DNA from: Candidatus Woesebacteria bacterium
Lineage (GTDB): Bacteria > Patescibacteriota > Microgenomatia > UBA1400 > MFAQ01
Length of the DNA: 64,000 nucleotides
Direction of reading: 5' to 3'
NCBI GenBank assembly: GCA_035389185.1
Contig: DAOORK010000001.1
Span: 1,006-65,005, forward strand
Positions 1 through 64,000 of this stretch are shown here, piece after piece; position 1 is the first letter of the stretch, and every line of letters starts with the position of its first letter. The notes under the pieces were generated by a model that was not told the origin of the DNA, did not search any database, and saw nothing but the letters and a program-made list of their open reading frames with translations. The translations under genes were made by a program, and so were the position numbers.

Positions 1-134
1 ATGCCTGTTTTGCCGCCTGAGTCCATGGATGAGGCAATACAGGAAAGATTTTTGAATCCAGCTGAGAGCAGTGCTTGGATAATTATGGGGGCACCGGTGC
101 CGCCGCCTATGGTGACGATCTTTGGCATTGCTTA
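1..134 (+). CDS. 3' end of a gene entering from upstream (partial; product unknown)
   Basis: Open frame from the window edge to TAG at 132-134; no start visible inside the window. Confidence 0.3.
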
Positions 135-188
135 GATATTAGCAGATTGAGATTATATTTGGAATTGGTGAACGAGGTAAAATAGGCT

Positions 189-806
189 ATGGAAGTAATT
201 AGTTTGGGGGAAACAAACAGAGAAGAGTTGATTGGCAGGATAGTTGAAGTGCTGAAACAGGGAGGTTTGATTGTATATCCGACAGAAACAGTATATGGAT
301 TAGGAGTAGATGCAACATCTGATGTTGCTTTGGAAAAATTGTGGGCATTTAAGGGTGAACGAGGAGACAAGCCGGTGTTGGTGGCAGTCGCCGATTTAGC
401 CATGGCAGAAAAATATACAAAATTAAGTGAATTGGGTAGGAAAGTAGCTCAAAAATACTGGCCTGGGGCGGTGGCTATAGTAGCTTTGAGTAAGAATTTG
501 GTGGCCAAAAAAGCGCAGGGACAAACAGAAACACTGGGTTTGCGGAATCCGGATAACAAAATGATGATGGAAGTGATTTCCCGATTAGAAAAACCAATTA
601 CGTCGACGTCTGCCAATATATCTGGGACGCCAACGGCGAGAAGCCTAGCTGAGTTTCAGGTAACTGTGCCTAAAGAGAGACAAGCACTAATTGATTTGTT
701 TATCGACGCCGGAGAACTGCCGGAAAATCTGCCGTCAACAATCGTGGATACAACGGGGGAGAATATAAAGATTTTAAGGCAGGGAGGAACTGAGGTGGAG
801 ATCTAA
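189..806 (+). CDS. tsaC: L-threonylcarbamoyladenylate synthase (TsaC/YrdC/Sua5 family)
   Basis: YrdC-like motifs (VYPTETVYGLGVDA, KGRxxxKP, STSANISG); RBS GAGG upstream of the ATG. Confidence 0.85.
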   Translation: MEVISLGETNREELIGRIVEVLKQGGLIVYPTETVYGLGVDATSDVALEKLWAFKGERGDKPVLVAVADLAMAEKYTKLSELGRKVAQKYWPGAVAIVALSKNLVAKKAQGQTETLGLRNPDNKMMMEVISRLEKPITSTSANISGTPTARSLAEFQVTVPKERQALIDLFIDAGELPENLPSTIVDTTGENIKILRQGGTEVEI

Positions 807-810
807 AAAA

Positions 811-826
811 CCCTCCATATGGAGGG
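811..826. terminator. bidirectional hairpin terminator (ccctccatatggaggg)
   Basis: Perfect 6-bp stem with a T-run on the minus strand and an A-run on the plus strand. Confidence 0.5.
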
Positions 827-833
827 CAATTGC

Positions 834-1046
834 TTAGGTGGGTGACACAAGAAAAAGAAAAATAGTGGCCATGTCGAAGATAAAGGCCAGGATAGCAACG
901 ATTGTAAAAAAGATGTTGCGTATTTTTACTTTCAGTTTAGTGCTTTTAGTTGGATTTGGGCTATGGGCGGACATAGAAATAGCCGTCACTGTAAAAATAA
1001 AACCAAGGATCAGAGAAATAAAGAACATTAAACCAACAGTTTCCAT
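834..1046 (-). CDS. small two-TM membrane protein (hypothetical)
   Basis: Two hydrophobic helices; ends just upstream of the 811-826 hairpin plus T-run on the minus strand; the overlapping plus-strand ORF 838-1200 looks non-coding. Confidence 0.4.
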   Translation of the reverse strand: METVGLMFFISLILGFIFTVTAISMSAHSPNPTKSTKLKVKIRNIFFTIVAILAFIFDMATIFLFLVSPT

Positions 1047-1152
1047 ACAATCTCCTTTAAAGAACAGATTTGAGGGTATTCTAGCACAAAAATGCCCCGA
1101 TTATGGTCGGGGCTTGGCGGTGCGAGGGCGTTTTTGGCATACGTTGTACTCA

Positions 1153-1788
1153 TTATCTTCGGGGAGATATGCTGTCGTTAGAGACGGCGTATGTCTTTGA
1201 GTTTTTATCGCTGTAGGGAATGATGAGCTGACTTTCTTTGGTGGTGTCATTGGGGACAAAGGTTGTAGAAATACAGAATCGAACCAGAGCATGTTCGTAG
1301 TCCTCGATTTTGATTGTCAGGTCATCGACAACTTTGGCAATGATTTCCTCCCAGTGCTTCAGTTCAAGGTCGTTCCAGATTTTGAGGAAATATACATAAC
1401 AACCTTCCTTGGAGATATATCCTGTCCGACATTCCGGTCCATCGTAAACAAAAAACAAAACAGCATCTACCTTGAGGCCAGTGCCGTCATCTTTGGTGAT
1501 AGATTCTTTTTTTTGGGTTGCAAGAAAACCAAGATCCGATTCATTTTCATCATCAATGGGCGTTGGGGGAGAAAAGGAAAGGCCGATTGAGGGCAGATCA
1601 ATTAGACCATCGATGTATTTTTTGGTATCAATGTCGATGAAATAAAGGCCTTGTCGATGAAGAGAGTCAAGGACGCGAAAACAGGTGTCGTCGCGGGTGA
1701 TGGTAATGTTTGGCGTTTCAAACGATACTCTCTTGGATAAAAGACGATTGACGAGGCGTTGAAAAATGGTATTTCTTTTCGGTTTCAT
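1153..1788 (-). CDS. hypothetical protein
   Basis: 211-aa ORF with AGGAGG RBS 7 nt before the ATG; shares an 18-nt leader CGCACCCTAAAAAGGAGG with gene 3673-4842. Confidence 0.6.
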   Translation of the reverse strand: MKPKRNTIFQRLVNRLLSKRVSFETPNITITRDDTCFRVLDSLHRQGLYFIDIDTKKYIDGLIDLPSIGLSFSPPTPIDDENESDLGFLATQKKESITKDDGTGLKVDAVLFFVYDGPECRTGYISKEGCYVYFLKIWNDLELKHWEEIIAKVVDDLTIKIEDYEHALVRFCISTTFVPNDTTKESQLIIPYSDKNSKTYAVSNDSISPRR

Positions 1789-2163
1789 GCCACCTCCTTT
1801 TTAGGGTGCGTTTGGGATGAATCATAACATAAGACAAAGAGAACCCCCACTGTTTTGGGTATTGTCATTGGGAGAGGAGTTTTGATATGCTTTTTAAATG
1901 AATGTTGAAAACATGAGTTGTGAAGATAGGATTGATATTTATGAGTATGACTACCAAAGTCTTTCGCTGAATTCTTTAAAAAGTTTATTGGCGACGATTT
2001 CTGCTTGTACGGCCTGCGATGGATGCCAAGGAGAAAAGAGAGTACTTGAAGAGCTGATTGCTAAAAAGGAAGGCGGAGAATAGAATTGTCCTATATAGTT
2101 GACAAAATAGGTATTTTACGGTATGATATGGGCGTACGTTAAACCTTTTTTGTTGGAGGAAAA

Positions 2164-2763
2164 ATGTCTATTTCTGTGTTGAAAGGCCAACCGAAAAAGC
2201 TTTGGACTATTGACGAAGCCAAAGAAAGGTTGGCAAAAACAAAGATTTTGATCGAAGAGTACCCAGAAGACAGATTCGATTCTGTCAGAGCGGTATTGAG
2301 GAAAAAAGTGGCACAATTGGAGGTTAAGGCATCCGAAGAGGGTGTCAACCCCGTTGCCATTGTAAAAGCCTGCGATGACATTCGTTGGACCTTTACCAGC
2401 GAAAGATATAACAATGTTTGGAAAAAACTCCAAACAATTGATGTCAGCTGGCGAAGACGGGCGTATGCAGACAGTTACGCTCGCTTGAAGATCGCTGGTG
2501 AGGCGGCTGGGTGGCTGGCAAATCGGCCAAGCGGCTCTTCAATGAGGACAGGCATCAAAGAGATCCTGGCCATGATCGAAAGGGGTCAAGGATTGACTCT
2601 CCAACTCCAGACTCCCTGGGGAAGGTGCGATGGCAACGACTGCAAAGAGATTCTTGTACCGGTATTGGGAAAAGATGGAGCATTCCATACTTTTTCGAAG
2701 TGCCGAAGATGTTTCATCGAAAGCAGAAAATCTCAAGCCGTCAAGGAATTAATTCCGGCCTAA
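2164..2763 (+). CDS. hypothetical protein
   Basis: 199-aa ORF with GGAGG RBS, preceded by TTGACA-17-TATGAT promoter at about 2098-2127. Confidence 0.5.
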   Translation: MSISVLKGQPKKLWTIDEAKERLAKTKILIEEYPEDRFDSVRAVLRKKVAQLEVKASEEGVNPVAIVKACDDIRWTFTSERYNNVWKKLQTIDVSWRRRAYADSYARLKIAGEAAGWLANRPSGSSMRTGIKEILAMIERGQGLTLQLQTPWGRCDGNDCKEILVPVLGKDGAFHTFSKCRRCFIESRKSQAVKELIPA

Positions 2764-2813
2764 GGAAGGTAGTGAATTGTCCCCATATCGAAAGGTATGG
2801 GGATTTTTTGTGG

Positions 2814-3623
2814 TCAAGCGCTGGAAAGCTCTTCGTTGGAGAATTTTTTGTGTTGGATAGGACGCCAGGCATCAATTGTGGGGTCCGGATTCCAAGGGCA
2901 AACAGAGCGCATCCAGTTGAATTTCTCGGTAATTTCTCCGGTAAAAGGATCGATACGTGTGTACTGAAAGATTTGACAGTTATTGATTTTGTCTTTGGGA
3001 TCGTGTGCTTTTTTGAGGGCAAGATAGTCGTCTGGAAGAAGACCTTCCATAATGATGCGAATAGGCCACATCATGTTGCCATGGCTAACAACAATACCCC
3101 TCTTATCTGGGACATCACGGTAAAGAGCATCCATGATACCTACACGGGCACGGACTAGGACATCAGCCAAAGACTCACCGCCAGGAGCCGAGAAGTAGTA
3201 AGGATTGATTTGGTGGCCTTTCATAATGTCTGGGTATTTGAAGTGACGTTCTTCGTCGGTCATGACGTCTAAGTTTCCCCAGTCGTGCTCACGTAGATAA
3301 TCGCGAAGTTTCCATTCAGCGTGGGGGAGTCCGAGGAGACCGGCGGTGCGTTTGGCCCGGCGATATGTGGAAGCGTAATAGGAGTCAAAAATGCCTCCAT
3401 TGATATTTTTTTTGATCCATTCCCCAGCACTTTTGGCCTGCTCTTCACCTTTGGGAGTGAGATTCCAAGTGGAGCTATGACGGGCGCGAAATTCTTTGGT
3501 GAAAAAACTGTCATCACCATTTTCGGCAGCTTTGGTGGCGACATTGCCTTCGGATTCACCGTGTCTAACGAACACTAACTCCAGAGGGCGAGGATTTTTC
3601 TTGGTTTGTTTTTGGGGGGACAT
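2814..3623 (-). CDS. histidine phosphatase superfamily protein (phosphoglycerate-mutase-like)
   Basis: RHGESEGN catalytic motif near the N-terminus; start set at MSPQKQ (3623) because a terminator hairpin for the upstream gene overlaps the longer ORF. Confidence 0.75.
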   Translation of the reverse strand: MSPQKQTKKNPRPLELVFVRHGESEGNVATKAAENGDDSFFTKEFRARHSSTWNLTPKGEEQAKSAGEWIKKNINGGIFDSYYASTYRRAKRTAGLLGLPHAEWKLRDYLREHDWGNLDVMTDEERHFKYPDIMKGHQINPYYFSAPGGESLADVLVRARVGIMDALYRDVPDKRGIVVSHGNMMWPIRIIMEGLLPDDYLALKKAHDPKDKINNCQIFQYTRIDPFTGEITEKFNWMRSVCPWNPDPTIDAWRPIQHKKFSNEELSSA

Positions 3624-3672
3624 GAGTTGATTGTACAAAAAAAGAGCTTGCAAAAGCAAGCTCTAGGGTTAG

Positions 3673-4842
3673 TTATATTTTGTTTTTTTGGAAACGGAGT
3701 TTCCAGTACAGTTTGGGGTTGGTGAAGAGGATTTCTGCCCAGTCAAGGCGATTTTTGAAAAAACGGGCGATGAGATGGGGCCAAAAAGCAACCTGATGGA
3801 GAAACCAGAAAGGTGAGACGGCGGTTTTTCTGATTTTGATCAGATACTCGACACATTTTTCCCTATTCCAGGCGTGAATAAGTTCTTTTTCTTTGGTGAC
3901 ATCTTCACGGCGAAAGAGGGCTTCCAGCCTGATTCTTTTTTGGTCCTTCATCTCAATGCTGATGACGTGTTTCCGCCTGCCAATAGTGAAGTTAAGGCTG
4001 TCGGCAGTGACCTGGTACCATGGAGCACAGAAAAGACAGTCTCCACCGTGATATTGATTGGAGATCTGGGTCATGATTACGTTTCGGAACCCGGCACTAA
4101 TGAAAATGCGTTTGAAGTATTCGTGCTGCAGTTTGGCCTGGCGAGAGCGGTAACACTTTTCGTGGCGGTAGGTGACCAGATGGACGAAGAGATGGTCGCC
4201 CGGTTCGATGATATGGTCATCGTCGGTTTCGATCCAACCAAGTTCATTCACTTGATGTTTATCTTCGGCTTTCCAGATCTTGTTCACGAGGATAGTACGA
4301 TCGATATATTTTTTGTTCTTCAGATTAGTTTCCCCTCGTAGAAACCAGTTGACTTCGTGATTGTCACGGTTCCACTTGGCCTTAAAGTTTGCCACAGTCT
4401 GGCCGATGAAATCCTTGGTATCGACGACTATATCTTTATGTTCAACGACAAAATCGTAGCAGTTGGGGATGGTCCAGCCCTTTTTGCAGACGGGACAGAT
4501 TTGGTCACCTTCGGGAAGCCAGGAGACACAGCATGAAGTACCGAAAGGCTCTCCCAGTTTGAGATGTCTGTCAACGAAGGTGTGAAACTCATCACGGGTC
4601 AGGACTTTAGGAATGTCGGGGAAGCGGACAATCGGAATGTCGTCGCCCTGATGGCCATCGTATTTATTGAATTGGCCATAACTATCGAGATAGAAGCGAC
4701 CCAAGAGTATCCACTCTTCCAGCCTTTCACCGCGTTGGTAACCAGCTTCGTGACGGGCAGTAATGAGATCGACAAGATTTTCCAGCGATTGCACGGCGGC
4801 GGCCATGGCAAAATGACTATCATAATCATTTCCAAAATTCAT
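3673..4842 (-). CDS. hypothetical protein (Cys-containing, CPVCKKGW)
   Basis: 389-aa ORF with AGGAGG RBS; leader shares TATAAT plus CGCACCCTAAAAAGGAGG motif; followed by hairpin terminator at 3640-3662. Confidence 0.6.
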   Translation of the reverse strand: MNFGNDYDSHFAMAAAVQSLENLVDLITARHEAGYQRGERLEEWILLGRFYLDSYGQFNKYDGHQGDDIPIVRFPDIPKVLTRDEFHTFVDRHLKLGEPFGTSCCVSWLPEGDQICPVCKKGWTIPNCYDFVVEHKDIVVDTKDFIGQTVANFKAKWNRDNHEVNWFLRGETNLKNKKYIDRTILVNKIWKAEDKHQVNELGWIETDDDHIIEPGDHLFVHLVTYRHEKCYRSRQAKLQHEYFKRIFISAGFRNVIMTQISNQYHGGDCLFCAPWYQVTADSLNFTIGRRKHVISIEMKDQKRIRLEALFRREDVTKEKELIHAWNREKCVEYLIKIRKTAVSPFWFLHQVAFWPHLIARFFKNRLDWAEILFTNPKLYWKLRFQKNKI

Positions 4843-4926
4843 TTTTCCTCCTTTTTAGGGTGCGAGATAGCCCGTATTATACGACACACTGGTATTTTGG
4901 TGATAAATGGGATATAAAATTAAGCT

Positions 4927-5538
4927 ATGTCTGCACCAATAATGCACGTTGTTTTGACAGAAAAGATTTGGGATAAGTGTTTTGCGAATAAGGACAAAGA
5001 AGCCTTTTTGGTTGGTACAAGTTTCCCGGATATCAGGCGGTTGGCGGGGGTAGATAGGTCAGTGACTCATTTTGATGATGTAGATTTTGGTAGTTTGATT
5101 GGATTTGACTCGTTTACAGCCGGGTTTATGTTTCATTCGTGGGTGGATCAGGCGACACATAAATATCGAATGGAGTCGGCGATTTTTGAACTGTTTCCGG
5201 AGTCGAAGTTTATTCATGAAGGTGTCAAAATTTTCGAAGATAACTATCTTTACGATAAAGTAAACGATTGGGATAGAATGATAAGGTCTTTTGAGAGCGT
5301 AAGAGAGGAGGAGCTCAGATATGGAGCGAGCAAAGAAGTGGTTGCAAAGTGGCACGGTAAATTAAGACAGTATTTTTCGAGGAAACCGGATAGTGTAGAA
5401 GTGATTGATTCACTCATCAAGGAGCCTATTGAAGTGGCTGAAGAAATAATGAGGGTGGCTAAGGGAGTCAAAGATGAAGCAAAGGCGATCAAGATAATTG
5501 AAGAGTATTACCAAGGGTTTGGGGAGGAATTATTTTAA
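4927..5538 (+). CDS. hypothetical protein
   Basis: 203-aa ORF; TATAAAAT box 6 nt upstream of the ATG and no SD (apparently leaderless). Confidence 0.55.
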   Translation: MSAPIMHVVLTEKIWDKCFANKDKEAFLVGTSFPDIRRLAGVDRSVTHFDDVDFGSLIGFDSFTAGFMFHSWVDQATHKYRMESAIFELFPESKFIHEGVKIFEDNYLYDKVNDWDRMIRSFESVREEELRYGASKEVVAKWHGKLRQYFSRKPDSVEVIDSLIKEPIEVAEEIMRVAKGVKDEAKAIKIIEEYYQGFGEELF

Positions 5539-5619
5539 TTTAACCCCATAATGTTGACAGAGTTAAAGGTATGTGTGATAATCTCGGGGCACAATAAAAT
5601 ATGATTTAGGAGGAGAGGA

Positions 5620-6072
5620 ATGGCAAATTCTTGTAAGATGCCCGGATGTGGCGGAGTAATTGATATGGATAAAGATATTGTCTTGCAGACCGGATGTGAT
5701 TCGTATACGACCTTTTATGCCTGCGATAAATGCGGACGCGTCCACTCGTACGAAGGTGAATTGATTTTTAATCGTCCCGGTGCGGCTGCATATCGACGAG
5801 AGGACGGTAGCCTCGAGCTGGTTGAACCGATTTCTTTTGAAGTCGACAAAGCATTTGTCCCTGGAAAGAAATACAGAACGACTGCGCATGTGGATGTTTG
5901 TCTCGAAGGAACCGATGGAGAGTGTGTGGCTGCCGATCTGGTTGAGCCGGTAAACGGCACCATTTTGATCTTCGACAGCATTGATGGTGATAAGTATCGC
6001 TTCCATGTGGAAGACGGCACTGAGTACCATCTGCACGCCAATGATCTAGACAAGATCGAAGAATTAAATTAG
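5620..6072 (+). CDS. hypothetical protein with N-terminal Cys4 zinc ribbon
   Basis: AGGAGG RBS; CxxC...CxxC in the first 40 aa; intrinsic terminator at 6082-6107. Confidence 0.55.
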   Translation: MANSCKMPGCGGVIDMDKDIVLQTGCDSYTTFYACDKCGRVHSYEGELIFNRPGAAAYRREDGSLELVEPISFEVDKAFVPGKKYRTTAHVDVCLEGTDGECVAADLVEPVNGTILIFDSIDGDKYRFHVEDGTEYHLHANDLDKIEELN

Positions 6073-6081
6073 TTTGAATAT

Positions 6082-6107
6082 GCGAGGGGTAAAACCCTCG
6101 CTTTTTT
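6082..6107 (+). terminator. intrinsic terminator
   Basis: gcgaggg-gtaaaa-ccctcgc hairpin followed by TTTTTT. Confidence 0.7.
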
Positions 6108-6261
6108 GTGGTTTGCAGGAGTGGAAGGAATCGCCAATCAGTAAAATTCTGCTGAATTTTCTTCTTGGCACACCTCAGCGCCGGTCGTGCTTCCGGTTTT
6201 CCGATTTCTCCATTACTCTATAAACAAAAAGTTCCCCGTAAAGGGGAATCTTTTATTTATG

Positions 6262-6332
6262 CAGGAGTGGAAGGAATCGGACCTTCATCACAGGTTTTGG
6301 AGACCCGGATTCTACCGTTGAACTACACTCCT
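6262..6332 (-). tRNA. tRNA-Trp (anticodon CCA)
   Basis: Hand-folded cloverleaf: 7-bp acceptor AGGAGTG/CACTCCT, D-arm GTTC/GAAT with GG in the loop, anticodon stem CGGGT/ACCTG with loop CTCCAAA, T-arm GAAGG/CCTTC; the T-loop TCCGATT is slightly atypical. Confidence 0.65.
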
Positions 6333-6405
6333 AAGTACTCTCGTATTTTAGCAGAAATGGAGGCGAAACGTGTGTAAAAAACCCTCCCGAAGGGGAGGGT
6401 GCAAT

Positions 6406-6909
6406 CTATTTTGGTGAAGGGTACTCGAGAACCTTGTTGGACATGAAGACAAGTTCGATACCAACTTGGCGAAACATCTCTTCAGACTCAGCACCAGCAT
6501 GGTATTTTTGTTCGCAGACAACTCGTCTAATACCGACACCGATGATAAGCATGGCACAGACCCGACAAGGAGTCATGCGGCAGTAAAGAGTGGTGTCTTT
6601 GATGGAGACGCCAATACGAGCGGCTTGAACAATAGCGTTCTGTTCGGCGTGAATGGTGCGAACGCAGTGTTGGGTGACGTCGCCGTTCTCGTGAATGGTT
6701 TCTTTTATCTGGTGGCCAACGTCATGGCAGTGCGGCAGACCCGGCGGTGAGCCGACATAGCCGGTGACCACAATGTGATTTTCGTGGACGATAACACAAC
6801 CGACCATGCCGCGGTCACAAGTGGCTCTTTCGGCAACGGTATTGGCTATTTTGATGAAATACTCATCCCAGGAAACACGCGGGGGTGTTACGGGCTGATC
6901 TGTCAAAAT
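6406..6909 (-). CDS. comEB: dCMP deaminase (cytidine/deoxycytidylate deaminase family)
   Basis: HAEQNAI and PCxxC zinc-binding motifs; start placed at TTG (6909) downstream of AAGGAGG rather than at the far-upstream ATG. Confidence 0.8.
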   Translation of the reverse strand: MLTDQPVTPPRVSWDEYFIKIANTVAERATCDRGMVGCVIVHENHIVVTGYVGSPPGLPHCHDVGHQIKETIHENGDVTQHCVRTIHAEQNAIVQAARIGVSIKDTTLYCRMTPCRVCAMLIIGVGIRRVVCEQKYHAGAESEEMFRQVGIELVFMSNKVLEYPSPK

Positions 6910-7133
6910 TCCTCCTTTTGTTATTAGAGTACAGTTGGCAAAAATTGTAGCAGAAAAGAATACAAAATACGTATTAAGTATCATGTATCAAGTATTAGGT
7001 ATGGGAGGGAGAGGGAAATTATTTAAGCTTAGACACCTCTTTGCCCAACGAGTACCTTGGACTGGAAGTAATTACCTACTTTATTTTAATTTGGAGACTT
7101 CCTTGTCCTTGGAGTACCGAGGATATCGGTGTC

Positions 7134-7307
7134 TTACTTTAACTTAGACACCTCTTTATGCTCGGTATGCTCGCGGCAAGTGCGGCAGTATTTACTCAAA
7201 ACGAGTTTCTCGGGAGTGTTGGTTTTGTTTCTTTCGGAGATGTAATTGAAATGCCCGCATTTGGAGCATTTTAACCCTAGGTGTTGTCTTGGACCTTTTT
7301 TTGCCAT
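7134..7307 (-). CDS. rpmG: 50S ribosomal protein L33
   Basis: MAKKGPRQHLGLKCSKCGHFNYISERNKTNTPEKLVLSKYCRTCREHTEHKE matches the L33 consensus with its Cys4 motif. Confidence 0.8.
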   Translation of the reverse strand: MAKKGPRQHLGLKCSKCGHFNYISERNKTNTPEKLVLSKYCRTCREHTEHKEVSKLK

Positions 7308-7378
7308 GTTTAATCGATATAGTTTTATAAGAAGCAACTGATATTTTAACACAAAAATGTTATTCTTAATCTAGCTAT

Positions 7379-8269
7379 ATGGAGACTGCCCTCAATAATA
7401 TTGCGATGGATTGGAAGGACTTCTTCGAAAAGATGTCGATTGGCTTTGCTGTACGAAAAATCATCTTTAACAAAAAAGGAGAAGCTGTAGATATGAAATA
7501 TCTGAGTATCAACTCGGTATTTGCGAAGATAACGGGGTTTGGCAAGGAAGAAATACTGACAAAGACAGCAAAGAGACTTGTTCCAGATCTTGAAATTGAG
7601 TGGTATGAAAGATACGGCAGACTACTAAAAACAGGGAAATCAATGCTGTTTGACCAAAAGGTTGAGAAATTGGGAAAACTTTTCCGAGTGTATGCCGTAA
7701 AGATCGACAAGGATAAGGTGGGAACATTTTTTAGCGATATAACCACATTTGAGAAGGCAAAGGAGTTGATTCAAGAGAGTGAGTCAAAATACCAGGCAAT
7801 TGTTAAAAGTAGTCAGGATGCAATTGTAATGATGGATGACAAAGGAAAGATTACGGCATGGAACCCAGCGGCAGAGAGAATGTTTGATTATCGACAAGCT
7901 GAGGTTTTGGGAAAGGATTTGCACAGTTTGATTCCCATGGAAAAGTCGCACCGAGAGGAAAAAGGCCGTCTTGGAGTGTTTTTTCGTTCCGGGAAAAGTC
8001 AGATACTGGGTAAAACCCTAACACTACCGGTGAGAAACAAAAAAGGCGAGACTTTTTTAATTGAACTAACGGTATCGTCAACAAAAATAGAAGGGAAATG
8101 GTTTGCTGTAGGGGTGATGAGGGATATTACCGAAAGAAAAAAAACAGAAGAGGAGTTGAAGGAAAGGGTTAGGGCTTCGGAGATTTTAAATCAAGTAATG
8201 GTGGATAGAGAATTGAAAATGATCGAGTTAAAAAAGGAGATCGCCTTACTCAGAAAAAATGGTAAATAA
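7379..8269 (+). CDS. tandem PAS-domain protein with C-terminal coiled coil
   Basis: Two PAS-like blocks and a C-terminal heptad-rich tail; no output domain. Confidence 0.65.
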   Translation: METALNNIAMDWKDFFEKMSIGFAVRKIIFNKKGEAVDMKYLSINSVFAKITGFGKEEILTKTAKRLVPDLEIEWYERYGRLLKTGKSMLFDQKVEKLGKLFRVYAVKIDKDKVGTFFSDITTFEKAKELIQESESKYQAIVKSSQDAIVMMDDKGKITAWNPAAERMFDYRQAEVLGKDLHSLIPMEKSHREEKGRLGVFFRSGKSQILGKTLTLPVRNKKGETFLIELTVSSTKIEGKWFAVGVMRDITERKKTEEELKERVRASEILNQVMVDRELKMIELKKEIALLRKNGK

Positions 8270-9260
8270 CAGTCAAAAAAAAGGCATGAGATTGGCAACC
8301 AAGATGGTGATTTTGGCATCTATTTTTGCGGTTTTTTTGAGTGTCTCTTTGTTTTTTATTCTCCGAGTATGGGTGATTCCCGATGTAGAGTCTGAGATAA
8401 AAAAGCGAGTCTTGTCGTACAGCAAGATGGCGGCAGGTTTGATTGATGGGGATAGTTTGCAAAAGATAATGCCTGAAGGTCTCTCTACAAGTTCTGCCGA
8501 GTACAAGCAGATACTAAAGGTCGAGAGGGAGATGATGGCTTCCGATGGCCAGATAGATGATGTTTACACTATGGTGGCGACCGATGATCCCAATATGGTT
8601 CGTTTTGTGGTTGACGGTTTTGAAACCAGAGACTGGAATGCAGATGGGGAGGTTTCTCCTGAAGAAACAACGGCCGTTATTGGTGAAGAGTATGATGTTA
8701 CTGATATTCCTGTTTTGAGGAAGGCCTTTTTGGCAACATCAATTACGGACGAGTATTATTCCGACAAATGGGGGACATTTATGACCTCTGCATCTCCGGT
8801 AAAAAATAGTCGAGGAGTAGTGGTGGGTATTGTGGGAGTGGATATTCGATTTAGTGAGGTACTGGCACAGGAGCGGCAAATGCTGATACGGTTTGGATTG
8901 TATGCAGGGGCATTTTTGGTAATTACTCTAGTACTGGTGATATTACTTTCTTGGCTGATTGAACGAGGTGTGGGTGATTTTAATAGGTCAATTATGGAAA
9001 TTAGCGGTGAGGGAGCTACAGGTCTTCTAAATGACTCCGGAGGAGATGAGTTGTCGGAACTTTCAAGATCAATTAACAACCTAGTAGTTGGATTGAGAGA
9101 GTCAAGAGATCAATCAAACAAAAAAGTCGTGGAGAAAACGAGAAGTTTGGAAGAAAAGGTAGAGCAACTGGAAAAACTGAATAAATTAATGGTGGGGAGA
9201 GAAGTAATAATGTATGAGTTAAAAAAGGAACTGAAGGAGGCAAAAAATGAGCGGAAATAG
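8259..9260 (+). CDS. membrane sensor protein (TM-Cache-like-TM-HAMP-coiled coil), lacking a kinase domain
   Basis: N-terminal TM helix, periplasmic domain, second TM, HAMP-like linker; resembles the N-terminal half of the downstream kinase; start uncertain (alternative ATG at 8286). Confidence 0.55.
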   Translation: MVNNSQKKGMRLATKMVILASIFAVFLSVSLFFILRVWVIPDVESEIKKRVLSYSKMAAGLIDGDSLQKIMPEGLSTSSAEYKQILKVEREMMASDGQIDDVYTMVATDDPNMVRFVVDGFETRDWNADGEVSPEETTAVIGEEYDVTDIPVLRKAFLATSITDEYYSDKWGTFMTSASPVKNSRGVVVGIVGVDIRFSEVLAQERQMLIRFGLYAGAFLVITLVLVILLSWLIERGVGDFNRSIMEISGEGATGLLNDSGGDELSELSRSINNLVVGLRESRDQSNKKVVEKTRSLEEKVEQLEKLNKLMVGREVIMYELKKELKEAKNERK

Positions 9261-11643
9261 AATCAAACTTTCGGTACAGGTTAAGATAATACTTTCTTTG
9301 TTGATTGTGGTATTCTTTTTGGCCAGTGTTACGGTGGTAGTGGTGAAAAATAGGGTCGAGGATTCCATGTTAAACACAAAAAAAGAGACAATAGACTTGG
9401 CTGTACAGCAGCAAGCGGAGCAGATCGACATTGTTTTGAATGAAAGCAAGAGGGTCGCTGAGCAGGTACCTGGGATTCCCGGTATCTCCGATTATCTGAA
9501 TAATGACAATAGGCAAAATCAAGACACGAAAACACTGCGTATTTTGACCGATTTTATTGAAGGCCGACAGGTGGAGAGTATTAGTTTGCTCGATACTCAG
9601 GGAGTGGTGGTGCTTTCAACCGATGATTTGTTTTTGGAGAAAGAACTTGGTCACCGAAGCTACTTTCTATCTGCACTGTCTGGAGTGCCAGCGACAGAGA
9701 TGTTGATTGATATTGTGTCTAAGGAACCTGGAATTGTTTTTTCTGCCCCGGTGAAAGACAAAATGGGGAAAGTGATTGGAGTATCAATTGTAAAGGCGGA
9801 TATCCAGCCAGTTTATGAAACTTTAATTGACAGTTACATCGATCGGTTGGGTAAGTTTATGTTGGTAAATGACGATGGAGTGGTCGTTTTTGCAAATAAA
9901 GAAAACGCTCTATACAAGAGTTTGGGTGTAATGGGAGAGGAAATAAAGAAAATGATACAAAATGAAGATCGCTATTCGGGAAAGGAGATTGAGTCTTTAG
10001 ATTATGATGAAGCGCAAAGATCGGTGGAAAGTGGGGCTGAGAGTGCGCCGATATACGAGTTTTTTGATGAGGATGATGGTGTGTCCGAATACATAAAAAT
10101 GGTAAGAGTCGGCGATTCGCCCCTTTATTTGATCTCCGAGGTGGAGTCTGGAACAGTAACCGATGTGGTTAATTCTTTGGTTACTTCGGTAATCGTAACG
10201 ATTTTGTCAATTTTATTTGTTGGAGTGGTAGTGCAGATATTCCTTTTGAGGAGGGTCTTAAAACCTTTGTTTACTTTGAATAAATATGCTTTAAGTGTGA
10301 GTGGGGGAAACTTTAATGAGACTTTGACGGTGAAAACGAGTGATGAGCTGGAAACACTTGCCGAAAGCATAAAAAAGATGGTGTCAACGATTAAGGATTT
10401 TTACTCCGGACTTGAAGAAAAAGTGAAAGAGAAAACAGCTGAGTTAGAAAAGACCTTGGAGCAGATAGAAGCCAAAAATATCGATTTGGAAAATACTAAG
10501 AAAGCTGTTTTGAACGTAATGGAAGATTTAAACGAAGAAAAAGACAGGATTTTTTACGAAAAGAATAGGATTGAAACAATTTTGAAATCTATTGGCGATG
10601 GTGTTTTTGTGACAGATGGTGAGGGCAAAATTACAATTATCAATAAGGCGGCAGAGGAAATTACCGGACATCGCTTGGTAGACAGTGTGGGGAAGTATTA
10701 CTCAACGATCTTTAAATTTGGAATTGAGGGTCATCCAGAAATTAAATATCGAGATTTTGTGAAAGAAGTTTTGGAGACGGGAAGTCAAATTACTCTGGAT
10801 AAGCATTCCGTGATACTGGACAAAAAAGGTAACGAGATACCGATTTTGGATAGTGCCGCTCCTGTAAAAGACGTTGATGGCAAAACATATGGCTGTGTAA
10901 CGGTTTTTAGAGATAACACTCGAGAAAGAGAACTAGAGAGAAGTAAAGACGACTTTTTGTCGGTAACGTCACATCAACTCAGAACTCCTTTGGGAAGTAT
11001 GCGTTGGAATGTGGAGATGCTATTGGCCGGAGACTCCGGAAAATTGCCCGATGAGGCTTTGGAGTTGGCGACTCAGATTCACGAAGGAAACTTAAGAATG
11101 ATTAACTTGGTTAATGACCTTCTGAACGTGAACCGTATTGACCAAGGAAGAGTGATGGATGAACCGGTGAAGACGGATTTGGCAGTGATAATTAAAGAGG
11201 CGGTAAAAGAGCTTAATTACGAGGCAGATCGACGAAAGATAAAGATAAACATGGACTTGGAAAAGATAGACGGGATAGTGATTGATCCGAAACGTTTCCG
11301 CGAAGTGATAACGAATTTGATTTCCAATGCCGTTAAATACAATCGAGTCGGTGGCTGGGTTAAGATAACTCTTAATCAAGAAAAAAAATGGATCCAGATG
11401 ATAATTGAAGACAATGGGGTGGGTATTCCCAAAAAAGATGCTGCCAGTATTTTTAGAAAGTTTTTCCGAGCTAGTAATGCGGTTCAATCGGAAACTGAAG
11501 GCTCCGGTCTGGGACTATATGTAGTCAAAAAGTTTGTTGAGGGATGGGGTGGTAAGATTGAGTTGTCGAGTAAAGAAGGAAAGGGGAGCAAGTTTACGAT
11601 TTACTTACCATTAAAAATAAATAAAACAAATACAGATGAATAA
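9247..11643 (+). CDS. sensor histidine kinase (Cache, HAMP, PAS, HisKA, HATPase)
   Basis: H-box SHQLRTPL, N/G1/G2 boxes (NAVKYN, DNGVGI, GSGLGL); GGAGG RBS. Confidence 0.85.
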   Translation: MSGNRIKLSVQVKIILSLLIVVFFLASVTVVVVKNRVEDSMLNTKKETIDLAVQQQAEQIDIVLNESKRVAEQVPGIPGISDYLNNDNRQNQDTKTLRILTDFIEGRQVESISLLDTQGVVVLSTDDLFLEKELGHRSYFLSALSGVPATEMLIDIVSKEPGIVFSAPVKDKMGKVIGVSIVKADIQPVYETLIDSYIDRLGKFMLVNDDGVVVFANKENALYKSLGVMGEEIKKMIQNEDRYSGKEIESLDYDEAQRSVESGAESAPIYEFFDEDDGVSEYIKMVRVGDSPLYLISEVESGTVTDVVNSLVTSVIVTILSILFVGVVVQIFLLRRVLKPLFTLNKYALSVSGGNFNETLTVKTSDELETLAESIKKMVSTIKDFYSGLEEKVKEKTAELEKTLEQIEAKNIDLENTKKAVLNVMEDLNEEKDRIFYEKNRIETILKSIGDGVFVTDGEGKITIINKAAEEITGHRLVDSVGKYYSTIFKFGIEGHPEIKYRDFVKEVLETGSQITLDKHSVILDKKGNEIPILDSAAPVKDVDGKTYGCVTVFRDNTRERELERSKDDFLSVTSHQLRTPLGSMRWNVEMLLAGDSGKLPDEALELATQIHEGNLRMINLVNDLLNVNRIDQGRVMDEPVKTDLAVIIKEAVKELNYEADRRKIKINMDLEKIDGIVIDPKRFREVITNLISNAVKYNRVGGWVKITLNQEKKWIQMIIEDNGVGIPKKDAASIFRKFFRASNAVQSETEGSGLGLYVVKKFVEGWGGKIELSSKEGKGSKFTIYLPLKINKTNTDE

Positions 11644-12007
11644 ACCGGTTATTTTGGTGGCGGAAGATGATTCTTTGTACGCCAAGGTTTATCAAAACAA
11701 ACTGTCTAAAGAGGGCTATGAAGTGGTGATTGCCGGAAATGGCAAGGAGGCGGTGGAAAAGGCAGAACAGCTAAAACCAAAGTTAATTTTAATGGATCTA
11801 ATTATGCCGGTGATGGATGGTTTTAGTGCTCTGAAGAAGCTAAAAGAAAATCAGAAAACAAAAGGTATTAAGGTCGTAGTGATGTCTAATTTAGGCCAGG
11901 ACTCGGATATTCAGAAAGCGAAAGATTTGGGTGCTGAGGAGTATTTTGTAAAGGCAAATATCTCAATACAGGAACTGGTAGAGAAGGTGAAAGTATATTT
12001 AGTGTAA
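11636..12007 (+). CDS. response regulator, receiver domain only (CheY-like)
   Basis: VAEDD, MDLIMP phospho-acceptor region and conserved K; start overlaps the kinase stop. Confidence 0.85.
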   Translation: MNKPVILVAEDDSLYAKVYQNKLSKEGYEVVIAGNGKEAVEKAEQLKPKLILMDLIMPVMDGFSALKKLKENQKTKGIKVVVMSNLGQDSDIQKAKDLGAEEYFVKANISIQELVEKVKVYLV

Positions 12008-12095
12008 TAAAGAATACAATTTCCTATTTGACAGAGGCTCGGATTTAGTTTACAGTGGTTTTAGTGGTTTGTAATAATCTTTACAATTTTTACAA

Positions 12096-12320
12096 ATGAA
12101 GAAAAATATTTCGGTAAAAGAAGCAGCAAAGAGACTGGGCTATTCGAGAAATAGTATTTATACATTTCTAAGGCAAGGATTGATTCGATCGGTACGTATT
12201 AGAAATGGTAAGTTTCGAATTCCTGAAGAGGAAATCGATCAGTTTCAAAAGGTGAAAAGTAGCCAGTCCGGAGGACTTGGCCAAGAAAGAAATAAAAGAT
12301 TTGGTGGAGAAGATAGGTAA
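12096..12320 (+). CDS. helix-turn-helix DNA-binding protein (excisionase/MerR-like HTH_17)
   Basis: VKEAAKRLGYSRNSIYTFLRQGLIRSVRI..GKFRIPEEEI, typical excisionase-family HTH. Confidence 0.6.
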   Translation: MKKNISVKEAAKRLGYSRNSIYTFLRQGLIRSVRIRNGKFRIPEEEIDQFQKVKSSQSGGLGQERNKRFGGEDR

Positions 12321-12837
12321 GTTGGTAATATTACCAGCAGACGAAGAGCCGGTCTTGGCGACGGTTACGGATAAGGAGAAGCTCAAAGACCAACCTCTCT
12401 TTGCCAAGGCGGAGAACGGAGACAAAATCCTTATTTATGCAAAAGCGCAGAAAGCATATATCTACAATCCGACAAAAAATGTGATTGTTGATGTAGTGCC
12501 GGTAAATGTTGGGGATGGAGTAATTTCGATCACCGGTGTGGACGCGAATAATCCTTTAAAAATTGCTTTAATAAACGGGTCGAAGACGGTTGGAGCGACA
12601 TCAATATTGGAACAGAGAATCGAAGATAGAAAAATTGTCGGACTTTCGGTGACGACGAAATCAACAGCAAAGACAACAGATTATCAAAAAACATTAGTTA
12701 TTGATTTAACGGGAAAGTGGGGAAGTCAGGCAACTCAGTTAGCTCAGCTTGTGGGGGGTCAGGTAGCCACACAGTCGTCAGAGATTATTCCGAGTAATAC
12801 AGATTTGATGGTTATTTTGGGAGCGGATTTCAAGTAA
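12277..12837 (+). CDS. hypothetical protein (start uncertain, no in-frame ATG near the 5' end)
   Basis: 186-aa frame overlapping the HTH gene; followed by a bidirectional terminator at 12850-12875. Confidence 0.4.
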   Translation: MAKKEIKDLVEKIGKLVILPADEEPVLATVTDKEKLKDQPLFAKAENGDKILIYAKAQKAYIYNPTKNVIVDVVPVNVGDGVISITGVDANNPLKIALINGSKTVGATSILEQRIEDRKIVGLSVTTKSTAKTTDYQKTLVIDLTGKWGSQATQLAQLVGGQVATQSSEIIPSNTDLMVILGADFK

Positions 12838-12879
12838 ATTGTTATAAAAAAGCCCCGTGTTTATTTGCGGGGCGTGTTA

Positions 12880-13662
12880 TTAGTGAATCTCGATCATGTA
12901 GTTACTGTTAGGCCGTATTTCCTGAGGAAGAAGAAGAAGAGGATCGATACCTTTGAACTTAAGGAGATTGACCAGCATTTCGCGATATTCGGTAGTGACC
13001 GAATCACCGGAAATAGTGAATGAAAACACCTGATCATCGAGAGAAAGAGAAAGATTGTCCAAGGAACACCAGATGCTGTCCGAACCGTTGATAGTTTTAC
13101 AGTATTCGGGGGCGGCGATGTAGGTCACCTGAAAGTCTTCCAGGTTGTCGAAGCAGTTCTTACCATAGGGCGCATCTTCGAACGGATAGCTGGGGAATGT
13201 GTATACGCCATCCACCTGTTCGACGAGATACAGTCTGTCTCCAACAAGATAGTGCATACATGTTTGTTCATTGGAGTAGTTTGAAGAAACGTCTGGGTTT
13301 TGGCTCCAGCGGATAGATAAAAGTTCTACGCCTGAGCTGAACTGGCTTCGGTATGTTTCATCAGGGTATCCGGATAGGTCATTCAAGCTGATCCAGGTGC
13401 TATATCCGTTTGTGACTAGATGTGCATCTATCGTGTTGGAATCGGGTAAGGCGTAGTCGTTTCTTCCTGTGATCTGGGAAACATCGGGATCGATGGAGTA
13501 GGTGAAGCTGATGGGAATCGATCGATAGCTAATAACCTCAGTCAATTCCGGATTTTTCTGGTCATTTTCGCTGGAGCAGGCACAAAGAGAGAGGCAGATG
13601 GCGACCAGGACCAAGATAACGATAATACGTTTTGTGTTCAAGATGGACTCCTTATGGAACAA
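12880..13662 (-). CDS. putative lipoprotein
   Basis: Signal peptide with lipobox LSLCAC; terminator hairpin gccccg..cggggc downstream. Confidence 0.55.
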   Translation of the reverse strand: MFHKESILNTKRIIVILVLVAICLSLCACSSENDQKNPELTEVISYRSIPISFTYSIDPDVSQITGRNDYALPDSNTIDAHLVTNGYSTWISLNDLSGYPDETYRSQFSSGVELLSIRWSQNPDVSSNYSNEQTCMHYLVGDRLYLVEQVDGVYTFPSYPFEDAPYGKNCFDNLEDFQVTYIAAPEYCKTINGSDSIWCSLDNLSLSLDDQVFSFTISGDSVTTEYREMLVNLLKFKGIDPLLLLPQEIRPNSNYMIEIH

Positions 13663-13764
13663 AAGTTTGGGATATTTTAGAGAACGTCCTATATAATATC
13701 AGTTTGGGTATAAAAAGTCAACTCTTGGTGCGCGAAACACAAGAATAAGTTAAAATACAGTATC

Positions 13765-13838
13765 GCCGCCTTAGCTCAGTTGGTTAGAGCACCAATTTTG
13801 TAAATTGGGGGTCCTGAGTTCGAATCTCAGAGGCGGCT
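13765..13838 (+). tRNA. tRNA-Thr (anticodon UGU)
   Basis: Hand-folded cloverleaf: acceptor GCCGCCT/AGGCGGC, D-arm GCTC..GAGC, anticodon loop TTTGTAA, T-arm CTGAG-TTCGAAT-CTCAG. Confidence 0.8.
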
Positions 13839-13888
13839 CAGCATTGTAGTGGTTCAAATGTGCTTCTTAAGGTAAAATATATCCTGTT

Positions 13889-13961
13889 GCCGTCATAGCT
13901 CAGCTGGTAGAGCGCGTTCTTGGTAAGAACGAGGTATTGGGTTCGACCCCCAATGACGGCT
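13889..13961 (+). tRNA. tRNA-Thr (anticodon GGU)
   Basis: Acceptor GCCGTCA/TGACGGC, anticodon stem CGTTC/GAACG with loop TTGGTAA, T-arm TTGGG-TTCGACC-CCCAA. Confidence 0.8.
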
Positions 13962-13990
13962 CCCTGTTTTTTGAATATAATAGGAAGTAT

Positions 13991-14073
13991 GCCAAGGTGG
14001 TAGAGTGGTCAAATACTCGGGTCTGTAAAACCCGCGGCGCAAGCCTACACAAGTTCGAATCTTGTCCTTGGCA
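13991..14073 (+). tRNA. tRNA-Tyr (anticodon GUA), class II with long variable arm
   Basis: Acceptor GCCAAGG/CCTTGGC, anticodon stem CGGGT/ACCCG with loop CTGTAAA, variable arm GGC-GCAA-GCC, T-arm ACAAG-TTCGAAT-CTTGT. Confidence 0.75.
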
Positions 14074-14080
14074 CTAAATT

Positions 14081-14110
14081 AAAGCTCGCCCTTGCGGCGA
14101 GCTTTTAATT
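14081..14110 (+). terminator. intrinsic terminator after the tRNA cluster
   Basis: agctcgcc-cttg-cggcgagct hairpin followed by TTTTAATTTT. Confidence 0.7.
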
Positions 14111-14316
14111 TTAATTCTATGGCAAGATGGGAACTTGTAAAGTTCGCATTCTGAGCATCATAATCAAGCAACGCGGATTATGAGCCTGAATTAAGAGGAA
14201 GCGGACTGAAGCCGGAAAAAATAACGAAGTTATTCCGGCGCAAGGAGCAAGCTCTTCTATTGTCCTTGGCACAATAGAAAATGCCCCACAATCTAGTGGG
14301 TTATTTTTAATGCCAA

Positions 14317-14350
14317 GGAAACCCCGCACAATGCTGGGTCTGTGCGGGGA
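14317..14350. repeat. 34-bp hairpin-containing direct repeat, copy 1 (ggaaaccccgcacaatgctgggtctgtgcgggga)
   Basis: Identical 34-mer also at 14475-14508; internal 9-bp inverted repeat ccccgcaca/tgtgcgggg. Confidence 0.8.
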
Positions 14351-14474
14351 TGAATTGGAAGAGACACCACATCGCGATAGCGATGCTGTGTCTGGTAGCA
14401 TGAGAAGACAAAGTCGATCGAAATATTGATTGTCTATCTCAATCTAGGATTTGGATTCTCATGAAATACCACCC

Positions 14475-14508
14475 GGAAACCCCGCACAATGCTGGGTCTG
14501 TGCGGGGA
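14475..14508. repeat. 34-bp hairpin-containing direct repeat, copy 2
   Basis: Identical to 14317-14350. Confidence 0.8.
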
Positions 14509-14533
14509 GGACGTCATTATATCAAGGCCAAAA

Positions 14534-15694
14534 TTACATAGTGGAGAACCCGGGTGACTTGTAGAGAATATTGCCACCTTCGGCGTTTAACTGCATGACC
14601 AGAGGAGAGCTTGTCAGCCCATTATTGTAAACAGAAACTTGCCATAGAATACCGCTTCCTGTTTTGATGTACTGGGCTTTGATAGGAGATGAAGCACAGG
14701 TAGCTGGAGCTGAGCACTGCGAGTAAGTAATTTTAAGGATTTTGTCGAGGTCAATTCCAAGCTTGTTGGTTAGAACAGCGTCGTTTAATGAAGGAATATT
14801 GTCGTCTGGGGTGACGTAGATTTGTTTGTCGACGAGCTGGGGATTACCGGTGCCGGAGATAGCGACATAGAAGTATTTTTTGGTAGTGAGATCTTCACGG
14901 AAAAAATATTTGGTTACGGCCGATGCGGTGCTTTCGGCACTATCTACCTTGATAAGAATTAGCTGAGCGTTGGGTGAGCGATTGATAGCTACTTTGAGAG
15001 CTGAAGCCGCATTGGCTAGAGGCAGGAGATTGTTGCGTGAGAGTATCAAAGGAGTAGGGGTGGCTGAGAGAGTAGCACTTTTGGTTGCTTGCAGACTATC
15101 TGTTGGGGTAGGCACTTCGTAGATTGTAGATGTTGGAGTCGGCGTTAGGGATGTCTGCTGTTTTTCGAGAGTTTGAGTGATCTCTTGAAGCTGAGATTTT
15201 AGGTTGGCTGCTTGTTGAGATAGATAGGCGGAGTAGGCGAGGCCAATACCGGCAACGATTAAGAGAACAAGAATAATCACAATGGGAGCTGAAGACTTTT
15301 TCTTCGGGGCTTCTGCCGCTTGTGGTTCTTGAGGGGGCAAGGGTGCGGCTTGGGCTTCTTGAGGTACCGGTTCGGAAGCGAGTGTTTCTGAGGGTTTTTG
15401 GGCTTCAATAAGATTTTCGTTGGCTTCGACGAGCTTTTCCGATTCGTTGATGAGGTTAGTTGAAGGAGTAGGTATTTCTTCTTGGGGAAGAGGTGATTGA
15501 GGTTCAGTGTAGGTAGGAATAACTTCCGGGGTTTCTTCAAACGAGGGTTCTTGAGGGGGCACCGGTTCTGGTGGAGTGGTGGATTGAGCTGGCGGTGTTG
15601 GAAGCGAGTCTGTTTGTGACGCTGAAGATGGATCAGATGAGTTATCTGAAGGTGTGGATGGCAAAGGAAATGTTCCAAGATCATCGTTGGGCAT
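14534..15694 (-). CDS. Pro/Thr/Ser-rich single-pass membrane protein (hypothetical)
   Basis: Low-complexity P/T/S/Q-rich N-terminal half, one TM helix (APIVIILVLLIVAGIGL), C-terminal domain; start set at MPNDD (15694), 5 nt after a TTGACA-17-TACTAA promoter (leaderless). Confidence 0.55.
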   Translation of the reverse strand: MPNDDLGTFPLPSTPSDNSSDPSSASQTDSLPTPPAQSTTPPEPVPPQEPSFEETPEVIPTYTEPQSPLPQEEIPTPSTNLINESEKLVEANENLIEAQKPSETLASEPVPQEAQAAPLPPQEPQAAEAPKKKSSAPIVIILVLLIVAGIGLAYSAYLSQQAANLKSQLQEITQTLEKQQTSLTPTPTSTIYEVPTPTDSLQATKSATLSATPTPLILSRNNLLPLANAASALKVAINRSPNAQLILIKVDSAESTASAVTKYFFREDLTTKKYFYVAISGTGNPQLVDKQIYVTPDDNIPSLNDAVLTNKLGIDLDKILKITYSQCSAPATCASSPIKAQYIKTGSGILWQVSVYNNGLTSSPLVMQLNAEGGNILYKSPGFSTM

Positions 15695-15773
15695 ATGTTT
15701 AGTATGGCAAAAAGAGATGGATGTGTCAAGGTAAGGCAATAAAAAACCTGGAGTTTCCTCCAGGTTTGTAAAA

Positions 15774-17255
15774 TCAGTTTTTAAAAGCTTCAGCAATTTG
15801 TTCGGCGAGAGAGTTGATCTTTTTCTTTGTTTCCTCGTTGTAGATATAGTTATTACTATTCCACCGATCGCCAGATGGCTGAGAGATTTCTATGGTGAAG
15901 GTGGGATTGTCTCGTTTACGAGAACCATCCTCGTTCCTACCTTCATAGAGCTCACCAGTGAGGATACCGTCATCGACGACTTGCCAGGTGTCCTTATGGA
16001 CATTGTCTTTATATTGAAAACGACTTTTAACACGGCCAGGGGCCAAAGTGACGACGAACCCTTCTTCTTCGTAGATTACAGGAGGATTAAAACTGCCGTA
16101 TGCATCTTTGGGATTATCGATGAAGTATTGAGCGAGGTTTTCACCATAGAGAAGCGTGTGGAGAACGGGGTCGAGAGTCCGAATAATGTCTTCGAAATCA
16201 AAGATAAAGTTCAGGTCGTTTAGCGGTTTGGTTTGGACCCTTACGTCAACTCGGACCAGAGCTCTAGATATATTCAGAGCTTTAGCTAGATCTGCCTCGG
16301 GTTTGTCACCAACATAGGCGGCGCAAAATCTTAAAAGATAGAGATCTTCTGTTCGATTGAGAACATCGATGTAAACGGTGGTCTTAAAAAAGACACCCTG
16401 CCCATCGTAATCATAATCTCTATTCCATGAATCGCTGTTCTTAAGATGCTCGCTTGCTTCTTTGAGCATGCGATCGACAAACGAATTCGGATCTTGTTTA
16501 CTCTGGAACATTAACAGTAGACCGGCGCCCATGATTCCTTGACTGCTAGCGACGGATCTCAACTGCTCGTCTTGGGTAGCGTTTGAACTGTCTGGGATAC
16601 CTGATGAGTACAAACGGAGGGCGGCGCAAACATTTTCCCAACCTTTGATGGGTATACCACTTTCGCATTTATCAATGGTGACCTCGGTGAATTGCTCTTT
16701 GTTGATGTTCTCAACCGAAGATTTGTGTTTGGGTGAAATGAGAATCGAAAGATCGGTGAAGATGTTGTCAGCTTTTTCAAAGCCAGGCCAGTTATCAAGG
16801 TTTTTCCAGTTGATGAAAGTTCCGTGGAACCCCAAGTTTTTGAGTGCGGAATGAGCTTCTTTGGCCTGTTGTTCTGAAGTGATCATGGGAAGCATTCCCT
16901 GTATGTGGGAGGAGAGCGTATCAAGCGAAGACAGAATAGTCTGCCTTTCTTTTTGGTTGTAGCCGATCCAGCCGACCCAGGTGTTTGAGACAGAGTATCC
17001 AAATCGGCGTCGCAGTTCTTGACGAAAAGCGTCGTAGAAAGGTGACTCTTTTATGCCGTTTAAAAATATGCCATGAAAAGCATAACTGGAAGCGGCGGCG
17101 TCGGAGCAACCATGCTCACTGCCCACAATAGCACATTGAGCTTTACTGTAATTTCGAGAGTAAAAATAGGCAGCCAGTGAGAGCTCGTTAACAAGAAACT
17201 TGATTTTTTTGTCCGAAAAGGACTTGATGTGTTTCGAAATTGATTGCTGGTGCAT
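15774..17255 (-). CDS. hypothetical protein (493 aa)
   Basis: AAGGAGG RBS 9 nt before the ATG; hairpin plus T-run terminator at 15730-15760 on the minus strand. Confidence 0.6.
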   Translation of the reverse strand: MHQQSISKHIKSFSDKKIKFLVNELSLAAYFYSRNYSKAQCAIVGSEHGCSDAAASSYAFHGIFLNGIKESPFYDAFRQELRRRFGYSVSNTWVGWIGYNQKERQTILSSLDTLSSHIQGMLPMITSEQQAKEAHSALKNLGFHGTFINWKNLDNWPGFEKADNIFTDLSILISPKHKSSVENINKEQFTEVTIDKCESGIPIKGWENVCAALRLYSSGIPDSSNATQDEQLRSVASSQGIMGAGLLLMFQSKQDPNSFVDRMLKEASEHLKNSDSWNRDYDYDGQGVFFKTTVYIDVLNRTEDLYLLRFCAAYVGDKPEADLAKALNISRALVRVDVRVQTKPLNDLNFIFDFEDIIRTLDPVLHTLLYGENLAQYFIDNPKDAYGSFNPPVIYEEEGFVVTLAPGRVKSRFQYKDNVHKDTWQVVDDGILTGELYEGRNEDGSRKRDNPTFTIEISQPSGDRWNSNNYIYNEETKKKINSLAEQIAEAFKN

Positions 17256-17320
17256 TTAAAGTGCCTCCTTAGAAATAGGATAGGAAAGATGGCGAATTGT
17301 AACTTTTATGGGATAAAAAG

Positions 17321-17953
17321 TCAAGAAAGGAGATAGTTGTGGGGAGTTTTTTTGATTTTGATTTTGAGTTTTGCCTGGCGAAGAAGTCTTTGGAGATAGG
17401 GTCTGGTAAAGGCGAAACAGAAACGAGGTTTGCCTTGGAAAGGAATATAGACAAAGTGTGTATTTTGGAGTTTGGTTCTGAGGTCAAAGTGATATCTAAG
17501 ATATTTGGTTTGCCAGAGATTCCAGACGGTAATGAGGATGCGCCCTTTTGGTTTGAGGTGTTTTTTGATTTGTTCCAAGACAAACAACTGGTCCTTTTTT
17601 GTTGGCAGGTGGTGAAGAACAGCAACGCAGGCAATATAGTCGTACTGAGGAAGATGTTTCCAGATGGTTTCTTTGGTGATATCGGTTTCTAAAAACTTTT
17701 GATCGGGATGGGCCTTTTCGGCTTCTTTTATGAGTTCTCGGCTAATGTCCAGACCGGTATATTTGATATTTTTGGGGAGACCGAGAAGGAGCCTGCCATT
17801 GCCACAACCGACATCCAAAATAGAGGAACCAGGTTTGACTTTGGAAAGAAAAGGTTTTAGATCTGGCCAGATGTACTGTCGTGAGGCGGAAAACTCGGGA
17901 CTAATAATGTTGTAGATTTTTTTAACCGATTCGATGTGTTTTTCCGAAGGCAT
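17321..17953 (-). CDS. class I SAM-dependent methyltransferase
   Basis: SAM-binding motif I ILDVGCGNGRL and downstream motif II/III spacing. Confidence 0.75.
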   Translation of the reverse strand: MPSEKHIESVKKIYNIISPEFSASRQYIWPDLKPFLSKVKPGSSILDVGCGNGRLLLGLPKNIKYTGLDISRELIKEAEKAHPDQKFLETDITKETIWKHLPQYDYIACVAVLHHLPTKKDQLFVLEQIKKHLKPKGRILITVWNLWQTKYLRYHFDLRTKLQNTHFVYIPFQGKPRFCFAFTRPYLQRLLRQAKLKIKIKKTPHNYLLS

Positions 17954-18026
17954 AAATCATTTTAGCAGGGCTAAGATATAATATATGGGATCGGTTCTTT
18001 AATTTATGATTTTGGAGGTGAGAAAT

Positions 18027-18809
18027 ATGAAAATAGATCAAATTTTTGGTCTTGAAGATAAAACGGTAATGATTACCGGCGCTTCTTCCGGTATCGGAAG
18101 AGCGACAGCCAAGCTTTTTTCCGAGTGCGGTTGTAAAGTGTCGCTTGTAGACATTAATATGCAGGGAATGATCGATACGGCCGAGCAACTGGCTCAGCCA
18201 ACCAAGCATGAAACATCTTTGGTTGATCTGAGTAAGAAGGAAAGCATCGACGGTCTTTGGGGTAATCTGAAAGAAACTCCCGATATTCTGGTGAACAATG
18301 CCGGAAGTTATCCTTCACAGGATTTTCTCAAAATGACCGAAGAAGAGTACCAAAAAACAGTTGATGTAAACCTGAACTCGATGGTTTGGATGTGTCGGCA
18401 GTTTATTGCCCGGCGGAAGAAAATGGGTGGGGTGATCGTGAATGTAGGTTCGATCGAAGCGATTTTGCCCTTTAAAAAACATTTGGTTCCTTACAGTGTG
18501 AGTAAGGCAGCGGTGATCGCCTTGACTCGGTCACTGGCCAGGGACTACGGCAGGGCGGGAATTCGAGCCAATGTGGTGTTGCCGGGGGCAATTATGACTC
18601 CGGGAACCATGTCACAGGTTTGGAACGGATTATTCCACGCTCGTGTCGATCTCATGCGTACGGCTGATGTTTTTTCATCTCGTTTGGCTCTCGGGCGATG
18701 GGGAAAACCGGAAGAAGTGGCCAAAGTAATTGTGTTTTTGGCCAGTGATATGGCCAGCTACATCCAGGGAGCACTGATTCCTGTAGATGGTGGATTTTTA
18801 TCATCGTAA
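18027..18809 (+). CDS. SDR family oxidoreductase (short-chain dehydrogenase)
   Basis: TGASSGIGRATA cofactor motif, NNAG, YSVSKAA catalytic Y-x3-K; GGAGGTGA RBS; start set at MKIDQ; terminator at 18815-18838. Confidence 0.8.
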   Translation: MKIDQIFGLEDKTVMITGASSGIGRATAKLFSECGCKVSLVDINMQGMIDTAEQLAQPTKHETSLVDLSKKESIDGLWGNLKETPDILVNNAGSYPSQDFLKMTEEEYQKTVDVNLNSMVWMCRQFIARRKKMGGVIVNVGSIEAILPFKKHLVPYSVSKAAVIALTRSLARDYGRAGIRANVVLPGAIMTPGTMSQVWNGLFHARVDLMRTADVFSSRLALGRWGKPEEVAKVIVFLASDMASYIQGALIPVDGGFLSS

Positions 18810-18969
18810 ACCTTGGCGGTCGAAAGACCGCCTTTTTTGTGCCAAAATACTTAGATTATGTTTGTTAAAATATCGACATATCTTGTCCTATATACTTGTA
18901 ATTGAGTTATATTTGTGATAGTATCGCGGTGATTTTGTTTTCGTACTTTAACTTGGAAAGAGGTGACTC

Positions 18970-20148
18970 ATGTCAACAAAAGTTGGTGCGTGGGACTGCC
19001 CCTATTGTGGTACAAAGGGGAATCCTGGTTTCGAGTATGGTTGTTCCGGTTGTGAACATCCACGACCAAAGGGTGTAAGGTTTTATCTTCCTGACAATGC
19101 TCCTGAGGCGACTTCGGAGCAGGTTGAGAAGATGGGGCATGATCCCAATTGGTACTGTTCATACTGTGAGTCTGGAAATGTTGATCGAGTAAAGCGTTGT
19201 TGGAAATGTGGTGCTCCACGTGGATCTGATTCAGCTCAACACTCGACACGAGTATTTGTCGGAAACGATATACCTCGTTCAGCTGAAGAGGCTGAAAAAA
19301 TGGAAGAAACTGTCACTCCGGAAACGGAGAAGCCGTATGTTCCAACTGAAGATTTGTTGTACGGCATAGTAAATGAACAAACAGTCGAAGCAGAGGATTT
19401 ATCTCAGTTGTCGATTGAGTCCGAAGATATCAAAGAGACAGATTCCGACAGAAGAAAAAAACGTTGGACTATCACTGGTGTAATTTTGTCAGTGCTGTTG
19501 GTTTTTGTAGGGATCTATTTTTTCTTTATTAGAACAACTGAGCAGATCGCTGTGGTTGATGGATTCTCTTGGACTCAAAATGTTTTAATCGAAGAGTATC
19601 AGACTCATCAAAAAGAAGGTTGGTCTATTCCTGTGGGCGGACGAGAAACTGGGAGTGAAATTCGACAGAGCGGTACGGTTAAAGTTACTGATGGGTATCA
19701 CACCGAAACTCAGATGGATACTTGTTACCGCTCAGTTACAGTTCCTCAGACATGTACGCGAGACAACGGGAATGGAAGTTTCGATTCATATGATTGTTCG
19801 TATTCGTCTTCAGAATCATATTCCTGTACAAATACAGTGACGGTTGAAGACTATCATTTTGAACCTGTTTATGACACTTGGTATTTCTATGATATTGATG
19901 AGTGGACGGCGATAGGAAACTATCCGACTTCCGGTAATGACCATAGTCCTTACTACGATGATGCACAGCCGGTTGGAAATCTGCAGCGACGGATCGAACA
20001 GCCAGGAGTTTACAAGGTATTTTTCTCAAGTGAAGGTCTAAAACCTTTTTCGAGGACGTATAGCTTGGAAACTTGGAAACTGTTTGAGTACGATCAAGAG
20101 CACATAATTAAAATAAATGCCTTCAAAATTATTTTGGAGGTAGAGTAA
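18970..20148 (+). CDS. membrane protein with N-terminal double zinc ribbon (hypothetical)
   Basis: CPYC..CSGC and CSYC..CWKC pairs, one TM helix (ITGVILSVLLVFVGIYFFFI), Cys/Tyr-rich extracytoplasmic domain. Confidence 0.55.
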   Translation: MSTKVGAWDCPYCGTKGNPGFEYGCSGCEHPRPKGVRFYLPDNAPEATSEQVEKMGHDPNWYCSYCESGNVDRVKRCWKCGAPRGSDSAQHSTRVFVGNDIPRSAEEAEKMEETVTPETEKPYVPTEDLLYGIVNEQTVEAEDLSQLSIESEDIKETDSDRRKKRWTITGVILSVLLVFVGIYFFFIRTTEQIAVVDGFSWTQNVLIEEYQTHQKEGWSIPVGGRETGSEIRQSGTVKVTDGYHTETQMDTCYRSVTVPQTCTRDNGNGSFDSYDCSYSSSESYSCTNTVTVEDYHFEPVYDTWYFYDIDEWTAIGNYPTSGNDHSPYYDDAQPVGNLQRRIEQPGVYKVFFSSEGLKPFSRTYSLETWKLFEYDQEHIIKINAFKIILEVE

Positions 20149-20210
20149 GACATACCGGGCAAAGGGAAACCTAAGCCCGGTTTTTCATGCTTTGGAAGTA
20201 AAATAGAAGA

Positions 20211-21731
20211 GTGACGATTAAGGAACTGGTAATAAGAGACAACGAAAAATTGACGCTCGAGAACATCGAGGATTTTCGGTTGGTATGGGCCAAAGAACTC
20301 GGACACATGCCCAAAAACTCGGAGATCTGGCCATTTTTGACCGATTCGGAGCTTGTTGGGGTAATGAAGACCCGGGGAGTGCGAACCCAGTCTGGAGTGG
20401 CTCCTTTTGCGGTGATGATGAAGCCTTTTCCTTGCCCAGGGAAGTGTATTTACTGCCCTTTGGAGGAAGGTATGCCCAAGTCGTATCTATCTGACGAACC
20501 GGCAGCTCAGAGAGCTAAGATTTTAGACTTTGATCCTTACAAACAAGTTGAGGGTCGGATAAGGCAGATGTCGGAGACGGGGCATATTACGGACAAGATC
20601 GATCTGATTGTGATAGGTGGGACATTTGGAAGTTATACGGAAGAGTACAAAAGAGAGTTTTTTAAGAGCATGTTTGATGCCGTCAACGGCAAAGTGAGTG
20701 AGACTTTTCAAGAGGCTCAGAAATATAACGAAACGGCGGAGAAAAGGATCGTAGGTATTTCCGTGGAAACTCGCCCCGACTGGGTGGACGAGCGTGAGGT
20801 GAAGCTTTGGCGAGAGCTTGGGGTGACCAAGGTTCAGCTAGGAGTGCAGGCTTTTGATGAAGAAATTTTGAAAAAGATTAAAAGGGGACATAGTTTGGAA
20901 AAAGTGGCCGAAGCAACCAGAATGTGTCGCAATGCAGGATTGAAGATTTGCTATCACTTTATGCCTAATTTGCCCGGTAGTAGTCCGAAAAAAGATATAG
21001 AGATGGCCAAAATCATGTTTACCGATCCGCGTTTTGGCCCCGACTACCTGAAAGTTTACCCAGCGATGACTATTAGGGGCACAGAGATGTATGGAATGTG
21101 GAAGCGGGGAGAGTATTTGCCATATGAAGAAGATGAACTGATTGGTGTATTGAAGGAAATAAAGGCCCAGACACCAGTTTGGTGCCGAATTGATCGATTG
21201 ATTCGGGACATCAGTAAAAAGTGGGTGTCCGCAGGCACAGCCAGAACGAACTTAAGACAAATATTACAAGCAGAACTACAAAAAGAAGGTAAGAAGTGTC
21301 AGTGTATCCGTTGTCGTGAGGTGCGTGGGGGAGTTTATGACACCAAAGTTGAACTCTTGGTGAACGAGAGAGAAAGTTTGGGAGGGCAAGAACTGTTTTT
21401 GTCTTATGAGAGCTGGGGAAAGCTTTTTTCAATGCTTAGGTTAAGGTTGCCCGACAAGGATGAGAAAATATTGTTCGGAGAGCTTGCTGGAGCGGCTATT
21501 GTGCGGGAAGTGCACACTTATGGTCAAGTAGCCCAGATCGACACCCAAGACGGCATCAAAAGCCAACACAGAGGTCTGGGGAAGCGTTTGATGATCAAGG
21601 CGGAAGAGATCGCTAAGACTAGAGGATATAAGAGGATTGCTGTAATATCGGCCATCGGAACGAGAGAATACTACAGGAAACTTGGTTATAGCCTCGAGGG
21701 AACGTACATGGTGAAGGGCCTAGAAGATTGA
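20211..21731 (+). CDS. elp3: Elp3-like radical SAM / GNAT acetyltransferase (tRNA uridine-34 carboxymethylation family)
   Basis: Radical-SAM CPGKCIYCP (Cx3Cx2C) in the N-terminal half and C-terminal GNAT core QHRGLGKRLM; overall Elp3 length and layout; GTG start. Confidence 0.75.
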   Translation: MTIKELVIRDNEKLTLENIEDFRLVWAKELGHMPKNSEIWPFLTDSELVGVMKTRGVRTQSGVAPFAVMMKPFPCPGKCIYCPLEEGMPKSYLSDEPAAQRAKILDFDPYKQVEGRIRQMSETGHITDKIDLIVIGGTFGSYTEEYKREFFKSMFDAVNGKVSETFQEAQKYNETAEKRIVGISVETRPDWVDEREVKLWRELGVTKVQLGVQAFDEEILKKIKRGHSLEKVAEATRMCRNAGLKICYHFMPNLPGSSPKKDIEMAKIMFTDPRFGPDYLKVYPAMTIRGTEMYGMWKRGEYLPYEEDELIGVLKEIKAQTPVWCRIDRLIRDISKKWVSAGTARTNLRQILQAELQKEGKKCQCIRCREVRGGVYDTKVELLVNERESLGGQELFLSYESWGKLFSMLRLRLPDKDEKILFGELAGAAIVREVHTYGQVAQIDTQDGIKSQHRGLGKRLMIKAEEIAKTRGYKRIAVISAIGTREYYRKLGYSLEGTYMVKGLED

Positions 21732-21806
21732 CAATATCTTATATTGTGCTAAGATACGCCTAGTAATTTGGCAATTTTCAATTCTTAACAATTGAGGGAG
21801 ACAGTC

Positions 21807-22262
21807 ATGGTAGTGAACGTAAGTAGTAAGTCAAGTGATTGGCGTGCAAGAGACTTAAGTAATTTTGCCAGGATTCCATTTATTTTTGACGGTGAGCCCT
21901 TTGAGTCGGTTGAAGGGTTTATCCAGGGAATTAAGTTTCCTGAAGGTCACGTTAATCGTCTTTTGGGAACTGTTTGTACTGGAATTCAGGCAAAAAAATT
22001 GGGTCAGTCGGCCGACGGAAAATACGTTTGGTGGCAAGGCCGACAAATTGTTTTTGGCTCTGACGAACATCACCATTTGATTGCTAGAGCAATCATAGCC
22101 AAGTTCGACCAAAGCTCAAGGGCTATGAATGCGCTGTTGGCGACCGAAGGTGAAGAAATCACTCATGATCTCGGACTTTTGGAGGACACCGATACTTCAT
22201 TGCCTGCCGAACTGTTTTGTAAAGTTCTGACCGAGATTAGAAAAATGAAGACTGGGGAATAA
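21807..22262 (+). CDS. NADAR (YbiA-like, DUF1768) domain protein
   Basis: LSNFARIPFIFDGEPFESVEGFIQGIKF matches the NADAR N-terminal signature; GAGGGAG RBS; terminator at 22272-22296. Confidence 0.55.
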   Translation: MVVNVSSKSSDWRARDLSNFARIPFIFDGEPFESVEGFIQGIKFPEGHVNRLLGTVCTGIQAKKLGQSADGKYVWWQGRQIVFGSDEHHHLIARAIIAKFDQSSRAMNALLATEGEEITHDLGLLEDTDTSLPAELFCKVLTEIRKMKTGE

Positions 22263-22335
22263 TTAAATGCCAAACCGGAGAGAGATCTCCGGTTTTTTTG
22301 TACAGAAAAAATAAAGGTTGTAGTAGAATTAGGAT

Positions 22336-22977
22336 ATGAATAAGAAGATTGTTTCTGGTTTACTAGGTTCGGCGTTGTTGGGCGGCGTATTTATGGTTAC
22401 GCCTGCAATGGCCAACGAAGGCACAGCAATGCTTAAGAGTGCCGGAGTGAGTGGAGCTTGTTATGTGGCTAGTGTGTATGTTGATGGAACCTATCGTGTT
22501 TTGGTTTCCTGTCGTGAACTGAAGATGGCTTTGTCTCCGGAAAATTACAACTACCTACTTTGGGTGAATACTGAGGATGGAAAGGTGAGGAGATTGGGAG
22601 AGATTGAGAATGGTAAGTTGCTGGCATCCACAGATGCCAAGTTTAACGGTATATTCGTGACGGCTGAGACAGATAGTTATGGGAACAAACCTTCACAAAA
22701 TGTTTTACTCACAGGCACGATTTCACCAATTGATTTTGGTGCCGGAGTGAAGAATGCAGAGATAACTACAGCTCCCACGCCGACGCAAAAGAAAGCAGTG
22801 ACAACGGCTACTCCAACGATTGAGGTTGTTGATGAGTCTGGTGCGGTGGAACAGGCAACTAACAAAGGGATTGGCAGTGCTTTGTCGACAGTCCTCAAAA
22901 TTGCGTTGTTTGGTTTTGGAGCTTTACTCTTGGTTGTAGGTGTCTTTAGCTTTATTTCTAGGAAGAGGTCGCTCTAG
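22336..22977 (+). CDS. secreted protein with signal peptide and C-terminal TM anchor (hypothetical)
   Basis: N-terminal signal sequence ...PAMA, Thr/Ala-rich linker, C-terminal hydrophobic helix plus RKRSL; TAGAAT 6 nt upstream of the ATG (leaderless). Confidence 0.5.
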   Translation: MNKKIVSGLLGSALLGGVFMVTPAMANEGTAMLKSAGVSGACYVASVYVDGTYRVLVSCRELKMALSPENYNYLLWVNTEDGKVRRLGEIENGKLLASTDAKFNGIFVTAETDSYGNKPSQNVLLTGTISPIDFGAGVKNAEITTAPTPTQKKAVTTATPTIEVVDESGAVEQATNKGIGSALSTVLKIALFGFGALLLVVGVFSFISRKRSL

Positions 22978-23054
22978 AGGTTGAGTATTTTCCTCGTTTC
23001 TGCCGTCTATGCGCCTTTTGGAGATTGATTTCGTGTTCCCCATCATCACCATCA

Positions 23055-23194
23055 CCCTTTATAGCGACCGACTCATACCGCCTCTCCTGCGGAGGCGGTT
23101 GGTCTGCCTACTCACCCCAAAAATTCTTGGAATACCAAGAAACCATGCTTTTTGGGGTTCCGTAAGCTCGTATAAAGGGAAAATGGTTCGATGG
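23055..23194. repeat. divergent copy of the ~200-bp intergenic repeat family (copy 1)
   Basis: Shares cgaccgactcataccgcctctcctgcggaggcggttggtctgcctactcacc and ggttccgtaagctcgt with copies at 30853 and 55084; the middle hairpin is replaced by a compensatory one. Confidence 0.75.
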
Positions 23195-23203
23195 GAATCT
23201 GTC

Positions 23204-23833
23204 TTAGGGGAGAAGCAGGTGAGTGATGAGATTGAGAAGAGGATAGATAATGGCGGAGATCGGAGCAGTACTGCCAAAGATGGGAAGAATGAGGAACAGG
23301 AGGATAAGTGTGCCGTAGCGATTCATGATTGATTGATATTCATAGGCTAGGTCTCGAGGAAGCAGGCCAAAGAGGATTTTTTGGCCATCAAGAGGGCCGA
23401 CAGGGATAAGGTTGAAGATGGCCAAGCCAACATTGATGTAGACAAAGGGAATCAAGAATATACTAAAGCTGTAAGGAAGGAAGTGGATAGCAAGAGCTAC
23501 AATTGATGCCAGAAGAAGGTTGCTTACTGGCCCGGCAAAGGAGATCAGACCGACGTCGCGGCGAGGGTGTTTGAGGTTGTAGGGGTCGAAGGGGGTGGGT
23601 TTGCCCCAGCCATAGGCGAAGTTGCCGCCGGAAAGAAGCATTAGTCCAAGAGGAAGGATTATGGTCCCGATAAGATCAATGTGGGCAAGGGGATTGAGAG
23701 TGAGCCGGCCTTGAGAACGAGCGGTTGGATCTCCCAAACGATCAGCCGTATAGGCGTGAGCGAATTCGTGAATACTGATAGCCAGAATCACATAAACAAA
23801 GCTTATCAATATGCTTAATAAGGAAATCAACAT
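23204..23833 (-). CDS. site-2 protease family zinc metalloprotease (M50)
   Basis: HEFAHA zinc-binding motif in the first TM helix, multi-TM; start at MLISLL (23833) 7 nt downstream of a TAGAAT box. Confidence 0.7.
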   Translation of the reverse strand: MLISLLSILISFVYVILAISIHEFAHAYTADRLGDPTARSQGRLTLNPLAHIDLIGTIILPLGLMLLSGGNFAYGWGKPTPFDPYNLKHPRRDVGLISFAGPVSNLLLASIVALAIHFLPYSFSIFLIPFVYINVGLAIFNLIPVGPLDGQKILFGLLPRDLAYEYQSIMNRYGTLILLFLILPIFGSTAPISAIIYPLLNLITHLLLP

Positions 23834-23893
23834 AACCTTTATTCTAGTACATTTGATACACAAATGGGCTGTATCTGTGTTAAAATTGGCTTC

Positions 23894-24133
23894 ATGAAAC
23901 AAACAGAAAAAGGAAAATTGCAGTGCGCCGTCTGCGGAAAAGGCGTACAACACGCCAACTTGGTGAGTTTTTCCAAACGCAGAATCAAGCACGTGAGGAA
24001 ACCAAATCTCCATGTTCACCATATTACTGTCGATGGAACAAAGGTAAAGATTTTGGTTTGTACTTCATGCAAAAGATCCCTACGCCAGGCACAAAGAGAT
24101 GAACAAGTAGCTGCCGCTAAGGCCAATGCCTAG
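23894..24133 (+). CDS. rpmB: 50S ribosomal protein L28
   Basis: CAVCGK..NxVSFSxRRxKxxxKPNLH..VDG..K..VCTSCKR matches the L28 consensus. Confidence 0.7.
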   Translation: MKQTEKGKLQCAVCGKGVQHANLVSFSKRRIKHVRKPNLHVHHITVDGTKVKILVCTSCKRSLRQAQRDEQVAAAKANA

Positions 24134-24806
24134 TATCTTACCCGAGTTTTGGAAACAGATTCATTTTGGAGAAAATATTGATGTTTATGGGGGCCGCAGA
24201 GGTCCTGACATTTTGATGGCTGGAGTGGCTGTCAGCAAAGACATGGGTTTAGTCAATTTTTTAATGAGTAAGAATGGGTATGATGTTCTGGCTGAAGATG
24301 CAGGGATTGCCCTGTTTTATCAGAAAGACGGCAAGTTGGCTCAGGCGGGCTTTGATGTCGACACCTTTGTTGATGCTTGTGGCGAGGAGATTGAAGAAGT
24401 GATGGGTGGTGATGCTTTAAAAGAAATATTGGCTCAGGCTGTCGAAGAAAATTGTCAAATATCTGTCTGTGTTGACATTGAAGCTAAAACGGCGGCAATT
24501 GCCTATATCGATAATGAGTCGGGAGAATCAAAGGTAATTAATGATATGGAAAATATTGAGCCGAACAATATGTATTTAATGAAATCGAAGTTTGGGGATT
24601 ACGTGTTGAATGTCGAGTTCCTAGTAGTGGAAGATGTATTGCGTTTTGGTATTTTGGCAACACCTGAAGGGAAAGTAATTACAGAAAACACAAAAATATT
24701 GATGACTGAGGTACTGACCGAATGCAATTTTGAGACATTTTTGGACAGCTCTTCTTTGGATAAATACAACCGATTGGCGAAAAGAATTTTTTTGCTAAAC
24801 GATTAA
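24126..24806 (+). CDS. hypothetical protein
   Basis: 226-aa ORF, start overlapping the rpmB stop (ATGCCTAG). Confidence 0.5.
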   Translation: MPSILPEFWKQIHFGENIDVYGGRRGPDILMAGVAVSKDMGLVNFLMSKNGYDVLAEDAGIALFYQKDGKLAQAGFDVDTFVDACGEEIEEVMGGDALKEILAQAVEENCQISVCVDIEAKTAAIAYIDNESGESKVINDMENIEPNNMYLMKSKFGDYVLNVEFLVVEDVLRFGILATPEGKVITENTKILMTEVLTECNFETFLDSSSLDKYNRLAKRIFLLND

Positions 24807-25678
24807 AGGGGGTGGCCCTGGAGGAACTGCTTCCAGGAAATGGGGGATTTGCCTGGTAATTGAATGGTGTCGAGAACGAGCTTTCCATCTACGAGAAGAG
24901 TTTTTAGAATTTTGACGTCTTGGTTTTGAATAGTGGTCCATGCTCCCGGGTCGGGATTTAGGGAACGAACCAGGGCGTGAATCTCTTGGGAGTTGATACC
25001 ATTTTGGGCAACAAGGATTTTTTCGTAGGGGATGAACGCGGTTTGTCTTGTTACTGTTTTATGACTTGGAGTGAAAACAACTTTGGTTTCATCTTGGGTT
25101 GTTTTGGAGTAGTTCTGGGCACAGATTTCGGGTAATTTATTGGCTAATAAGATGATAGCGGCCTGAGTAAGTTTTGTAGTCAAAGTGGCGATATCGTCGT
25201 CAATATCGATGGCAATTTTTGATTGAGCAATAATTGGCCCATGGTCTAGAAGGGCGTCCATTTCCATCAGAGTAACACCGGTTTCTTGGTCCTGATTTTT
25301 GATGGCTTGACTGATGCAAAGAGCCCCTCGATACTTGGGAAGTAAGGAGAAATGGATGTTATATGTGCCGATTTTGGGGGTGTCGAGAAAACTTTGAGGA
25401 ATGATTTTGCCAAACGAGACAACCAGAAAGATATCTGGCTTTAATATTTTAAGATGGGCGAGATTATCATCGTCGAGTTTCCCTGGCTTGTAGACTGGAA
25501 GGTTGTAGGAATCGGCTAAAACGGCAACAGGGGAAGGTGATAAGGTGAGGTTACGGCCTGTAGGTTTGTCGGGAGTTGTGACCACACCCACCACATTAAC
25601 TAAATTTGATTTGATGACAGACTCAAGAATGACGGCAGAAAACTCGGGGGAGCCGAAGAAAATAAGATTGGGTTTCAT
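24803..25678 (-). CDS. fmt: methionyl-tRNA formyltransferase
   Basis: N-terminal formyltransferase fold (IFFGSPEFS, HxSLLPKYRG, D..TGVT) plus C-terminal Fmt domain. Confidence 0.85.
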   Translation of the reverse strand: MKPNLIFFGSPEFSAVILESVIKSNLVNVVGVVTTPDKPTGRNLTLSPSPVAVLADSYNLPVYKPGKLDDDNLAHLKILKPDIFLVVSFGKIIPQSFLDTPKIGTYNIHFSLLPKYRGALCISQAIKNQDQETGVTLMEMDALLDHGPIIAQSKIAIDIDDDIATLTTKLTQAAIILLANKLPEICAQNYSKTTQDETKVVFTPSHKTVTRQTAFIPYEKILVAQNGINSQEIHALVRSLNPDPGAWTTIQNQDVKILKTLLVDGKLVLDTIQLPGKSPISWKQFLQGHPL

Positions 25679-25774
25679 ACATCTATTTTAGCATTGTCCT
25701 ATATTGTTGACAAATAGCCAATTCTATGATAAACTTGTGCCTGAAATTATCCTTGTTCGTTGAAAAGGAGAAGT

Positions 25775-25882
25775 ATGAATGCCTTATTGGTGAAACTTTT
25801 TGGAAAGGAAATGGGCCCGACTGAATGGGTCCTGACGATTTTTATTGCGGCAATAATCATTTTTTTGCTTTTAAATCTTTAG
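25775..25882 (+). CDS. small hydrophobic peptide (35 aa, hypothetical)
   Basis: AAAGGAG RBS 5 nt upstream; MNALLVKLFGKEMGPTEWVLTIFIAAIIIFLLLNL; TTGACA-16-TATGATAAA promoter upstream. Confidence 0.35.
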   Translation: MNALLVKLFGKEMGPTEWVLTIFIAAIIIFLLLNL

Positions 25883-25895
25883 TCGAGGAGGAGAG

Positions 25896-26027
25896 ATGCA
25901 CAATTGTCGTACCGAGCTTAGAGGGAGTATGCATTATTTGCCCCCGTGGACAGTCATTCTGGCTCCTGTATTTCTGGTAGCGGTGATCGCTATTTTTATA
26001 TCGTCACCGCCAAAGAGAAGTAAGTAA
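25896..26027 (+). CDS. small hydrophobic peptide (43 aa, hypothetical)
   Basis: GAGGAGGAG RBS; single predicted TM (WTVILAPVFLVAVIAIFI); followed by terminator at 26030-26065. Confidence 0.35.
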   Translation: MHNCRTELRGSMHYLPPWTVILAPVFLVAVIAIFISSPPKRSK

Positions 26028-26068
26028 TAAAAGGCCCTCGCATTTGCGGGGGCTTTTTTTGTGGCAAG

Positions 26069-26602
26069 TTACATCTCGATGGGTTCGAGACCGTTCGGTG
26101 TTTCACGAAGGATTTGGCCTTCCTGTTCGAGAATGCGATCGGTAAAAAGAATGCCGTCCAGATGGTCATTTTCGTGCTGAACGTAGGAAGCATCAACATC
26201 TTCAAACTTACGATGGCGTTTTTCGAGTTGGCCATTTATTGGAGTAAGGTACTCGACCTCAACTGAGTATGGGCGGTCGACAAAACCCCAGAGGCGGGGA
26301 ACAGAGAGACAGCCTTCGAGCCAGCGGTCTTTACTCCGACGGTGAATATCCGAAAGTTTGGCTTCGGAATGATTTTTAAGTACAGGATTGATAAAAATTT
26401 CGGGAATACCCTTGAAAGAGACAATGAATAGTCGGCGGTCAATGCCTACTTGAGGAGCCGCCAAACCAACACCCTCTGGATCCTGAGCGGATTTTAGGGT
26501 GACGATCAGATCGGCGATCTGATTTTCCAACTTCTTATCGAGTTTGTTGACGGGTTTGGCGACTCGGCGGAGAAGTGGGTCAGGGGTAGTTAATATTTTC
26601 AT
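26069..26602 (-). CDS. def: peptide deformylase
   Basis: GVGLAAPQVG, EGCLSVP and HENDHLDG motifs; start set at MKILTTPDPLL. Confidence 0.85.
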   Translation of the reverse strand: MKILTTPDPLLRRVAKPVNKLDKKLENQIADLIVTLKSAQDPEGVGLAAPQVGIDRRLFIVSFKGIPEIFINPVLKNHSEAKLSDIHRRSKDRWLEGCLSVPRLWGFVDRPYSVEVEYLTPINGQLEKRHRKFEDVDASYVQHENDHLDGILFTDRILEQEGQILRETPNGLEPIEM

Positions 26603-26693
26603 AACGCAGGTATATTTTACCATTGACTCATAATGTAGATGGTGTTAGAATGCTACGAACGTTGAAAATATTCACAAAGAGGGAGGCTAAAAT

Positions 26694-27116
26694 GTGCCCT
26701 GCCTGTGGCTGGGATCCAGTCATAAAAAGGCCAGGGTAAAGAAAAAATACAGGAGGTTGATTTTGATTAGTGAAAAGACAAAAAATATTGGGGAAGTATA
26801 TGCAAGTTTTACCGATCCGGCGTTTATCAAAGAGCACGGGAAACCCGTTAATGACGGTAAGGTAATCAAGTACATAATTCGGACAACGGTGAAGACAAGA
26901 TCACTTGGAGAAATCCTTATGGCATCGTCTTGCGTTGGTAGTGATGCCAGAGAGACAGCAATACCGTACCTTCTTTTTGATAAAAGACAGCTTTTATTGG
27001 TAGTAAGGATGTTTCCTGAAGTCAAAACCTCGATTGGTTATTTGCAGAGAGATTGGCTGGGGAGATATGCTTATCATCCGACAGAAGATTTTATCGAAAA
27101 AATTGTTTCTTTGTGA
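26694..27116 (+). CDS. hypothetical protein (start uncertain; internal AGGAGG+TTG at about 26763)
   Basis: GTG frame after GAGGGAGG; a 15-codon ATG ORF (MCPACGWDPVIKRPG) overlaps the 5' end; terminator at 27122-27150. Confidence 0.4.
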   Translation: MPCLWLGSSHKKARVKKKYRRLILISEKTKNIGEVYASFTDPAFIKEHGKPVNDGKVIKYIIRTTVKTRSLGEILMASSCVGSDARETAIPYLLFDKRQLLLVVRMFPEVKTSIGYLQRDWLGRYAYHPTEDFIEKIVSL

Positions 27117-27229
27117 TCGCCGGCCTCCCTTTGGGGAGGTCTTTTTTTATGGTAATTCACTTGACTTAAGGCCTATATTATGATAGAATATAGGCTGTAA
27201 GTTGAAATTATATTTTGGAGGAGCAGAAG

Positions 27230-27676
27230 ATGATTAAATATCGTCCGGCTAATTCTTGGTTGTATATGGTGGTTTCTGCGATGTCTTTCGGGTTGTTTTT
27301 GATAACCAGTGTGTTTGTCGATGGAAGCTGGCCCTTTGCCATTCCGTCCGTAGTATTCGGGGTTATCTTATTCCTCAGCGTGGTGAAATGCATCGACGAT
27401 CTTGGTTTGCCAAGATTGCCGCGGGAGTCCGCATATGAACGACAGTGTCTCGAGCGTTGGCTCAGAGACGAAGGATACTGTTTGTTTAGGGGATCATGCA
27501 AAAAGCTGGCCAAAGACGCGATCGAATTTCGATCGGCTGGTGATGATCACGAAAGATCTCTCATCGCAACCAGTAAGATTCTTGAGTACGAGTTTTATCG
27601 GTATCAAGACTATGAATCAATTCGTATGGTCTGGCGTGCCGATAAGCCTTACGCAGTCTCAGTGTACGTGAAATAA
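27230..27676 (+). CDS. two-TM membrane protein, paralog 1 of a tandem trio
   Basis: GGAGG RBS; two TM helices then a soluble domain with LPRLPRESAYERQCLERWLRDEGY. Confidence 0.55.
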   Translation: MIKYRPANSWLYMVVSAMSFGLFLITSVFVDGSWPFAIPSVVFGVILFLSVVKCIDDLGLPRLPRESAYERQCLERWLRDEGYCLFRGSCKKLAKDAIEFRSAGDDHERSLIATSKILEYEFYRYQDYESIRMVWRADKPYAVSVYVK

Positions 27677-27787
27677 GTTTCAACCAACCGAAGGGATAAA
27701 ACCCTTCGGTTTTTTGTGGTTTGACAAACACCCTATAAAATGTTAATATATGGCCGCAAGTTAAAATTTTTTCAGGAGGTTGGATAG

Positions 27788-28234
27788 ATGATCAAATATC
27801 GTTCAAGAGTAAAAGCATGGTCATTTTTTGGGGCGACTATTTTTGGTATTTTTCTTATGGTTGAGATACTTGCGTTTAGTTTTGCAGATTGGTTTTTATT
27901 AGTGATGTGTACGATCATATTTACTCTCTGTATCTATAGCCTCGACAAGTTTTTATGTGAGATGAAACTTCCGACCTTGCCGCGGGAAACCAAACCGGAA
28001 CGCCAAACCCTCGAAATTAGTCTTCGGAACGAAGGATACTGCCGGTATGTGGGATCTCACAATGTGGTGTCCAAAAAGGCGGCTGTTTTCCAGCTCGACA
28101 AGAAGAGTGAAGAGCAAACGATTTTGGCGACCAGCGAGATTACCCAACATGAGGGCTACCGATTTTGGGACTTCGGTCCGTATCGTTTAGTATCTCGTGC
28201 GGATGAATCTACATGGGTAGCGTACGTGAAATAA
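27788..28234 (+). CDS. two-TM membrane protein, paralog 2
   Basis: Same architecture with LPTLPRETKPERQTLEISLRNEGY; preceded by a duplicated promoter/terminator module. Confidence 0.55.
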   Translation: MIKYRSRVKAWSFFGATIFGIFLMVEILAFSFADWFLLVMCTIIFTLCIYSLDKFLCEMKLPTLPRETKPERQTLEISLRNEGYCRYVGSHNVVSKKAAVFQLDKKSEEQTILATSEITQHEGYRFWDFGPYRLVSRADESTWVAYVK

Positions 28235-28345
28235 GTTTCAACCAACCGAAGGGATAAAACCCTTCGGTTTTTTGTGGTTTGACAAACACCCTATAAAATG
28301 TTAATATATGGCCGCAAGTTAAAATTTTGTGCGGAGGTATAAACA

Positions 28346-28810
28346 GTGGTTATTCATCGTTCAAGAGATCGTGTATTAATTGCCAGCATTGGCGAAACCT
28401 TCTTTATATCATTTTTAATTATCTGTCTCAGTTTTACTAAAGAGACGATATTATCAATGAAGTCACCTTGGGAATATGTTTTTCTGATTGTTATTTTGGT
28501 TATCGCAGTTGTGTTCTTTCTCTGGGTGTTACTTTGTGAGTTTAATCGTCCTCTGTTACCCAAGCAAACTCAGACCGAACGGCAGGAGTTGGAAAGCTGG
28601 CTGGCCAGCGAAGGCTATCGCAAGTTTTGGGGAACGATCTCCCGAAAAGACGGAGTGATTACCTTCAGGCTGGACAAATGTCGTGATCCATATCCTGAAA
28701 ATGGAATTAAACCAATGGAGCACGGTAATTACGTGTACTGGGACTTTGGTCAGTACAGGATAGTCAGACGCCTTGATCTCTCGATCGATTCCGAGGCGTA
28801 CGTGAAATAG
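28346..28810 (+). CDS. two-TM membrane protein, paralog 3
   Basis: GTG start after CGGAGG; LLPKQTQTERQELESWLASEGY. Confidence 0.5.
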   Translation: MVIHRSRDRVLIASIGETFFISFLIICLSFTKETILSMKSPWEYVFLIVILVIAVVFFLWVLLCEFNRPLLPKQTQTERQELESWLASEGYRKFWGTISRKDGVITFRLDKCRDPYPENGIKPMEHGNYVYWDFGQYRIVRRLDLSIDSEAYVK

Positions 28811-28849
28811 TTTTGAAGATCTCCCTAGGAATAGGGAGATTTTTTTGGC

Positions 28850-30808
28850 TTATTTGAGTACCGGCTGGGAAAGTTGTTCGAGATAATTGGTGGCAGATTG
28901 ATAGTCTGGCTTGAGGTCGAGAGCTGTCTGAAAGGCAGTCTTTGCTTCATTGTTTTGACCAAGGCTAAGATAGAGGACTCCAAGGTTAAAATAGTTTGAG
29001 CTATCTGTGGGTGAAATCTCGGTGATTTTAGTGAGAGTTTTGACGGCTTCTTGATTGTACTGGGGATAGAGTTCGGCAAGAGTAAGTTCGGTTTTGGCTT
29101 TGGTTTTGAGAATATTGAGATTGTGTGGGTTCATGGAAACGGCCCTTTCCGAGTTGCTGATGGCTTCGGAAATAAAACTGTTTATATATGACTCCGCTTT
29201 TTGTTTTAGTTCAGCAGAAGCAGTAGCCGGAATTTGTTTTTCGATTTGCGGAGCAATAATTTGAACGGCAATTAAGGCATTTAGATAGCCGTATTGAGCG
29301 TAATAAATGGGTTCGTGTGGATTTAGCTCCAGGGCCTTTTTACTTTCTTCATAGCTATTGCGGCCTAAGTTGTAGGCGATGTCTCCTCGCCAGGATTTGT
29401 TGAGGTTTATAAGAAGCCATATCGCTCCAATGACGACGATGGAGACACCCAGTATGGTGTCGAAACGGAGTTCAATGGATTTATCCTCGCCTGCATCGAG
29501 AGAAGAGAGATAGATGGCCGGAAAAAGAAAGAAAAATAAGCCGATGTTGACTACCGAAAAACCAAAGTAGTTGGTGATAAGAATAGAAATAAAACCAAGA
29601 AGCAGAGGTAGGCGAAGATCGCCATGTTTGGTTTTTTTGTTTAAGAACAAATAGAGGATAGAGCCAGTAAGAAAGAGGTAAGTGCCAAGACCAACAAAAC
29701 CGGAGTTGGCGAAGAAGTTGAGGTACTCGTTGTGGGCTTTGTTGTAGAGAAAATCGGTTTCTGAAGTCAGGTTGTGTGAGGCAGGGCGAACCTGGTAATA
29801 GCTATAGCCAAATGTCTCGACACCGGTGCCAAAAAGGGGATGGGAAAGACCTAACTTTATTGCCCCTTCCCAAACCACACGACGGATGGCCATGGAGTCG
29901 GAGCCACCAACGCGGGTTTTGTTTTCTTCAGTGATGATGGTGAGAGTGTCGGAGTAAAAAGGATTGATTTTATTAAGAGAGTTTAGGGTTTGATTGATCT
30001 TTGAACCGGCGAAAATAAAAAGAAGAATAGTGATTGGAATGAGTCCGAGAATAAGCCAAGACTTGCCTTTTTGAACTGAAGTAATAATAAAGAAGAGTAA
30101 TAAAATAACTGCGGTAGCTCCGAGACCGGACTGGGATTTAGTAAAGACAATGGTGATGAGAAATAGCAAAGAGAGTCCAAGGTGCAGGTATTTTTTGTCG
30201 ACGGTGTTGGCATTTACTGCTTGGTAAAGAGAAAGGGGAAGCAAGGCAACTAGGAAGGCCGAGAGCCAGTTGGGCTGGCCAAGAGTAGAAAAAACGCGAT
30301 TTTGGACGTCTTGGACCCAGATGTTTTTATCGATGCCAAAGTGCTCAAGAACGCCGTAAAATGAAATTACTGCGGCTGATGAGAGGATAGCGATGAGAAC
30401 GCGACCGAGAGCCTTTTTTTCTCCATGGAAATGGGTGACAAAAGCGTAGTAAAGAAGGACATAAGAGACTGTGGACATCAAACCCCCATGAAAACGAGAA
30501 TAGTACCCCCAAAGGCTAGTGTGGGGATTAATTGAGATGATAGTAGAAATTATTTGAGAGACGAGGAAGAGAAGGATTGGCAGGTCGAGCTTGGTGCGGA
30601 CAAACTCAAAACGATGATTGACAAAGGACTTGGTAAGCCAGGTTGCTCCAATGAGAATGGTCATCAGATAAACAAAAAGCATTTTGTTGAATTCAAAAAC
30701 CTCGGAAGTGTATGGCCAAAGGATAAGCGGAGTGACGAAAAAAAGAAGGTAAAAAAGCCAACGGATGATTTGGGTGTAAATAGGGGAGGTTTCCGGCCTT
30801 TTGGACAT
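28850..30808 (-). CDS. O-antigen ligase/polymerase (Wzy_C)-like multi-TM protein with C-terminal TPR repeats
   Basis: About 12 TM helices with a large periplasmic loop typical of Wzy_C/O-antigen ligases; C-terminal about 200 aa of TPR-like helices. Confidence 0.6.
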   Translation of the reverse strand: MSKRPETSPIYTQIIRWLFYLLFFVTPLILWPYTSEVFEFNKMLFVYLMTILIGATWLTKSFVNHRFEFVRTKLDLPILLFLVSQIISTIISINPHTSLWGYYSRFHGGLMSTVSYVLLYYAFVTHFHGEKKALGRVLIAILSSAAVISFYGVLEHFGIDKNIWVQDVQNRVFSTLGQPNWLSAFLVALLPLSLYQAVNANTVDKKYLHLGLSLLFLITIVFTKSQSGLGATAVILLLFFIITSVQKGKSWLILGLIPITILLFIFAGSKINQTLNSLNKINPFYSDTLTIITEENKTRVGGSDSMAIRRVVWEGAIKLGLSHPLFGTGVETFGYSYYQVRPASHNLTSETDFLYNKAHNEYLNFFANSGFVGLGTYLFLTGSILYLFLNKKTKHGDLRLPLLLGFISILITNYFGFSVVNIGLFFFLFPAIYLSSLDAGEDKSIELRFDTILGVSIVVIGAIWLLINLNKSWRGDIAYNLGRNSYEESKKALELNPHEPIYYAQYGYLNALIAVQIIAPQIEKQIPATASAELKQKAESYINSFISEAISNSERAVSMNPHNLNILKTKAKTELTLAELYPQYNQEAVKTLTKITEISPTDSSNYFNLGVLYLSLGQNNEAKTAFQTALDLKPDYQSATNYLEQLSQPVLK

Positions 30809-30852
30809 GATGTTAGTTTAACATTGAACTAATTATTTTTTCACCTTGCTCC

Positions 30853-31053
30853 AATCCATTGAAAAAACCCGGATGTTATTTTGTTGCAAATCCTCTCTAC
30901 TTCGCCATTATTCCTTTCTGCCGACCGACTCATACCGCCTCTCCTGCGGAGGCGGTTGGTCTGCCTACTCACCTCGAAAACTCTGCCTACGGGCAGAGAC
31001 TATGCTTTTCGAGGTTCCGTAAGCTCGTCATTAAGGACAAATGGCTCGTAGAG
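30853..31053. repeat. ~200-bp intergenic repeat (copy 2), candidate structured RNA or MITE
   Basis: Near-identical to 55084-55283 over about 200 bp with two SNPs and one indel; contains hairpins ccgcctc/gaggcgg and tcgaaaactctgcc-tacg-ggcagag..ttttcga. Confidence 0.8.
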
Positions 31054-31120
31054 AATTTGTTTTACTGTTGAATATTTCGGTCTTCAATTTGTGAGGTAAT
31101 CTGTTATTATTAGCCATATT

Positions 31121-32185
31121 ATGTTCGAGTCTTTGTGGAGATTAGCGACCTTGGATGTGGGTATCGATTTAGGTACGGCTAATACTGTGGTGCATGTTGC
31201 CGGCAAGGGAGTAGTGATTCGTCAGCCTTCGGTAGTCGCTAGACATATGAAGACGAAAGAGATTTTGGCAATTGGAGCAGAAGCGAGAAAGATGTTGGGA
31301 AAAAATCCTGCCAATATTGAGGTGGTGAGACCTCTTCACGACGGGGTGATTGCTGATTTTGATGCGGCCGAAGCCATGCTTAAGCACTACATTGTGGAAG
31401 TTCATGAGTTTTATAAAGGGCTGGGTTTTAAAATCGCCCGTCCGAGAGTGGCGATTGGAATTCCTTCTGGTGTGACTGAAGTTGAGAGGAGAGCTGTGCA
31501 AGACGCGGCTTTGTCGGCCGGAGCAAGAGCGGCGTTTTTGGTGGAAGAACCAATGGCCGCGGCGATTGGTTCCGGATTGCCTGTAGAAAAGGCCGAAGGG
31601 CAGATGGTTTGTGATATTGGCGGGGGAACATCGGAGATTGGGGTAATTTCTTTGGGAGGACTGGTACTTAATCGCAGTTTGCGCGTTGCAGGGGACGAAT
31701 TAACGGAATCGATCATGAATTTTGCTCGATTGAAGTACAACCTTCTTTTGGGTGAGTCAACAGCAGAGGAAGTAAAAATTAAGGTAGGTTCGGCATTTCC
31801 TCTTAAATGTGAGAAAGAAGGAAATCCTCTGACCGTGGTAGTGCGCGGGAGGAGTTTGGAGTCTGGTCTTCCCAAGTCGATGAAACTTAATAGTGTCGAG
31901 ATTAGAGAAGCAATGATGCCGGTTATAAATCAGATTTTGTCGGAGATAACTTTAATTATTGAAGAAACACCGCCTGATCTGGTCGCCGATATTTTGGAAA
32001 AGGGAATGGTAATGGCGGGAGGCGGGTCATTGATTCGAGGAATAGATAAATTGGTTTCCGAACAAACAGGTATGCCGGTTTGGATCACGGAAACACCTTT
32101 GGAGGCGGTAGTTCGCGGCTGTGCTAGGGTTTTGGAAGATGACAAATTGCTGGGCAAGGTAAGAGTGATTGGCGGGCTCAGATAG
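31121..32185 (+). CDS. mreB: rod shape-determining protein MreB
   Basis: Actin-fold motifs DLGTANTVV, DIGGGTSE, GGGSLIRG. Confidence 0.9.
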   Translation: MFESLWRLATLDVGIDLGTANTVVHVAGKGVVIRQPSVVARHMKTKEILAIGAEARKMLGKNPANIEVVRPLHDGVIADFDAAEAMLKHYIVEVHEFYKGLGFKIARPRVAIGIPSGVTEVERRAVQDAALSAGARAAFLVEEPMAAAIGSGLPVEKAEGQMVCDIGGGTSEIGVISLGGLVLNRSLRVAGDELTESIMNFARLKYNLLLGESTAEEVKIKVGSAFPLKCEKEGNPLTVVVRGRSLESGLPKSMKLNSVEIREAMMPVINQILSEITLIIEETPPDLVADILEKGMVMAGGGSLIRGIDKLVSEQTGMPVWITETPLEAVVRGCARVLEDDKLLGKVRVIGGLR

Positions 32186-32255
32186 ATTGATTTAGTCCCA
32201 TAACTATGATAATATTCCGACGTAACTTAAAATAATCTTTCAATTGGAGGTATGT

Positions 32256-32642
32256 ATGTCGTGGCTCTCTTTGCTGATTGCCCTGATCATGACGGGCAAA
32301 AACGGTGCAAGTCTGATTGGCAATGCCTGGTGGTATCAGTACTTAATGAATTTGGTATCAGTGGAACAGTTTTTCTTGGGTGCAGGCTTGGGTATCTTCG
32401 CGATCGCCCTTGTTGTTTGCATCGCGATTGGGCTTCGTTCGGGGTTTCGAAAGTCCTTTAGTGGAATTGGCTGTATCTCCACCATGATTTTGGTTTGGCT
32501 AGGGACACTACCCCTATTCGAGTGGATCACCTTGCTTTTGGCAAAAGGTATGTTGAATGCTTTTGATCCTGTACTGGGGATTGTCAACCAGGGTGCTTTC
32601 ATTTTGAATGCGGCAATTTTTGTACTCCTTGGAGCAGGTTAG
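32256..32642 (+). CDS. small multi-TM membrane protein (hypothetical)
   Basis: GGAGG RBS before MSWLSLL; four hydrophobic helices. Confidence 0.5.
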   Translation: MSWLSLLIALIMTGKNGASLIGNAWWYQYLMNLVSVEQFFLGAGLGIFAIALVVCIAIGLRSGFRKSFSGIGCISTMILVWLGTLPLFEWITLLLAKGMLNAFDPVLGIVNQGAFILNAAIFVLLGAG

Positions 32643-32739
32643 GATCATCCCCGGTTTAGGCCGGGGGTTTTTGTGCTATGGGGCATATATGTTAAAATAT
32701 GAACGTTCGAGAACGTTGAAAATTCAAATAGGAGGATAC

Positions 32740-34011
32740 ATGAAGAAGAATGATGGCTACACCGATCGTCTAAAACAGGCGGCGTTGGAAGGAGTAATTT
32801 CTCGCTTGGAAGGTGAGCAAGCATTTATGGTGGTTAGCTTCATGAAGAAGTGCGCCGTTCCTGAAGTTGTCTACGAGTCAAAAAAGGTCAGGAAATTGGC
32901 CTTGGAATATATCCGTGATGGATTGGGCCATATGTTTTTATTTGATGATAAAAATTACCAGATGGCGGCTCAGCAGGCCAAGGCAGTGAGAGTACCAGAT
33001 GGTTTAATAAATAATTTGATACTTGAGTATTTTTATAATTATGTAGTTGTCCATGGATATTTGCCTCGTGACTTTGATATCGTGACACAAGCGTTTGCTG
33101 TGCCAAAAGAGATAATCGCCAAGAAACCGGAGTTTGAGAAAGCGGTTTTGAAGGAGATTGGGTCACGCGCATTTAACAGCCGAGATGTCTTGCGGAGTAT
33201 GCTGTGTTACCTGAAGTATTTTTCTCTTTCCCAAGAGGCCATGGGCTCAATGGTGAAGTATGCTTTTGAACATTATGCCTTCAGAGTCGTGAAGGATAAA
33301 GCATTTGAAGAAGAAAATGAAGCGCTTCTTGACAAAATTATCTCAGATACAAAACTAAATCGGGGAGAGATTTTGGCTTTAATTTTGTCAAAAATATCCG
33401 AGTTGATAGAGGGTGGATTCATTGAAGAAGCTACCGTTTTGATCAAAAAGTTCAAAATCACTCCTTCGATGGTGGTTAATGAGAATAACAAAAAACTGGC
33501 AGTCGATGGCGCTCTGAAAATGTTTCGTTGCGGAGAGATCAAAGAAGCAAAGCAAATTATCAGAATGTTTGACTTGTCGAAAGCTGACTTTGAGGAGAGT
33601 GAACTACTGAAGGCAGTTGGCGCCCGTCTCGGGTACGATGAGTTTAACAAGATCCTCAGAGTAATTGCTTTTGCCGATCTTCCTCAAGAAACAGTGGCCA
33701 GTTATTTGAGAGACAATTTGAAGAAGTTCGTACGAGAAGGTGTCAAGAACGTCAAGCCTTTGGCTGAGAAGTATGGAATCGGCTGGGGTGAACTGGTGAA
33801 GGCGGCCGAAGATGCTTTTGTGGAGGGTTTGGCTTCATCCGGCAATAACTACGTGATGAAGTACGTTGCAGAATATGGCCTTTCACAGGAGTTTTTGGCT
33901 AGCGAGAGGGTAATTGAGGCCGCAAAGATGGGCTTGATTGCGGTGTACAAACACGCTGACATTCACAATAGTATTGGATTTTTGGAGAGTACCTTTGGTT
34001 TAAATAAATAA
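32740..34011 (+). CDS. all-helical repeat protein (hypothetical), paralog A
   Basis: AGGAGG RBS; paralog of 34112-35389 with an identical downstream terminator. Confidence 0.55.
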   Translation: MKKNDGYTDRLKQAALEGVISRLEGEQAFMVVSFMKKCAVPEVVYESKKVRKLALEYIRDGLGHMFLFDDKNYQMAAQQAKAVRVPDGLINNLILEYFYNYVVVHGYLPRDFDIVTQAFAVPKEIIAKKPEFEKAVLKEIGSRAFNSRDVLRSMLCYLKYFSLSQEAMGSMVKYAFEHYAFRVVKDKAFEEENEALLDKIISDTKLNRGEILALILSKISELIEGGFIEEATVLIKKFKITPSMVVNENNKKLAVDGALKMFRCGEIKEAKQIIRMFDLSKADFEESELLKAVGARLGYDEFNKILRVIAFADLPQETVASYLRDNLKKFVREGVKNVKPLAEKYGIGWGELVKAAEDAFVEGLASSGNNYVMKYVAEYGLSQEFLASERVIEAAKMGLIAVYKHADIHNSIGFLESTFGLNK

Positions 34012-34111
34012 TTTTTCCCCCGAGCGATCGGGGGATTTTTGTATTTATAGGCTTAATATGGTAGACTACAGGCGATCGTGGACGTTGAAAACTAAAAAGG
34101 AGGATGGCAAA

Positions 34112-35389
34112 GTGAAATCAGATTTCGAAAAAAAGGTCACACAGAATATTGTTGAAGGGATTAACAATTGTCTGATAAAGGGTTTTAAGATTCCTCAACT
34201 GATTGAGTTCTTGGAAACCTGTCCAGATATTCCGGAAAACGTTTGGAAAGACAGATCGATTATCGAAAAAACCTTGATTTACATTAATTATGTACTGAAA
34301 ATAGATTATTCTCTGGAAGATACCAAGGATTTGCCAAGGCTGACCAAGCTGTTGAAAATACCCCAAGAGGCGGTGAAGAGAGTGGTGTTGTCCTGCTTGG
34401 TTGCCGATTATGGTTTACCAAGACACTTCAAAGAAATTGTCGAAATCTTTGATCTTCAACAGAAGGATTTTGATATCAAAAAACTGGAAAAATCAATCCA
34501 TAACTACTTCAACTTATCACCTTTAGTTTATGAAGAACAGTGGACTGAGAACTTGCTTTTTTGCGCTGAGTTTTTTCCACTTAGCGAAGAAGTCAGGAAG
34601 AAGATCTATGCCGGGGTGATGGCCAGCTATATACTCGATGTGGCGGATGAAAGTTATCTTGAAAGGGCAGATATGATTTTGGGGATTAAGACTTCCGATA
34701 GAGGTAAGATCGCCCTTCTGGCAGTTGAGAATACCATCGAAGAAAACTTTTGTTTTTATTCTAGATCGGTTGACAATTCGATTCTTTTGTCTCCAGCAGT
34801 ATCATCAGTAAACAAAATGATTGAAGTATTAAAAAGATACAACACCGACGTTGTCTTGGTGACGGAAGAAGATATCCGTTTGCTGGCAAAGGGAGCGCTT
34901 GATCTTCTTGATGAAAACGATTTTGTCGGGGCGAGGAAAATTATCGATTTATTCAGCCTGGAAAGTGACGACTTTGATCGGGAAAGAGTCTTGAAAGTAG
35001 TCGAATATCACCTGTCGGGAGAAAAAGATGAAATTGCTGATTTTCTGATTTTCTATGCCGACATCAGTTCAGAGGAAATACAAAAGATTGCTTGCCAGAA
35101 ATTGGGAAGATTGGTTCGTGATAAACGGAAGGCTCTTGATTTTGCACAAGCCTATCATATTTCTCTTGACACAGTGAAAACTATTGTTGAAGAAATAGTT
35201 GTTGAGGACTTGAGTCATCCGAATGCCAGACCCGAAGACATATGTAGGGTGATTGACAATTTCCCTTTGTCGGAAGAATTTCTTAAAAGTTCAAGGGTTC
35301 TAGAACTGGCTAAAGCCGCATTGCTGACTGCTTATCACAAGTGCGACGCAAAAAGCGTTGTTTTGCTTAAACAAAAATTTGGAATTTAG
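34112..35389 (+). CDS. all-helical repeat protein (hypothetical), paralog B
   Basis: GTG start 8 nt after AGGAGG; shares blocks with paralog A (KII..F.L...DF....LK.V). Confidence 0.55.
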   Translation: MKSDFEKKVTQNIVEGINNCLIKGFKIPQLIEFLETCPDIPENVWKDRSIIEKTLIYINYVLKIDYSLEDTKDLPRLTKLLKIPQEAVKRVVLSCLVADYGLPRHFKEIVEIFDLQQKDFDIKKLEKSIHNYFNLSPLVYEEQWTENLLFCAEFFPLSEEVRKKIYAGVMASYILDVADESYLERADMILGIKTSDRGKIALLAVENTIEENFCFYSRSVDNSILLSPAVSSVNKMIEVLKRYNTDVVLVTEEDIRLLAKGALDLLDENDFVGARKIIDLFSLESDDFDRERVLKVVEYHLSGEKDEIADFLIFYADISSEEIQKIACQKLGRLVRDKRKALDFAQAYHISLDTVKTIVEEIVVEDLSHPNARPEDICRVIDNFPLSEEFLKSSRVLELAKAALLTAYHKCDAKSVVLLKQKFGI

Positions 35390-35525
35390 TATTTTTCCCC
35401 CGAGTGATCGGGGGATTTTTTATATCAATCCCATAATGACGTAGTGATTATGGGCGCAGATATAAGAGGAAACGCAGGAAGATATTTTGATAATAATGAT
35501 TATCAAAAAGATGACGAGTAAGCTC

Positions 35526-36290
35526 TTATGGATCGAGAATAATAGCCAGGTTATCCGGATTATCGGAGAAAGTAGTACTTAGTTTTATCTCGGCTTTTTG
35601 AAGAGGTTCTTGAGGGTTAGAAATAACCTTAATAATTTTACCTATTACCAAGTTGCCAGGAATTTGTTCAGTTGTTTCGGTGAAGACATAGTCATTGGGA
35701 TTTACGGGAGAAAGACTGGGAATATCAGTGACTTGGGCAGTGGAGGCAGCGTACTTGTAAAAACCCTTTTGACCCGAAGAGGTGTGAACAGAAAGAACTC
35801 CGGATCGGTCATCGTCGAGGGGGCGAATATTGATTACCGATCCTTTGATCTCGGAAACTATACCAAGAAGGATGGTGTCAGAAACGAGAGGCTGGCCGAC
35901 CCTGACTTTATCAATAGGAAAAGATGAGGTGACGGTGTGGTTGCCAATTGACCCGGTAATGCGAACCGGAAGGACTGACTTAAAACTTGATTTAAGGTTG
36001 GGGTTTTGGCTATCGGTGATGGACTGCTTTAGCAGTTCGTTTTCGGTAAGTAGTTTGGCGTTTTGAGAGCGGAGTGAGCGATTTTCCGATTGGATTTGAG
36101 GTAGATTTTTGATAAAGGCAGTCTGTTTGTCCAGTGTTTGGTGGAGAACGCCGATTGGTTGGCGAATAGGAGTAAAGACAGTATAAAAGACAAGATCAAT
36201 GGTATGACCAAGGCTAAGTTTGCTGGCGATAGAAAATAGAATAGCAAAAAGAAGGGGAAAAATAAGATTATTAATTTTTGAAGTAGGCAT
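35526..36290 (-). CDS. mreC: rod shape-determining protein MreC
   Basis: N-terminal TM, coiled coil (NRSLRSQNAKLLTENELLKQ), C-terminal beta-domain of MreC length. Confidence 0.65.
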   Translation of the reverse strand: MPTSKINNLIFPLLFAILFSIASKLSLGHTIDLVFYTVFTPIRQPIGVLHQTLDKQTAFIKNLPQIQSENRSLRSQNAKLLTENELLKQSITDSQNPNLKSSFKSVLPVRITGSIGNHTVTSSFPIDKVRVGQPLVSDTILLGIVSEIKGSVINIRPLDDDRSGVLSVHTSSGQKGFYKYAASTAQVTDIPSLSPVNPNDYVFTETTEQIPGNLVIGKIIKVISNPQEPLQKAEIKLSTTFSDNPDNLAIILDP

Positions 36291-36328
36291 TGAGTTAATT
36301 CCTTCTTTTAAGATTTGGTTGTATTATC

Positions 36329-36760
36329 ATGGAGATGTTGATGATAAATCAGTCCAAGAATAACATAAAAACAATTATAACCGTGTTGGTGCTGGTTATT
36401 TTGGGTGAAGGTGTCTTGGGTTGGGGTTTGTACTGGCCATTTTTGTTAGCTTTGCTGAACTGGAGAGGTGTTTATTGGTTGGCCTTTGGCGTGGGGATAT
36501 TAATTTCGGTACTGCGTGGTATGTCGATTGGATTACCAAGCCTTTTCATTTTGGTGGTAGTTGGAGGTTTATCTTTGCTGTTAAATGCCAGAAAAGAGGT
36601 AAGCTGGGTATTAATTGTGATTGGTGCTGTAGCTTCGATTGTTTTTGATATGGTATTTGGCTTGGACTGGAGTATCTGGGAAGTAATTGCAGTTTTGATT
36701 GCCGGAGTTGTGGCAGTGTCATGGTTTGAAAGATCGGAAACGATCAGAATTAATTATTAA
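36329..36760 (+). CDS. mreD: MreD-like small polytopic membrane protein
   Basis: 143 aa with 4-5 TM helices, immediately upstream of and overlapping the PBP2 gene. Confidence 0.4.
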   Translation: MEMLMINQSKNNIKTIITVLVLVILGEGVLGWGLYWPFLLALLNWRGVYWLAFGVGILISVLRGMSIGLPSLFILVVVGGLSLLLNARKEVSWVLIVIGAVASIVFDMVFGLDWSIWEVIAVLIAGVVAVSWFERSETIRINY

Positions 36761-36761
36761 T

Positions 36762-38276
36762 ATGGAAGAAAAGAAAACGTTTTTTTTGACCGGCTTGGTT
36801 TTGATATTGGTATTTGCCTTTGGTTTTTCCCGGTTGTTTTTTTTGACGGTGTTTATGGGCGGACACTACAAAGAACTAGCTACTGGGAATATGGTGAAGA
36901 TTGAAAAGACTGAAGCAGTGCGGGGAGTGATCAGTGATAAAAATGGTAAGCCTCTGGCCATAAACATTGAAAATAATGGTAAAACAGTTCGTTTTTATCC
37001 TGGTGGTGAAGTGACAGCGGCCGTTGTTGGTTATATGGGCAAGTCACTAGAAGAAGGAGCTGACCCGGATATTTTGGTGGGAAGAGTTGGGCTGGAAAGT
37101 AGTTTTCAGGAAAAATTAGCAGGAAAATACGGAGAAAAACTAATTGAAGAGACGGCTCAGGGAACAAAAAAGACAGAGATAACTCGCAAAGAGCCCGTTG
37201 CCGGTGAAAATATTCAGACAAACTTAGATTGGGAAGTTCAAAAAGCGGCTTATTTGGCCTTGAAAAGTACTTTAACATCAAACGGCAAAAGCGGAGCTGT
37301 GGTGGTGATGACAGTTGACGGAAAGGTGTTGGGCCTGGTGTCGGCACCGTCGTATGATCCCAACCTTTTTATTAATGGGGGAAGCAGAAGCGATTTTGGC
37401 GGCGAGTTTAAGGATGTAAACGATTTGCTGGGGGACAATGAAAAGAAACCACTATTCAATCGGGCTGTATCCGGAGATTTTGCACCAGGATCTGTTTTTA
37501 AGTTGGTGCCAGCCTTAGCGGCTTTGGAAGAAAAAAAGATTTCCAAAGACACTTTGATTCAGGATAGTGGAGAGATTGTGATTGGTAATTATCGTTTTGG
37601 AAACTGGTTGTTGGATAAGTATGGCCAAACCGAAGGACAGATTAATGTGGTGAAGGCCATTGCTAGAAGTAACGATATTTTCTTTTATAAAACCGGTGAG
37701 CTGCTGGGGGTTGATAATCTCGTGTCGTGGAGCAAGAAACTGGGTTTGGGTGAGACAACAGGAATTGATCTTCCCGGCGAGTCGGGCGGTTTTGTGCCGA
37801 CGCCTTATTGGAGAGAAAAAACATTTGGAGAAAAGTGGTTTTTGGGAAATACTTACCATTTGTCGATTGGCCAGGGAGATTTGATGACAACGCCCTTGCA
37901 AATAAATAGAATGACTGCGGCGGTAGTATCCGGCCTAAGTTGTGCGCCAAGATTGGTGGGAACAGCAACCTGTATGGATATTAAAATAAATGAAAATAAT
38001 CGAAAGACTGTTCTTGAGGGTATGATGGCGGCGTGTAGTAAGGGGGGAACCGCTTTCCCTTTGTACGATTACGGTGGTCAGATTTACTGTAAAACAGGAA
38101 CTGCTCAAAAAGGGGGAGAAGATACTCTGCCAAACGCTTGGTTGTCAATGGTGATACCGGTTGGACAAAGTGTTAAAGATTGGGTAGTGGTAACTGTTTT
38201 AGTAGAAGAAGGGGGAGAAGGTAGTGCTGTGGCGGCGCCAATTGCCAAAGAACTGGTGCCTTTGTTTTTGAAATAG
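36762..38276 (+). CDS. mrdA: penicillin-binding protein 2 (class B transpeptidase)
   Basis: N-terminal TM, SxxK (GSVFK), SxN (SND), KTGTA. Confidence 0.85.
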   Translation: MEEKKTFFLTGLVLILVFAFGFSRLFFLTVFMGGHYKELATGNMVKIEKTEAVRGVISDKNGKPLAINIENNGKTVRFYPGGEVTAAVVGYMGKSLEEGADPDILVGRVGLESSFQEKLAGKYGEKLIEETAQGTKKTEITRKEPVAGENIQTNLDWEVQKAAYLALKSTLTSNGKSGAVVVMTVDGKVLGLVSAPSYDPNLFINGGSRSDFGGEFKDVNDLLGDNEKKPLFNRAVSGDFAPGSVFKLVPALAALEEKKISKDTLIQDSGEIVIGNYRFGNWLLDKYGQTEGQINVVKAIARSNDIFFYKTGELLGVDNLVSWSKKLGLGETTGIDLPGESGGFVPTPYWREKTFGEKWFLGNTYHLSIGQGDLMTTPLQINRMTAAVVSGLSCAPRLVGTATCMDIKINENNRKTVLEGMMAACSKGGTAFPLYDYGGQIYCKTGTAQKGGEDTLPNAWLSMVIPVGQSVKDWVVVTVLVEEGGEGSAVAAPIAKELVPLFLK

Positions 38277-38316
38277 GGTAGAATAACGGACAAGAACATT
38301 AATTAAGGAGGAGTAG

Positions 38317-38695
38317 TTGGAAAAGTATAAGTATGATGTGTTTCTGATCTGTCCGGTGCGGAATGCTTCTGAGGAACAAAAAGCCTAAGATGGCTACTTA
38401 CATTAAGAGTCTTGAGGATGCCGGTAAGACAGTTTACTACCCGGCCCGCGATACTAATCAAGAGGACTCTTTGACTGGAGGCTACAGAATCTGCCTCGAC
38501 AACACTACCGCAATTAGAAATGCCAAGGAAGTGCACATCTTTTTTGATCCCAAGAGCACAGGGTCGAATTTCGATTTTGGAGTGGCTTTTGCCCTGAAGA
38601 AAGAGATCGTGATTGTCAATCCTGGAGATCTGGTTTTGACAGAAGGTAAGTCGTTTGACAACATGCTTAACTTCTGGAGTAAATTGAAGAAGTGA
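38317..38695 (+). pseudogene. nucleoside 2-deoxyribosyltransferase-like gene interrupted by a +1 frameshift in an A5 run
   Basis: AAGGAGG+TTG opens MEKYKYDVFLICPVRNASEEQKA* (38317-38388); removing one A from caaaaag joins it in frame to ORF 38363-38695 (..YYPARD...GVAFALKKEIVIV), giving the NDT fold signature. Confidence 0.5.
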
Positions 38696-38744
38696 TCTTT
38701 CGACCCCCCCCTCGTAATAGGGGGGCTTTTCTTGCCCTATATAC

Positions 38745-38773
38745 TTGACACTACTGACTTGTTGTGATATACT
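38745..38773 (+). promoter_or_regulatory. sigma70-type promoter with extended -10 (TTGACA-17-TGaTATACT)
   Basis: -35 TTGACA at 38745-38750, TG at 38765-38766, TATACT at 38768-38773. Confidence 0.55.
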
Positions 38774-38779
38774 ACGATC

Positions 38780-39332
38780 TGTTCTGTGCTTAACAGCACG
38801 GCGAACATTGACTTCTTCCACTCTTTACCCCTCTTAGTCTGGGACAATCCCAGTTGCTGACTACGGTTAAAATCATTTATCGGTAGAACTGTAAACTCTG
38901 CGTCTGAGCGAATCCTTGGAATATATGCCCGGATACTGGCCTGTCGCGCTAAGCGCCACCGGCCCACCCGCCAAGTAAATTGGCTGGTTATCTCTCGGGC
39001 TCTTGACATGATCCACCAAGCAAAGCTCGACGCAAAACTAAGACAAGAGAAAGCTGTAACCGACAAGATGCACGGCCTCAAAGCGCTTCGGTCCTAATGG
39101 CCGGCCCCCGATCCTCGCCGCTTTCCCTCATATGTATAGGGTCCTGACTGAGCACACAACGTGTGTGATCGGTGATATAAGCGACGTACAATAGCGCTCC
39201 AGCTGTGAAGTATTAAGAGTGGAAGAAAAATAACCGTCGGCCTCCTGGCAATGTTGCCAGGAGGCCAAACCATTTGATTAGTTAGTGTCTCGTTGTCAGC
39301 CTTTTCAACTTAGTTGGGAAGGCTGTTTTTTT
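38780..39332 (+). ncRNA. candidate structured noncoding RNA (identity unassigned; RNase P RNA and tmRNA considered)
   Basis: About 550-nt ORF-free, GC-enriched stretch in an AT-rich genome; strong promoter; ends with a 13-bp hairpin and a hairpin plus T7 terminator. Confidence 0.4.
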
Positions 39333-39423
39333 GGAAAAGATACTTGATTTTTATTATATAGGGTGGTAAACTACAGATCCAGTTAGAGGAATTCTCCTCT
39401 GAACATTCAAATTGGAGGTTTGT

Positions 39424-39522
39424 ATGCCAAACATGAAGATCTGGAGTTATGATAGCTCCGACGACAGTGATCATTCGTCAGACGATGAATCGAACACAAC
39501 TCCGGAAATGTTCGGATCATAA
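39424..39522 (+). CDS. small acidic peptide (32 aa, hypothetical)
   Basis: GGAGG RBS 6 nt upstream; MPNMKIWSYDSSDDSDHSSDDESNTTPEMFGS; hairpin terminator at 39547-39571. Confidence 0.3.
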   Translation: MPNMKIWSYDSSDDSDHSSDDESNTTPEMFGS

Positions 39523-39590
39523 AGCGTAGCCTACAATTGAATATTCGCCCTCGTCGTGATGACGAGGGCGTTTAAAATTTTAAGGAGATA

Positions 39591-39695
39591 ATGGTGAAAA
39601 TAAAAGAAAAAGTCTTGTATTGTAATCAAGATCAGGATGTAGATACTAACGATGATTCTTCAGCTGATTCGGGTAGAACCGTTGAAACTGAGTAG
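39591..39695 (+). CDS. small acidic peptide (34 aa, hypothetical)
   Basis: AAGGAG RBS; MVKIKEKVLYCNQDQDVDTNDDSSADSGRTVETE; terminator at 39705-39735. Confidence 0.3.
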   Translation: MVKIKEKVLYCNQDQDVDTNDDSSADSGRTVETE

Positions 39696-39793
39696 TGATG
39701 ATTTAAGCCACTCAATAAAATGAGTGGTTTTTTGTGACAAAAACAAAGATGGTAGAATACCCAAGTCATTTTTAATGTATATTTTTAAGAGTA

Positions 39794-41800
39794 ATGAAGA
39801 AACTAGTTATTGTTGAGTCTCCAACCAAAACAAAAAGCCTTGCAAAATATTTAGGGGCGGATTTTGTGATCCTGGCCTCGATGGGCCATGTGCGTGATTT
39901 ACCTAAGAGCAAGTTTGGTATTGAGATCAAGGATGAAGGAAAAAGGGAGTACGACTTTGTTCCCAGCTATGAACTAATGAATGGTAAAGGTGAGCAGGTG
40001 AAGAAACTCGAGGATGCGGCTTCCAAAGTAGACGAAGTGATACTGGCTTCCGATCCGGATCGCGAAGGAGAGGCAATTGCTTGGCATGTAGAACATATTC
40101 TAAAAAATTCAAGAAAACTGGCCAACAAAGACAAGTTGGAGTTTAAGAGGATTGCTTTTCACTCGATTACCAAGGAAGCGATTCTGGAGGCTTTGGAACA
40201 CCCAAGAGGTATCGATATGAACTTAGTTGACGCCCAGCAAGCAAGGCGTTTCTTAGACCGTTTGGTGGGTTACAAGCTTTCGCCAATTCTGTGGAAGAAA
40301 GTACGTCGTGGTTTGTCGGCAGGTCGCGTACAGAGTGTGGCGGTAAGGCTAATTGTAGAAAGAGAACGGGAGATCGAAAAGTTTAAGCCGGTGGAGTATT
40401 GGCAGATAAAAGTGTTGGTAGAAACGATTAGGGGAGAAAAATTTGAGTTAGAGCTGGCTAAAATAAAAGGTAAAAAAGCAGATGTTCATGATGGAGAACT
40501 GGCCAAGAAGGTGCTGGAGGTTTTGGAGAAAGCGGAGTATCTGGTCAAAGACATCAAAAAGTCTGAAAGAAATGCTGCACCCCATCCGCCATTTAAAACG
40601 TCAACTTTACAACAGGCTGCAGCTAACGTTTTGGGCTGGTCGGCTAAAAAAACAATGAATGTGGCCCAAAGACTTTATGAGCAAGGTGACATTACTTATC
40701 ATCGTACGGACTCATTTAACTTGGCGAGTACAGCTATCGAGACTGTAAGAAAGTATGTTAGTGAAGTTTACGGAGCAGAGTACTTGCCGATAGCTCCGCG
40801 CTTTTACAAGACAGGGAGCAAAGTGGTTGCCCAAGAGGCACACGAGGCGGTTCGGCCAACCCATATTGAAGTAAGCCCGGATAAGTTTACCGGACAAGAA
40901 ATGGCCCATGATCAGGAGAAGCTTTATTCACTAATATGGAGAAGAACTGTTGGTTGTCAGATGAGTGATGCCTTGTTTGATGATACAAAAGTAGTCGTAG
41001 CGGCAGGAGAAACTGAGCTGACAGCGACGGGCGAGACGGTAAAGTTTCCGGGATGGAAAAAGCTATTTTTGAAGGACAAAGGGGAAGAGCCTGTTTTACC
41101 GGAGATGGCAGTTGGGGACAGCTTAACCAAGAAAAAAGTGATTGGTGAGCAAAAGTATACCCAACCCCCAGCTAGATACAATGACGCCTCAATTATCAAG
41201 GAACTGGAAAAGAGGGGAATCGGTCGTCCATCTACTTATGCGGCAATTATCTCTACGATTATCGAGAGAAGATACGTTGAGCAGAGAGAAAAGAAGTTTT
41301 TTCCAACTTCGATTGGGATGGCAGTAGTTGATTTTTTGATGGCAAACTTCCCCCAAGAGATGGATTATGAGTTTACCGCCAAAATGGAAGACTCTCTCGA
41401 TGATATCGCGGATGGCAAGTTAAACTGGAAAAAAATGCTGTCTGCATTTTGGGATAAGTTCAAAGAAAGAATTGTTAAGGTGGACAAAGATAGTGCCAGA
41501 GTAGGTGTACCGGCTGTAGAAACGGGCAGAAAGTGTCCTGAGTGCGATAAGGGAAAAGAGGTAATCCGTGACGGGAAATATGGCAAGTTTTTGTCGTGTT
41601 CACTTTATCCGGAATGTAAGTACACAGCACCATTTATTGAGTATGTTGCCGGAGTGAAGTGTGAGAAGTGCGGGAAGAGAGTGGTTTTGAAAAAGACCCG
41701 GGCGGGAAAAGATTTTTATGGCTGTGAAGGTTATCCAAAATGTACATGGGCCAGTTGGCACAAACCAGGGACAAAGAAGGAAGAAGAATCCACAGAGTGA
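39794..41800 (+). CDS. topA: DNA topoisomerase I
   Basis: TOPRIM (IVESPTKT, DPDREGE), catalytic Tyr region (TYHRTDS), three C-terminal C4 zinc ribbons. Confidence 0.9.
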   Translation: MKKLVIVESPTKTKSLAKYLGADFVILASMGHVRDLPKSKFGIEIKDEGKREYDFVPSYELMNGKGEQVKKLEDAASKVDEVILASDPDREGEAIAWHVEHILKNSRKLANKDKLEFKRIAFHSITKEAILEALEHPRGIDMNLVDAQQARRFLDRLVGYKLSPILWKKVRRGLSAGRVQSVAVRLIVEREREIEKFKPVEYWQIKVLVETIRGEKFELELAKIKGKKADVHDGELAKKVLEVLEKAEYLVKDIKKSERNAAPHPPFKTSTLQQAAANVLGWSAKKTMNVAQRLYEQGDITYHRTDSFNLASTAIETVRKYVSEVYGAEYLPIAPRFYKTGSKVVAQEAHEAVRPTHIEVSPDKFTGQEMAHDQEKLYSLIWRRTVGCQMSDALFDDTKVVVAAGETELTATGETVKFPGWKKLFLKDKGEEPVLPEMAVGDSLTKKKVIGEQKYTQPPARYNDASIIKELEKRGIGRPSTYAAIISTIIERRYVEQREKKFFPTSIGMAVVDFLMANFPQEMDYEFTAKMEDSLDDIADGKLNWKKMLSAFWDKFKERIVKVDKDSARVGVPAVETGRKCPECDKGKEVIRDGKYGKFLSCSLYPECKYTAPFIEYVAGVKCEKCGKRVVLKKTRAGKDFYGCEGYPKCTWASWHKPGTKKEEESTE

Positions 41801-41914
41801 AGGAAACTTTCTACTAAGGAGAGTATTGGATTTTCAATTTGACATATATCCTATATAATGATACAATAAGCCGTTCTTTTGAACGTAACTTAAAAATCTA
41901 TTTTTCAAGGAGAA

Positions 41915-43093
41915 ATGATGAAAAAGTTTGCTGTTTTGATGGTGTTCGTCATGATCTTGTCGGTGATTCTCACCGGCTGTGCCCCTTCCCAAGAATCGGG
42001 CCAGATCTGTGATCTGATAATCAGTCCTGATAAACTTGAGGATTACGATGGCCAGAAAGCGACTTATCTTGGTTCGTATGAAGGTTTGGTTACTCTGAAT
42101 GTAGACGGAAGACACATTTGTGTCACAGAGAACGGACTCTATTCCTCAGACATTGGTGAAAGCGTCAACTTGTTGGTGAGGACAAAGTACTTTCAAAACG
42201 AAATCGGAGAGCAATATTTTTCTGGGATGGGTTATTCCTATTTGAATATGTACAGTGGTATGACTGGGACAATCCGTTACGTAGGCAGTCCGGTATTCGT
42301 CTTGGACGAAGTGATGCAAATGGTCTACAAAGAAAGTTGTACTCTTCTTGACCAGGACAGTATCGGCCAGCTTAATGGTCGAGAAGTCAAGATAACTGGT
42401 GTGTGGACTCCTGATCCGTACAGTGGTGAATACTTAGTTCTTGAGAGTAATGGACAAAACTACTGCTACACTCACAACATTGACATCTATAAGACGACCG
42501 ATGTTTTTGGGGAACCTCATCATATTCCGTTTTACACATCTTTTGGGGTTATTGGGAGTTCTGATTTGTTGCTGGGAGTGGTAGGTAAAATCACTACCGA
42601 GCTCGATAATGATGGAGACCTTCTTGTCTATTTTGATGCTGGGGAAGGCCAACGGGAAGAGGATATTGATCCTATGATCGAAGAAATCAGTTCCCGTAGT
42701 AAGTATTTAAGTTATCTCCAGTATGAAGGGTGGTATGAAGAGACCATTACTGACGGTATGGGTAATGTCTATAGTCTGATGTCTAACTCCGAGGCTCCCA
42801 TACTGAAACCAGGATATCTAATTTCACCAAAAAGTTATACCTATGGTGGACCAATCGATATTGGTGTAGTGATCGGCGAAATTGACGGGAAACCCCTGAC
42901 TATGTCACTGGTTGAAGATTGTTATCAGGATGATGATGGATCGTTTTCTGCTAAGTTTTCCTTCAGTTATGATGGTGATGAAGTTGTTTCTGAATGGGGT
43001 AGTACAGAGTACATCTCCCTAATCAAGGGCAATGGTGCCGATCAAGAGATCGTGTACTATAAATTCGACGCAAGTGCTTTTTGTCCTAAATAG
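41915..43093 (+). CDS. putative lipoprotein
   Basis: AAGGAG RBS; signal peptide with lipobox LTGC. Confidence 0.55.
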   Translation: MMKKFAVLMVFVMILSVILTGCAPSQESGQICDLIISPDKLEDYDGQKATYLGSYEGLVTLNVDGRHICVTENGLYSSDIGESVNLLVRTKYFQNEIGEQYFSGMGYSYLNMYSGMTGTIRYVGSPVFVLDEVMQMVYKESCTLLDQDSIGQLNGREVKITGVWTPDPYSGEYLVLESNGQNYCYTHNIDIYKTTDVFGEPHHIPFYTSFGVIGSSDLLLGVVGKITTELDNDGDLLVYFDAGEGQREEDIDPMIEEISSRSKYLSYLQYEGWYEETITDGMGNVYSLMSNSEAPILKPGYLISPKSYTYGGPIDIGVVIGEIDGKPLTMSLVEDCYQDDDGSFSAKFSFSYDGDEVVSEWGSTEYISLIKGNGADQEIVYYKFDASAFCPK

Positions 43094-43182
43094 ATTTTGA
43101 TTTGAGCCTCTCTAGAAATAGGGAGGCTTTTTTGTAGTTTGATGTTGTAAAATGATCGACGGACTTTAAAAGAGGAGGATAC

Positions 43183-44064
43183 ATGGAAATAACCAAACGA
43201 GGCTTTCCGTTTTTGAGAGCCGATACTTTCTTAACTCCAAAAGGAATTAGGTATTTGAAGACACCGGGAATGGCTATGATTAGCCGACCAGAGGTGGACA
43301 TCACTGGCTTGGAAGATTTCCTTAAGGGTTTTCCGGAAGATTTACTGTACATGGATTACCTAAATGATGAGGAAAACCTGACCCCAGCAGAGACCTTGGT
43401 AAAGGCGGCCGGGCAATGGTGCTATTTATCGCTAGGTCCGGACAGAACCAAGAATATTGATGCGGCTAAGTATTTTAGAAACATTAAGGAACAAAAACAT
43501 GGCAGTATCATGGAGCACGTCACCTTTACTATGGCCATCTGGGGTGTGAGTCGTAGTTTTACTCACGAATTGGTGCGTCATCGAGCCGGATGTGGTTTTT
43601 CTCAGGTTTCGCAACGCTACGTAGGGGAGAAAGCCTTGCGTTTTGTGGAGCGGCCAGAGTTTGTGGCAGATCCTGTATTGCATAAGTTTTTCATTGATAA
43701 AATTGAGCAACATTTTGACGACTATGTCTGGTTGTCAGACTATCTTTACAAGAAGCAAGCCGAAGGCGAAAAGGCATTGAGTGCAGAAAGAAAATCTGAC
43801 CTACGTAAGAAAGTGAGGCAGACGGCCAGAGCCGAACTGCCAAACGAAACCGAGGCACCAATTATCGTTTCTGGCAATGTCCGTGCTTGGAGAAATATTC
43901 TTGAACAGCGAGTTAGTGAACACGCTGAAGTAGAGATTCGTCGGGTAGCGTACAATATTTTCGAGAGTCTAAAGCCGGAACTACCCAACCTTCTGAGCGA
44001 TTATGAGGTTGTGACCCTTTCCGATGGTACTCTTGCCCTAAAGTCTCCTTATTCAAAGGTTTAG
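43183..44064 (+). CDS. thyX: flavin-dependent thymidylate synthase ThyX
   Basis: ThyX signature RHRAGCGFSQVSQRY (RHR-x7-8-S); GAGGAGG RBS. Confidence 0.8.
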   Translation: MEITKRGFPFLRADTFLTPKGIRYLKTPGMAMISRPEVDITGLEDFLKGFPEDLLYMDYLNDEENLTPAETLVKAAGQWCYLSLGPDRTKNIDAAKYFRNIKEQKHGSIMEHVTFTMAIWGVSRSFTHELVRHRAGCGFSQVSQRYVGEKALRFVERPEFVADPVLHKFFIDKIEQHFDDYVWLSDYLYKKQAEGEKALSAERKSDLRKKVRQTARAELPNETEAPIIVSGNVRAWRNILEQRVSEHAEVEIRRVAYNIFESLKPELPNLLSDYEVVTLSDGTLALKSPYSKV

Positions 44065-44145
44065 ATTTCGCCCTCCTTATGGAGGGCATTTTGTTGGTTT
44101 AAAAAATGATCTAGACAAGAAGAGGTTAATGGTTTAAGGTAACTA

Positions 44146-44388
44146 ATGACAGAAAATCTTCGAGTATTTGATAGCGAATTCCATCGAAGATATGTTGGCG
44201 GAGACGGTGTAGTTTGCGAAGGACCAATCGTTCTGATTTCCCCGATGAAAACTGAGATTAGACCGACGACATATGAAGAAGTTCTGGCGGATTATCGACG
44301 ATATGTTGGCGACCCCAAGGCGGAGTTGCCGGATGAAATAAAGAAAACTTTATTAGCAATTAACAGGACAGAAAATGGTAGAGCATAA
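44146..44388 (+). CDS. hypothetical small protein
   Basis: 80-aa ORF overlapping the tmk start by 14 nt. Confidence 0.35.
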   Translation: MTENLRVFDSEFHRRYVGGDGVVCEGPIVLISPMKTEIRPTTYEEVLADYRRYVGDPKAELPDEIKKTLLAINRTENGRA

Positions 44389-45004
44389 AAAGCCGTTTGT
44401 AGTGGCAGAAGGAGGAAGTGGTGTTGGTAAAACAACTGCAGTTGAGGGGATAAAAAACGAGTTACCCAATTGGAAATTTTTTCGTGAACCAGGGGGAACG
44501 GATTTTGGAGAGGCAATGAGAGATGCAGTTCAGATGCACAAGGACTGGGAAATTGACCCAATTGCTTCAATGTTTGGGTATAGCGCTTCGAGAGCGAATT
44601 TGGTGATGACAAAAGTGCTTCCAATTGTCGAAGGAAAAGTTGAAGCCGATGGAGTATTTTTGGATCGATATTGGTACACGACCTACACCTATCAAGGAGG
44701 AGGAGAAAAAATAGATCGAGAAATAATCATTGCTGTGAGTAAGATCGCCACAAAAGGTCTAAATCCAGATCTGGTTTTACATTATGATTTGTTGCCAGAG
44801 CTGGCTATTGCTAGAAAAACTGGTTGTTCCGATGTGGATCGTTATGATATGAAAGAGCTAGATTTTCATAGAAGAGCAAGGGACGCCTATTTGGAGCTGT
44901 CTCACATGTTTCCTGACTTTTGGAAGGTAATTGATGCTTCTCAGAGTAAAGAAAAAGTTCTCGCTGATTCATTGAACACAATGAAAGAGTTTGGGATGAT
45001 TTGA
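44375..45004 (+). CDS. tmk: thymidylate kinase
   Basis: P-loop EGGSGVGKTT, REPGGT, DRY-like and LID region. Confidence 0.8.
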   Translation: MVEHKKPFVVAEGGSGVGKTTAVEGIKNELPNWKFFREPGGTDFGEAMRDAVQMHKDWEIDPIASMFGYSASRANLVMTKVLPIVEGKVEADGVFLDRYWYTTYTYQGGGEKIDREIIIAVSKIATKGLNPDLVLHYDLLPELAIARKTGCSDVDRYDMKELDFHRRARDAYLELSHMFPDFWKVIDASQSKEKVLADSLNTMKEFGMI

Positions 45005-45018
45005 GATACAATTAGAGG

Positions 45019-46227
45019 GTGCAAGATAAAGCCTTTGAATTAATTGATAAAGAGACAAAAAGACAGATAGAGACATTGTCCCTGATTCCTTCGGAAAATT
45101 ACGCTAGTAAGGGAGTGCGTGAAGCGGTCGGATCTGTATTGGCCAACAAATATGCCGAGGGATATCCCGGAAAGAGATACTATCAGGGAAATGCGGTAAT
45201 GGACGAGATAGAGTCCCTATCACAAGAAAGAGGCAAAAAGCTTTTTGGACTGGAACACATCAATGTACAGCCATACTCCGGCAGTCCGGCAAATATGGCC
45301 GTTTTGCTGGCTTTGGTTGAGCCCCACGAAACGATTTGCGGCATGGAACTGTCGGCAGGAGGGCATCTGACTCATGGGCATAGAGTGAGTGTGTCGGGAA
45401 AGTGGTTTAGGAGTGTGCAGTATGGGGTTAACGAAGAGGGTAAGATCGACTATGAAGCGCTTGCTCGGCTGGTGAATAAAGAAAAACCTAAAATAATTTT
45501 TGCCGGAACAACGGCATATCCCTGGAACTTGGATTGGAAACGATTTGGGGAGATTGCAGATAGCGTGGGGGCCTATTTAGTGGCCGACATCAGTCATATT
45601 GCCGGTTTGGTGGCCGCTGGGGTTATGGAAAGTCCGGTTGACTTTGCTCATATCATCACCAGTACAACACACAAGAGTCTTCGGGGTCCTAGAGGCGCAT
45701 TTGTGGGCGTAACGAACAACGGTTTGGAAAAAGATACCTCGTTGGACTTAAAGATAGACAAAGCAGTTTTTCCCGGTCTTCAGGGAGGACCACATATGAA
45801 CACTATTGCCGGTATGGCGGTTGCGTTTGAGGAAGCAACAAGCTCTTCGTTTGCGGATTATGCGGGCCAGATACTAAGAAACGCCCGGGCGTTGGCTAGT
45901 GGCCTAAGAGAAAGAGGTTTGAAAGTTTATGGAACGGAAAATCATTTGCTGTTGATTGAAGTTGAAGAAGGAAAGGGTAAAGAGGTGGCTGAAGACTTGG
46001 AACAGGTAGGGATTATCGTAAATGCCAATACTGTTCCGGGGGAGCCGGGAAGCCCGTTGAAGCCATCCGGAATTAGAGTTGGTACTCCGGCAGTGACAAC
46101 TCGAGGAATGAAAGAAACCGAGATGCGTGAGTTGGCCAACTTGATTGCCGATGTAATTCAGAAAAAAACAGATAGAATAATAAAGGATGAGGTTTTGGAC
46201 CTAGCCAAAAGATTTCCTTGTCCATAA
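45019..46227 (+). CDS. glyA: serine hydroxymethyltransferase
   Basis: PSENYASKGVREAVGS, YAEGYPGKRYYQG, PLP-lysine motif TTTHKSLRGPRG. Confidence 0.9.
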   Translation: MQDKAFELIDKETKRQIETLSLIPSENYASKGVREAVGSVLANKYAEGYPGKRYYQGNAVMDEIESLSQERGKKLFGLEHINVQPYSGSPANMAVLLALVEPHETICGMELSAGGHLTHGHRVSVSGKWFRSVQYGVNEEGKIDYEALARLVNKEKPKIIFAGTTAYPWNLDWKRFGEIADSVGAYLVADISHIAGLVAAGVMESPVDFAHIITSTTHKSLRGPRGAFVGVTNNGLEKDTSLDLKIDKAVFPGLQGGPHMNTIAGMAVAFEEATSSSFADYAGQILRNARALASGLRERGLKVYGTENHLLLIEVEEGKGKEVAEDLEQVGIIVNANTVPGEPGSPLKPSGIRVGTPAVTTRGMKETEMRELANLIADVIQKKTDRIIKDEVLDLAKRFPCP

Positions 46228-47408
46228 ACAAAATGGAAGAAGAGAAAAAAAGACCTAGCAGACTACCATTTTCGAGCATTTTAGCGATTATTTTGTTGTT
46301 TGTTGTCGGTTACTGGTTTTTGTTTGGGGATATGTACCGTTTCTATGCCAGTGCCGTTTTCCTTTTTTATTCTTGGACGAATCAAATGTGGGTGAGTGTG
46401 ATGATGTTGGGTGTTTTTCAGACTTTTCTTTTGATTCCGCTCAGAATTATTCGGCTACTTGACTTCAAAAACGTGAGAGATTTCGCCAGTGAAACGATTC
46501 GAATGAGAGATACCGGTTCTCAAGAGAGTCATCTGAAAGAACAGTTCAAACAAGGAAACTGGGCCTTTATCTTGTATCTTTTGGATTTTGTGATCCAGCT
46601 GACGACATACATGACAATCGGACGATTATTTTTAACCAATTTTTATACGAAAGCTTTACATCATGACGCTCTTTTTTCCTTTGTACCTTATCCCGAGTAC
46701 CCGATTTTGGATAGATTTTTTAAGATTCCATACCCAGGGGTCACCAAGACGATGGATTTTGGCTTTGAAGCGGTAGTCTATATGTGGCTGATTATTTTGG
46801 TGGTTGAGTTAGTGGTTTCTTTGATCAGGGGAATAATTAAAGCCAGAAGAAACAGAAGAAGTGAAACCGAACAAAAAACGGACGAAAAGAGCAATGGCGC
46901 TTTGTCCGGCAAGTATCTGATTGTTTATGGCGTCATTCTCTATGGTTTGTCCTATTTATTGCTGAGGAACTTCCCGGTTGCCTGGGAGATAAAAATATTT
47001 ACCGGAGATGTGGCTATTCAAAACAGAACTTTTAATACCATTACCGCAATTGCGACCTTTTTGACCCTGATGTGGTTTGGGATTAATGATATTTTAAAAA
47101 AAGGCAAGATTGCGCGTGATTTAGGTTTACCGCAAAGAGTGATTGAGGCAACACAGATGAGACTTTTCAAGGAGAAGTTTTCCAGTGCGGCCCTGATTGG
47201 TTTGGGAGCGTATTTTATTACTAATCAGATCCCTTGTGCTTTTGAGTTGTCTATTTTTACTTTGGAGATTATTTCGCTATTCTCTCCCTTAACTTTGGAT
47301 AGATGGATTCTAAAGGCGGCTCCGCGAAGAGAGGGGACGGAGGTGCTGAAAGTAGAGAGGGAAAAACGAGATGTCAAAGAGCAGTTTTCGGGTAAAATAG
47401 AGGAATGA
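46218..47408 (+). CDS. polytopic membrane protein (hypothetical)
   Basis: 396-aa ORF with about 8 hydrophobic helices; alternative start MEEEKK at 46233. Confidence 0.5.
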   Translation: MSINKMEEEKKRPSRLPFSSILAIILLFVVGYWFLFGDMYRFYASAVFLFYSWTNQMWVSVMMLGVFQTFLLIPLRIIRLLDFKNVRDFASETIRMRDTGSQESHLKEQFKQGNWAFILYLLDFVIQLTTYMTIGRLFLTNFYTKALHHDALFSFVPYPEYPILDRFFKIPYPGVTKTMDFGFEAVVYMWLIILVVELVVSLIRGIIKARRNRRSETEQKTDEKSNGALSGKYLIVYGVILYGLSYLLLRNFPVAWEIKIFTGDVAIQNRTFNTITAIATFLTLMWFGINDILKKGKIARDLGLPQRVIEATQMRLFKEKFSSAALIGLGAYFITNQIPCAFELSIFTLEIISLFSPLTLDRWILKAAPRREGTEVLKVEREKRDVKEQFSGKIEE

Positions 47409-48157
47409 GAATAGTCCTGAATGGTAAAAAAGAAGCCGAGAAAATAGCTTTATTTCTTGAGGAATCTGAAAGACTACTGGGGAAAAGTTTGCTGATTATT
47501 CAGTGCGATGGTCATGCGGAAGAAAGTACCTATGTGCGTTTGAAACGAGAGATGGGGGAGAGATTAGGGGTTTTGGTGAGTGTTGTTTTTGGTCAAAATA
47601 AGGAAGAAGTGGAGACATTGATAAAAGGAGCTAATGACGACGAAACTGTTGATGGAATATTGGTGCAGTTACCGATAATAGGGGCGGAAAAAGAGGAAAC
47701 CGAACACATTTTGTCTACTATCAATCCAGAGAAGGATATAGACGGTCTAAACCCGAAATCTAGGTTCATTCCGGCGGCTGTAAGAGCTGTGGAGCGAGTA
47801 ATGGATATTTTTAAAATAAGCAAAGTGGACACTATTGCAGTGGTTGGGTCAAAAGGGTCGGTTGGAAAAAGACTAATGGAGAGATTTGAGAAACTGGGAT
47901 TTGTGTCAAAAGGTTTTGATAAGGGTGATAACTTGAAGGAAATTAAGGAGTACACCGTAGTGGTTGGGACAACAGGATCAGAAGGATTAATTAAAGAAGA
48001 GATGGTAAGGGAGGGATTCGTGGGTATTGATTTAGGATATCCTAAAGGCGATTTGGCACCAGAGTCTGTCGCCAAAGCCGATATGGTAACGCCAGTTCCC
48101 GGAGGAGTAGGACCGTTGACGATTGTGTGCTTGTACGAAAATCTGGCTGAGGTTTGA
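47405..48157 (+). CDS. folD: bifunctional methylenetetrahydrofolate dehydrogenase/cyclohydrolase
   Basis: DGILVQLP, PEKDIDGL, VPGGVGPLT motifs. Confidence 0.85.
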   Translation: MRIVLNGKKEAEKIALFLEESERLLGKSLLIIQCDGHAEESTYVRLKREMGERLGVLVSVVFGQNKEEVETLIKGANDDETVDGILVQLPIIGAEKEETEHILSTINPEKDIDGLNPKSRFIPAAVRAVERVMDIFKISKVDTIAVVGSKGSVGKRLMERFEKLGFVSKGFDKGDNLKEIKEYTVVVGTTGSEGLIKEEMVREGFVGIDLGYPKGDLAPESVAKADMVTPVPGGVGPLTIVCLYENLAEV

Positions 48158-48192
48158 TGTAAAAAACCCTCGACGAGCGAGGGTTTGATTTT

Positions 48193-48534
48193 TTAGCCAT
48201 ATTTGATGTGTATTCCAGACTGGCTTTCGATAACGGTAACGAGAAGTTTGATAGGGAGAATATCGTGATCGTTTAAGTACACTCCCTTACGGATTATCCA
48301 GGGATCGCCATCATGTTCGGGGAGTGAAAGAATGGCAACCTCTTTATAGACAGTGGTTTTGAAAATACCGAGGATGCGTTTAACGACGACCTTGTGGATC
48401 ATGATGCATTTTGGTTCGATTAGGATAAACCCATCGAAGTCGTTAATGATCTTGTCGTTTTTATCAAAAGGACGGTAGTTGCCTTGAGAGATGGTACTGA
48501 GGATATTTCTTAAGGTATCTGGGGGGATATCCAT
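48193..48534 (-). CDS. hypothetical protein, tandem paralog 1
   Basis: AGGAGG RBS; shares KRILGxF(K/R)xTxY with 48757-49128; promoter TTTGAC-17-TAAAAT plus CGCACCCTAA leader. Confidence 0.45.
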   Translation of the reverse strand: MDIPPDTLRNILSTISQGNYRPFDKNDKIINDFDGFILIEPKCIMIHKVVVKRILGIFKTTVYKEVAILSLPEHDGDPWIIRKGVYLNDHDILPIKLLVTVIESQSGIHIKYG

Positions 48535-48756
48535 GAGGCCTCCTTTAGATATTAGGGTGCGAACAGGGGTATTTTATCCCATAGGCGTAGGGGAGTCAAA
48601 CAAGGAGTGTTTGGATACTATAAAGAAATCGGTTTTAAAGACAGATATAAGGATACTCCAAGGCTCAGAAAATATTTTTCTATGGCGGAAGCTTTTGTTA
48701 AATCTAGGGAAGAAAAAGAAGCAAAATAAAAAACCCGCCTTTTGGCGGGTTGGGTA

Positions 48757-49128
48757 TTATTCTTGGAAAAAGGGAAAGGGACTGGACAGAACACTGGCCA
48801 TACCGGGGATTTTGCCAGAGGCAAAGAGTGATTCTTCCAGACGATCGAGGTTGCGGTCATTTCGCATCAAAGAGGTGAAGAGCCACCAAATCTTTTTATC
48901 TTCATCATCCATAAGTCTGAGATGAGCCACAAGCTGGTATCTGGTGACTCTGAAACAACCCAGGATACGCTTAACATTTTGCTCAAAAATGTAGACGTTT
49001 GTGGGGTGTTCGGTGGCAAAAACAAAAGTGTCCAGAGTGGGTTTTAGGCGATTACGGCCAATGAGAAACCCGTGATTTTGAATGATGTGAAAGACATTAT
49101 TGATAGCCGAAAAAGTGATTTCGGTCAT
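48757..49128 (-). CDS. hypothetical protein, tandem paralog 2
   Basis: AGGAGG RBS; promoter TTTGAC-17-TAGAAT plus CGTACTTTAA leader; terminator at 48728-48752. Confidence 0.45.
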   Translation of the reverse strand: MTEITFSAINNVFHIIQNHGFLIGRNRLKPTLDTFVFATEHPTNVYIFEQNVKRILGCFRVTRYQLVAHLRLMDDEDKKIWWLFTSLMRNDRNLDRLEESLFASGKIPGMASVLSSPFPFFQE

Positions 49129-49295
49129 GTAACCTCCTTTTTGGGTTAAAGTACGAATTGAGGTATTCTATCCCGTAAGTCCGGAGACGTCAAACACAAA
49201 GACGTTTGAAAGTATGATAAAATAATCGAGTTAAATATTAGAAATTTACTTGAAGACAAATCTCTGAAAGTCTTACAAGTTAAAAGAGATGAAAT

Positions 49296-50156
49296 ATGGC
49301 TACAAAAAAAGCTGAAGAAAAAAAGGTTGTGACTACAACCAAAAAAGAAGTCAAAAAAACCGTTAAAAAAGAGGTGGTGAAGAAAGAAGCCGCTCCAAAG
49401 AAGGTTAAAGAAGTTAAGGTCGAGGTTAAAACCCCCAAAACAGAAGTAACTGTGGAAGACCTTTTTGAGGCCGGTGCTCATTTTGGCCATGTGGTCAAAA
49501 AATGGAATCCCAAGATGAAAAAATATCTTTGGGGAGAGAAAAACGGTATTCACATTTTTGATTTGGAACTGACAGTTGCCGGACTCAATGAAGCCTGCAA
49601 AGCTCTTACCAAAGCCGCTTTGGAAGGTAAGAGAATTGTTTTGATTGGTACCAAAAGACAGGCCAAAGCCATGCTTGAGCAAGAGGCGAAGAGAGTCGGC
49701 GTTCCCTACATTACCCAACGCTGGATGGGAGGACTCATCACCAACTGGAAACAGGTAAAACTGACCTTGGATCGTTTGAATTCTTTGAAACTCAAGCGTG
49801 AACAAGGACAGCTAAAGAAATTCACCAAGAAAGAACAGGTTCTTTTTGACAAAGAAATTGCTCGTTTGGAAAGAGTGGTTGGCGGTATTGCGTCACTTAA
49901 GGATTCTCCAGAAGTAGTGGTGGTTGTTGATACTCACAAAGAGAAACTGGCCGTAAAAGAAGCCAGTAGTCGTGGAGCCATGGTTGTTGGCTTGGTTGAC
50001 TCTAATGCCAACCCAGATCAGGTTGACCATGTTATTCCAATGAACGATGACTCAGCAAAAGCTTTGGAGATTGTGATCGGCGCTTTTGGTAAAGCCTTGG
50101 AAACTGGCCTTAAAGAAAGAAAAGACTTGACACCGGTTAGTACCAACGATAAATAA
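49296..50156 (+). CDS. rpsB: 30S ribosomal protein S2 with about 45-aa Lys-rich N-terminal extension
   Basis: S2 core (HFGHxxxxWNPKM, GIHIFDL, RWxGGxLTN). Confidence 0.85.
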   Translation: MATKKAEEKKVVTTTKKEVKKTVKKEVVKKEAAPKKVKEVKVEVKTPKTEVTVEDLFEAGAHFGHVVKKWNPKMKKYLWGEKNGIHIFDLELTVAGLNEACKALTKAALEGKRIVLIGTKRQAKAMLEQEAKRVGVPYITQRWMGGLITNWKQVKLTLDRLNSLKLKREQGQLKKFTKKEQVLFDKEIARLERVVGGIASLKDSPEVVVVVDTHKEKLAVKEASSRGAMVVGLVDSNANPDQVDHVIPMNDDSAKALEIVIGAFGKALETGLKERKDLTPVSTNDK

Positions 50157-50310
50157 AGAATATGATGGATAAAATAAGAGCTTGCTCGAATTCTTCTGAT
50201 AACTTCGTTATCTAAATATAATTCTTGCGCTTCCTCTTATATTCGCTAATAACTTCGTTATTATGCTTGAATATTAAAGAACTTAAATATCATCAATTAA
50301 ATTAAATAAA

Positions 50311-50763
50311 ATGTTAGAAAATATTAAAGAGTTACGTGAACGAACAGGTGCCGGAGTGATGGATGCCAAAAAAGCGCTAGAAGAGGCCGCAGGCAATATG
50401 GAGAAGGCGATTGAGTTTATTCGAGCCAAAGGTTTGGCACGTGCTGAAGAGAAGTCTGAGCGTGAGGTAAATAGCGGAAAAGTTTACACCTATACTCACA
50501 ACGGCGGTATTGCCGGTTCGATGGTGGAGATAGCCTGCGAAACAGATTTTGTGGCCAACAATCCTGAGTTCGAGCACCTATGCAAAGAAATTGCTTTACA
50601 GGTAGTATCCATGGATCCTAAAGACGTAAACGAACTTCTGGCTCAAGCTTACATCCGTGATAGTTCAAAAACGGTGGAGCAAGTAGTAAAAGAGCTCGTC
50701 GGCAAGACCGGAGAAAATATTCGTATCATTCGTTTTGCCCGTTTTAAGCTGGGAATGGAATAA
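50311..50763 (+). CDS. tsf: elongation factor Ts (short form)
   Basis: N-terminal UBA-like LRERTGAGVMDAKKAL and core TDFVA. Confidence 0.8.
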   Translation: MLENIKELRERTGAGVMDAKKALEEAAGNMEKAIEFIRAKGLARAEEKSEREVNSGKVYTYTHNGGIAGSMVEIACETDFVANNPEFEHLCKEIALQVVSMDPKDVNELLAQAYIRDSSKTVEQVVKELVGKTGENIRIIRFARFKLGME

Positions 50764-50864
50764 AGTACGTATTATGTATTAGGCATGGGAGTGTGGTGTG
50801 TGGTTTGATGTGCGCCGATGAAATTCATCTATGCGGTAATCTGAAGATATGATAGAGTTTAGAT

Positions 50865-51143
50865 ATGAATGATGAAGAGAGACAAAAACTAATGCAGAGT
50901 TTTATAGCAGATACCGAGGCAAAATCGGCTGAACTGAAGGCGGCGCAAGAAGAAAGGAAGGCTGGACAGGTGCAAGCCGAAAAACCAGTAAATCTGGGAG
51001 GCGGGACAATTACTGTAGAGGGAAAATCATTAGGGCGCACTTTAGCCGGAAATGAAGAGAGAGATGGGGAGAGATACTTAAATAGAAATCCCGAAGATGT
51101 CATAATAGGTGGCAAGAGGGACGACTGGGATCATAGTAGATAA
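50865..51143 (+). CDS. hypothetical small protein
   Basis: 92-aa charged ORF occupying the position where pyrH normally sits between tsf and frr. Confidence 0.35.
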   Translation: MNDEERQKLMQSFIADTEAKSAELKAAQEERKAGQVQAEKPVNLGGGTITVEGKSLGRTLAGNEERDGERYLNRNPEDVIIGGKRDDWDHSR

Positions 51144-51168
51144 GTTTTCCTGTTGTACAATTGGATAT

Positions 51169-51732
51169 ATGGTGATTGAACATGAACTAATAACTCTTTT
51201 GAGACAGAAGTTTGCCAAAGTGATGGAAATCGTTGAGGAAGATTTTGCTACAGTGCGAGTGGGAAGAGCCAAACCAAGTTTAATCGAGAATGTGGGAGTG
51301 ATGGCTTACGGTTCAAGAATGCGTTTGGTGGAGTTGGCAACTATCTCGGCGCCGGATTCCAATATGCTGACTGTGACTCCATACGATCGAAGTATTTTGC
51401 AGGTGATCGAAAAAGCGATTGCTGATAGTGAGATGCAGTTATCACCGGTAGTTTCCGGGGACATGATTAGAATCGTGATTCCTTCACTAACTCAAGAAAG
51501 AAGAATAGATTTTGTAAAACTTTTGAAGCAAAAAACAGAGTCGGGGAAAGTAATGCTTCGTCAGGCCCGTCAGGATGTCAAAGAAAAAATTGACGCTCTC
51601 AAAGAGCGCAAGGAAGTGTCTGAGGATGATATTTTTATGCTTTTGGAGCAACTAGACAAGATCACAGGAGAACAAAACGAAAAAATAGAGGAGATGTCTC
51701 GGCTTAAAGAAGAGGAAATCATGTCGGTTTAA
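51169..51732 (+). CDS. frr: ribosome recycling factor
   Basis: RRF motifs (VRVGRA, P.LTEERR-like LTQERR, coiled C-terminus); terminator at 51740-51770. Confidence 0.8.
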   Translation: MVIEHELITLLRQKFAKVMEIVEEDFATVRVGRAKPSLIENVGVMAYGSRMRLVELATISAPDSNMLTVTPYDRSILQVIEKAIADSEMQLSPVVSGDMIRIVIPSLTQERRIDFVKLLKQKTESGKVMLRQARQDVKEKIDALKERKEVSEDDIFMLLEQLDKITGEQNEKIEEMSRLKEEEIMSV

Positions 51733-51748
51733 CCAAGAAAAACTCGCC

Positions 51749-52246
51749 TTAGCGGCGGGTTGTTTTGTTTAGATTGAGATCCACACCGTCCCAAGTGAGA
51801 GTGATCTTGGCCGTTTCGGTGTTTACGGTGAGAGAAGAGTCCTTCTCCATCTTTACCAAATATTGGTGATACCGTTCTCCATTGACGTCGATATAGAGTC
51901 TAATTTTATCTTTGCCAGCGACGAGACTCTTCACGTCTTTCATGATGATAACAACGAGAGCATCTTCAGACTGTTGCTGTTCGGCGATAATGGCTGGGTA
52001 AAGAAATCTAGTAGACGGGGTTTCAGTGCTTTTGAACTCAAAAATGTCGGCATTGTAGACGGAAAAGTCAGGTTTGTCGTTGCCCAGAACATTGAAAGTG
52101 CCGGTAGAGCCAAACTGTAGTTGCGGCTGAGGTAGAATACCGGTTCCATCGACGATGGCGAGACATCTATCTCCGCCAATCTTGCCTTTGGTGACAAATA
52201 GTGCATCAAAGATGTTTGTATCGAGGATTGTGAAACATTTTGACAT
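51749..52246 (-). CDS. hypothetical protein, paralog of 52326-52835
   Basis: GGAGG RBS before MSKCFTILD; TATAAT..CGCACTTTAA leader. Confidence 0.45.
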   Translation of the reverse strand: MSKCFTILDTNIFDALFVTKGKIGGDRCLAIVDGTGILPQPQLQFGSTGTFNVLGNDKPDFSVYNADIFEFKSTETPSTRFLYPAIIAEQQQSEDALVVIIMKDVKSLVAGKDKIRLYIDVNGERYHQYLVKMEKDSSLTVNTETAKITLTWDGVDLNLNKTTRR

Positions 52247-52325
52247 TATTACCTCCAATTAAAGTGCGTAGATTTACAGTTGACGTATTATAACTCAAAA
52301 AAATCCCCGCCGGAGCGGGGAGGGA

Positions 52326-52835
52326 CTATCTAATCTTTGTGAGCTCGAGTTTTCCGTGAAAATAATGGAGATGTAAAGCGGTATTTTTCAATTTAACCTT
52401 AATGTCTGATCCACCACCAATCATGGCGAAAAGATATTGATCGTATCCGAGACATTCTATGGGGCCAACAATGGAATAGGCGGCAGTTATGTAAGGAATA
52501 TCATCGAAATGATAAGGTCCGTCCTTTTTGACAATCCATAAAACTAAGGCCCAACCAGGTAAGTAATGAACATCTTCATCGATTATGACCGGAATGGTAT
52601 TATTTTTGTCACGACTGGAGTCCTTGTATTGAAAAAAATTGGCACGCTTGATGATTTGTGCACGCGCCGGGGCATAGGGGTGAATAGCTGTTGAGCTAGT
52701 GATTTTAACCATGTCCGGTTTGGGCAAGGTCACCCCATCAGCAATGATGGCAACTTTCCCATTGATCCCGATACCATTTTCAACAACAGGAATAAAGTCG
52801 TGTATTTCCTGTTCGAAGACGGTGAAACATTCCAT
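52326..52835 (-). CDS. hypothetical protein, paralog of 51749-52246
   Basis: AAGGAGG RBS before MECFTVFEQ; TATAAT..CGCACC leader; terminator at 52290-52322 on the minus strand. Confidence 0.45.
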   Translation of the reverse strand: MECFTVFEQEIHDFIPVVENGIGINGKVAIIADGVTLPKPDMVKITSSTAIHPYAPARAQIIKRANFFQYKDSSRDKNNTIPVIIDEDVHYLPGWALVLWIVKKDGPYHFDDIPYITAAYSIVGPIECLGYDQYLFAMIGGGSDIKVKLKNTALHLHYFHGKLELTKIR

Positions 52836-52892
52836 GTTAACCTCCTTGGAAAGGTGCGATTGGGGCAATTATAGCCTATCTGCGTTCAATTA

Positions 52893-54002
52893 TTGACGAT
52901 TTGTTGTTATGATGGATTAATGCAATTACTGGTTTTTATTTTGATGCTTTCGGTTTTGATTTTGGTTCACGAGCTGGGTCATTTTTTGTCGGCACGTCTT
53001 TTTAAGATGAGAGTAGAGGAATTTGGTATTGGTTTACCTCCAAGGGCAAAGACATTGTTTACCCGAATGGGCACGATTTTTAGTCTAAACTGGCTACCTC
53101 TCGGAGGTTTCGTAAAGCTTTATGGCGAGGATATGGAAAATGAAGAACAACTTCGATCTCCGGAAGCCTTTTTTAATAAGCCGATGTGGCAGAGAACCGT
53201 AGTTTTTTTGGCCGGTGTGACGATGAACTTTCTTTTGGGGGTAGTGGTTTTTGGTGTGGTTTATTCCTACTTAGGTATTCCGACAAAAACAGATAAAGTA
53301 ATGATTGTTGAGGTAGCAGATGATTCACCGGCCAAGACCGCAGGAGTTCAGATCGATAGTACGGTGACAAAAATGAGCATTGAGGGAGAGCAAATTGTTT
53401 TTACAGGCGTTGACGGATTTATTAAACAGATTGATGTTTATAAAGGCCGGGAAATTGAAATGGTTCTGATGGATAAAAATAATCAGGAGTACATAGCTCG
53501 ATTGACACCTCGAGAGAGTCCGCCGGAAGGTCAGGGGGCACTAGGAGTGGCATTATCCAGCATTGAGATGAAGAAGTATCCGCTATGGCAGATGCCTTTT
53601 AGAGGTATTAAAGTTGGTCTGATAGAAGCGTGGGGATGGGGAAAAGAGATTGCCGGAAGTTTGTGGACAGTAATTGTGAATCTGGTGACAGGAAAAGGCT
53701 TGCCCAAGGATGTATCGGGGCCTGTGGGTATGTATCAGGTTAGCAAGGAAGTATATAAAGTTGGTTGGGTAGCTGTACTGCAGTTTATGGGAATCTTGTC
53801 AATTAACTTAGCCATATTAAATATAATGCCTTTCCCGGCTTTGGATGGGGGAAGAATTGCCTTTTTGGGGATAGAAAAACTGATTGGCAAACTAAGAAAA
53901 AATAAGGTTGAAGGCTATGTAAATGCGGCCGGTATGTTTTTGCTGATTGGACTGATGGTCTTGATAACAGTGAAAGACATTATTAAATTATTTGTAAAAT
54001 GA
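52893..54002 (+). CDS. rseP: RIP metalloprotease RseP (site-2 protease with PDZ domain)
   Basis: HELGH zinc motif in TM1, central PDZ-like region, C-terminal NLAILNIMPFPALDGGR; start may be at M10 (52920). Confidence 0.8.
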   Translation: MTICCYDGLMQLLVFILMLSVLILVHELGHFLSARLFKMRVEEFGIGLPPRAKTLFTRMGTIFSLNWLPLGGFVKLYGEDMENEEQLRSPEAFFNKPMWQRTVVFLAGVTMNFLLGVVVFGVVYSYLGIPTKTDKVMIVEVADDSPAKTAGVQIDSTVTKMSIEGEQIVFTGVDGFIKQIDVYKGREIEMVLMDKNNQEYIARLTPRESPPEGQGALGVALSSIEMKKYPLWQMPFRGIKVGLIEAWGWGKEIAGSLWTVIVNLVTGKGLPKDVSGPVGMYQVSKEVYKVGWVAVLQFMGILSINLAILNIMPFPALDGGRIAFLGIEKLIGKLRKNKVEGYVNAAGMFLLIGLMVLITVKDIIKLFVK

Positions 54003-54346
54003 TTGACAAAGATTGTTTGTTTTGCCAGATAGGGGAACACAAAGAGCCAAGTGAAATTGTTTGGGAAAATGAGGAATTTATCTGTATCAAAAATAAGTAC
54101 CCGGTGGCGCCGACGCACGTCTTGATTATGCCGAAGGACCATGTAAAAAAGGCCGAAGTTGCCACTTCCCAAAGTGGTATGTTCTGGGGTAAAATAATGC
54201 CAGTCGTTTTTGAGGTGGTACATCAGCTTGGTTTGGACAAAACCGGATACAAGTTGGTGAACAATGGAGCGGGGTATAACCATTTTGAACATGAACACAT
54301 TCATGTTTTGGGTGGGTCAAAAACCGAGCCAGGAGGCCAAACTTAA
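53999..54346 (+). CDS. HIT family hydrolase
   Basis: Histidine triad HEHIHVLGG and upstream HVLIMPK. Confidence 0.8.
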   Translation: MIDKDCLFCQIGEHKEPSEIVWENEEFICIKNKYPVAPTHVLIMPKDHVKKAEVATSQSGMFWGKIMPVVFEVVHQLGLDKTGYKLVNNGAGYNHFEHEHIHVLGGSKTEPGGQT

Positions 54347-54391
54347 GCGTCATACACAAAAATAAAAATAAGAAAGGTAGGTGCATTTTTA

Positions 54392-54616
54392 ATGGCACTC
54401 GTTGCAAGAAAAAAACAAGGTCAAACTACACAACAACTCATCAGCGAATTCAAAAAGCTGACATATGAGGATTCTGGACTCGAAAGGGTCAAGACTGTGG
54501 GAATGACTGGATATCAAAAACCTTCAACCGTTCGTAATATAAAGATGATTGAGTTGCGCAAAGCTTCTGCTCGCATTCGTCGTCGTAATAAACGTGCGGC
54601 TGGTTTTACTAAGTAA
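54392..54616 (+). CDS. rpsU: 30S ribosomal protein S21
   Basis: FKKL..E.G.L..VK....YQKPS..R..K..ELRKA.ARIRRRNKR pattern; classic position upstream of yqeY. Confidence 0.65.
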   Translation: MALVARKKQGQTTQQLISEFKKLTYEDSGLERVKTVGMTGYQKPSTVRNIKMIELRKASARIRRRNKRAAGFTK

Positions 54617-54624
54617 TAAATATA

Positions 54625-55056
54625 ATGCTGTACTCACAGATAAAATTAGAGTCACAAACTGCTCAAAAAGCGGGAGATTCTCGACTGTATAACGCTTTAA
54701 AACTTTTGGTTTCAGAATTATCTTATGCTCAAGTTGATTATAAGGAGGGTGAACTGCCCGATGAAGAAGTAGTTCGTGTTTTAAACAAAGAAGGCAAGAA
54801 ACGCAAAGATTCAATCGAGATTTACGAAAAAGCGGGAGCTTCTGACCGAGCCGACCAGGAAAAATATGAATTGTCGGTAATTGAAAAATATTTACCCCAA
54901 TTGATGTCGGAAGCCGATGTTGAAGCGGAAATTGTGAAGATTGCCGCAGAAACTGGTCTGACTGGTGGTCGACTCATGGGTGCGGTGATGGGGAAATTAA
55001 GGGGGAAGGCGGATGGGGGAATGATTAATAAGATCGTGATGGTTAAGTTTCCGTAA
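54625..55056 (+). CDS. yqeY: GatB/YqeY domain protein
   Basis: YqeY-like sequence (LKLLVSELSYAQVD, EIVKIAAETGLTGGRLMGAVMGKL). Confidence 0.75.
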   Translation: MLYSQIKLESQTAQKAGDSRLYNALKLLVSELSYAQVDYKEGELPDEEVVRVLNKEGKKRKDSIEIYEKAGASDRADQEKYELSVIEKYLPQLMSEADVEAEIVKIAAETGLTGGRLMGAVMGKLRGKADGGMINKIVMVKFP

Positions 55057-55083
55057 GAATCGTATTTTTGTTTCTTTCGTACT

Positions 55084-55283
55084 AATCCATTGAAAAAACC
55101 GGATGTTATTTTGTTGCAAATCCTCTCTACTCCACCATTATTCCTTTCTGCCGACCGACTCATACCGCCTCTCCTGCGGAGGCGGTTGGTCTGCCTACTC
55201 ACCTCGAAAACTCTGCCTACGGGCAGAGACCATGCTTTTCGAGGTTCCGTAAGCTCGTCATTAAGGACAAATGGCTCGTAGAG
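55084..55283. repeat. ~200-bp intergenic repeat (copy 3)
   Basis: Near-identical to 30853-31053. Confidence 0.8.
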
Positions 55284-55383
55284 GATTGCCTGGCGAAGCG
55301 TCGCATAAAGAACAAGGGTTCACATTGGTGCTGGAATCTTTGTGGTAGAATGGCGGCATCTAAGCTCGTTAAAAGGAGGTTGT

Positions 55384-55617
55384 ATGGCTGTAAAAATGAT
55401 TCGTCATGGGAATTCAATTTTTCCCATTGAAATCACCTGCAAAAAGTGTCATGGCTTGGTGTGTATTGGAAAACCAACCGATTTGAGAATCGTGGTTGAT
55501 TACAGCACAGAAACAACGGCAGTTACCAATTGTCCCGACTGTAAGAGTCAGATCGTGTTGTATGACTCAGATCAGGCCCAAGCAATCGCTGAAGTTGAGA
55601 GAGCTCAGAAACGGTGA
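55384..55617 (+). CDS. small zinc-ribbon protein (hypothetical)
   Basis: AAGGAGG RBS; CKKCHG..C and CPDC Cys pairs; terminator at 55640-55672. Confidence 0.45.
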   Translation: MAVKMIRHGNSIFPIEITCKKCHGLVCIGKPTDLRIVVDYSTETTAVTNCPDCKSQIVLYDSDQAQAIAEVERAQKR

Positions 55618-55684
55618 TGGCGTTAAAAATACACCGGTGTCTAAGGACGCCGGTTTTTTGTGGTTCGCGGTACAATAGTGATAT

Positions 55685-56071
55685 ATGAAACTAGAGTTAA
55701 ATATTGTTGCCGATAGTCGGTATCAGTTTGATCGGAAAAGAGTTAGAGAGGCCTTGGCTAAATTACTTGAGGAGCAGGGGATAGTTAGAGGATCAGTGAA
55801 GATTTCTTTATCAGTTGTTGGTGAGAGAAAAATTAAAGAGCTCGAGAAAAAGTATTTTGGTGAGGATAAGGTGACAGATGTGCTGTCATTTCCTCTTGAA
55901 GAAGGGGAGGCAATGCCAGACGATGAAGATGGTCTGAACCTGGGAGACATTGTAATTTGCTATCCTCAAGCCAAAAGACAAGCACTGCAATGGAATAAGT
56001 TAATAGATGAAGAAATTGAATTTTTGGCATGTCATGGCTTACTTCATCTATTGGGAATTCACCACGATTAA
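55685..56071 (+). CDS. ybeY: rRNA maturation endoribonuclease YbeY
   Basis: HGLLHLLGIHHD zinc-binding motif and YbeY length. Confidence 0.85.
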   Translation: MKLELNIVADSRYQFDRKRVREALAKLLEEQGIVRGSVKISLSVVGERKIKELEKKYFGEDKVTDVLSFPLEEGEAMPDDEDGLNLGDIVICYPQAKRQALQWNKLIDEEIEFLACHGLLHLLGIHHD

Positions 56072-56141
56072 TCCGTAGGCACACAAATGTGATAGAATCT
56101 ACACCGATGTTCTTTAATATGCGAAATTACGGAGGTGAGTA

Positions 56142-56489
56142 TTGTCAACTATACCCGTAGACAAGAGTTATCTGTTGGGTTCTGCCAAGATTATTCTCGA
56201 TAAACTTCAGGGAAAAACTTTTGATGTGATCTCTTTCCATTCAGGTTACAAAAACTGTTTGAATATTTCCGAAGAGCGCCAGTTGAAGTCTGAAGAGTAT
56301 CTGGTTATTGGCTCTTTGGTAAAGATTCCTCTGAAGCCAAGCAGAAGCCTGTCTTTTGATGTTCGGGAAAATCCGGAAATTACAATTGAATCAGAGAGAC
56401 AGATAAAGATCGTTCGTCATTTATCTCCGAGAGACACAGTGACGAGAATTATCTTAATAAATGGAGAAGTTTCCGAAGGAGACAGATAA
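56142..56489 (+). CDS. hypothetical protein
   Basis: 115-aa ORF; stop overlaps the next start (ATAATG). Confidence 0.4.
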   Translation: MSTIPVDKSYLLGSAKIILDKLQGKTFDVISFHSGYKNCLNISEERQLKSEEYLVIGSLVKIPLKPSRSLSFDVRENPEITIESERQIKIVRHLSPRDTVTRIILINGEVSEGDR

Positions 56490-56869
56490 TGTCAGCAAAA
56501 CGACCGTTACGTTTTACCATCCACCAAACCGGCGATCAAAAACTGATCGATATCTTTACTAGAAGATTAACCGGTAGAGAGTTTGATTTTGAGTATCATC
56601 TGCCGGGTATGACGAAACCGATTGTGATTGAGAATCAAAAATTATCGGTTGATACCCCGATATGTTCGATCAAATTGGAATATCGAGACAGAAGCGGTTT
56701 TCGGTGTGAGTGTCTGGTATTTGTAGTTGAAGATCAAGACGACTTGACCATCCCGGTTCCCAACAAAATGCTTGATGTCGATTTGAGTAAAGAACAAGAG
56801 GGAATCTTGGTAGTTCGGAATGACGATGATGAAGTGTACCGCTTTATTTTGCACAAGACGAAAAATTAA
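56489..56869 (+). CDS. hypothetical protein
   Basis: 126-aa ORF translationally coupled to the previous; terminator at 56875-56905. Confidence 0.4.
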   Translation: MSAKRPLRFTIHQTGDQKLIDIFTRRLTGREFDFEYHLPGMTKPIVIENQKLSVDTPICSIKLEYRDRSGFRCECLVFVVEDQDDLTIPVPNKMLDVDLSKEQEGILVVRNDDDEVYRFILHKTKN

Positions 56870-56980
56870 TTTTAGCCCGGTTTCATGCCGGGTTTTTTGT
56901 TTTTAGGTTGACAAAATGACCTATAAACAATAGAATACCCAAGCACGTTGAATTTACCTTAGACATATGGAGGTATGTAG

Positions 56981-57652
56981 GTGGCCAAAAAACGAGTAAA
57001 AGTATTCGGAAAGTTTTGTTCGGTATCTGAACCGATGTCGTTGGAGAAGGCAGAAAAACTGATCGGCGGACCCAAGAAACTATTCACGATTCAGGATTAC
57101 ACCAAGGTGTTTTCTCGTTCGCTGGATGAATCCGTCGTAAAGCGATATGAAAAAGTGCCTTTCTCCGAAGCCGAGTTGATCCAGGCACACAAGTGGGGGA
57201 TGATTTTGGTAGCTATCCCCTCGATGATCTCCCTCGAGATGCTAATTGCGGCAAATGGAGATAACTATTTGTGGGTTGCGGACAGTTTGAAAGCCGATGA
57301 TAGCTTTTTATATATAAAAACGAGACTAGGTGGCTACATACTTTTGTTCCCCGAGGTTTTTGGAACAAAAAGGATGAGCTTTCCGGAGCAGATGAAGTTT
57401 ATTCCTCAAACCCTGGAGTCTCCACTGGCTATTGAGATGGCCTACGTTGACCTGTTGGTAGCCGCAAAATATGGCAAAAAGGCATCGAGGAAGAGACTGC
57501 GCTGTTTTGATGAGTTGCACTCTGGAAAACACGTGACTGTCAGGATTGCCACAGACACTTTTAAGGTGAAAATTGAAGAAGCAGAAGATACCGAGAAAAG
57601 TTGGGATTTGGCTCTTGCCGGCGGATATTTCCGAACGACATCTACTGAGTAA
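56981..57652 (+). CDS. hypothetical protein
   Basis: GTG start after GGAGG; promoter TTGACA-17-TAGAATA followed by the ACGTTGAA motif. Confidence 0.45.
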   Translation: MAKKRVKVFGKFCSVSEPMSLEKAEKLIGGPKKLFTIQDYTKVFSRSLDESVVKRYEKVPFSEAELIQAHKWGMILVAIPSMISLEMLIAANGDNYLWVADSLKADDSFLYIKTRLGGYILLFPEVFGTKRMSFPEQMKFIPQTLESPLAIEMAYVDLLVAAKYGKKASRKRLRCFDELHSGKHVTVRIATDTFKVKIEEAEDTEKSWDLALAGGYFRTTSTE

Positions 57653-57877
57653 CTCCTACTTTGTATCTATGCCCCTGAGAAATCGGGGGTTTTTTGTGGC
57701 AAAAATGGCAAATGGGGCGATAGCTGAAACTAAACTGAAGTTTCGAGTAATTTTTATATTTTTCCGAGAGGGGTTGGGAAAATGAAATTGATATGGTTTC
57801 TAGAAAAACTGAGTGTTTTTGATATGGATTTTGGTAGTTGACACTAGTCAGGGGGACAACATAAGTTAGATGTTACC

Positions 57878-59419
57878 GTGAGCTACTATCAGAAATACCG
57901 ACCAAAGAAAATTGCCGAGCTAGACTTGGTGTCTGTGCGCGAGGCTTTACAGTCGGCTTTGATTAGCGGCAAGATTTCTCATGCATATTTGTTTGTGGGC
58001 CCTCGCGGTTCCGGAAAAACCAGTACGGCAAGGATTATGGCTCAAGTGGTAAACTGTGCGGAAAATCAAGGGAAGAAAAACAACTTAAGCGAACCTTGCG
58101 GAAAGTGTCCGTCTTGCGTTTCTCTTACCGGGGGTAGCAGTGTCGACGTGATTGAGATTGATGCCGCTTCAAGTGGACTGGTAGATGATATTCGTGACCT
58201 GAGAGACAAGGTACGTTTGGCACCTGTTCAGTTGGCTAAGAAAGTCTATATTATCGATGAGGTGCACATGGTGTCATCTGCAGGCTTCAACGCACTTCTG
58301 AAGACTTTGGAGGAGCCCCCAGAACACGCTATCTTTATTCTTTGCACAACTGAGGCTCAAAAGGTACCGGAAACAATCATTAGCCGGTGTACTCGTGTAA
58401 GTTTCACTAAAGCCACAACCAAAGAAGTTGTCGGGTCTTTGATGAAGGCAGTAAAAGGAGAAAATATAGACATTGATGAGGAGGCCTTAAACGAGATAGC
58501 CGAAGCGACAGACGGAAGTTTTCGAGAAGGACACAAGCTTTTGGAACAAGTTGCTTCATACGAAAAGACTGTTGATAGTGAGTTGGTTTTGCAAGTGTTA
58601 GGTATTGCCGGCAGACAGTCAATTAAAAAATTAGTGGAGGTTGCAAAGAAGAGAGACGCCGCAAAAGTAATCAAGCTTTTTGGAGATATGGAGAAAGCAG
58701 GAATTAAAGCTCAAGTACTGGCCCAGACACTATTGCTTGAAATAAAAAAGGATTTGGAAGAGAAGATGGGTAGAGGAGAAAGAGCTTCCGATGAACTAAT
58801 CCTTATTGACGAACTGATTGAAGCGGCAGACAAAATAAAGATCTCTCCATTACCACTTTTACCTTTGGAAATTGCCTTATTATCGCTATCGGTAGACGGT
58901 GGTGAGGAAGGGAAACCCATCCCAAAAGTGGAGACGCCTGCCCGGCAAAATGAAGTAGAAGAAATAAAAGAAACGGTTAAGACGGAAAGTTTGATTAACA
59001 GTGAAGAAACTGTAGAAAAGGGTAATGTTGTTGTTCAGAATTATACGGGGCCTTTGGCGAGTATTGACAAGATAAAATTGGAATGGCAGGACTTTTTGAA
59101 TGTGATGTCTGGCAGTTGTGGGTCTCTTGCCGGGATGCTTCGTTTGGTTTCACCGGTAGATGTCACAGGGAAATCAATTACTTTGGCAGTTTCATCAAGA
59201 TTCCAGCAAGATATGTTGGAAAGAGATACCAAAAAGAAAATTATTGAAGAACAAATGGCCAAGATCTGGGGACCGATGACTTTTAGGTGCGTGTTAAATG
59301 ACAAAGGTCCGGTAAGAACAGAAGCAATGGCTGAAGATGTAAATATTGAGCCAATCAATAAGGAGGTGTCGGTTGAGAAGGGAATAATTGATGCGGCGGA
59401 GAAGATATTTGGGGGTTAA
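57878..59419 (+). CDS. dnaX: DNA polymerase III subunit gamma/tau
   Basis: AAA+ clamp-loader motifs (GPRGSGKTS, zinc module CGKCPSC, DEVHM, SRC); GTG start 10 nt after a TTGACA-17-TAAGTT promoter (leaderless). Confidence 0.85.
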   Translation: MSYYQKYRPKKIAELDLVSVREALQSALISGKISHAYLFVGPRGSGKTSTARIMAQVVNCAENQGKKNNLSEPCGKCPSCVSLTGGSSVDVIEIDAASSGLVDDIRDLRDKVRLAPVQLAKKVYIIDEVHMVSSAGFNALLKTLEEPPEHAIFILCTTEAQKVPETIISRCTRVSFTKATTKEVVGSLMKAVKGENIDIDEEALNEIAEATDGSFREGHKLLEQVASYEKTVDSELVLQVLGIAGRQSIKKLVEVAKKRDAAKVIKLFGDMEKAGIKAQVLAQTLLLEIKKDLEEKMGRGERASDELILIDELIEAADKIKISPLPLLPLEIALLSLSVDGGEEGKPIPKVETPARQNEVEEIKETVKTESLINSEETVEKGNVVVQNYTGPLASIDKIKLEWQDFLNVMSGSCGSLAGMLRLVSPVDVTGKSITLAVSSRFQQDMLERDTKKKIIEEQMAKIWGPMTFRCVLNDKGPVRTEAMAEDVNIEPINKEVSVEKGIIDAAEKIFGG

Positions 59420-59648
59420 TTATATTTTTTGTTTTTTGTGCTTGTCGTCCATATTCTTTATTGGCCACCGATAATTTGTCGCTTCCTGCGAGCGACAATT
59501 ATCTCGATACTCGGCTTGAATTTTCTTCTTCGAAGAAACCAAGCAATTCAAGCCTGCGTAGCGCGGCACAAAGAACACTGGACTCTTGCACAAGAAAAAT
59601 ATTTTGGCTGTATTGCTATAATAGGTTTGTTAAAAGTTAATTCAAAAA

Positions 59649-59948
59649 ATGTTCAACGGAATAAAACAATTTGGTTCACAAGGCGCTGCGGTTGCCAAGT
59701 TGGCCATGCTACAGAAAAAGATTCAGAATCACAAAACTGAGGTGGAAGAAAACGATGTCAAAGCCGTTGTGACGGGAGATGGTAAATTGAAAGAATTAAC
59801 CATTGATGGAGAGAACATGAATAAGGCTGTCAAAGTGATAAATGAGGCTATTACAAAGGCTCAGAAGTACTCAGCCGAAGAGATGAAAGACTCCATGGGA
59901 GATCTATCCAAAGTGCTTGCAAACATGCCCAAAGGCACGGGTTTCTAA
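59649..59948 (+). CDS. ybaB: nucleoid-associated protein YbaB/EbfC
   Basis: YbaB-like length and pattern (VTGDGKLKELTIDGE..., C-terminal MPKGTGF); dnaX-ybaB-recR synteny. Confidence 0.7.
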   Translation: MFNGIKQFGSQGAAVAKLAMLQKKIQNHKTEVEENDVKAVVTGDGKLKELTIDGENMNKAVKVINEAITKAQKYSAEEMKDSMGDLSKVLANMPKGTGF

Positions 59949-59977
59949 TAAAAAACCCTCCTTGCGGAGGGTAATGA

Positions 59978-60409
59978 CTAATATTTGCTGTTCAGGCTAT
60001 CGATTTCAAACATACGCTTGATCTCTTCGGGGTAAACTCTTGTGACCTTGATTGTTACCTTGTTGCCGGCAGTGATGGATTCTTCCCAGCGTTTGGCGAT
60101 GTGTTCGATAATAATTGGGAAAATATAGCCATCGGTGTATAGATAATCACCAACCCAAGCATAGTACTGTTCGTTTCGGAGAATTATCTTAACCAAGGGC
60201 TCGTTGATCAAGACATCTTTTTTGATTAGACCAAAGAGGTATTCTTTGGTTGCTGGAACATTGATTTTGAAGATGTAGATGGTAACCTCGTGGTTTTCTT
60301 TGTCGTAGTGGTGCTTACAAAGATACTCACCTTCTTTTTCGATGTACTTGGTAAGTTCAGCCATGATGCAGTCAATGTTGGTACAGTTGTAGACGACGCG
60401 GATGGGCAT
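59978..60409 (-). CDS. hypothetical protein
   Basis: 143-aa ORF with AGGAGG RBS and a TGTGTCGTATATAAT..CGCACTTTAAAGGAGG leader shared with other hypotheticals; antisense insertion within the dnaX-ybaB-recR block. Confidence 0.5.
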   Translation of the reverse strand: MPIRVVYNCTNIDCIMAELTKYIEKEGEYLCKHHYDKENHEVTIYIFKINVPATKEYLFGLIKKDVLINEPLVKIILRNEQYYAWVGDYLYTDGYIFPIIIEHIAKRWEESITAGNKVTIKVTRVYPEEIKRMFEIDSLNSKY

Positions 60410-60483
60410 GATTCCTCCTTTAAAGTGCGTTTGTGGATATTATATACGACACAGGGAGTTTTTCGTGTATATTTGAGTTTGTC

Positions 60484-61092
60484 ATGAGAAGTATCCGTTC
60501 AATCCAAAAAGTAATCGATGCCTTTGAGTCTTTGCCTGGAGTAGGGCCAAAGTCGGCGGCTAGATTGGCTTACTATCTTCTGAATGTTCCTCAAGAGAAA
60601 CTAACAAAGTTTGGAGAAGCACTGGAAAATCTTAAAAAAGAAACCAAGTTATGTCAGCTATGCTTTAACGTGGGAGAAGAAGAGTTTTGTCCGGTTTGCC
60701 AGGATGATAGTCGAAATAGATCTCAGGTGTGTGTGGTGGAAAATGCTTTGGATTTACTGGCTTTTGAAAGAGCAGATGGATTCAAGGGTGTTTATCACGT
60801 ATTGGGAGGTATAATTAACCCATTGGCCAATATCGGCCCAAATGACCTGAGGATTCCTCAGCTTTTGACTAGGGTAAAAACAGAGGAAATAAAAGAGCTC
60901 ATTATAGCCACCAATCCAAACATGGAAGGGGAAGCGACAGCGATGTATATTACTCAGAAAATCAAAGATATGGAAATGGCGAATGAAATAAAGATTACGA
61001 GAATTGGAAGGGGACTGCCGACTGGGGCAGATGTGGAGTATGCCGATGGCCAGACACTTTTGCGGGCTCTAGAGGGTAGAAGCGAGATGTAG
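60484..61092 (+). CDS. recR: recombination protein RecR
   Basis: HhH LPGVGPKSAARLAYYLL, C4 zinc finger CQLCFNVGEEEFCPVC, Toprim (TNPNMEGEATA). Confidence 0.85.
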   Translation: MRSIRSIQKVIDAFESLPGVGPKSAARLAYYLLNVPQEKLTKFGEALENLKKETKLCQLCFNVGEEEFCPVCQDDSRNRSQVCVVENALDLLAFERADGFKGVYHVLGGIINPLANIGPNDLRIPQLLTRVKTEEIKELIIATNPNMEGEATAMYITQKIKDMEMANEIKITRIGRGLPTGADVEYADGQTLLRALEGRSEM

Positions 61093-61156
61093 GTGTTTGA
61101 TTTTTCATTATAGGATTGGTACAATACGGGTCAACTGAACTTTAAAAGGAGTGAAG

Positions 61157-61513
61157 ATGGACTTTGATAAGAAGAAAAAAGTGCTCAGACCGCGTGAAGG
61201 TTATGAATCTGTTTGCATAACTGGATTAGGAAAAAGCAAGGATGAGATTATTTCTGAAATAGCCTCAAACCGAAAATCTTCATACATCGCAGTAACATTT
61301 GATTTAGTTCCAGGGCGATGGTTATTTATCACGCGAGACACAACCTGGGGTGATGTTTATACCTATTTGGACCTAGTTTTTCCGAAACGTGTATATTCGC
61401 TCGAGTTCCCAGAAAAGTTGACGGCATTAATTAAGGAAAAGGCGGCCAAGAGCGGCAAAACCGAGAACGAGATTATTGCAGAAGCTCTTGAGAAGTTTGT
61501 AGTTAAAAACTAG
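61157..61513 (+). CDS. hypothetical protein with C-terminal ribbon-helix-helix-like segment
   Basis: AAAGGAG RBS; C-terminal KLTALIKEKAAKSGKTENEIIAEALEKFV resembles a CopG/RHH fold; terminator at 61520-61550. Confidence 0.45.
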   Translation: MDFDKKKKVLRPREGYESVCITGLGKSKDEIISEIASNRKSSYIAVTFDLVPGRWLFITRDTTWGDVYTYLDLVFPKRVYSLEFPEKLTALIKEKAAKSGKTENEIIAEALEKFVVKN

Positions 61514-61844
61514 TAAAATTGTTTGTCTATACGCCCCCAATTAAGGGGGCGTTTTTTTGAGCAAAAGGACCTATAGGCTTGACTTTTATGCGTGATTGTG
61601 GTAAGATAACCCATTGAAAATTGAGAAGGAGAATAGTATCGGTGAATAGCAATGAGGACTTGGTTGGCGTCCTTAATAGAGTCGGGTTTTCTGAAATCCT
61701 CTCTGCCAACTGCAAAATATTGTCCGGGGAAGCGTAAGCAACCCCGGTTTTTTTATGGGTAATTTTGTTGTAACCTTAGTTATGGATAACGAGAAAGGAA
61801 TAGGAAACCAAGAGACGGGAGTAGAAGAGGTTGTGGATGTTTCT

Positions 61845-62411
61845 ATGAAAGAGGTTGGTAAAATACTTCTAGCCCAAACACCTGGACTGGTTGTAATTGA
61901 CAATGACTTTTCTTTGAAGACAAAAGAGTATGAACTGGGTTTGGGAGGAAAAGAACCGGGAAGAATACCTGAGGAATCGGCCGAGCTACTGAGAAAACTA
62001 AGACAGTCTGGTTGGCAGGTGTTGGTGGTATCAAATCAGCCAAAAGAAGGTCACCAGGTGGCAAGATTGATCAAAAAAATGAAAGGGGCGGAGTATCCTA
62101 TTTTCCCGGATACGGTTAAAGAAATCATTGGCGATGGAAATGTTCATGGAGGAGGAAAAGATTTTTTGTGGAATAAATATAAAGACTCTCGAAAAGCAGT
62201 CGAAAAAACGGCCGATTGGCTGGTTGATCACGCTCAGTATGTACTTGGTCAGGTTTACTTTGTTGGGGATAGACAGAGTGATGTGGAGTTTGGTAGAAGA
62301 GTCGATAAAGAGCTAAAAGAAAAAGGGTTTCGCAGGCAAGTAAATACATGGAAAGTTAAAGGATTGGAGCTTCCAAAGCCATTGAAACCACTGGAAAAGT
62401 ATATTCCGTAA
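61845..62411 (+). CDS. HAD-IIIA family phosphatase (GmhB/HisB-N-like)
   Basis: Motif I VVIDNDFS (DxD), motif II VVSNQP, motif IV FVGDRQSD; start set at MKEVGK so motif I lies near the N-terminus (ORF frame opens at 61755). Confidence 0.55.
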   Translation: MKEVGKILLAQTPGLVVIDNDFSLKTKEYELGLGGKEPGRIPEESAELLRKLRQSGWQVLVVSNQPKEGHQVARLIKKMKGAEYPIFPDTVKEIIGDGNVHGGGKDFLWNKYKDSRKAVEKTADWLVDHAQYVLGQVYFVGDRQSDVEFGRRVDKELKEKGFRRQVNTWKVKGLELPKPLKPLEKYIP

Positions 62412-62437
62412 CGATTAAGTGTGATTAAATTGAGGTA

Positions 62438-62857
62438 ATGCCCAGTGTATTAGGTCAAGTTGGTCAGAGTGTGGCCGACAATTTATTTGAGATTGGTCAA
62501 AGTGCGGTAAAAGGAACGGTGAAAGCCGCGAAGGATATTGCTGGTGAGTCGATTGAGCAGATTACCTCGGCTCCGGTTCAGGCAACAGCGCCGGTTGTAG
62601 AGAAGCCTGCCAGCATTGCGAGTCAGACGGGAGACGAAAGTAAAAAAAGACAGGAAAGACAAAGGTTAGAAGAGGTAAAAGCAGAGTTGGCCCAGTTTAT
62701 CCAAAGAAAGCAGCAGCTAGATCAGCGAATTGAACAGGAGAAGACAGAAGAAGTGCAGCAGGAAAAAGTGTTGGAACAGAGAAAGAAACAGTCGTGGGTA
62801 AGTAGGGTCATCAATAGGTCACAAACGAATACGGAAAGAGGAAGACTACAGGAATAG
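62438..62857 (+). CDS. hypothetical coiled-coil protein
   Basis: 139-aa ORF, C-terminal Q/E/K-rich heptads. Confidence 0.4.
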   Translation: MPSVLGQVGQSVADNLFEIGQSAVKGTVKAAKDIAGESIEQITSAPVQATAPVVEKPASIASQTGDESKKRQERQRLEEVKAELAQFIQRKQQLDQRIEQEKTEEVQQEKVLEQRKKQSWVSRVINRSQTNTERGRLQE

Positions 62858-62943
62858 GGAAGGTATCGGCCTATAGGGGTTGAAATAGCGGAAATAGGGC
62901 GATATACTACACCAACTTAGTACATTCAAAGGAGGTATGCGCA

Positions 62944-63396
62944 ATGACTCAGGATATGTTTGATCTTTTTGTTCGTGTTGATATGCGTCTGGACGATCTT
63001 AAAGAGAATATTTCAGGTGATAAAAACGCTTTTGTATCAGGGGTAATTACCGGCCTTTCTTTAGGCTTAGCCAGAATTAGGTCGAGTCTCGTGGCTCCTG
63101 AGGCTTGTTTTGTTGATCTGCTGGCCAATGGAGAAATGAATCTTTCTGACCTGATTCATGAAGCCAACAGCACCATGCCGGTTGGTTATTTCTGTGATGA
63201 AAAAATGTTTTACAAGCTGATCTATCGCCTGAGCCCGTCTGGCAAGTATTACAGCGAGGGTATTCGACTGGGGTTCAATTACGTCTTTGAACTGTCCAGT
63301 GCCCGAGGTGTTACTGGCCTTACGGATTCAAAGCTGGACTCCGTTAAGGGTCTTGTCGGGAAATTGATGGCTGAGTTAATGAAGAGACAGTTTTGA
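62944..63396 (+). CDS. hypothetical protein
   Basis: AAAGGAGG RBS; terminator at 63405-63430. Confidence 0.45.
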   Translation: MTQDMFDLFVRVDMRLDDLKENISGDKNAFVSGVITGLSLGLARIRSSLVAPEACFVDLLANGEMNLSDLIHEANSTMPVGYFCDEKMFYKLIYRLSPSGKYYSEGIRLGFNYVFELSSARGVTGLTDSKLDSVKGLVGKLMAELMKRQF

Positions 63397-63443
63397 TTTG
63401 TAGCACCCCTTCGGGGGTGCTTTTTTGTTACAATCAAAGCTAT

Positions 63444-64000
63444 ATGTTACATCTTTACAACAGCTTGTCAAAAAAGATTGAGGAAGTGACTCCGATTCAT
63501 AAAGGTGAGGTTGGGATGTATGCTTGTGGACCAACAGTGTATGGATTTACCCACATTGGACATGGTCGTAAGTATGTAACCGATGATGTTTTAAGAAGAA
63601 CTTTAGAGATTATTGAAGAGTTGAAGGTTACCCATGTACAGAATGTGACTGACGTTGGACACTTAGTTTCCGACGCTGATGAAGGAGAGGACAAGATAGA
63701 GAAGGGCGCAGAAGCCACTGGAAAAACAGTTTGGGAAGTAGCAGAGGAGTACACCGAGTATTTCAACAAGGTGATGAAAGAGCTGAATATCCTGCCTCCA
63801 ACTGTAGTCTGTAAAGCAACTGACCATATTGAAGATCAAATTGCTTTGATAGAGAAAATTATGGCCAATGGATATGCATATGATACGGAAGAAGCCGTGT
63901 ATTTTGACGTAACAAAATTTGAAGATTACGGCCGGATGTTTAATCAGTCGTTTGAGGATAAAACGGTGGGGTCCCGTGAGGAGGTGGAAACGGATAACCT
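63444..64000 (+). CDS. cysS: cysteinyl-tRNA synthetase (5' partial, runs off the window)
   Basis: MYACGPTVYGFTHIGHGR (class I HIGH motif) with CysRS N-terminal layout. Confidence 0.8.
   Translation, partial: MLHLYNSLSKKIEEVTPIHKGEVGMYACGPTVYGFTHIGHGRKYVTDDVLRRTLEIIEELKVTHVQNVTDVGHLVSDADEGEDKIEKGAEATGKTVWEVAEEYTEYFNKVMKELNILPPTVVCKATDHIEDQIALIEKIMANGYAYDTEEAVYFDVTKFEDYGRMFNQSFEDKTVGSREEVETDN

What the first reader, a model, noticed from the sequence alone, without database searches (positions are those of the whole stretch)
30853..31053. ~200-bp repeat family in intergenic regions (three copies): candidate structured RNA or MITE
Copies at 30853-31053 and 55084-55283 are identical over about 200 bp except two substitutions and one single-base indel (aaaaaaccc vs aaaaaacc). 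The indel shifts the only long reading frames (ORFs 30859-31071 and 55090-55281 have unrelated translations), so the conservation is at the nucleotide level, not protein. The element contains two strong hairpins: ccgcctc-tcctgcg-gaggcgg and tcgaaaa-ctctgcc-tacg-ggcagag-actatgc-ttttcga. On the plus strand copy 2 sits directly upstream of mreB and copy 3 upstream of a small Zn-ribbon gene, so it could also be a shared cis-regulatory 5' leader. I could not match it to any RNA family I know.
Basis: seen in the sequence. Interest (0 to 1): 0.75.

Follow-up and report, generated by a model that had tools for sequence, protein, structure and literature searches.

The report
Dispersed three-way-junction RNA element in Collierbacteria
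A roughly 170-base non-coding element occurs four times in this stretch of a tiny-genome (CPR) bacterium and in its relatives, and keeps the same Y-shaped fold through dozens of compensating mutations; it matches no catalogued RNA family and behaves partly like a mobile repeat and partly like a conserved, functional RNA placed just after genes.

Summary
The window, from a Candidatus Collierbacteria genome, holds four + strand copies: 23031-23203, 30888-31061, 55118-55291, and a very diverged fourth at 59431-59599.

Six more homologues were found in related genomes. All ten fold into one three-way junction: a long closing stem P1 and two hairpins, P2 and P3. Of 61 base pairs, 56 show double (compensatory) changes and 94% of cells are paired, although pairwise identity falls to 33-50%.

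G-U versus A-C counts and the kinds of mismatch point to the + strand as the folded one. No Rfam family matches, and phage, plasmid and viral collections gave nothing.

Copies after dnaX (three species) and after yqeY (two species) are positionally conserved. Their sequence drifts about as fast as third codon positions while pairing is kept, which implies selection on structure in place.

A young subfamily is 72-98% identical and sits at non-homologous sites, including in a host whose dCMP deaminase is only 60% identical. Relatives have empty sites, and one copy lies in frame inside a membrane-protein gene. Together these show that the family disperses.

No conserved terminal inverted repeats, target duplications or transposase were seen. 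The 5' leader idea fails, because the downstream genes' predicted promoters lie 3' of the element.

Best reading: a dispersed structured RNA module at gene 3' ends or between cistrons. Its function is inferred, not shown.

The parts
23031..23203 (+). Copy c1 (young subfamily, core only). P1 23037-23067 / 23168-23196; P2 23070-23104; P3 23106-23167. It lies in the convergent spacer between the 213-aa gene (22336-22977, +) and the M50 peptidase gene (23204-24022, -).
   Evidence: CM hit at 172-174 bits; fold; helix coordinates. The orthologous spacer in L016 is only 3 nt, an empty site.
30853..30887 (+). 5' extension shared by c2 and c3, and partly by L015 (AATCCATTGAAAAAAC(C)CGGATGTTATTTTGTTGC). 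Role unknown.
   Evidence: Alignments. No sigma-70-like promoter is predicted here.
30888..31061 (+). Copy c2, core three-way junction. P1 30894-30924 / 31025-31054. P2 30927-30961 with loop UCCUGCG at 30942-30948. P3 30963-31024 with cUACGg tetraloop at 30988-30991 and asymmetric loop ACUAUGC at 30999-31005. It lies between the divergent Wzy_C/TPR gene (28850-30808, -) and mreB (31121, +), upstream of the predicted mreB extended -10 (TGtTATTAT).
   Evidence: CM hit at 195-202 bits; fold; coordinates. The orthologous spacer in L016 is 56 nt and has no element.
55084..55117 (+). 5' extension of c3, identical to that of c2 except for the 1-nt indel.
55118..55291 (+). Copy c3, core, 98% identical to c2. 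P1 55124-55154 / 55255-55284; P2 55157-55191; P3 55193-55254. It lies downstream of yqeY (54625-55056) and upstream of the Zn-ribbon gene's predicted promoter (TGgTAGAAT).
   Evidence: CM hit at 187-196 bits. A diverged family member occupies the same position after yqeY in L034, at 5924-6098.
55293..55345 (+). 3' extension shared only by c3 and L015 (GCGAAGCGTCGCATAAAGRAYAA.GGTTC... running on to a promoter-like TGGTAGAAT). It occurs once in the window.
59431..59599 (+). Copy c4, an old and diverged copy (46-50% identity to c1-c3). P1 59437-59467 / 59564-59592. P2 59470-59503 with the same loop UCCUGCG. P3 59505-59563 with loop ACCAAGC. It starts 11 nt after the dnaX stop (59419) and lies upstream of the conserved ybaB extended -10 promoter. 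ybaB is at 59649-59948.
   Evidence: CM hit at 83.9 bits with R1 and 147 bits with R2. Positional counterparts are L033 4248-4415 and L034 9470-9640.

Best explanation
This is a lineage-restricted family of about 170-nt non-coding elements, so far seen only in Candidatus Collierbacteria and close relatives.

The + strand folds into a conserved three-way junction with three parts:
- P1: a closing stem of about 25 base pairs, interrupted by small internal loops.
- P2: a hairpin with the loop CC(U/A)GC.
- P3: a hairpin with a 3'-side ACCnnGC internal loop.

The family spreads to new genomic sites over evolutionary time by an unknown mechanism; no classical MITE hallmarks were seen.

Copies that land just after a stop codon and before the next gene's promoter are kept for long periods, with the structure maintained by compensatory substitutions. 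I therefore infer that they act at the RNA level as part of the upstream gene's transcript.

The most likely role is a 3'-end or intercistronic structural module. That could mean defining or protecting the mRNA 3' end, or acting as a double-strand-specific (RNase III-type) processing site. The conserved loops and junction would serve as a recognition surface for an unidentified factor.

Shown here: the family, the fold, the strand bias, the positional conservation and the dispersal. Inferred: transcription, and the 3'-end or processing role.
For: Fold and covariation
- With 6 sequences, 96.4% of cells are paired and 36 of 61 pairs have double changes.
- With 10 sequences, 94.4% are paired, 56 of 61 pairs have double changes and 173 cells are compensatory. 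None of 500 shuffles reaches these values. Slid registers give at most 27 pairs and 37 cells.
- Single-sequence MFE folds of the diverged copies recover the same Y shape for most of them.

Strand
- In paired cells on the + strand there are 22 G-U against 6 A-C, and 25 pyrimidine-pyrimidine against 2 purine-purine mismatches.
- c2 and c3 have a cUACGg tetraloop.

Conserved unpaired positions
- These are the junction ACCG, the P2 loop CCNGC, the junction U, UAC, ACC..GC and CGUA.

Positional conservation
- Copies lie 11-20 nt after the dnaX stop in the source, L033 and L034, and directly after yqeY in the source and L034.
- dnaX third-codon identity is 46-48% and free-alignment element identity is 47-57%, yet pairing stays above 90%.

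Placement
- Seven of nine intergenic copies are co-oriented with the gene on their 5' side, and five start no more than 20 nt after its stop.
- The downstream genes carry their own extended -10 promoters 3' of the element, and the ybaB one is conserved in three species.
- No canonical terminator follows yqeY or dnaX, although this genome clearly uses canonical terminators elsewhere.

Dispersal
- c2 and c3 are 98% identical at unrelated loci.
- The c1 and c2 sites are empty in L016 despite orthologous flanking genes.
- L015 carries a 74%-identical copy at a non-homologous locus, in a host whose dCMP deaminase is only 60% identical.
- The L038 copy lies in frame inside a 565-aa gene, in a segment that its orthologues lack. 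It has the most broken pairs of any copy.
Against: - There are no expression data, so transcription, strand and transcript ends are all inferred.
- c2 and the L015 copy have no co-oriented upstream gene, and no consensus promoter is predicted in front of any copy.
- Only about half of the copies have a U-rich tract right after P1.
- The L034 yqeY copy ends 11 nt before the ybeY start codon, so it cannot be an efficient terminator there.
- A simple stability or termination role does not explain why loop and junction nucleotides are conserved.
- The alignments used for pair counting were fitted to the model, which inflates pairing somewhat.
- Positional counterparts could in principle be independent site-specific insertions rather than orthologues.
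- Only about 75 kb of the source genome and about 20 kb from each of a few relatives could be examined.
Confidence: 0.45

Rival explanations
1. The elements are independent small-RNA genes: paralogous trans-acting sRNAs whose conserved C-rich loops (CCUGC, ACC) pair with G-rich or Shine-Dalgarno-like targets or bind a protein.
For: The conserved apical and internal loops with covarying stems are typical of functional ncRNAs. c2 and L015 are not co-oriented with any upstream gene, so if expressed they need their own promoter. c2, c3 and L015 share a 5' extension that could carry one. In 7 of 10 copies the P2 5' strand plus loop reads CUCCU/CUUCCU, which is anti-SD-like.
Against: No sigma-70-like promoter is predicted upstream of any copy, although good consensus promoters are found elsewhere in the same regions. 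Most copies begin 3-20 nt after a stop codon, leaving no room for a promoter outside coding sequence. The anti-SD-like string is not universal.
Confidence: 0.17
2. The element is a purely selfish non-autonomous mobile element (MITE / RPE-like palindromic repeat) with no host function, and its structure only reflects what its mobilising enzyme needs.
For: There are near-identical copies at unrelated sites, presence/absence polymorphism between genomes, an in-frame insertion in a coding gene as in Rickettsia palindromic elements (PMC10969869), and a copy in a distant host.
Against: No conserved terminal inverted repeats: the ends of the c2/c3 unit share only AATCC...GGATT, and P1 differs in sequence between copies. 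No flanking direct repeats were seen. No transposase, integrase or RT domain occurs in the window or its flanks. Copies at the same locus in three species are near saturation in sequence yet keep more than 90% of pairs, which a neutral insert would not do. The boundaries of young copies vary (core only; core + 5' extension; core + both extensions).
Confidence: 0.15
3. It is a single-stranded-DNA structure used as a recombination or transposition site, like integron attC, IS200/IS605 ends or REP/RAYT.
For: Structure is conserved more than sequence, copies sit directly 3' of ORFs in the ORFs' orientation, and G-T wobble is also tolerated in DNA hairpins.
Against: The flanking genes are core housekeeping genes in conserved synteny (dnaX-ybaB-recR, yqeY-ybeY), not cassettes. 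There are no R''/R' core sites at the ends; the conserved bases are internal loops and the junction. No integrase or HUH/Y1 transposase domain was seen in the ~75 kb examined.
Confidence: 0.05
4. It is a cis-regulatory 5' leader or riboswitch of the downstream gene.
For: c2, c3 and c4 each have a co-oriented gene downstream. A three-way junction closed by P1 is a common aptamer architecture.
Against: Predicted extended -10 promoters of mreB, the Zn-ribbon gene and ybaB lie between the element and the gene, and the ybaB one is conserved in three species. c1 and L014 are followed by convergent genes and L015 by an antisense gene. The downstream genes are functionally unrelated. P1 is too long and stable to switch.
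Confidence: 0.03
5. It is a new self-cleaving ribozyme or ligand-binding RNA that punctuates transcripts.
For: A compact junction with invariant unpaired nucleotides, fully covarying stems, multiple copies per genome and intergenic or intercistronic placement resemble the way hammerhead, twister and related motifs appear in bacterial genomes.
Against: No known ribozyme or riboswitch model matches, even at E <= 10. The junction has only about 3 unpaired nucleotides. Nothing here tests catalysis.
Confidence: 0.05

Closest known systems
Rickettsia palindromic elements (RPEs)
   Same: Short (~100-170 nt) palindromic, strongly folding repeats in a reduced-genome bacterium. They are dispersed in intergenic regions and can also sit in frame inside protein-coding genes, adding a peptide segment (L038 copy; RPE description in PMC10969869). 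No associated transposase is known.
   Different: There is no sequence relationship, and the host phylum is different. Only one in-gene case was seen here against many for RPEs. Here the core is a three-way junction with conserved loops, and positional copies keep their structure over long divergence.
Bacterial MITEs and terminator-like repeats (SPRITE, BOX, RUP, Correia/NEMIS, ERIC, REP/BIME)
   Same: Small non-coding interspersed repeats with stable stem-loop transcripts, often co-transcribed at gene ends, where they can act as terminators or mRNA stabilisers (PMC10969869). Presence/absence polymorphism between related genomes.
   Different: MITE hallmarks were not found: no sequence-conserved TIRs, no TSDs and no cognate IS. 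In MITEs the termini are conserved and the interior drifts. Here the outer stem drifts, with compensation, and the interior junction and loops are conserved.
Intercistronic RNase III processing hairpins (e.g. phage T7 early region) and rRNA processing stalks
   Same: A long, imperfect duplex formed by sequences flanking a structured insert, placed between cistrons, present several times per genome, with structure conserved rather than sequence.
   Different: This is purely an analogy from general knowledge. No cleavage data exist, RNase III was not examined in these genomes, and T7 sites are simple hairpins without a conserved three-way junction.
Orphan structured ncRNA motifs found by comparative genomics (Rfam-type motif families)
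   Same: The family is defined by covariation, has conserved loops and junction, is lineage-restricted and has no known function.
   Different: It is not present in Rfam 15. Unusually, it combines positional orthology with recent dispersal and a coding-region insertion.

Membership tests
Any Rfam 15 family | Covariance-model score at or above the family's gathering threshold | tested here: not met
   At gathering thresholds the window yields only 4 tRNAs. E-value scans of c2, c4, c1 and of L033+L034 gave only chance-level hits, E >= 0.7, or none.
MITE | Terminal inverted repeats whose sequence is conserved among copies and matches a parent IS | tested here: not met
   The c2/c3 identity block begins AATCC and ends GGATT (GAATT in c2), only 5 bp. 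P1 is an inverted repeat, but its sequence differs between copies with compensatory changes. Young copies have different boundaries.
MITE | Target-site duplication (direct repeats) flanking young copies | tested here: not met
   The flanks of c2 (..TTGCTCC | .. | TGTTTTAC) and c3 (..TCGTACT | .. | GCCTGGCG) share no direct repeat. No very close relative with an empty site was available to define the exact junctions.
MITE | A cognate autonomous element or transposase in the genome | not testable with these tools
   No transposase, integrase or RT Pfam domain occurs in the window plus ~11 kb of flanks. The rest of the 0.5-0.7 Mb genome could not be fetched.
MITE | Small, non-coding, stable stem-loop transcript, presence/absence polymorphism | tested here: met
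   170-205 nt. The indel shifts reading frames. Fold z = -5 to -7.7. Sites are empty in L016, and the element is absent from the dnaX-ybaB spacer of L036/L037 and of the P0139 genome.
Rickettsia palindromic elements (works-like comparison) | In-frame insertion into functional protein-coding genes | tested here: met
   L038 14719-14888 (57 bits, E = 2e-16) lies inside the uninterrupted 565-aa ORF 14099-15796 (-). The segment is 123 nt (41 codons) longer than in the L036 orthologue, and both sides align at 59-62% identity. This is a single case.
Rickettsia palindromic elements (membership) | Sequence homology to RPE-1..10 families of Rickettsia | not tested
Membership is implausible on taxonomic grounds, so only the behaviour is compared.
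Intrinsic (Rho-independent) terminator | Stem immediately followed by a U-tract at the 3' end of a transcription unit | tested here: inconclusive
   Five or more U within 10 nt after P1 in c1, c2, c4 and L034-dnaX; weak or absent in c3, L014, L015 and L034-yqeY. The simple scan does not call P1. The L034 yqeY copy ends 11 nt before the ybeY ATG.
5' leader / riboswitch | Lies within the 5' UTR of a co-oriented downstream gene, and downstream genes are functionally related | tested here: not met
   Predicted extended -10 promoters lie 3' of the element for mreB, the Zn-ribbon gene and ybaB. c1 and L014 face convergent genes. The downstream genes are unrelated in function.
Integron attC site | R''(RYYYAAC)/R'(GTTRRRY) core sites at the ends, cassette context, integron integrase | tested here: not met
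   The ends carry no such cores. The flanking genes are syntenic housekeeping genes. No integrase domain was seen in the examined DNA.

The most novel reading that the evidence does not exclude
The three-way junction is a new class of functional RNA in CPR bacteria, either a self-processing or factor-recruiting 'punctuation' module that defines transcript boundaries in these minimal genomes. It copies itself to new gene ends, and even into genes, without a canonical transposase, possibly through an RNA or single-stranded intermediate. The variable 5'/3' boundaries of young copies and a copy shared with a distant host are compatible with that reading.
Probability: 0.1. Interest if true: 0.85.

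Novelty: new variant of a known kind. Interest (0 to 1): 0.55.

Why it matters
Non-coding RNA in CPR/Patescibacteria genomes is almost unexplored, and intergenic space in these genomes is scarce.

This family has about as much covariation support as well-established RNA motifs. It occupies about 1% of the examined region and sits at conserved positions next to core genes (dnaX, yqeY/ybeY, mreB). That makes it a concrete candidate for a lineage-specific mechanism of mRNA 3'-end formation or processing.

It also shows signs of spreading, including into a coding sequence and into a distantly related host, without the usual transposon hallmarks. It could therefore inform how small structured repeats such as RPE and REP move and become domesticated.

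The covariance model built here can be run directly on public CPR genomes and on digester metatranscriptomes.

Tried and rejected
1. Genome-contig scan with the invariant 18-mer TTGGTCTGCCTACTCACC. It returned 8 loci, all chance matches in coding genes; five were one conserved Planctomycetota gene.
2. Metagenome-contig scan with GACTCATA..TTGGTCTGCCTAC. Two hits were true homologues (L014, L015) and two were chance.
3. Two viral-contig scans, plus distant blastn against the phage and plasmid collections. Nothing was found.
4. A composite 'protein' made of all six reading frames of four copies, meant to fish out spurious ORF calls over other copies. It returned nothing, although one such ORF (P0121, 107 aa over c1) is in the collection, so this was a technical failure. 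A full HMMER search with that ORF found only itself.
5. A P2-like hairpin with a CCNGC loop as a general motif. It is not enriched in the window beyond the four copies and one other repeat.
6. Extending P1 by pairing the 5' and 3' extensions. No consistent pairing emerged.
7. I first read the c4 P3 loop as a UUCG tetraloop. It is a 3-nt loop. Only c2 and c3 have a true cUACGg; the other loops are AAUA, AGUA or ACUA.
8. A weak CM hit at 14228-14386 (-) (16 bits) is not a family member; it reflects a different hairpin repeat.
9. SRP RNA was considered because of the link to dnaX. It was rejected: the element is multi-copy, has no Rfam SRP hit and lacks the domain IV motif.
10. Protein coding was rejected. 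The indel shifts frames, the copies differ by compensatory rather than synonymous changes, and stops interrupt different frames in different copies.

Full report
**Observation**

The repeat finder reports one family at 23006-23200, 30863-31057 and 55093-55287, and I read the sequences directly.

Copies 2 and 3 are identical over 205 nt (30853-31057 and 55084-55287) apart from 4 substitutions and the reported 1-nt indel. Both quoted hairpins exist. Each copy folds far better than shuffled sequence on either strand, with z from -5.1 to -7.7.

Copy 1 is only about 62% identical overall. It shares a 52-nt invariant block (CGACCGAC...CTACTCACC) and GGTTCCGTAAGCTCGT, and it differs in the second hairpin and the outer stem by paired, compensating changes.

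**Extending the family**

By MreB and DnaX matches the organism is a Candidatus Collierbacteria (CPR/Patescibacteria). The window corresponds to GCA_029561095.1 and to JGI digester contigs.

One exact-pattern scan of metagenomes gave two true homologues, L014 and L015. Both carry new compensatory changes in the first hairpin: CCGTGTC/GACACGG and CCGCATC/GATGCGG.

A covariance model built from five sequences found a fourth window copy at 59431-59599 (+), with E = 5e-22. All three helices are rewritten there, but the P2 loop UCCUGCG, the junction bases and the ACCnnGC loop are kept. With filters off, the window holds exactly four copies, and none lies in the next 10 kb.

I then used DnaX homologues to fetch syntenic loci from relatives and found four more members:
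- L033 4248-4415, in the dnaX-ybaB spacer;
- L034 9470-9640, in the dnaX-ybaB spacer;
- L034 5924-6098, directly after yqeY;
- L038 14719-14888.

E-values were 1e-12 to 1e-16.

No member was detected in the roughly 20-kb samples L016, L020, L035 and L036. The phage, plasmid and viral collections also gave nothing.

**Structure**

All ten sequences fit one three-way junction: P1 (about 25 pairs with small internal loops), P2 and P3.

On the 10-sequence alignment:
- 94.4% of 594 cells are standard pairs;
- 56 of 61 pairs show changes on both sides;
- 173 cells are compensatory;
- none of 500 column shuffles reaches these values;
- sliding the 3' partners by 1-3 columns gives 39-50% pairing and at most 37 compensatory cells.

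Pairwise identity among the old copies is only 33-50%.

One caveat: the alignment is fitted to the model. However, single-sequence MFE folds recover the same shape for most copies, and the original evidence came from MAFFT alignments.

Conserved unpaired positions are the junction ACCG, the P2 loop CCNGC, one junction U, UAC, ACC..GC and CGUA.

**Strand**

In paired cells the + strand has 22 G-U against 6 A-C, and 25 pyrimidine-pyrimidine mismatches against 2 purine-purine. c2 and c3 carry a cUACGg tetraloop.

This favours the + strand as the folded strand. It fits RNA best, although single-stranded DNA of the same strand is not excluded.

**Not a known family**

Rfam 15 at gathering thresholds finds only four tRNAs in the window. 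Permissive scans of c1, c2, c4 and the diverged relatives give nothing meaningful. Full-text literature searches returned nothing on structured RNAs or repeats in Microgenomates/Collierbacteria.

**Context**

- c4, L033 and L034b start 11-20 nt after the dnaX stop codon. Each is followed by a strongly conserved extended -10 promoter and 5' UTR of ybaB (TGnTATAAT..GTTAAAAGTTAATTCAAAAAATG).
- c3 and L034a follow yqeY. c3 is followed by the Zn-ribbon gene's TGgTAGAAT. L034a ends 11 nt before the ybeY start codon, so it is intercistronic there.
- c1 and L014 lie in convergent spacers directly after a co-oriented gene.
- c2 lies between divergent genes, upstream of the mreB promoter-like TGtTATTAT, which is conserved in L016.
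- L015 lies antisense between two genes.

The element is therefore not a 5' leader. It typically occupies the slot between a stop codon and the next promoter.

No canonical terminator follows yqeY or dnaX, although the genome has textbook terminators elsewhere. Only about half the copies have a U-tract after P1.

**Old copies are maintained**

Among the source, L033 and L034, dnaX third-codon identity is 46-48%, which is near saturation. Free-alignment identity of the dnaX-site elements is 47-57%. Each still has more than 90% of its pairs intact.

The element occurs at this site only in the three closest genomes. The spacer is 96-120 nt in two further relatives, and in two others a small gene occupies the spacer. 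This pattern fits a single ancestral insertion followed by selection on structure in place.

**The family also disperses**

- c2 and c3 are 98% identical at unrelated loci.
- The c1 and c2 sites are empty in L016 (3-nt and 56-nt spacers), although the flanking genes are orthologous.
- The young subfamily (c1, c2, c3, L014, L015; 72-95% identical) is shared with L015's host, whose dCMP deaminase is only 60% identical to the source's.
- The L038 copy lies inside an uninterrupted 565-aa membrane-protein ORF, antisense to it. The segment is 41 codons longer than in the L036 orthologue. This copy has the most broken pairs of any, as expected if structural constraint is relaxed there.

This behaviour recalls Rickettsia palindromic elements and MITE-like repeats (PMC10969869).

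The MITE hallmarks are nevertheless missing. The ends share only AATCC/GGATT, there is no target duplication, young copies have variable boundaries (core only; core + 5' extension; core + both extensions), and no transposase, integrase or RT domain occurs in the DNA examined.

**Interpretation**

The best-supported reading is a lineage-specific, dispersed structured RNA module. It is co-transcribed with the upstream gene and retained at gene 3' ends or between cistrons. Its likely role is in 3'-end definition or protection, or as a double-strand processing site, and its conserved loops probably form a recognition surface.

The family, the fold, the strand bias, the positional conservation and the dispersal are shown here. 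Transcription and mechanism are inferred.

The rivals are independent sRNA genes, a purely selfish MITE, an ssDNA recombination site, a 5' leader, and a new ribozyme. Each is weighed in its own section.

The element is not a member of any known family that I could test. It behaves most like RPE, REP or SPRITE repeats, but with a conserved three-way-junction core and long-term structural maintenance, so I class it as a new variant of a known kind.

Noticed in passing
window ~14310-14350 and ~14470-14510 (minus strand): A ~34-nt perfect repeat, tccccgcacagacccagcattgtgcggggtttcc. It forms a 10-bp hairpin whose loop contains CCAGC, like the P2 loop of the element. It occurs twice, 158 nt apart, in the 450-nt spacer between tRNA-Tyr and the gene 14534-15796 (-). 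The first copy sits right after that gene's stop codon.
   Followed up: partly
window 59600-59651; L033 4416-4488; L034 9641-9716: The ybaB promoter and 5' UTR (TGnTATAAT-AGGTTTGTTAAAAGTTAATTCAAAAA-ATG) are almost identical in three species whose dnaX third-codon identity is only 46-48%. That makes them more conserved than the coding sequence, so this may be a regulatory element in its own right.
   Followed up: partly
window 55293-55345 and L015 4771-4830: c3 and the L015 copy share an extra 3' module, at non-homologous loci in different hosts. It runs GCGAAGCGTCGCATAAAG..GGTTC.. on to a promoter-like TGGTAGAAT/TGCTAGATAAT. The dispersing unit may therefore carry an outward-facing promoter.
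   Followed up: partly
L035 ~15617-15730 (minus-strand gene 14999-16600): At the same position of the membrane-protein gene where L038 carries the element, the L035 orthologue carries a different in-frame palindromic insert (TGCAAAAACCGCGCG...CGCGCGAGCCCGGATTTTTGCA with an inner CCCGAC/GTCGGG hairpin). The model does not recognise it. This loop may be a hot-spot for palindromic insertions.
   Followed up: partly
window 27661-27780 and 28219-28338: A 120-nt repeat, 97% identical. It carries a canonical terminator (AACCGAAGGG..CCCTTCGGTT TTTT) and a TTGACA-17-TAATAT promoter, and it separates tandem paralogous 148-154-aa genes of unknown function (27215-28810).
   Followed up: no
window 38822-39793: About 970 nt without a called gene lie upstream of topA, and a gap of similar length precedes topA in L016. 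There is no Rfam hit and little sequence conservation between species.
   Followed up: partly
window 8189-8238 and 9180-9229: A 50-nt direct repeat (80% identity) lies near the 3' ends of the two adjacent genes 7379-8269 and 8259-9260, which stand upstream of a histidine-kinase gene. The first gene has PAS domains; the second has no Pfam hit. The two genes may be paralogues.
   Followed up: no
window 1-1200 (L028, L029): Two independent assemblies (contigs of 710 kb and 443 kb) both end about 1.2 kb before the window start, which suggests a repeat or other hard-to-assemble feature just upstream.
   Followed up: no

Follow-up and report, generated by a model that had tools for sequence, protein, structure and literature searches.

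We asked what is encoded by a GC-rich interval lying upstream of topA in a 64,000-nt stretch of CPR DNA (hereafter the window), which the first-pass annotation had proposed to be a large structured non-coding RNA (ncRNA) with its own promoter, its own terminator and no ORF. CPR/Patescibacteria genomes are tiny and hold little spare DNA, and to our knowledge almost nothing is known of their ncRNAs beyond rRNA, tRNA and introns. Our answer is that positions 38780-39332 (+ strand) probably constitute an independently transcribed, lineage-restricted, accessory gene for a structured non-coding RNA that acts as RNA. All the sequence features listed in the earlier proposal were found, and its core is borne out by folding statistics, homology and covariation: the unit has a promoter and a terminator, folds far better than chance allows, is homologous at its 5' end to elements in related genomes, carries compensatory changes in three helices (H1, H2 and LR1), and gives no protein or Rfam signal.

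The unit lies between a small NDT-like gene (38363-38695, with its terminator at 38706-38725) and two small acidic-peptide genes (pep1 and pep2). Its promoter (38745-38773, + strand) had been described as near-consensus with an extended -10, and indeed scores 11/12 plus the TG of the extended -10: a -35 box TTGACA (38745-38750), a 17-nt spacer, TG at 38765-38766 and TATACT at 38768-38773, with an A/T-rich CCTATATAC block immediately 5' of it. The pattern TTGACA-N14-TGnTATAnT is the genome's normal strong promoter; it occurs at 13 sites with up to two mismatches in the 64-kb window, vs 2 expected, and 38745-38773 is the sole perfect copy. Related elements, described below, begin with the same (C)TTATATACTTGACAAAT promoter. 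Placing the start by the -10 box and the end by the terminator gives a predicted transcript of ~553 nt (38780-39332, + strand). The intrinsic terminator (39297-39332, + strand) consists of a 13-pair stem, its hairpin spanning 39297-39325, followed by T7 (U7 in the RNA), and is led by a GUCAGCC common to the window, L086 and L159 (L numbers denote the collected loci). A 13-bp perfect hairpin reported near the 3' end is likewise present, as GGCCUCCUGGCAA / UG / UUGCCAGGAGGCC at 39239-39266 (+ strand); no U-run follows it on this strand.

The locus stands out from its surroundings in composition, as the first-pass annotation had noticed. Its GC content is 0.495 over 38780-39332 and 0.535 in the core (38901-39270), compared with 0.429 for the window, which places the locus at the 99th percentile among equal-sized segments of the 64 kb. 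The GC skew, at -0.06, lies below the window median of +0.23 and below the ~+0.23 to +0.3 of the surrounding coding DNA; a skew near zero is the expectation for a paired RNA. When folded, the + strand reaches a minimum free energy of -198.5 kcal/mol, compared with -157.6 ± 6.9 kcal/mol in dinucleotide shuffles (z = -5.9; 0/100 shuffles fold as well), while four coding controls of the same length from the same window give z values of -0.9 to +1.1. The many local hairpins that had been listed could all be located: gtgcttaacagcac falls within H1 (38784-38801), ctgggacaatcccag is H2 (38839-38853) and cacacaacgtgtgtg lies at 39153-39167. As a separate observation on composition, 553-nt segments of the window peak in GC (0.515) at ~6000-6900, in a stretch that starts beside tRNA-Trp (6261-6332).

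By its TopA relatives, this genome is that of a Candidatus Collierbacteria (Microgenomates, CPR), a group in which the gene order mreC, small ORF, PBP2, gap, topA is conserved. The PBP2-topA gap, ~60 to 2600 bp long, contains essentially nothing in L004-L006, L080, L094, L162, L167 and L169, nothing but an NDT-like gene in L160 and L166, and nothing but a Band_7 gene in L172; elsewhere its cargo is variable, drawn from the NDT-like and Band_7 genes, small acidic peptides and promoter-to-terminator elements. The latter are ORF-poor, 290-690 nt long and in most cases raised in GC. All those tested beat shuffles strongly in folding, with z = -7.8 for L159, -5.4 for L086 and -3.8 to -11.9 for ten further elements at the site. 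The window element fits this family in position, lying on the + strand between PBP2 (or its NDT-like/Band_7 cargo) and the topA promoter. At 71-85% TopA identity the sequence of the element is replaced almost completely, and about a dozen relatives, examined at the syntenic site, lack it there. The family would be an uncatalogued one, restricted, as far as sampled, to Candidatus Collierbacteria, and its members are always found downstream of PBP2 and ahead of the topA promoter.

The gap itself behaves as an insertion hot spot (L008, L009, L014, L083-L087, L095, L114, L171, L172). Besides the RNA, it can take up a Band_7/SPFH-type gene (~335-375 aa in length), acidic peptides and the NDT-like gene, each of them headed by an identical CTTATATACTTGACA promoter. 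A long stretch shared by L008, L009 and L014 was considered as an RNA and rejected, as it is the Band_7-type gene. In L164, positions 2504-2940 match L001:5510-5943 and represent an element of the L001 type from which the promoter, H1 and the first mini-ORF (see below) are missing; this copy starts directly after PBP2, indicating a recent deletion at its 5' side. The inverted repeats of the window element were also considered as the ends of a mobile element and rejected, being internal helices. No match was found by blastn against phages and plasmids, and scans of viral contigs for two motifs gave one chance match, inside a phage gene.

Despite the rapid turnover, the 5' 120 nt of the window element are homologous to those of six other elements: L079 (= L161), L082, L086 (= L097), L002, L171 and L159. 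The shared module, recognised first by side-by-side reading of the sequences, runs in the order H1, a pyrimidine-rich tract, UUAGUCUGGG-loop-CCCAGUU (H2) and an A/U-rich linker, the latter with the family consensus UUAAAAUCnUUUAUyGGU...CUGUAAACUC and represented in the window by GGUUAAAAUCAUUUAUCGGUAGAACUGUAAACUC (38865-38898, + strand). With the window sequence as the query, plain nhmmer recovered next to nothing from the relatives. A leave-one-out HMM, built from the six other members with the window excluded, gave a single match in the 64 kb, at 38823-38898 on the + strand (E = 1e-8), and in HMM searches over all collected loci the matches were confined to the syntenic spot. Confident alignment extends over seven distinct members, all of their sequences metagenome-derived, and covers the 5' 120 nt and the terminator region only; MAFFT placed H1 out of register across the members.

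Two helices of this module are supported by covariation. H1, the 5'-terminal hairpin CUGUGCU / UAAC / AGCACGG (38784-38801, + strand), has 92% of its cells paired across the seven sequences, with two-sided changes in 3/7 pairs, whereas slid controls reach at most 39%. H2, the hairpin CUGGG / ACAAU / CCCAG (38839-38853, + strand) inside the UUAGUCUGGG...CCCAGUU block, is 100% paired, with two-sided changes in three of its five pairs and slid controls at no more than 55%. Compensatory cases in H2 include CUGGG/CCCAG in the window vs CAGGG/CCCUG in L082, and L002 vs L171; CUGGAGG/CUUCCGG vs CUGAAGG/CCUUCAG is such a pair of variants. The window H1 carries a U-G pair, which on the opposite strand would be a C-A mismatch, and the U-G pairs in H1 and H2 fit the + strand orientation only; the promoter and terminator, too, are on this strand alone.

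A third helix, LR1, is long-range. Its 5' strand UUCUUCCACUCUU (38813-38825, + strand) lies in the pyrimidine-rich tract between H1 and H2, and its 3' strand AAGAGUGGAAGAA in a purine tract further downstream, at 39215-39227 (+ strand), so that the helix encloses ~390 nt of the RNA. It has 13/13 positions complementary, and no other long-range perfect inverted repeat in the window RNA is as long. L159 has a 12-bp LR1 involving the homologous 5' segment with a different sequence (ACCUUCCUAUUC / GAAUAGGAAGGU); none of 300 dinucleotide shuffles reached either length (13 bp for the window, 12 bp for L159). As LR1 is not significant in L086, L082, L002 and L079, it may be a feature of a sub-group only. 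A further long-range candidate, UUAGU/ACUAA, seemed conserved on visual inspection and was dropped, since the pyrimidine tract has many equal partners. Between the linker and the 3' strand of LR1 lies a variable core (38899-39214, + strand; GC ~0.54), rich in local hairpins that are thermodynamic predictions only: GCGC/UAA/GCGC (38946-38956), GGUC/CUAAU/GGCC (39090-39102), CCCU...AGGG (39125-39141) and CACACA/ACG/UGUGUG (39153-39167). Here the blocks common to the window, L159 and L086 are short only, for example CCUAAUGGCyGGCCC(C)GAUC.

Most of the related elements contain, in addition, very short ORFs of 6-9 codons with ribosome-binding sites, two to three of them possible per RNA, starting with TTG, GTG or ATG. 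The first mini-ORF reads MKK(E/K/A)(F/L)DKL-stop in L086/L097 (L086:1489-1515), L082 (328-354), L002 (5568-5594), L171 (near 2576) and, twice, L001 (5490 and 5741), the variants being MKKEFDKL, MKKELDKL and MKKKLDKL; L014 has MKKLLDKQ and L163 a 21-codon version, both read by eye. Its variation falls mostly on third codon positions, and members use different stop codons. A second mini-ORF, also of 6-9 codons, stops 1-6 nt 5' of a module that we call M3, GCGGAG-(variable hairpin)-AG(U/C)CGCGAAGAGAUGA, which may also be read as GCGGAG, a hairpin, AG(U/C)CGC and then GAAGAGAUGA. M3 is a two-helix module with a tandem purine mismatch, present in L086 (position 1696), L082 (479), L002 (5745), L171, L079 and, twice, L014 (3233), and its fold is identical in the seven instances while the inner-helix sequences are unrelated. 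No Rfam model recognises the arrangement of mini-ORF and M3. The pattern is strong evidence for a selected, structured RNA family, and the combination of ORFs bearing ribosome-binding sites with an M3 placed 1-6 nt after a stop suggests that the family engages translating ribosomes.

The window copy departs from this plan. It lacks three modules kept by most relatives, namely the first mini-ORF, M3 (no match in the window at up to three mismatches) and the GUUCCUUUUCGAGGGAAC hairpin, and has UGAGCG at the position aligned with the AGGAG ribosome-binding site of the relatives; within the RNA body there is no start codon with a ribosome-binding (SD) site. L159, whose TopA is among the closest to that of the window (85%), likewise has neither an SD-led mini-ORF nor M3. 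Both copies retain the promoter, H1, H2, LR1 and the terminator.

Several other readings of the locus have to be set against an RNA gene of a new family. The first-pass annotation had entertained RNase P RNA, tmRNA, SRP RNA, 6S RNA and intron identities, none of which finds support in Rfam 15, ARAGORN or synteny. A divergent housekeeping RNA would account for a transcript of this size, raised in GC and with a promoter and terminator of its own, and the short internal ORF of some relatives is superficially tmRNA-like; we give such an identity hardly any credence. At gathering score, Rfam 15 returned four tRNAs over the whole window and nothing at the locus; at E <= 10 on 38600-39500 it returned noise only (the best match, at E = 0.26, being to a 28-nt hairpin of an unrelated viral element), and on 13 related loci nothing at the elements. 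The RNase P covariance models RF00010/RF00011 (P1-P4 core, CR-I to CR-V) matched neither the window nor the related loci, and the models for SRP RNA, 6S RNA, group I/II introns, OLE, ROOL, GOLLD, raiA and HEARO gave no match. ARAGORN found no tmRNA in the window, only the four tRNAs, and neither it nor Rfam detected the tRNA-like domain of tmRNA (RF00023; acceptor stem, T-arm, 3' CCA). The ORFs of the relatives carry a ribosome-binding site and a start codon, unlike the tag frame of tmRNA, and the window copy has no short ORF of the tag-frame kind, without ribosome-binding site and start. The empty site in many close relatives and the near-complete sequence turnover elsewhere make a universally conserved housekeeping RNA a misfit, and it is the fallback option of the earlier proposal, a novel RNA, that survives these searches; our search of the literature on Patescibacteria and of Rfam 15 found no description of such an RNA. 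A protein-coding gene missed by the callers on either strand is very unlikely as well. In its favour are two minus-strand ORFs (114 and 59 aa) and a GC skew just below zero; yet the 114-aa ORF overlaps the + strand promoter and has no homologue among 5.8 billion proteins, the frames are not conserved in the related elements, and six-frame and ORF translations have no significant Pfam match, in line with the earlier view that the locus holds no credible ORF. That view had dismissed the minus-strand ORFs as low-complexity and as lacking a ribosome-binding site, and the absence of a ribosome-binding site is borne out. When six-frame segments were compared with the related elements by tblastn, the only similarity was that of the 5' domain, already seen at the nucleotide level. 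In L077 and L078, whose sequences are identical to the window at this interval, the callers left the interval empty in the former and in the latter placed a 172-aa minus-strand ORF that enters only the first 42 nt of the RNA.

The locus might instead be a transcribed relic, the hairpin-rich remnant, within a hot spot, of an ancestor that was a micro-peptide mRNA or a translation-coupled riboregulator (mini-ORF plus M3). This we consider unlikely, although it would account for the missing SD-led mini-ORF and M3 in the window and L159, for UGAGCG in place of AGGAG, and for the presence/absence polymorphism of the locus, with its 5'-truncated copy in L164. Against it, the only perfect consensus promoter in 64 kb has been retained, none of H1, H2 and LR1 is broken, and LR1 shows covariation between the window and L159, both of them ORF-less; moreover, the z values of -5.9 and -7.8 and the raised GC persist in a reduced, AT-leaning genome, from which unselected DNA would be expected to be lost. 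A cis-acting leader or regulatory RNA for the acidic-peptide genes and topA, working for example by conditional read-through of the terminator, is less probable still. The element does always lie directly upstream of topA or pep1-type genes, and the pep1 mRNA of L163 is headed by an H1-like UAGUCUG...CAGUU hairpin; but the RNA ends in a strong terminator (13 pairs and U7), pep1 and topA have promoters of their own, the same topA promoter and leader are kept in relatives without the RNA, and duplexes between the RNA and the topA leader are no better than in shuffles.

With every tested defining feature failing, the element belongs to none of the known systems with which we compared it. By analogy, it would work most like the orphan large ncRNAs (OLE, ROOL, GOLLD). 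With these and raiA it shares a length of several hundred nt, a stand-alone, lineage-restricted nature, structure above that of the surroundings, an orphan function, and its finding as a GC-rich, ORF-free intergenic region; it differs in having no covariance-model match, in a far faster turnover of sequence and domains, with almost nothing aligning at 85% TopA identity, and in occupying one fixed chromosomal site that is empty in many relatives. The sister elements resemble RNAIII/hld, SgrS/SgrT and SR1/SR1P in joining a structured RNA to a conserved, translated-looking ORF, although their ORFs have 6-9 codons and can number two to three per RNA, one of them directly before a conserved fold, and the window copy has no such ORF. 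A very short ORF with a ribosome-binding site beside hairpins also recalls the trp, erm and cat leader-peptide attenuators and uORF motifs, and the M3 of the relatives, 1-6 nt past the stop, is within reach of a terminating ribosome. Unlike in these attenuators, no regulated ORF lies downstream in the same transcript, the terminator looks constitutive, separate promoters precede pep1 and topA, and the window copy is without the short ORF. The CsrB/RsmZ sponges likewise evolve fast, form many hairpins, have a strong promoter and terminator and are conserved in short modules only, but the window family has no repeated loop motif such as GGA: a loop census of 20 elements found none shared, and the recurring loops CUAAU and UUCG are restricted to one subfamily. 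RNase P RNA and tmRNA are of similar size and similarly GC-enriched relative to the genome; the window element has neither P4/CR-I to CR-V nor a tRNA-like domain, model matches or conservation among relatives at the syntenic site.

In the reading that we favour, an accessory RNA gene, the product would work as RNA. The conserved 5' module would be its recognised or functional part, and the fast-changing, GC-rich core, closed by LR1, would serve as a stabilising scaffold. Close relatives do without the element, hence its function would be accessory. It would most likely act by binding or titrating a protein or the translation machinery, rather than by catalysis, and it is the ribosome-engaging features of the sister elements that make titration the most plausible. 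As for direct pairing, complements of the conserved linker within the window extend to 11 nt at most, about the estimated chance level. The window copy and L159 would either have lost the mini-ORFs and M3 or never have had them. More tentatively, we suggest that the ancestral design may couple ribosomes to RNA folding, the window copy being an ORF-less derivative that uses the shared 5' module; if true, the family would represent a translation-sensing or ribosome-titrating device without a described counterpart. The element is dispensable and evolutionarily very unstable, as seen in its absences, the L164 truncation and a length of 290-690 nt, which also fits a decaying or selfish element.

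An RNA gene at this site is of interest in several respects. It would give the databases a new RNA family, in which a strongly folded RNA of 300-700 nt, under the best promoter of the region, is almost completely remodelled between close relatives. The natural series of variants, with and without mini-ORFs and with and without the M3 fold, makes its function testable. The locus also counsels caution in annotation, as a GC-rich, ORF-free locus of RNase P size with a promoter and a terminator need not be a housekeeping RNA.

The neighbourhood yielded further observations. The NDT-like ORF upstream had been taken for a pseudogene, a label that we drop: 38363-38695 is an intact 110-aa ORF with no sign of being a pseudogene, its homologues in L002, L014 and L092 are 57-64% identical, and the gene is called in L077, L160, L166 and L171 (110-126 aa, weak match to PF05014). 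From its sequence it looks like a conserved small protein. Downstream, pep1 (39424-39522) and pep2 (39591-39695) are minute and strongly acidic ORFs, and each of them has a separate promoter, ribosome-binding site and terminator. Both are probably real genes, given that homologues of pep1 (MPNMKIWSYDSSDDSDHSSDDESNTTPEMFGS) occupy the corresponding position in L082 (…DSSDDSDHSSDDEENTTPEMFGS) and L163 (…DDDDEEATFPEDFGS); the acidic peptides share a conserved C-terminal PE(M/D)FGS and in every case lie shortly before topA. The topA promoter and 5' UTR (GTAGAATAC..GTTTTTAATGTATATTTTTAAGAGTAATG, ~39750-39796) are nearly identical across Collierbacteria (L001-L014, L079-L097), where the intergenic DNA flanking this block is otherwise unalignable, and the block may be a conserved regulatory element of topA. 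We also considered GAACAUUGA as a common 5'-leader signal and rejected it, its other copies lying within coding sequence. Finally, identical 29-nt promoter-like copies of TTGACAAACACCCTATAAAATGTTAATAT occur at 27721-27749 and 28279-28307, 558 bp apart, each preceding an ORF of ~150 aa (27788-28234 and 28346-28810), which suggests a tandem gene duplication.
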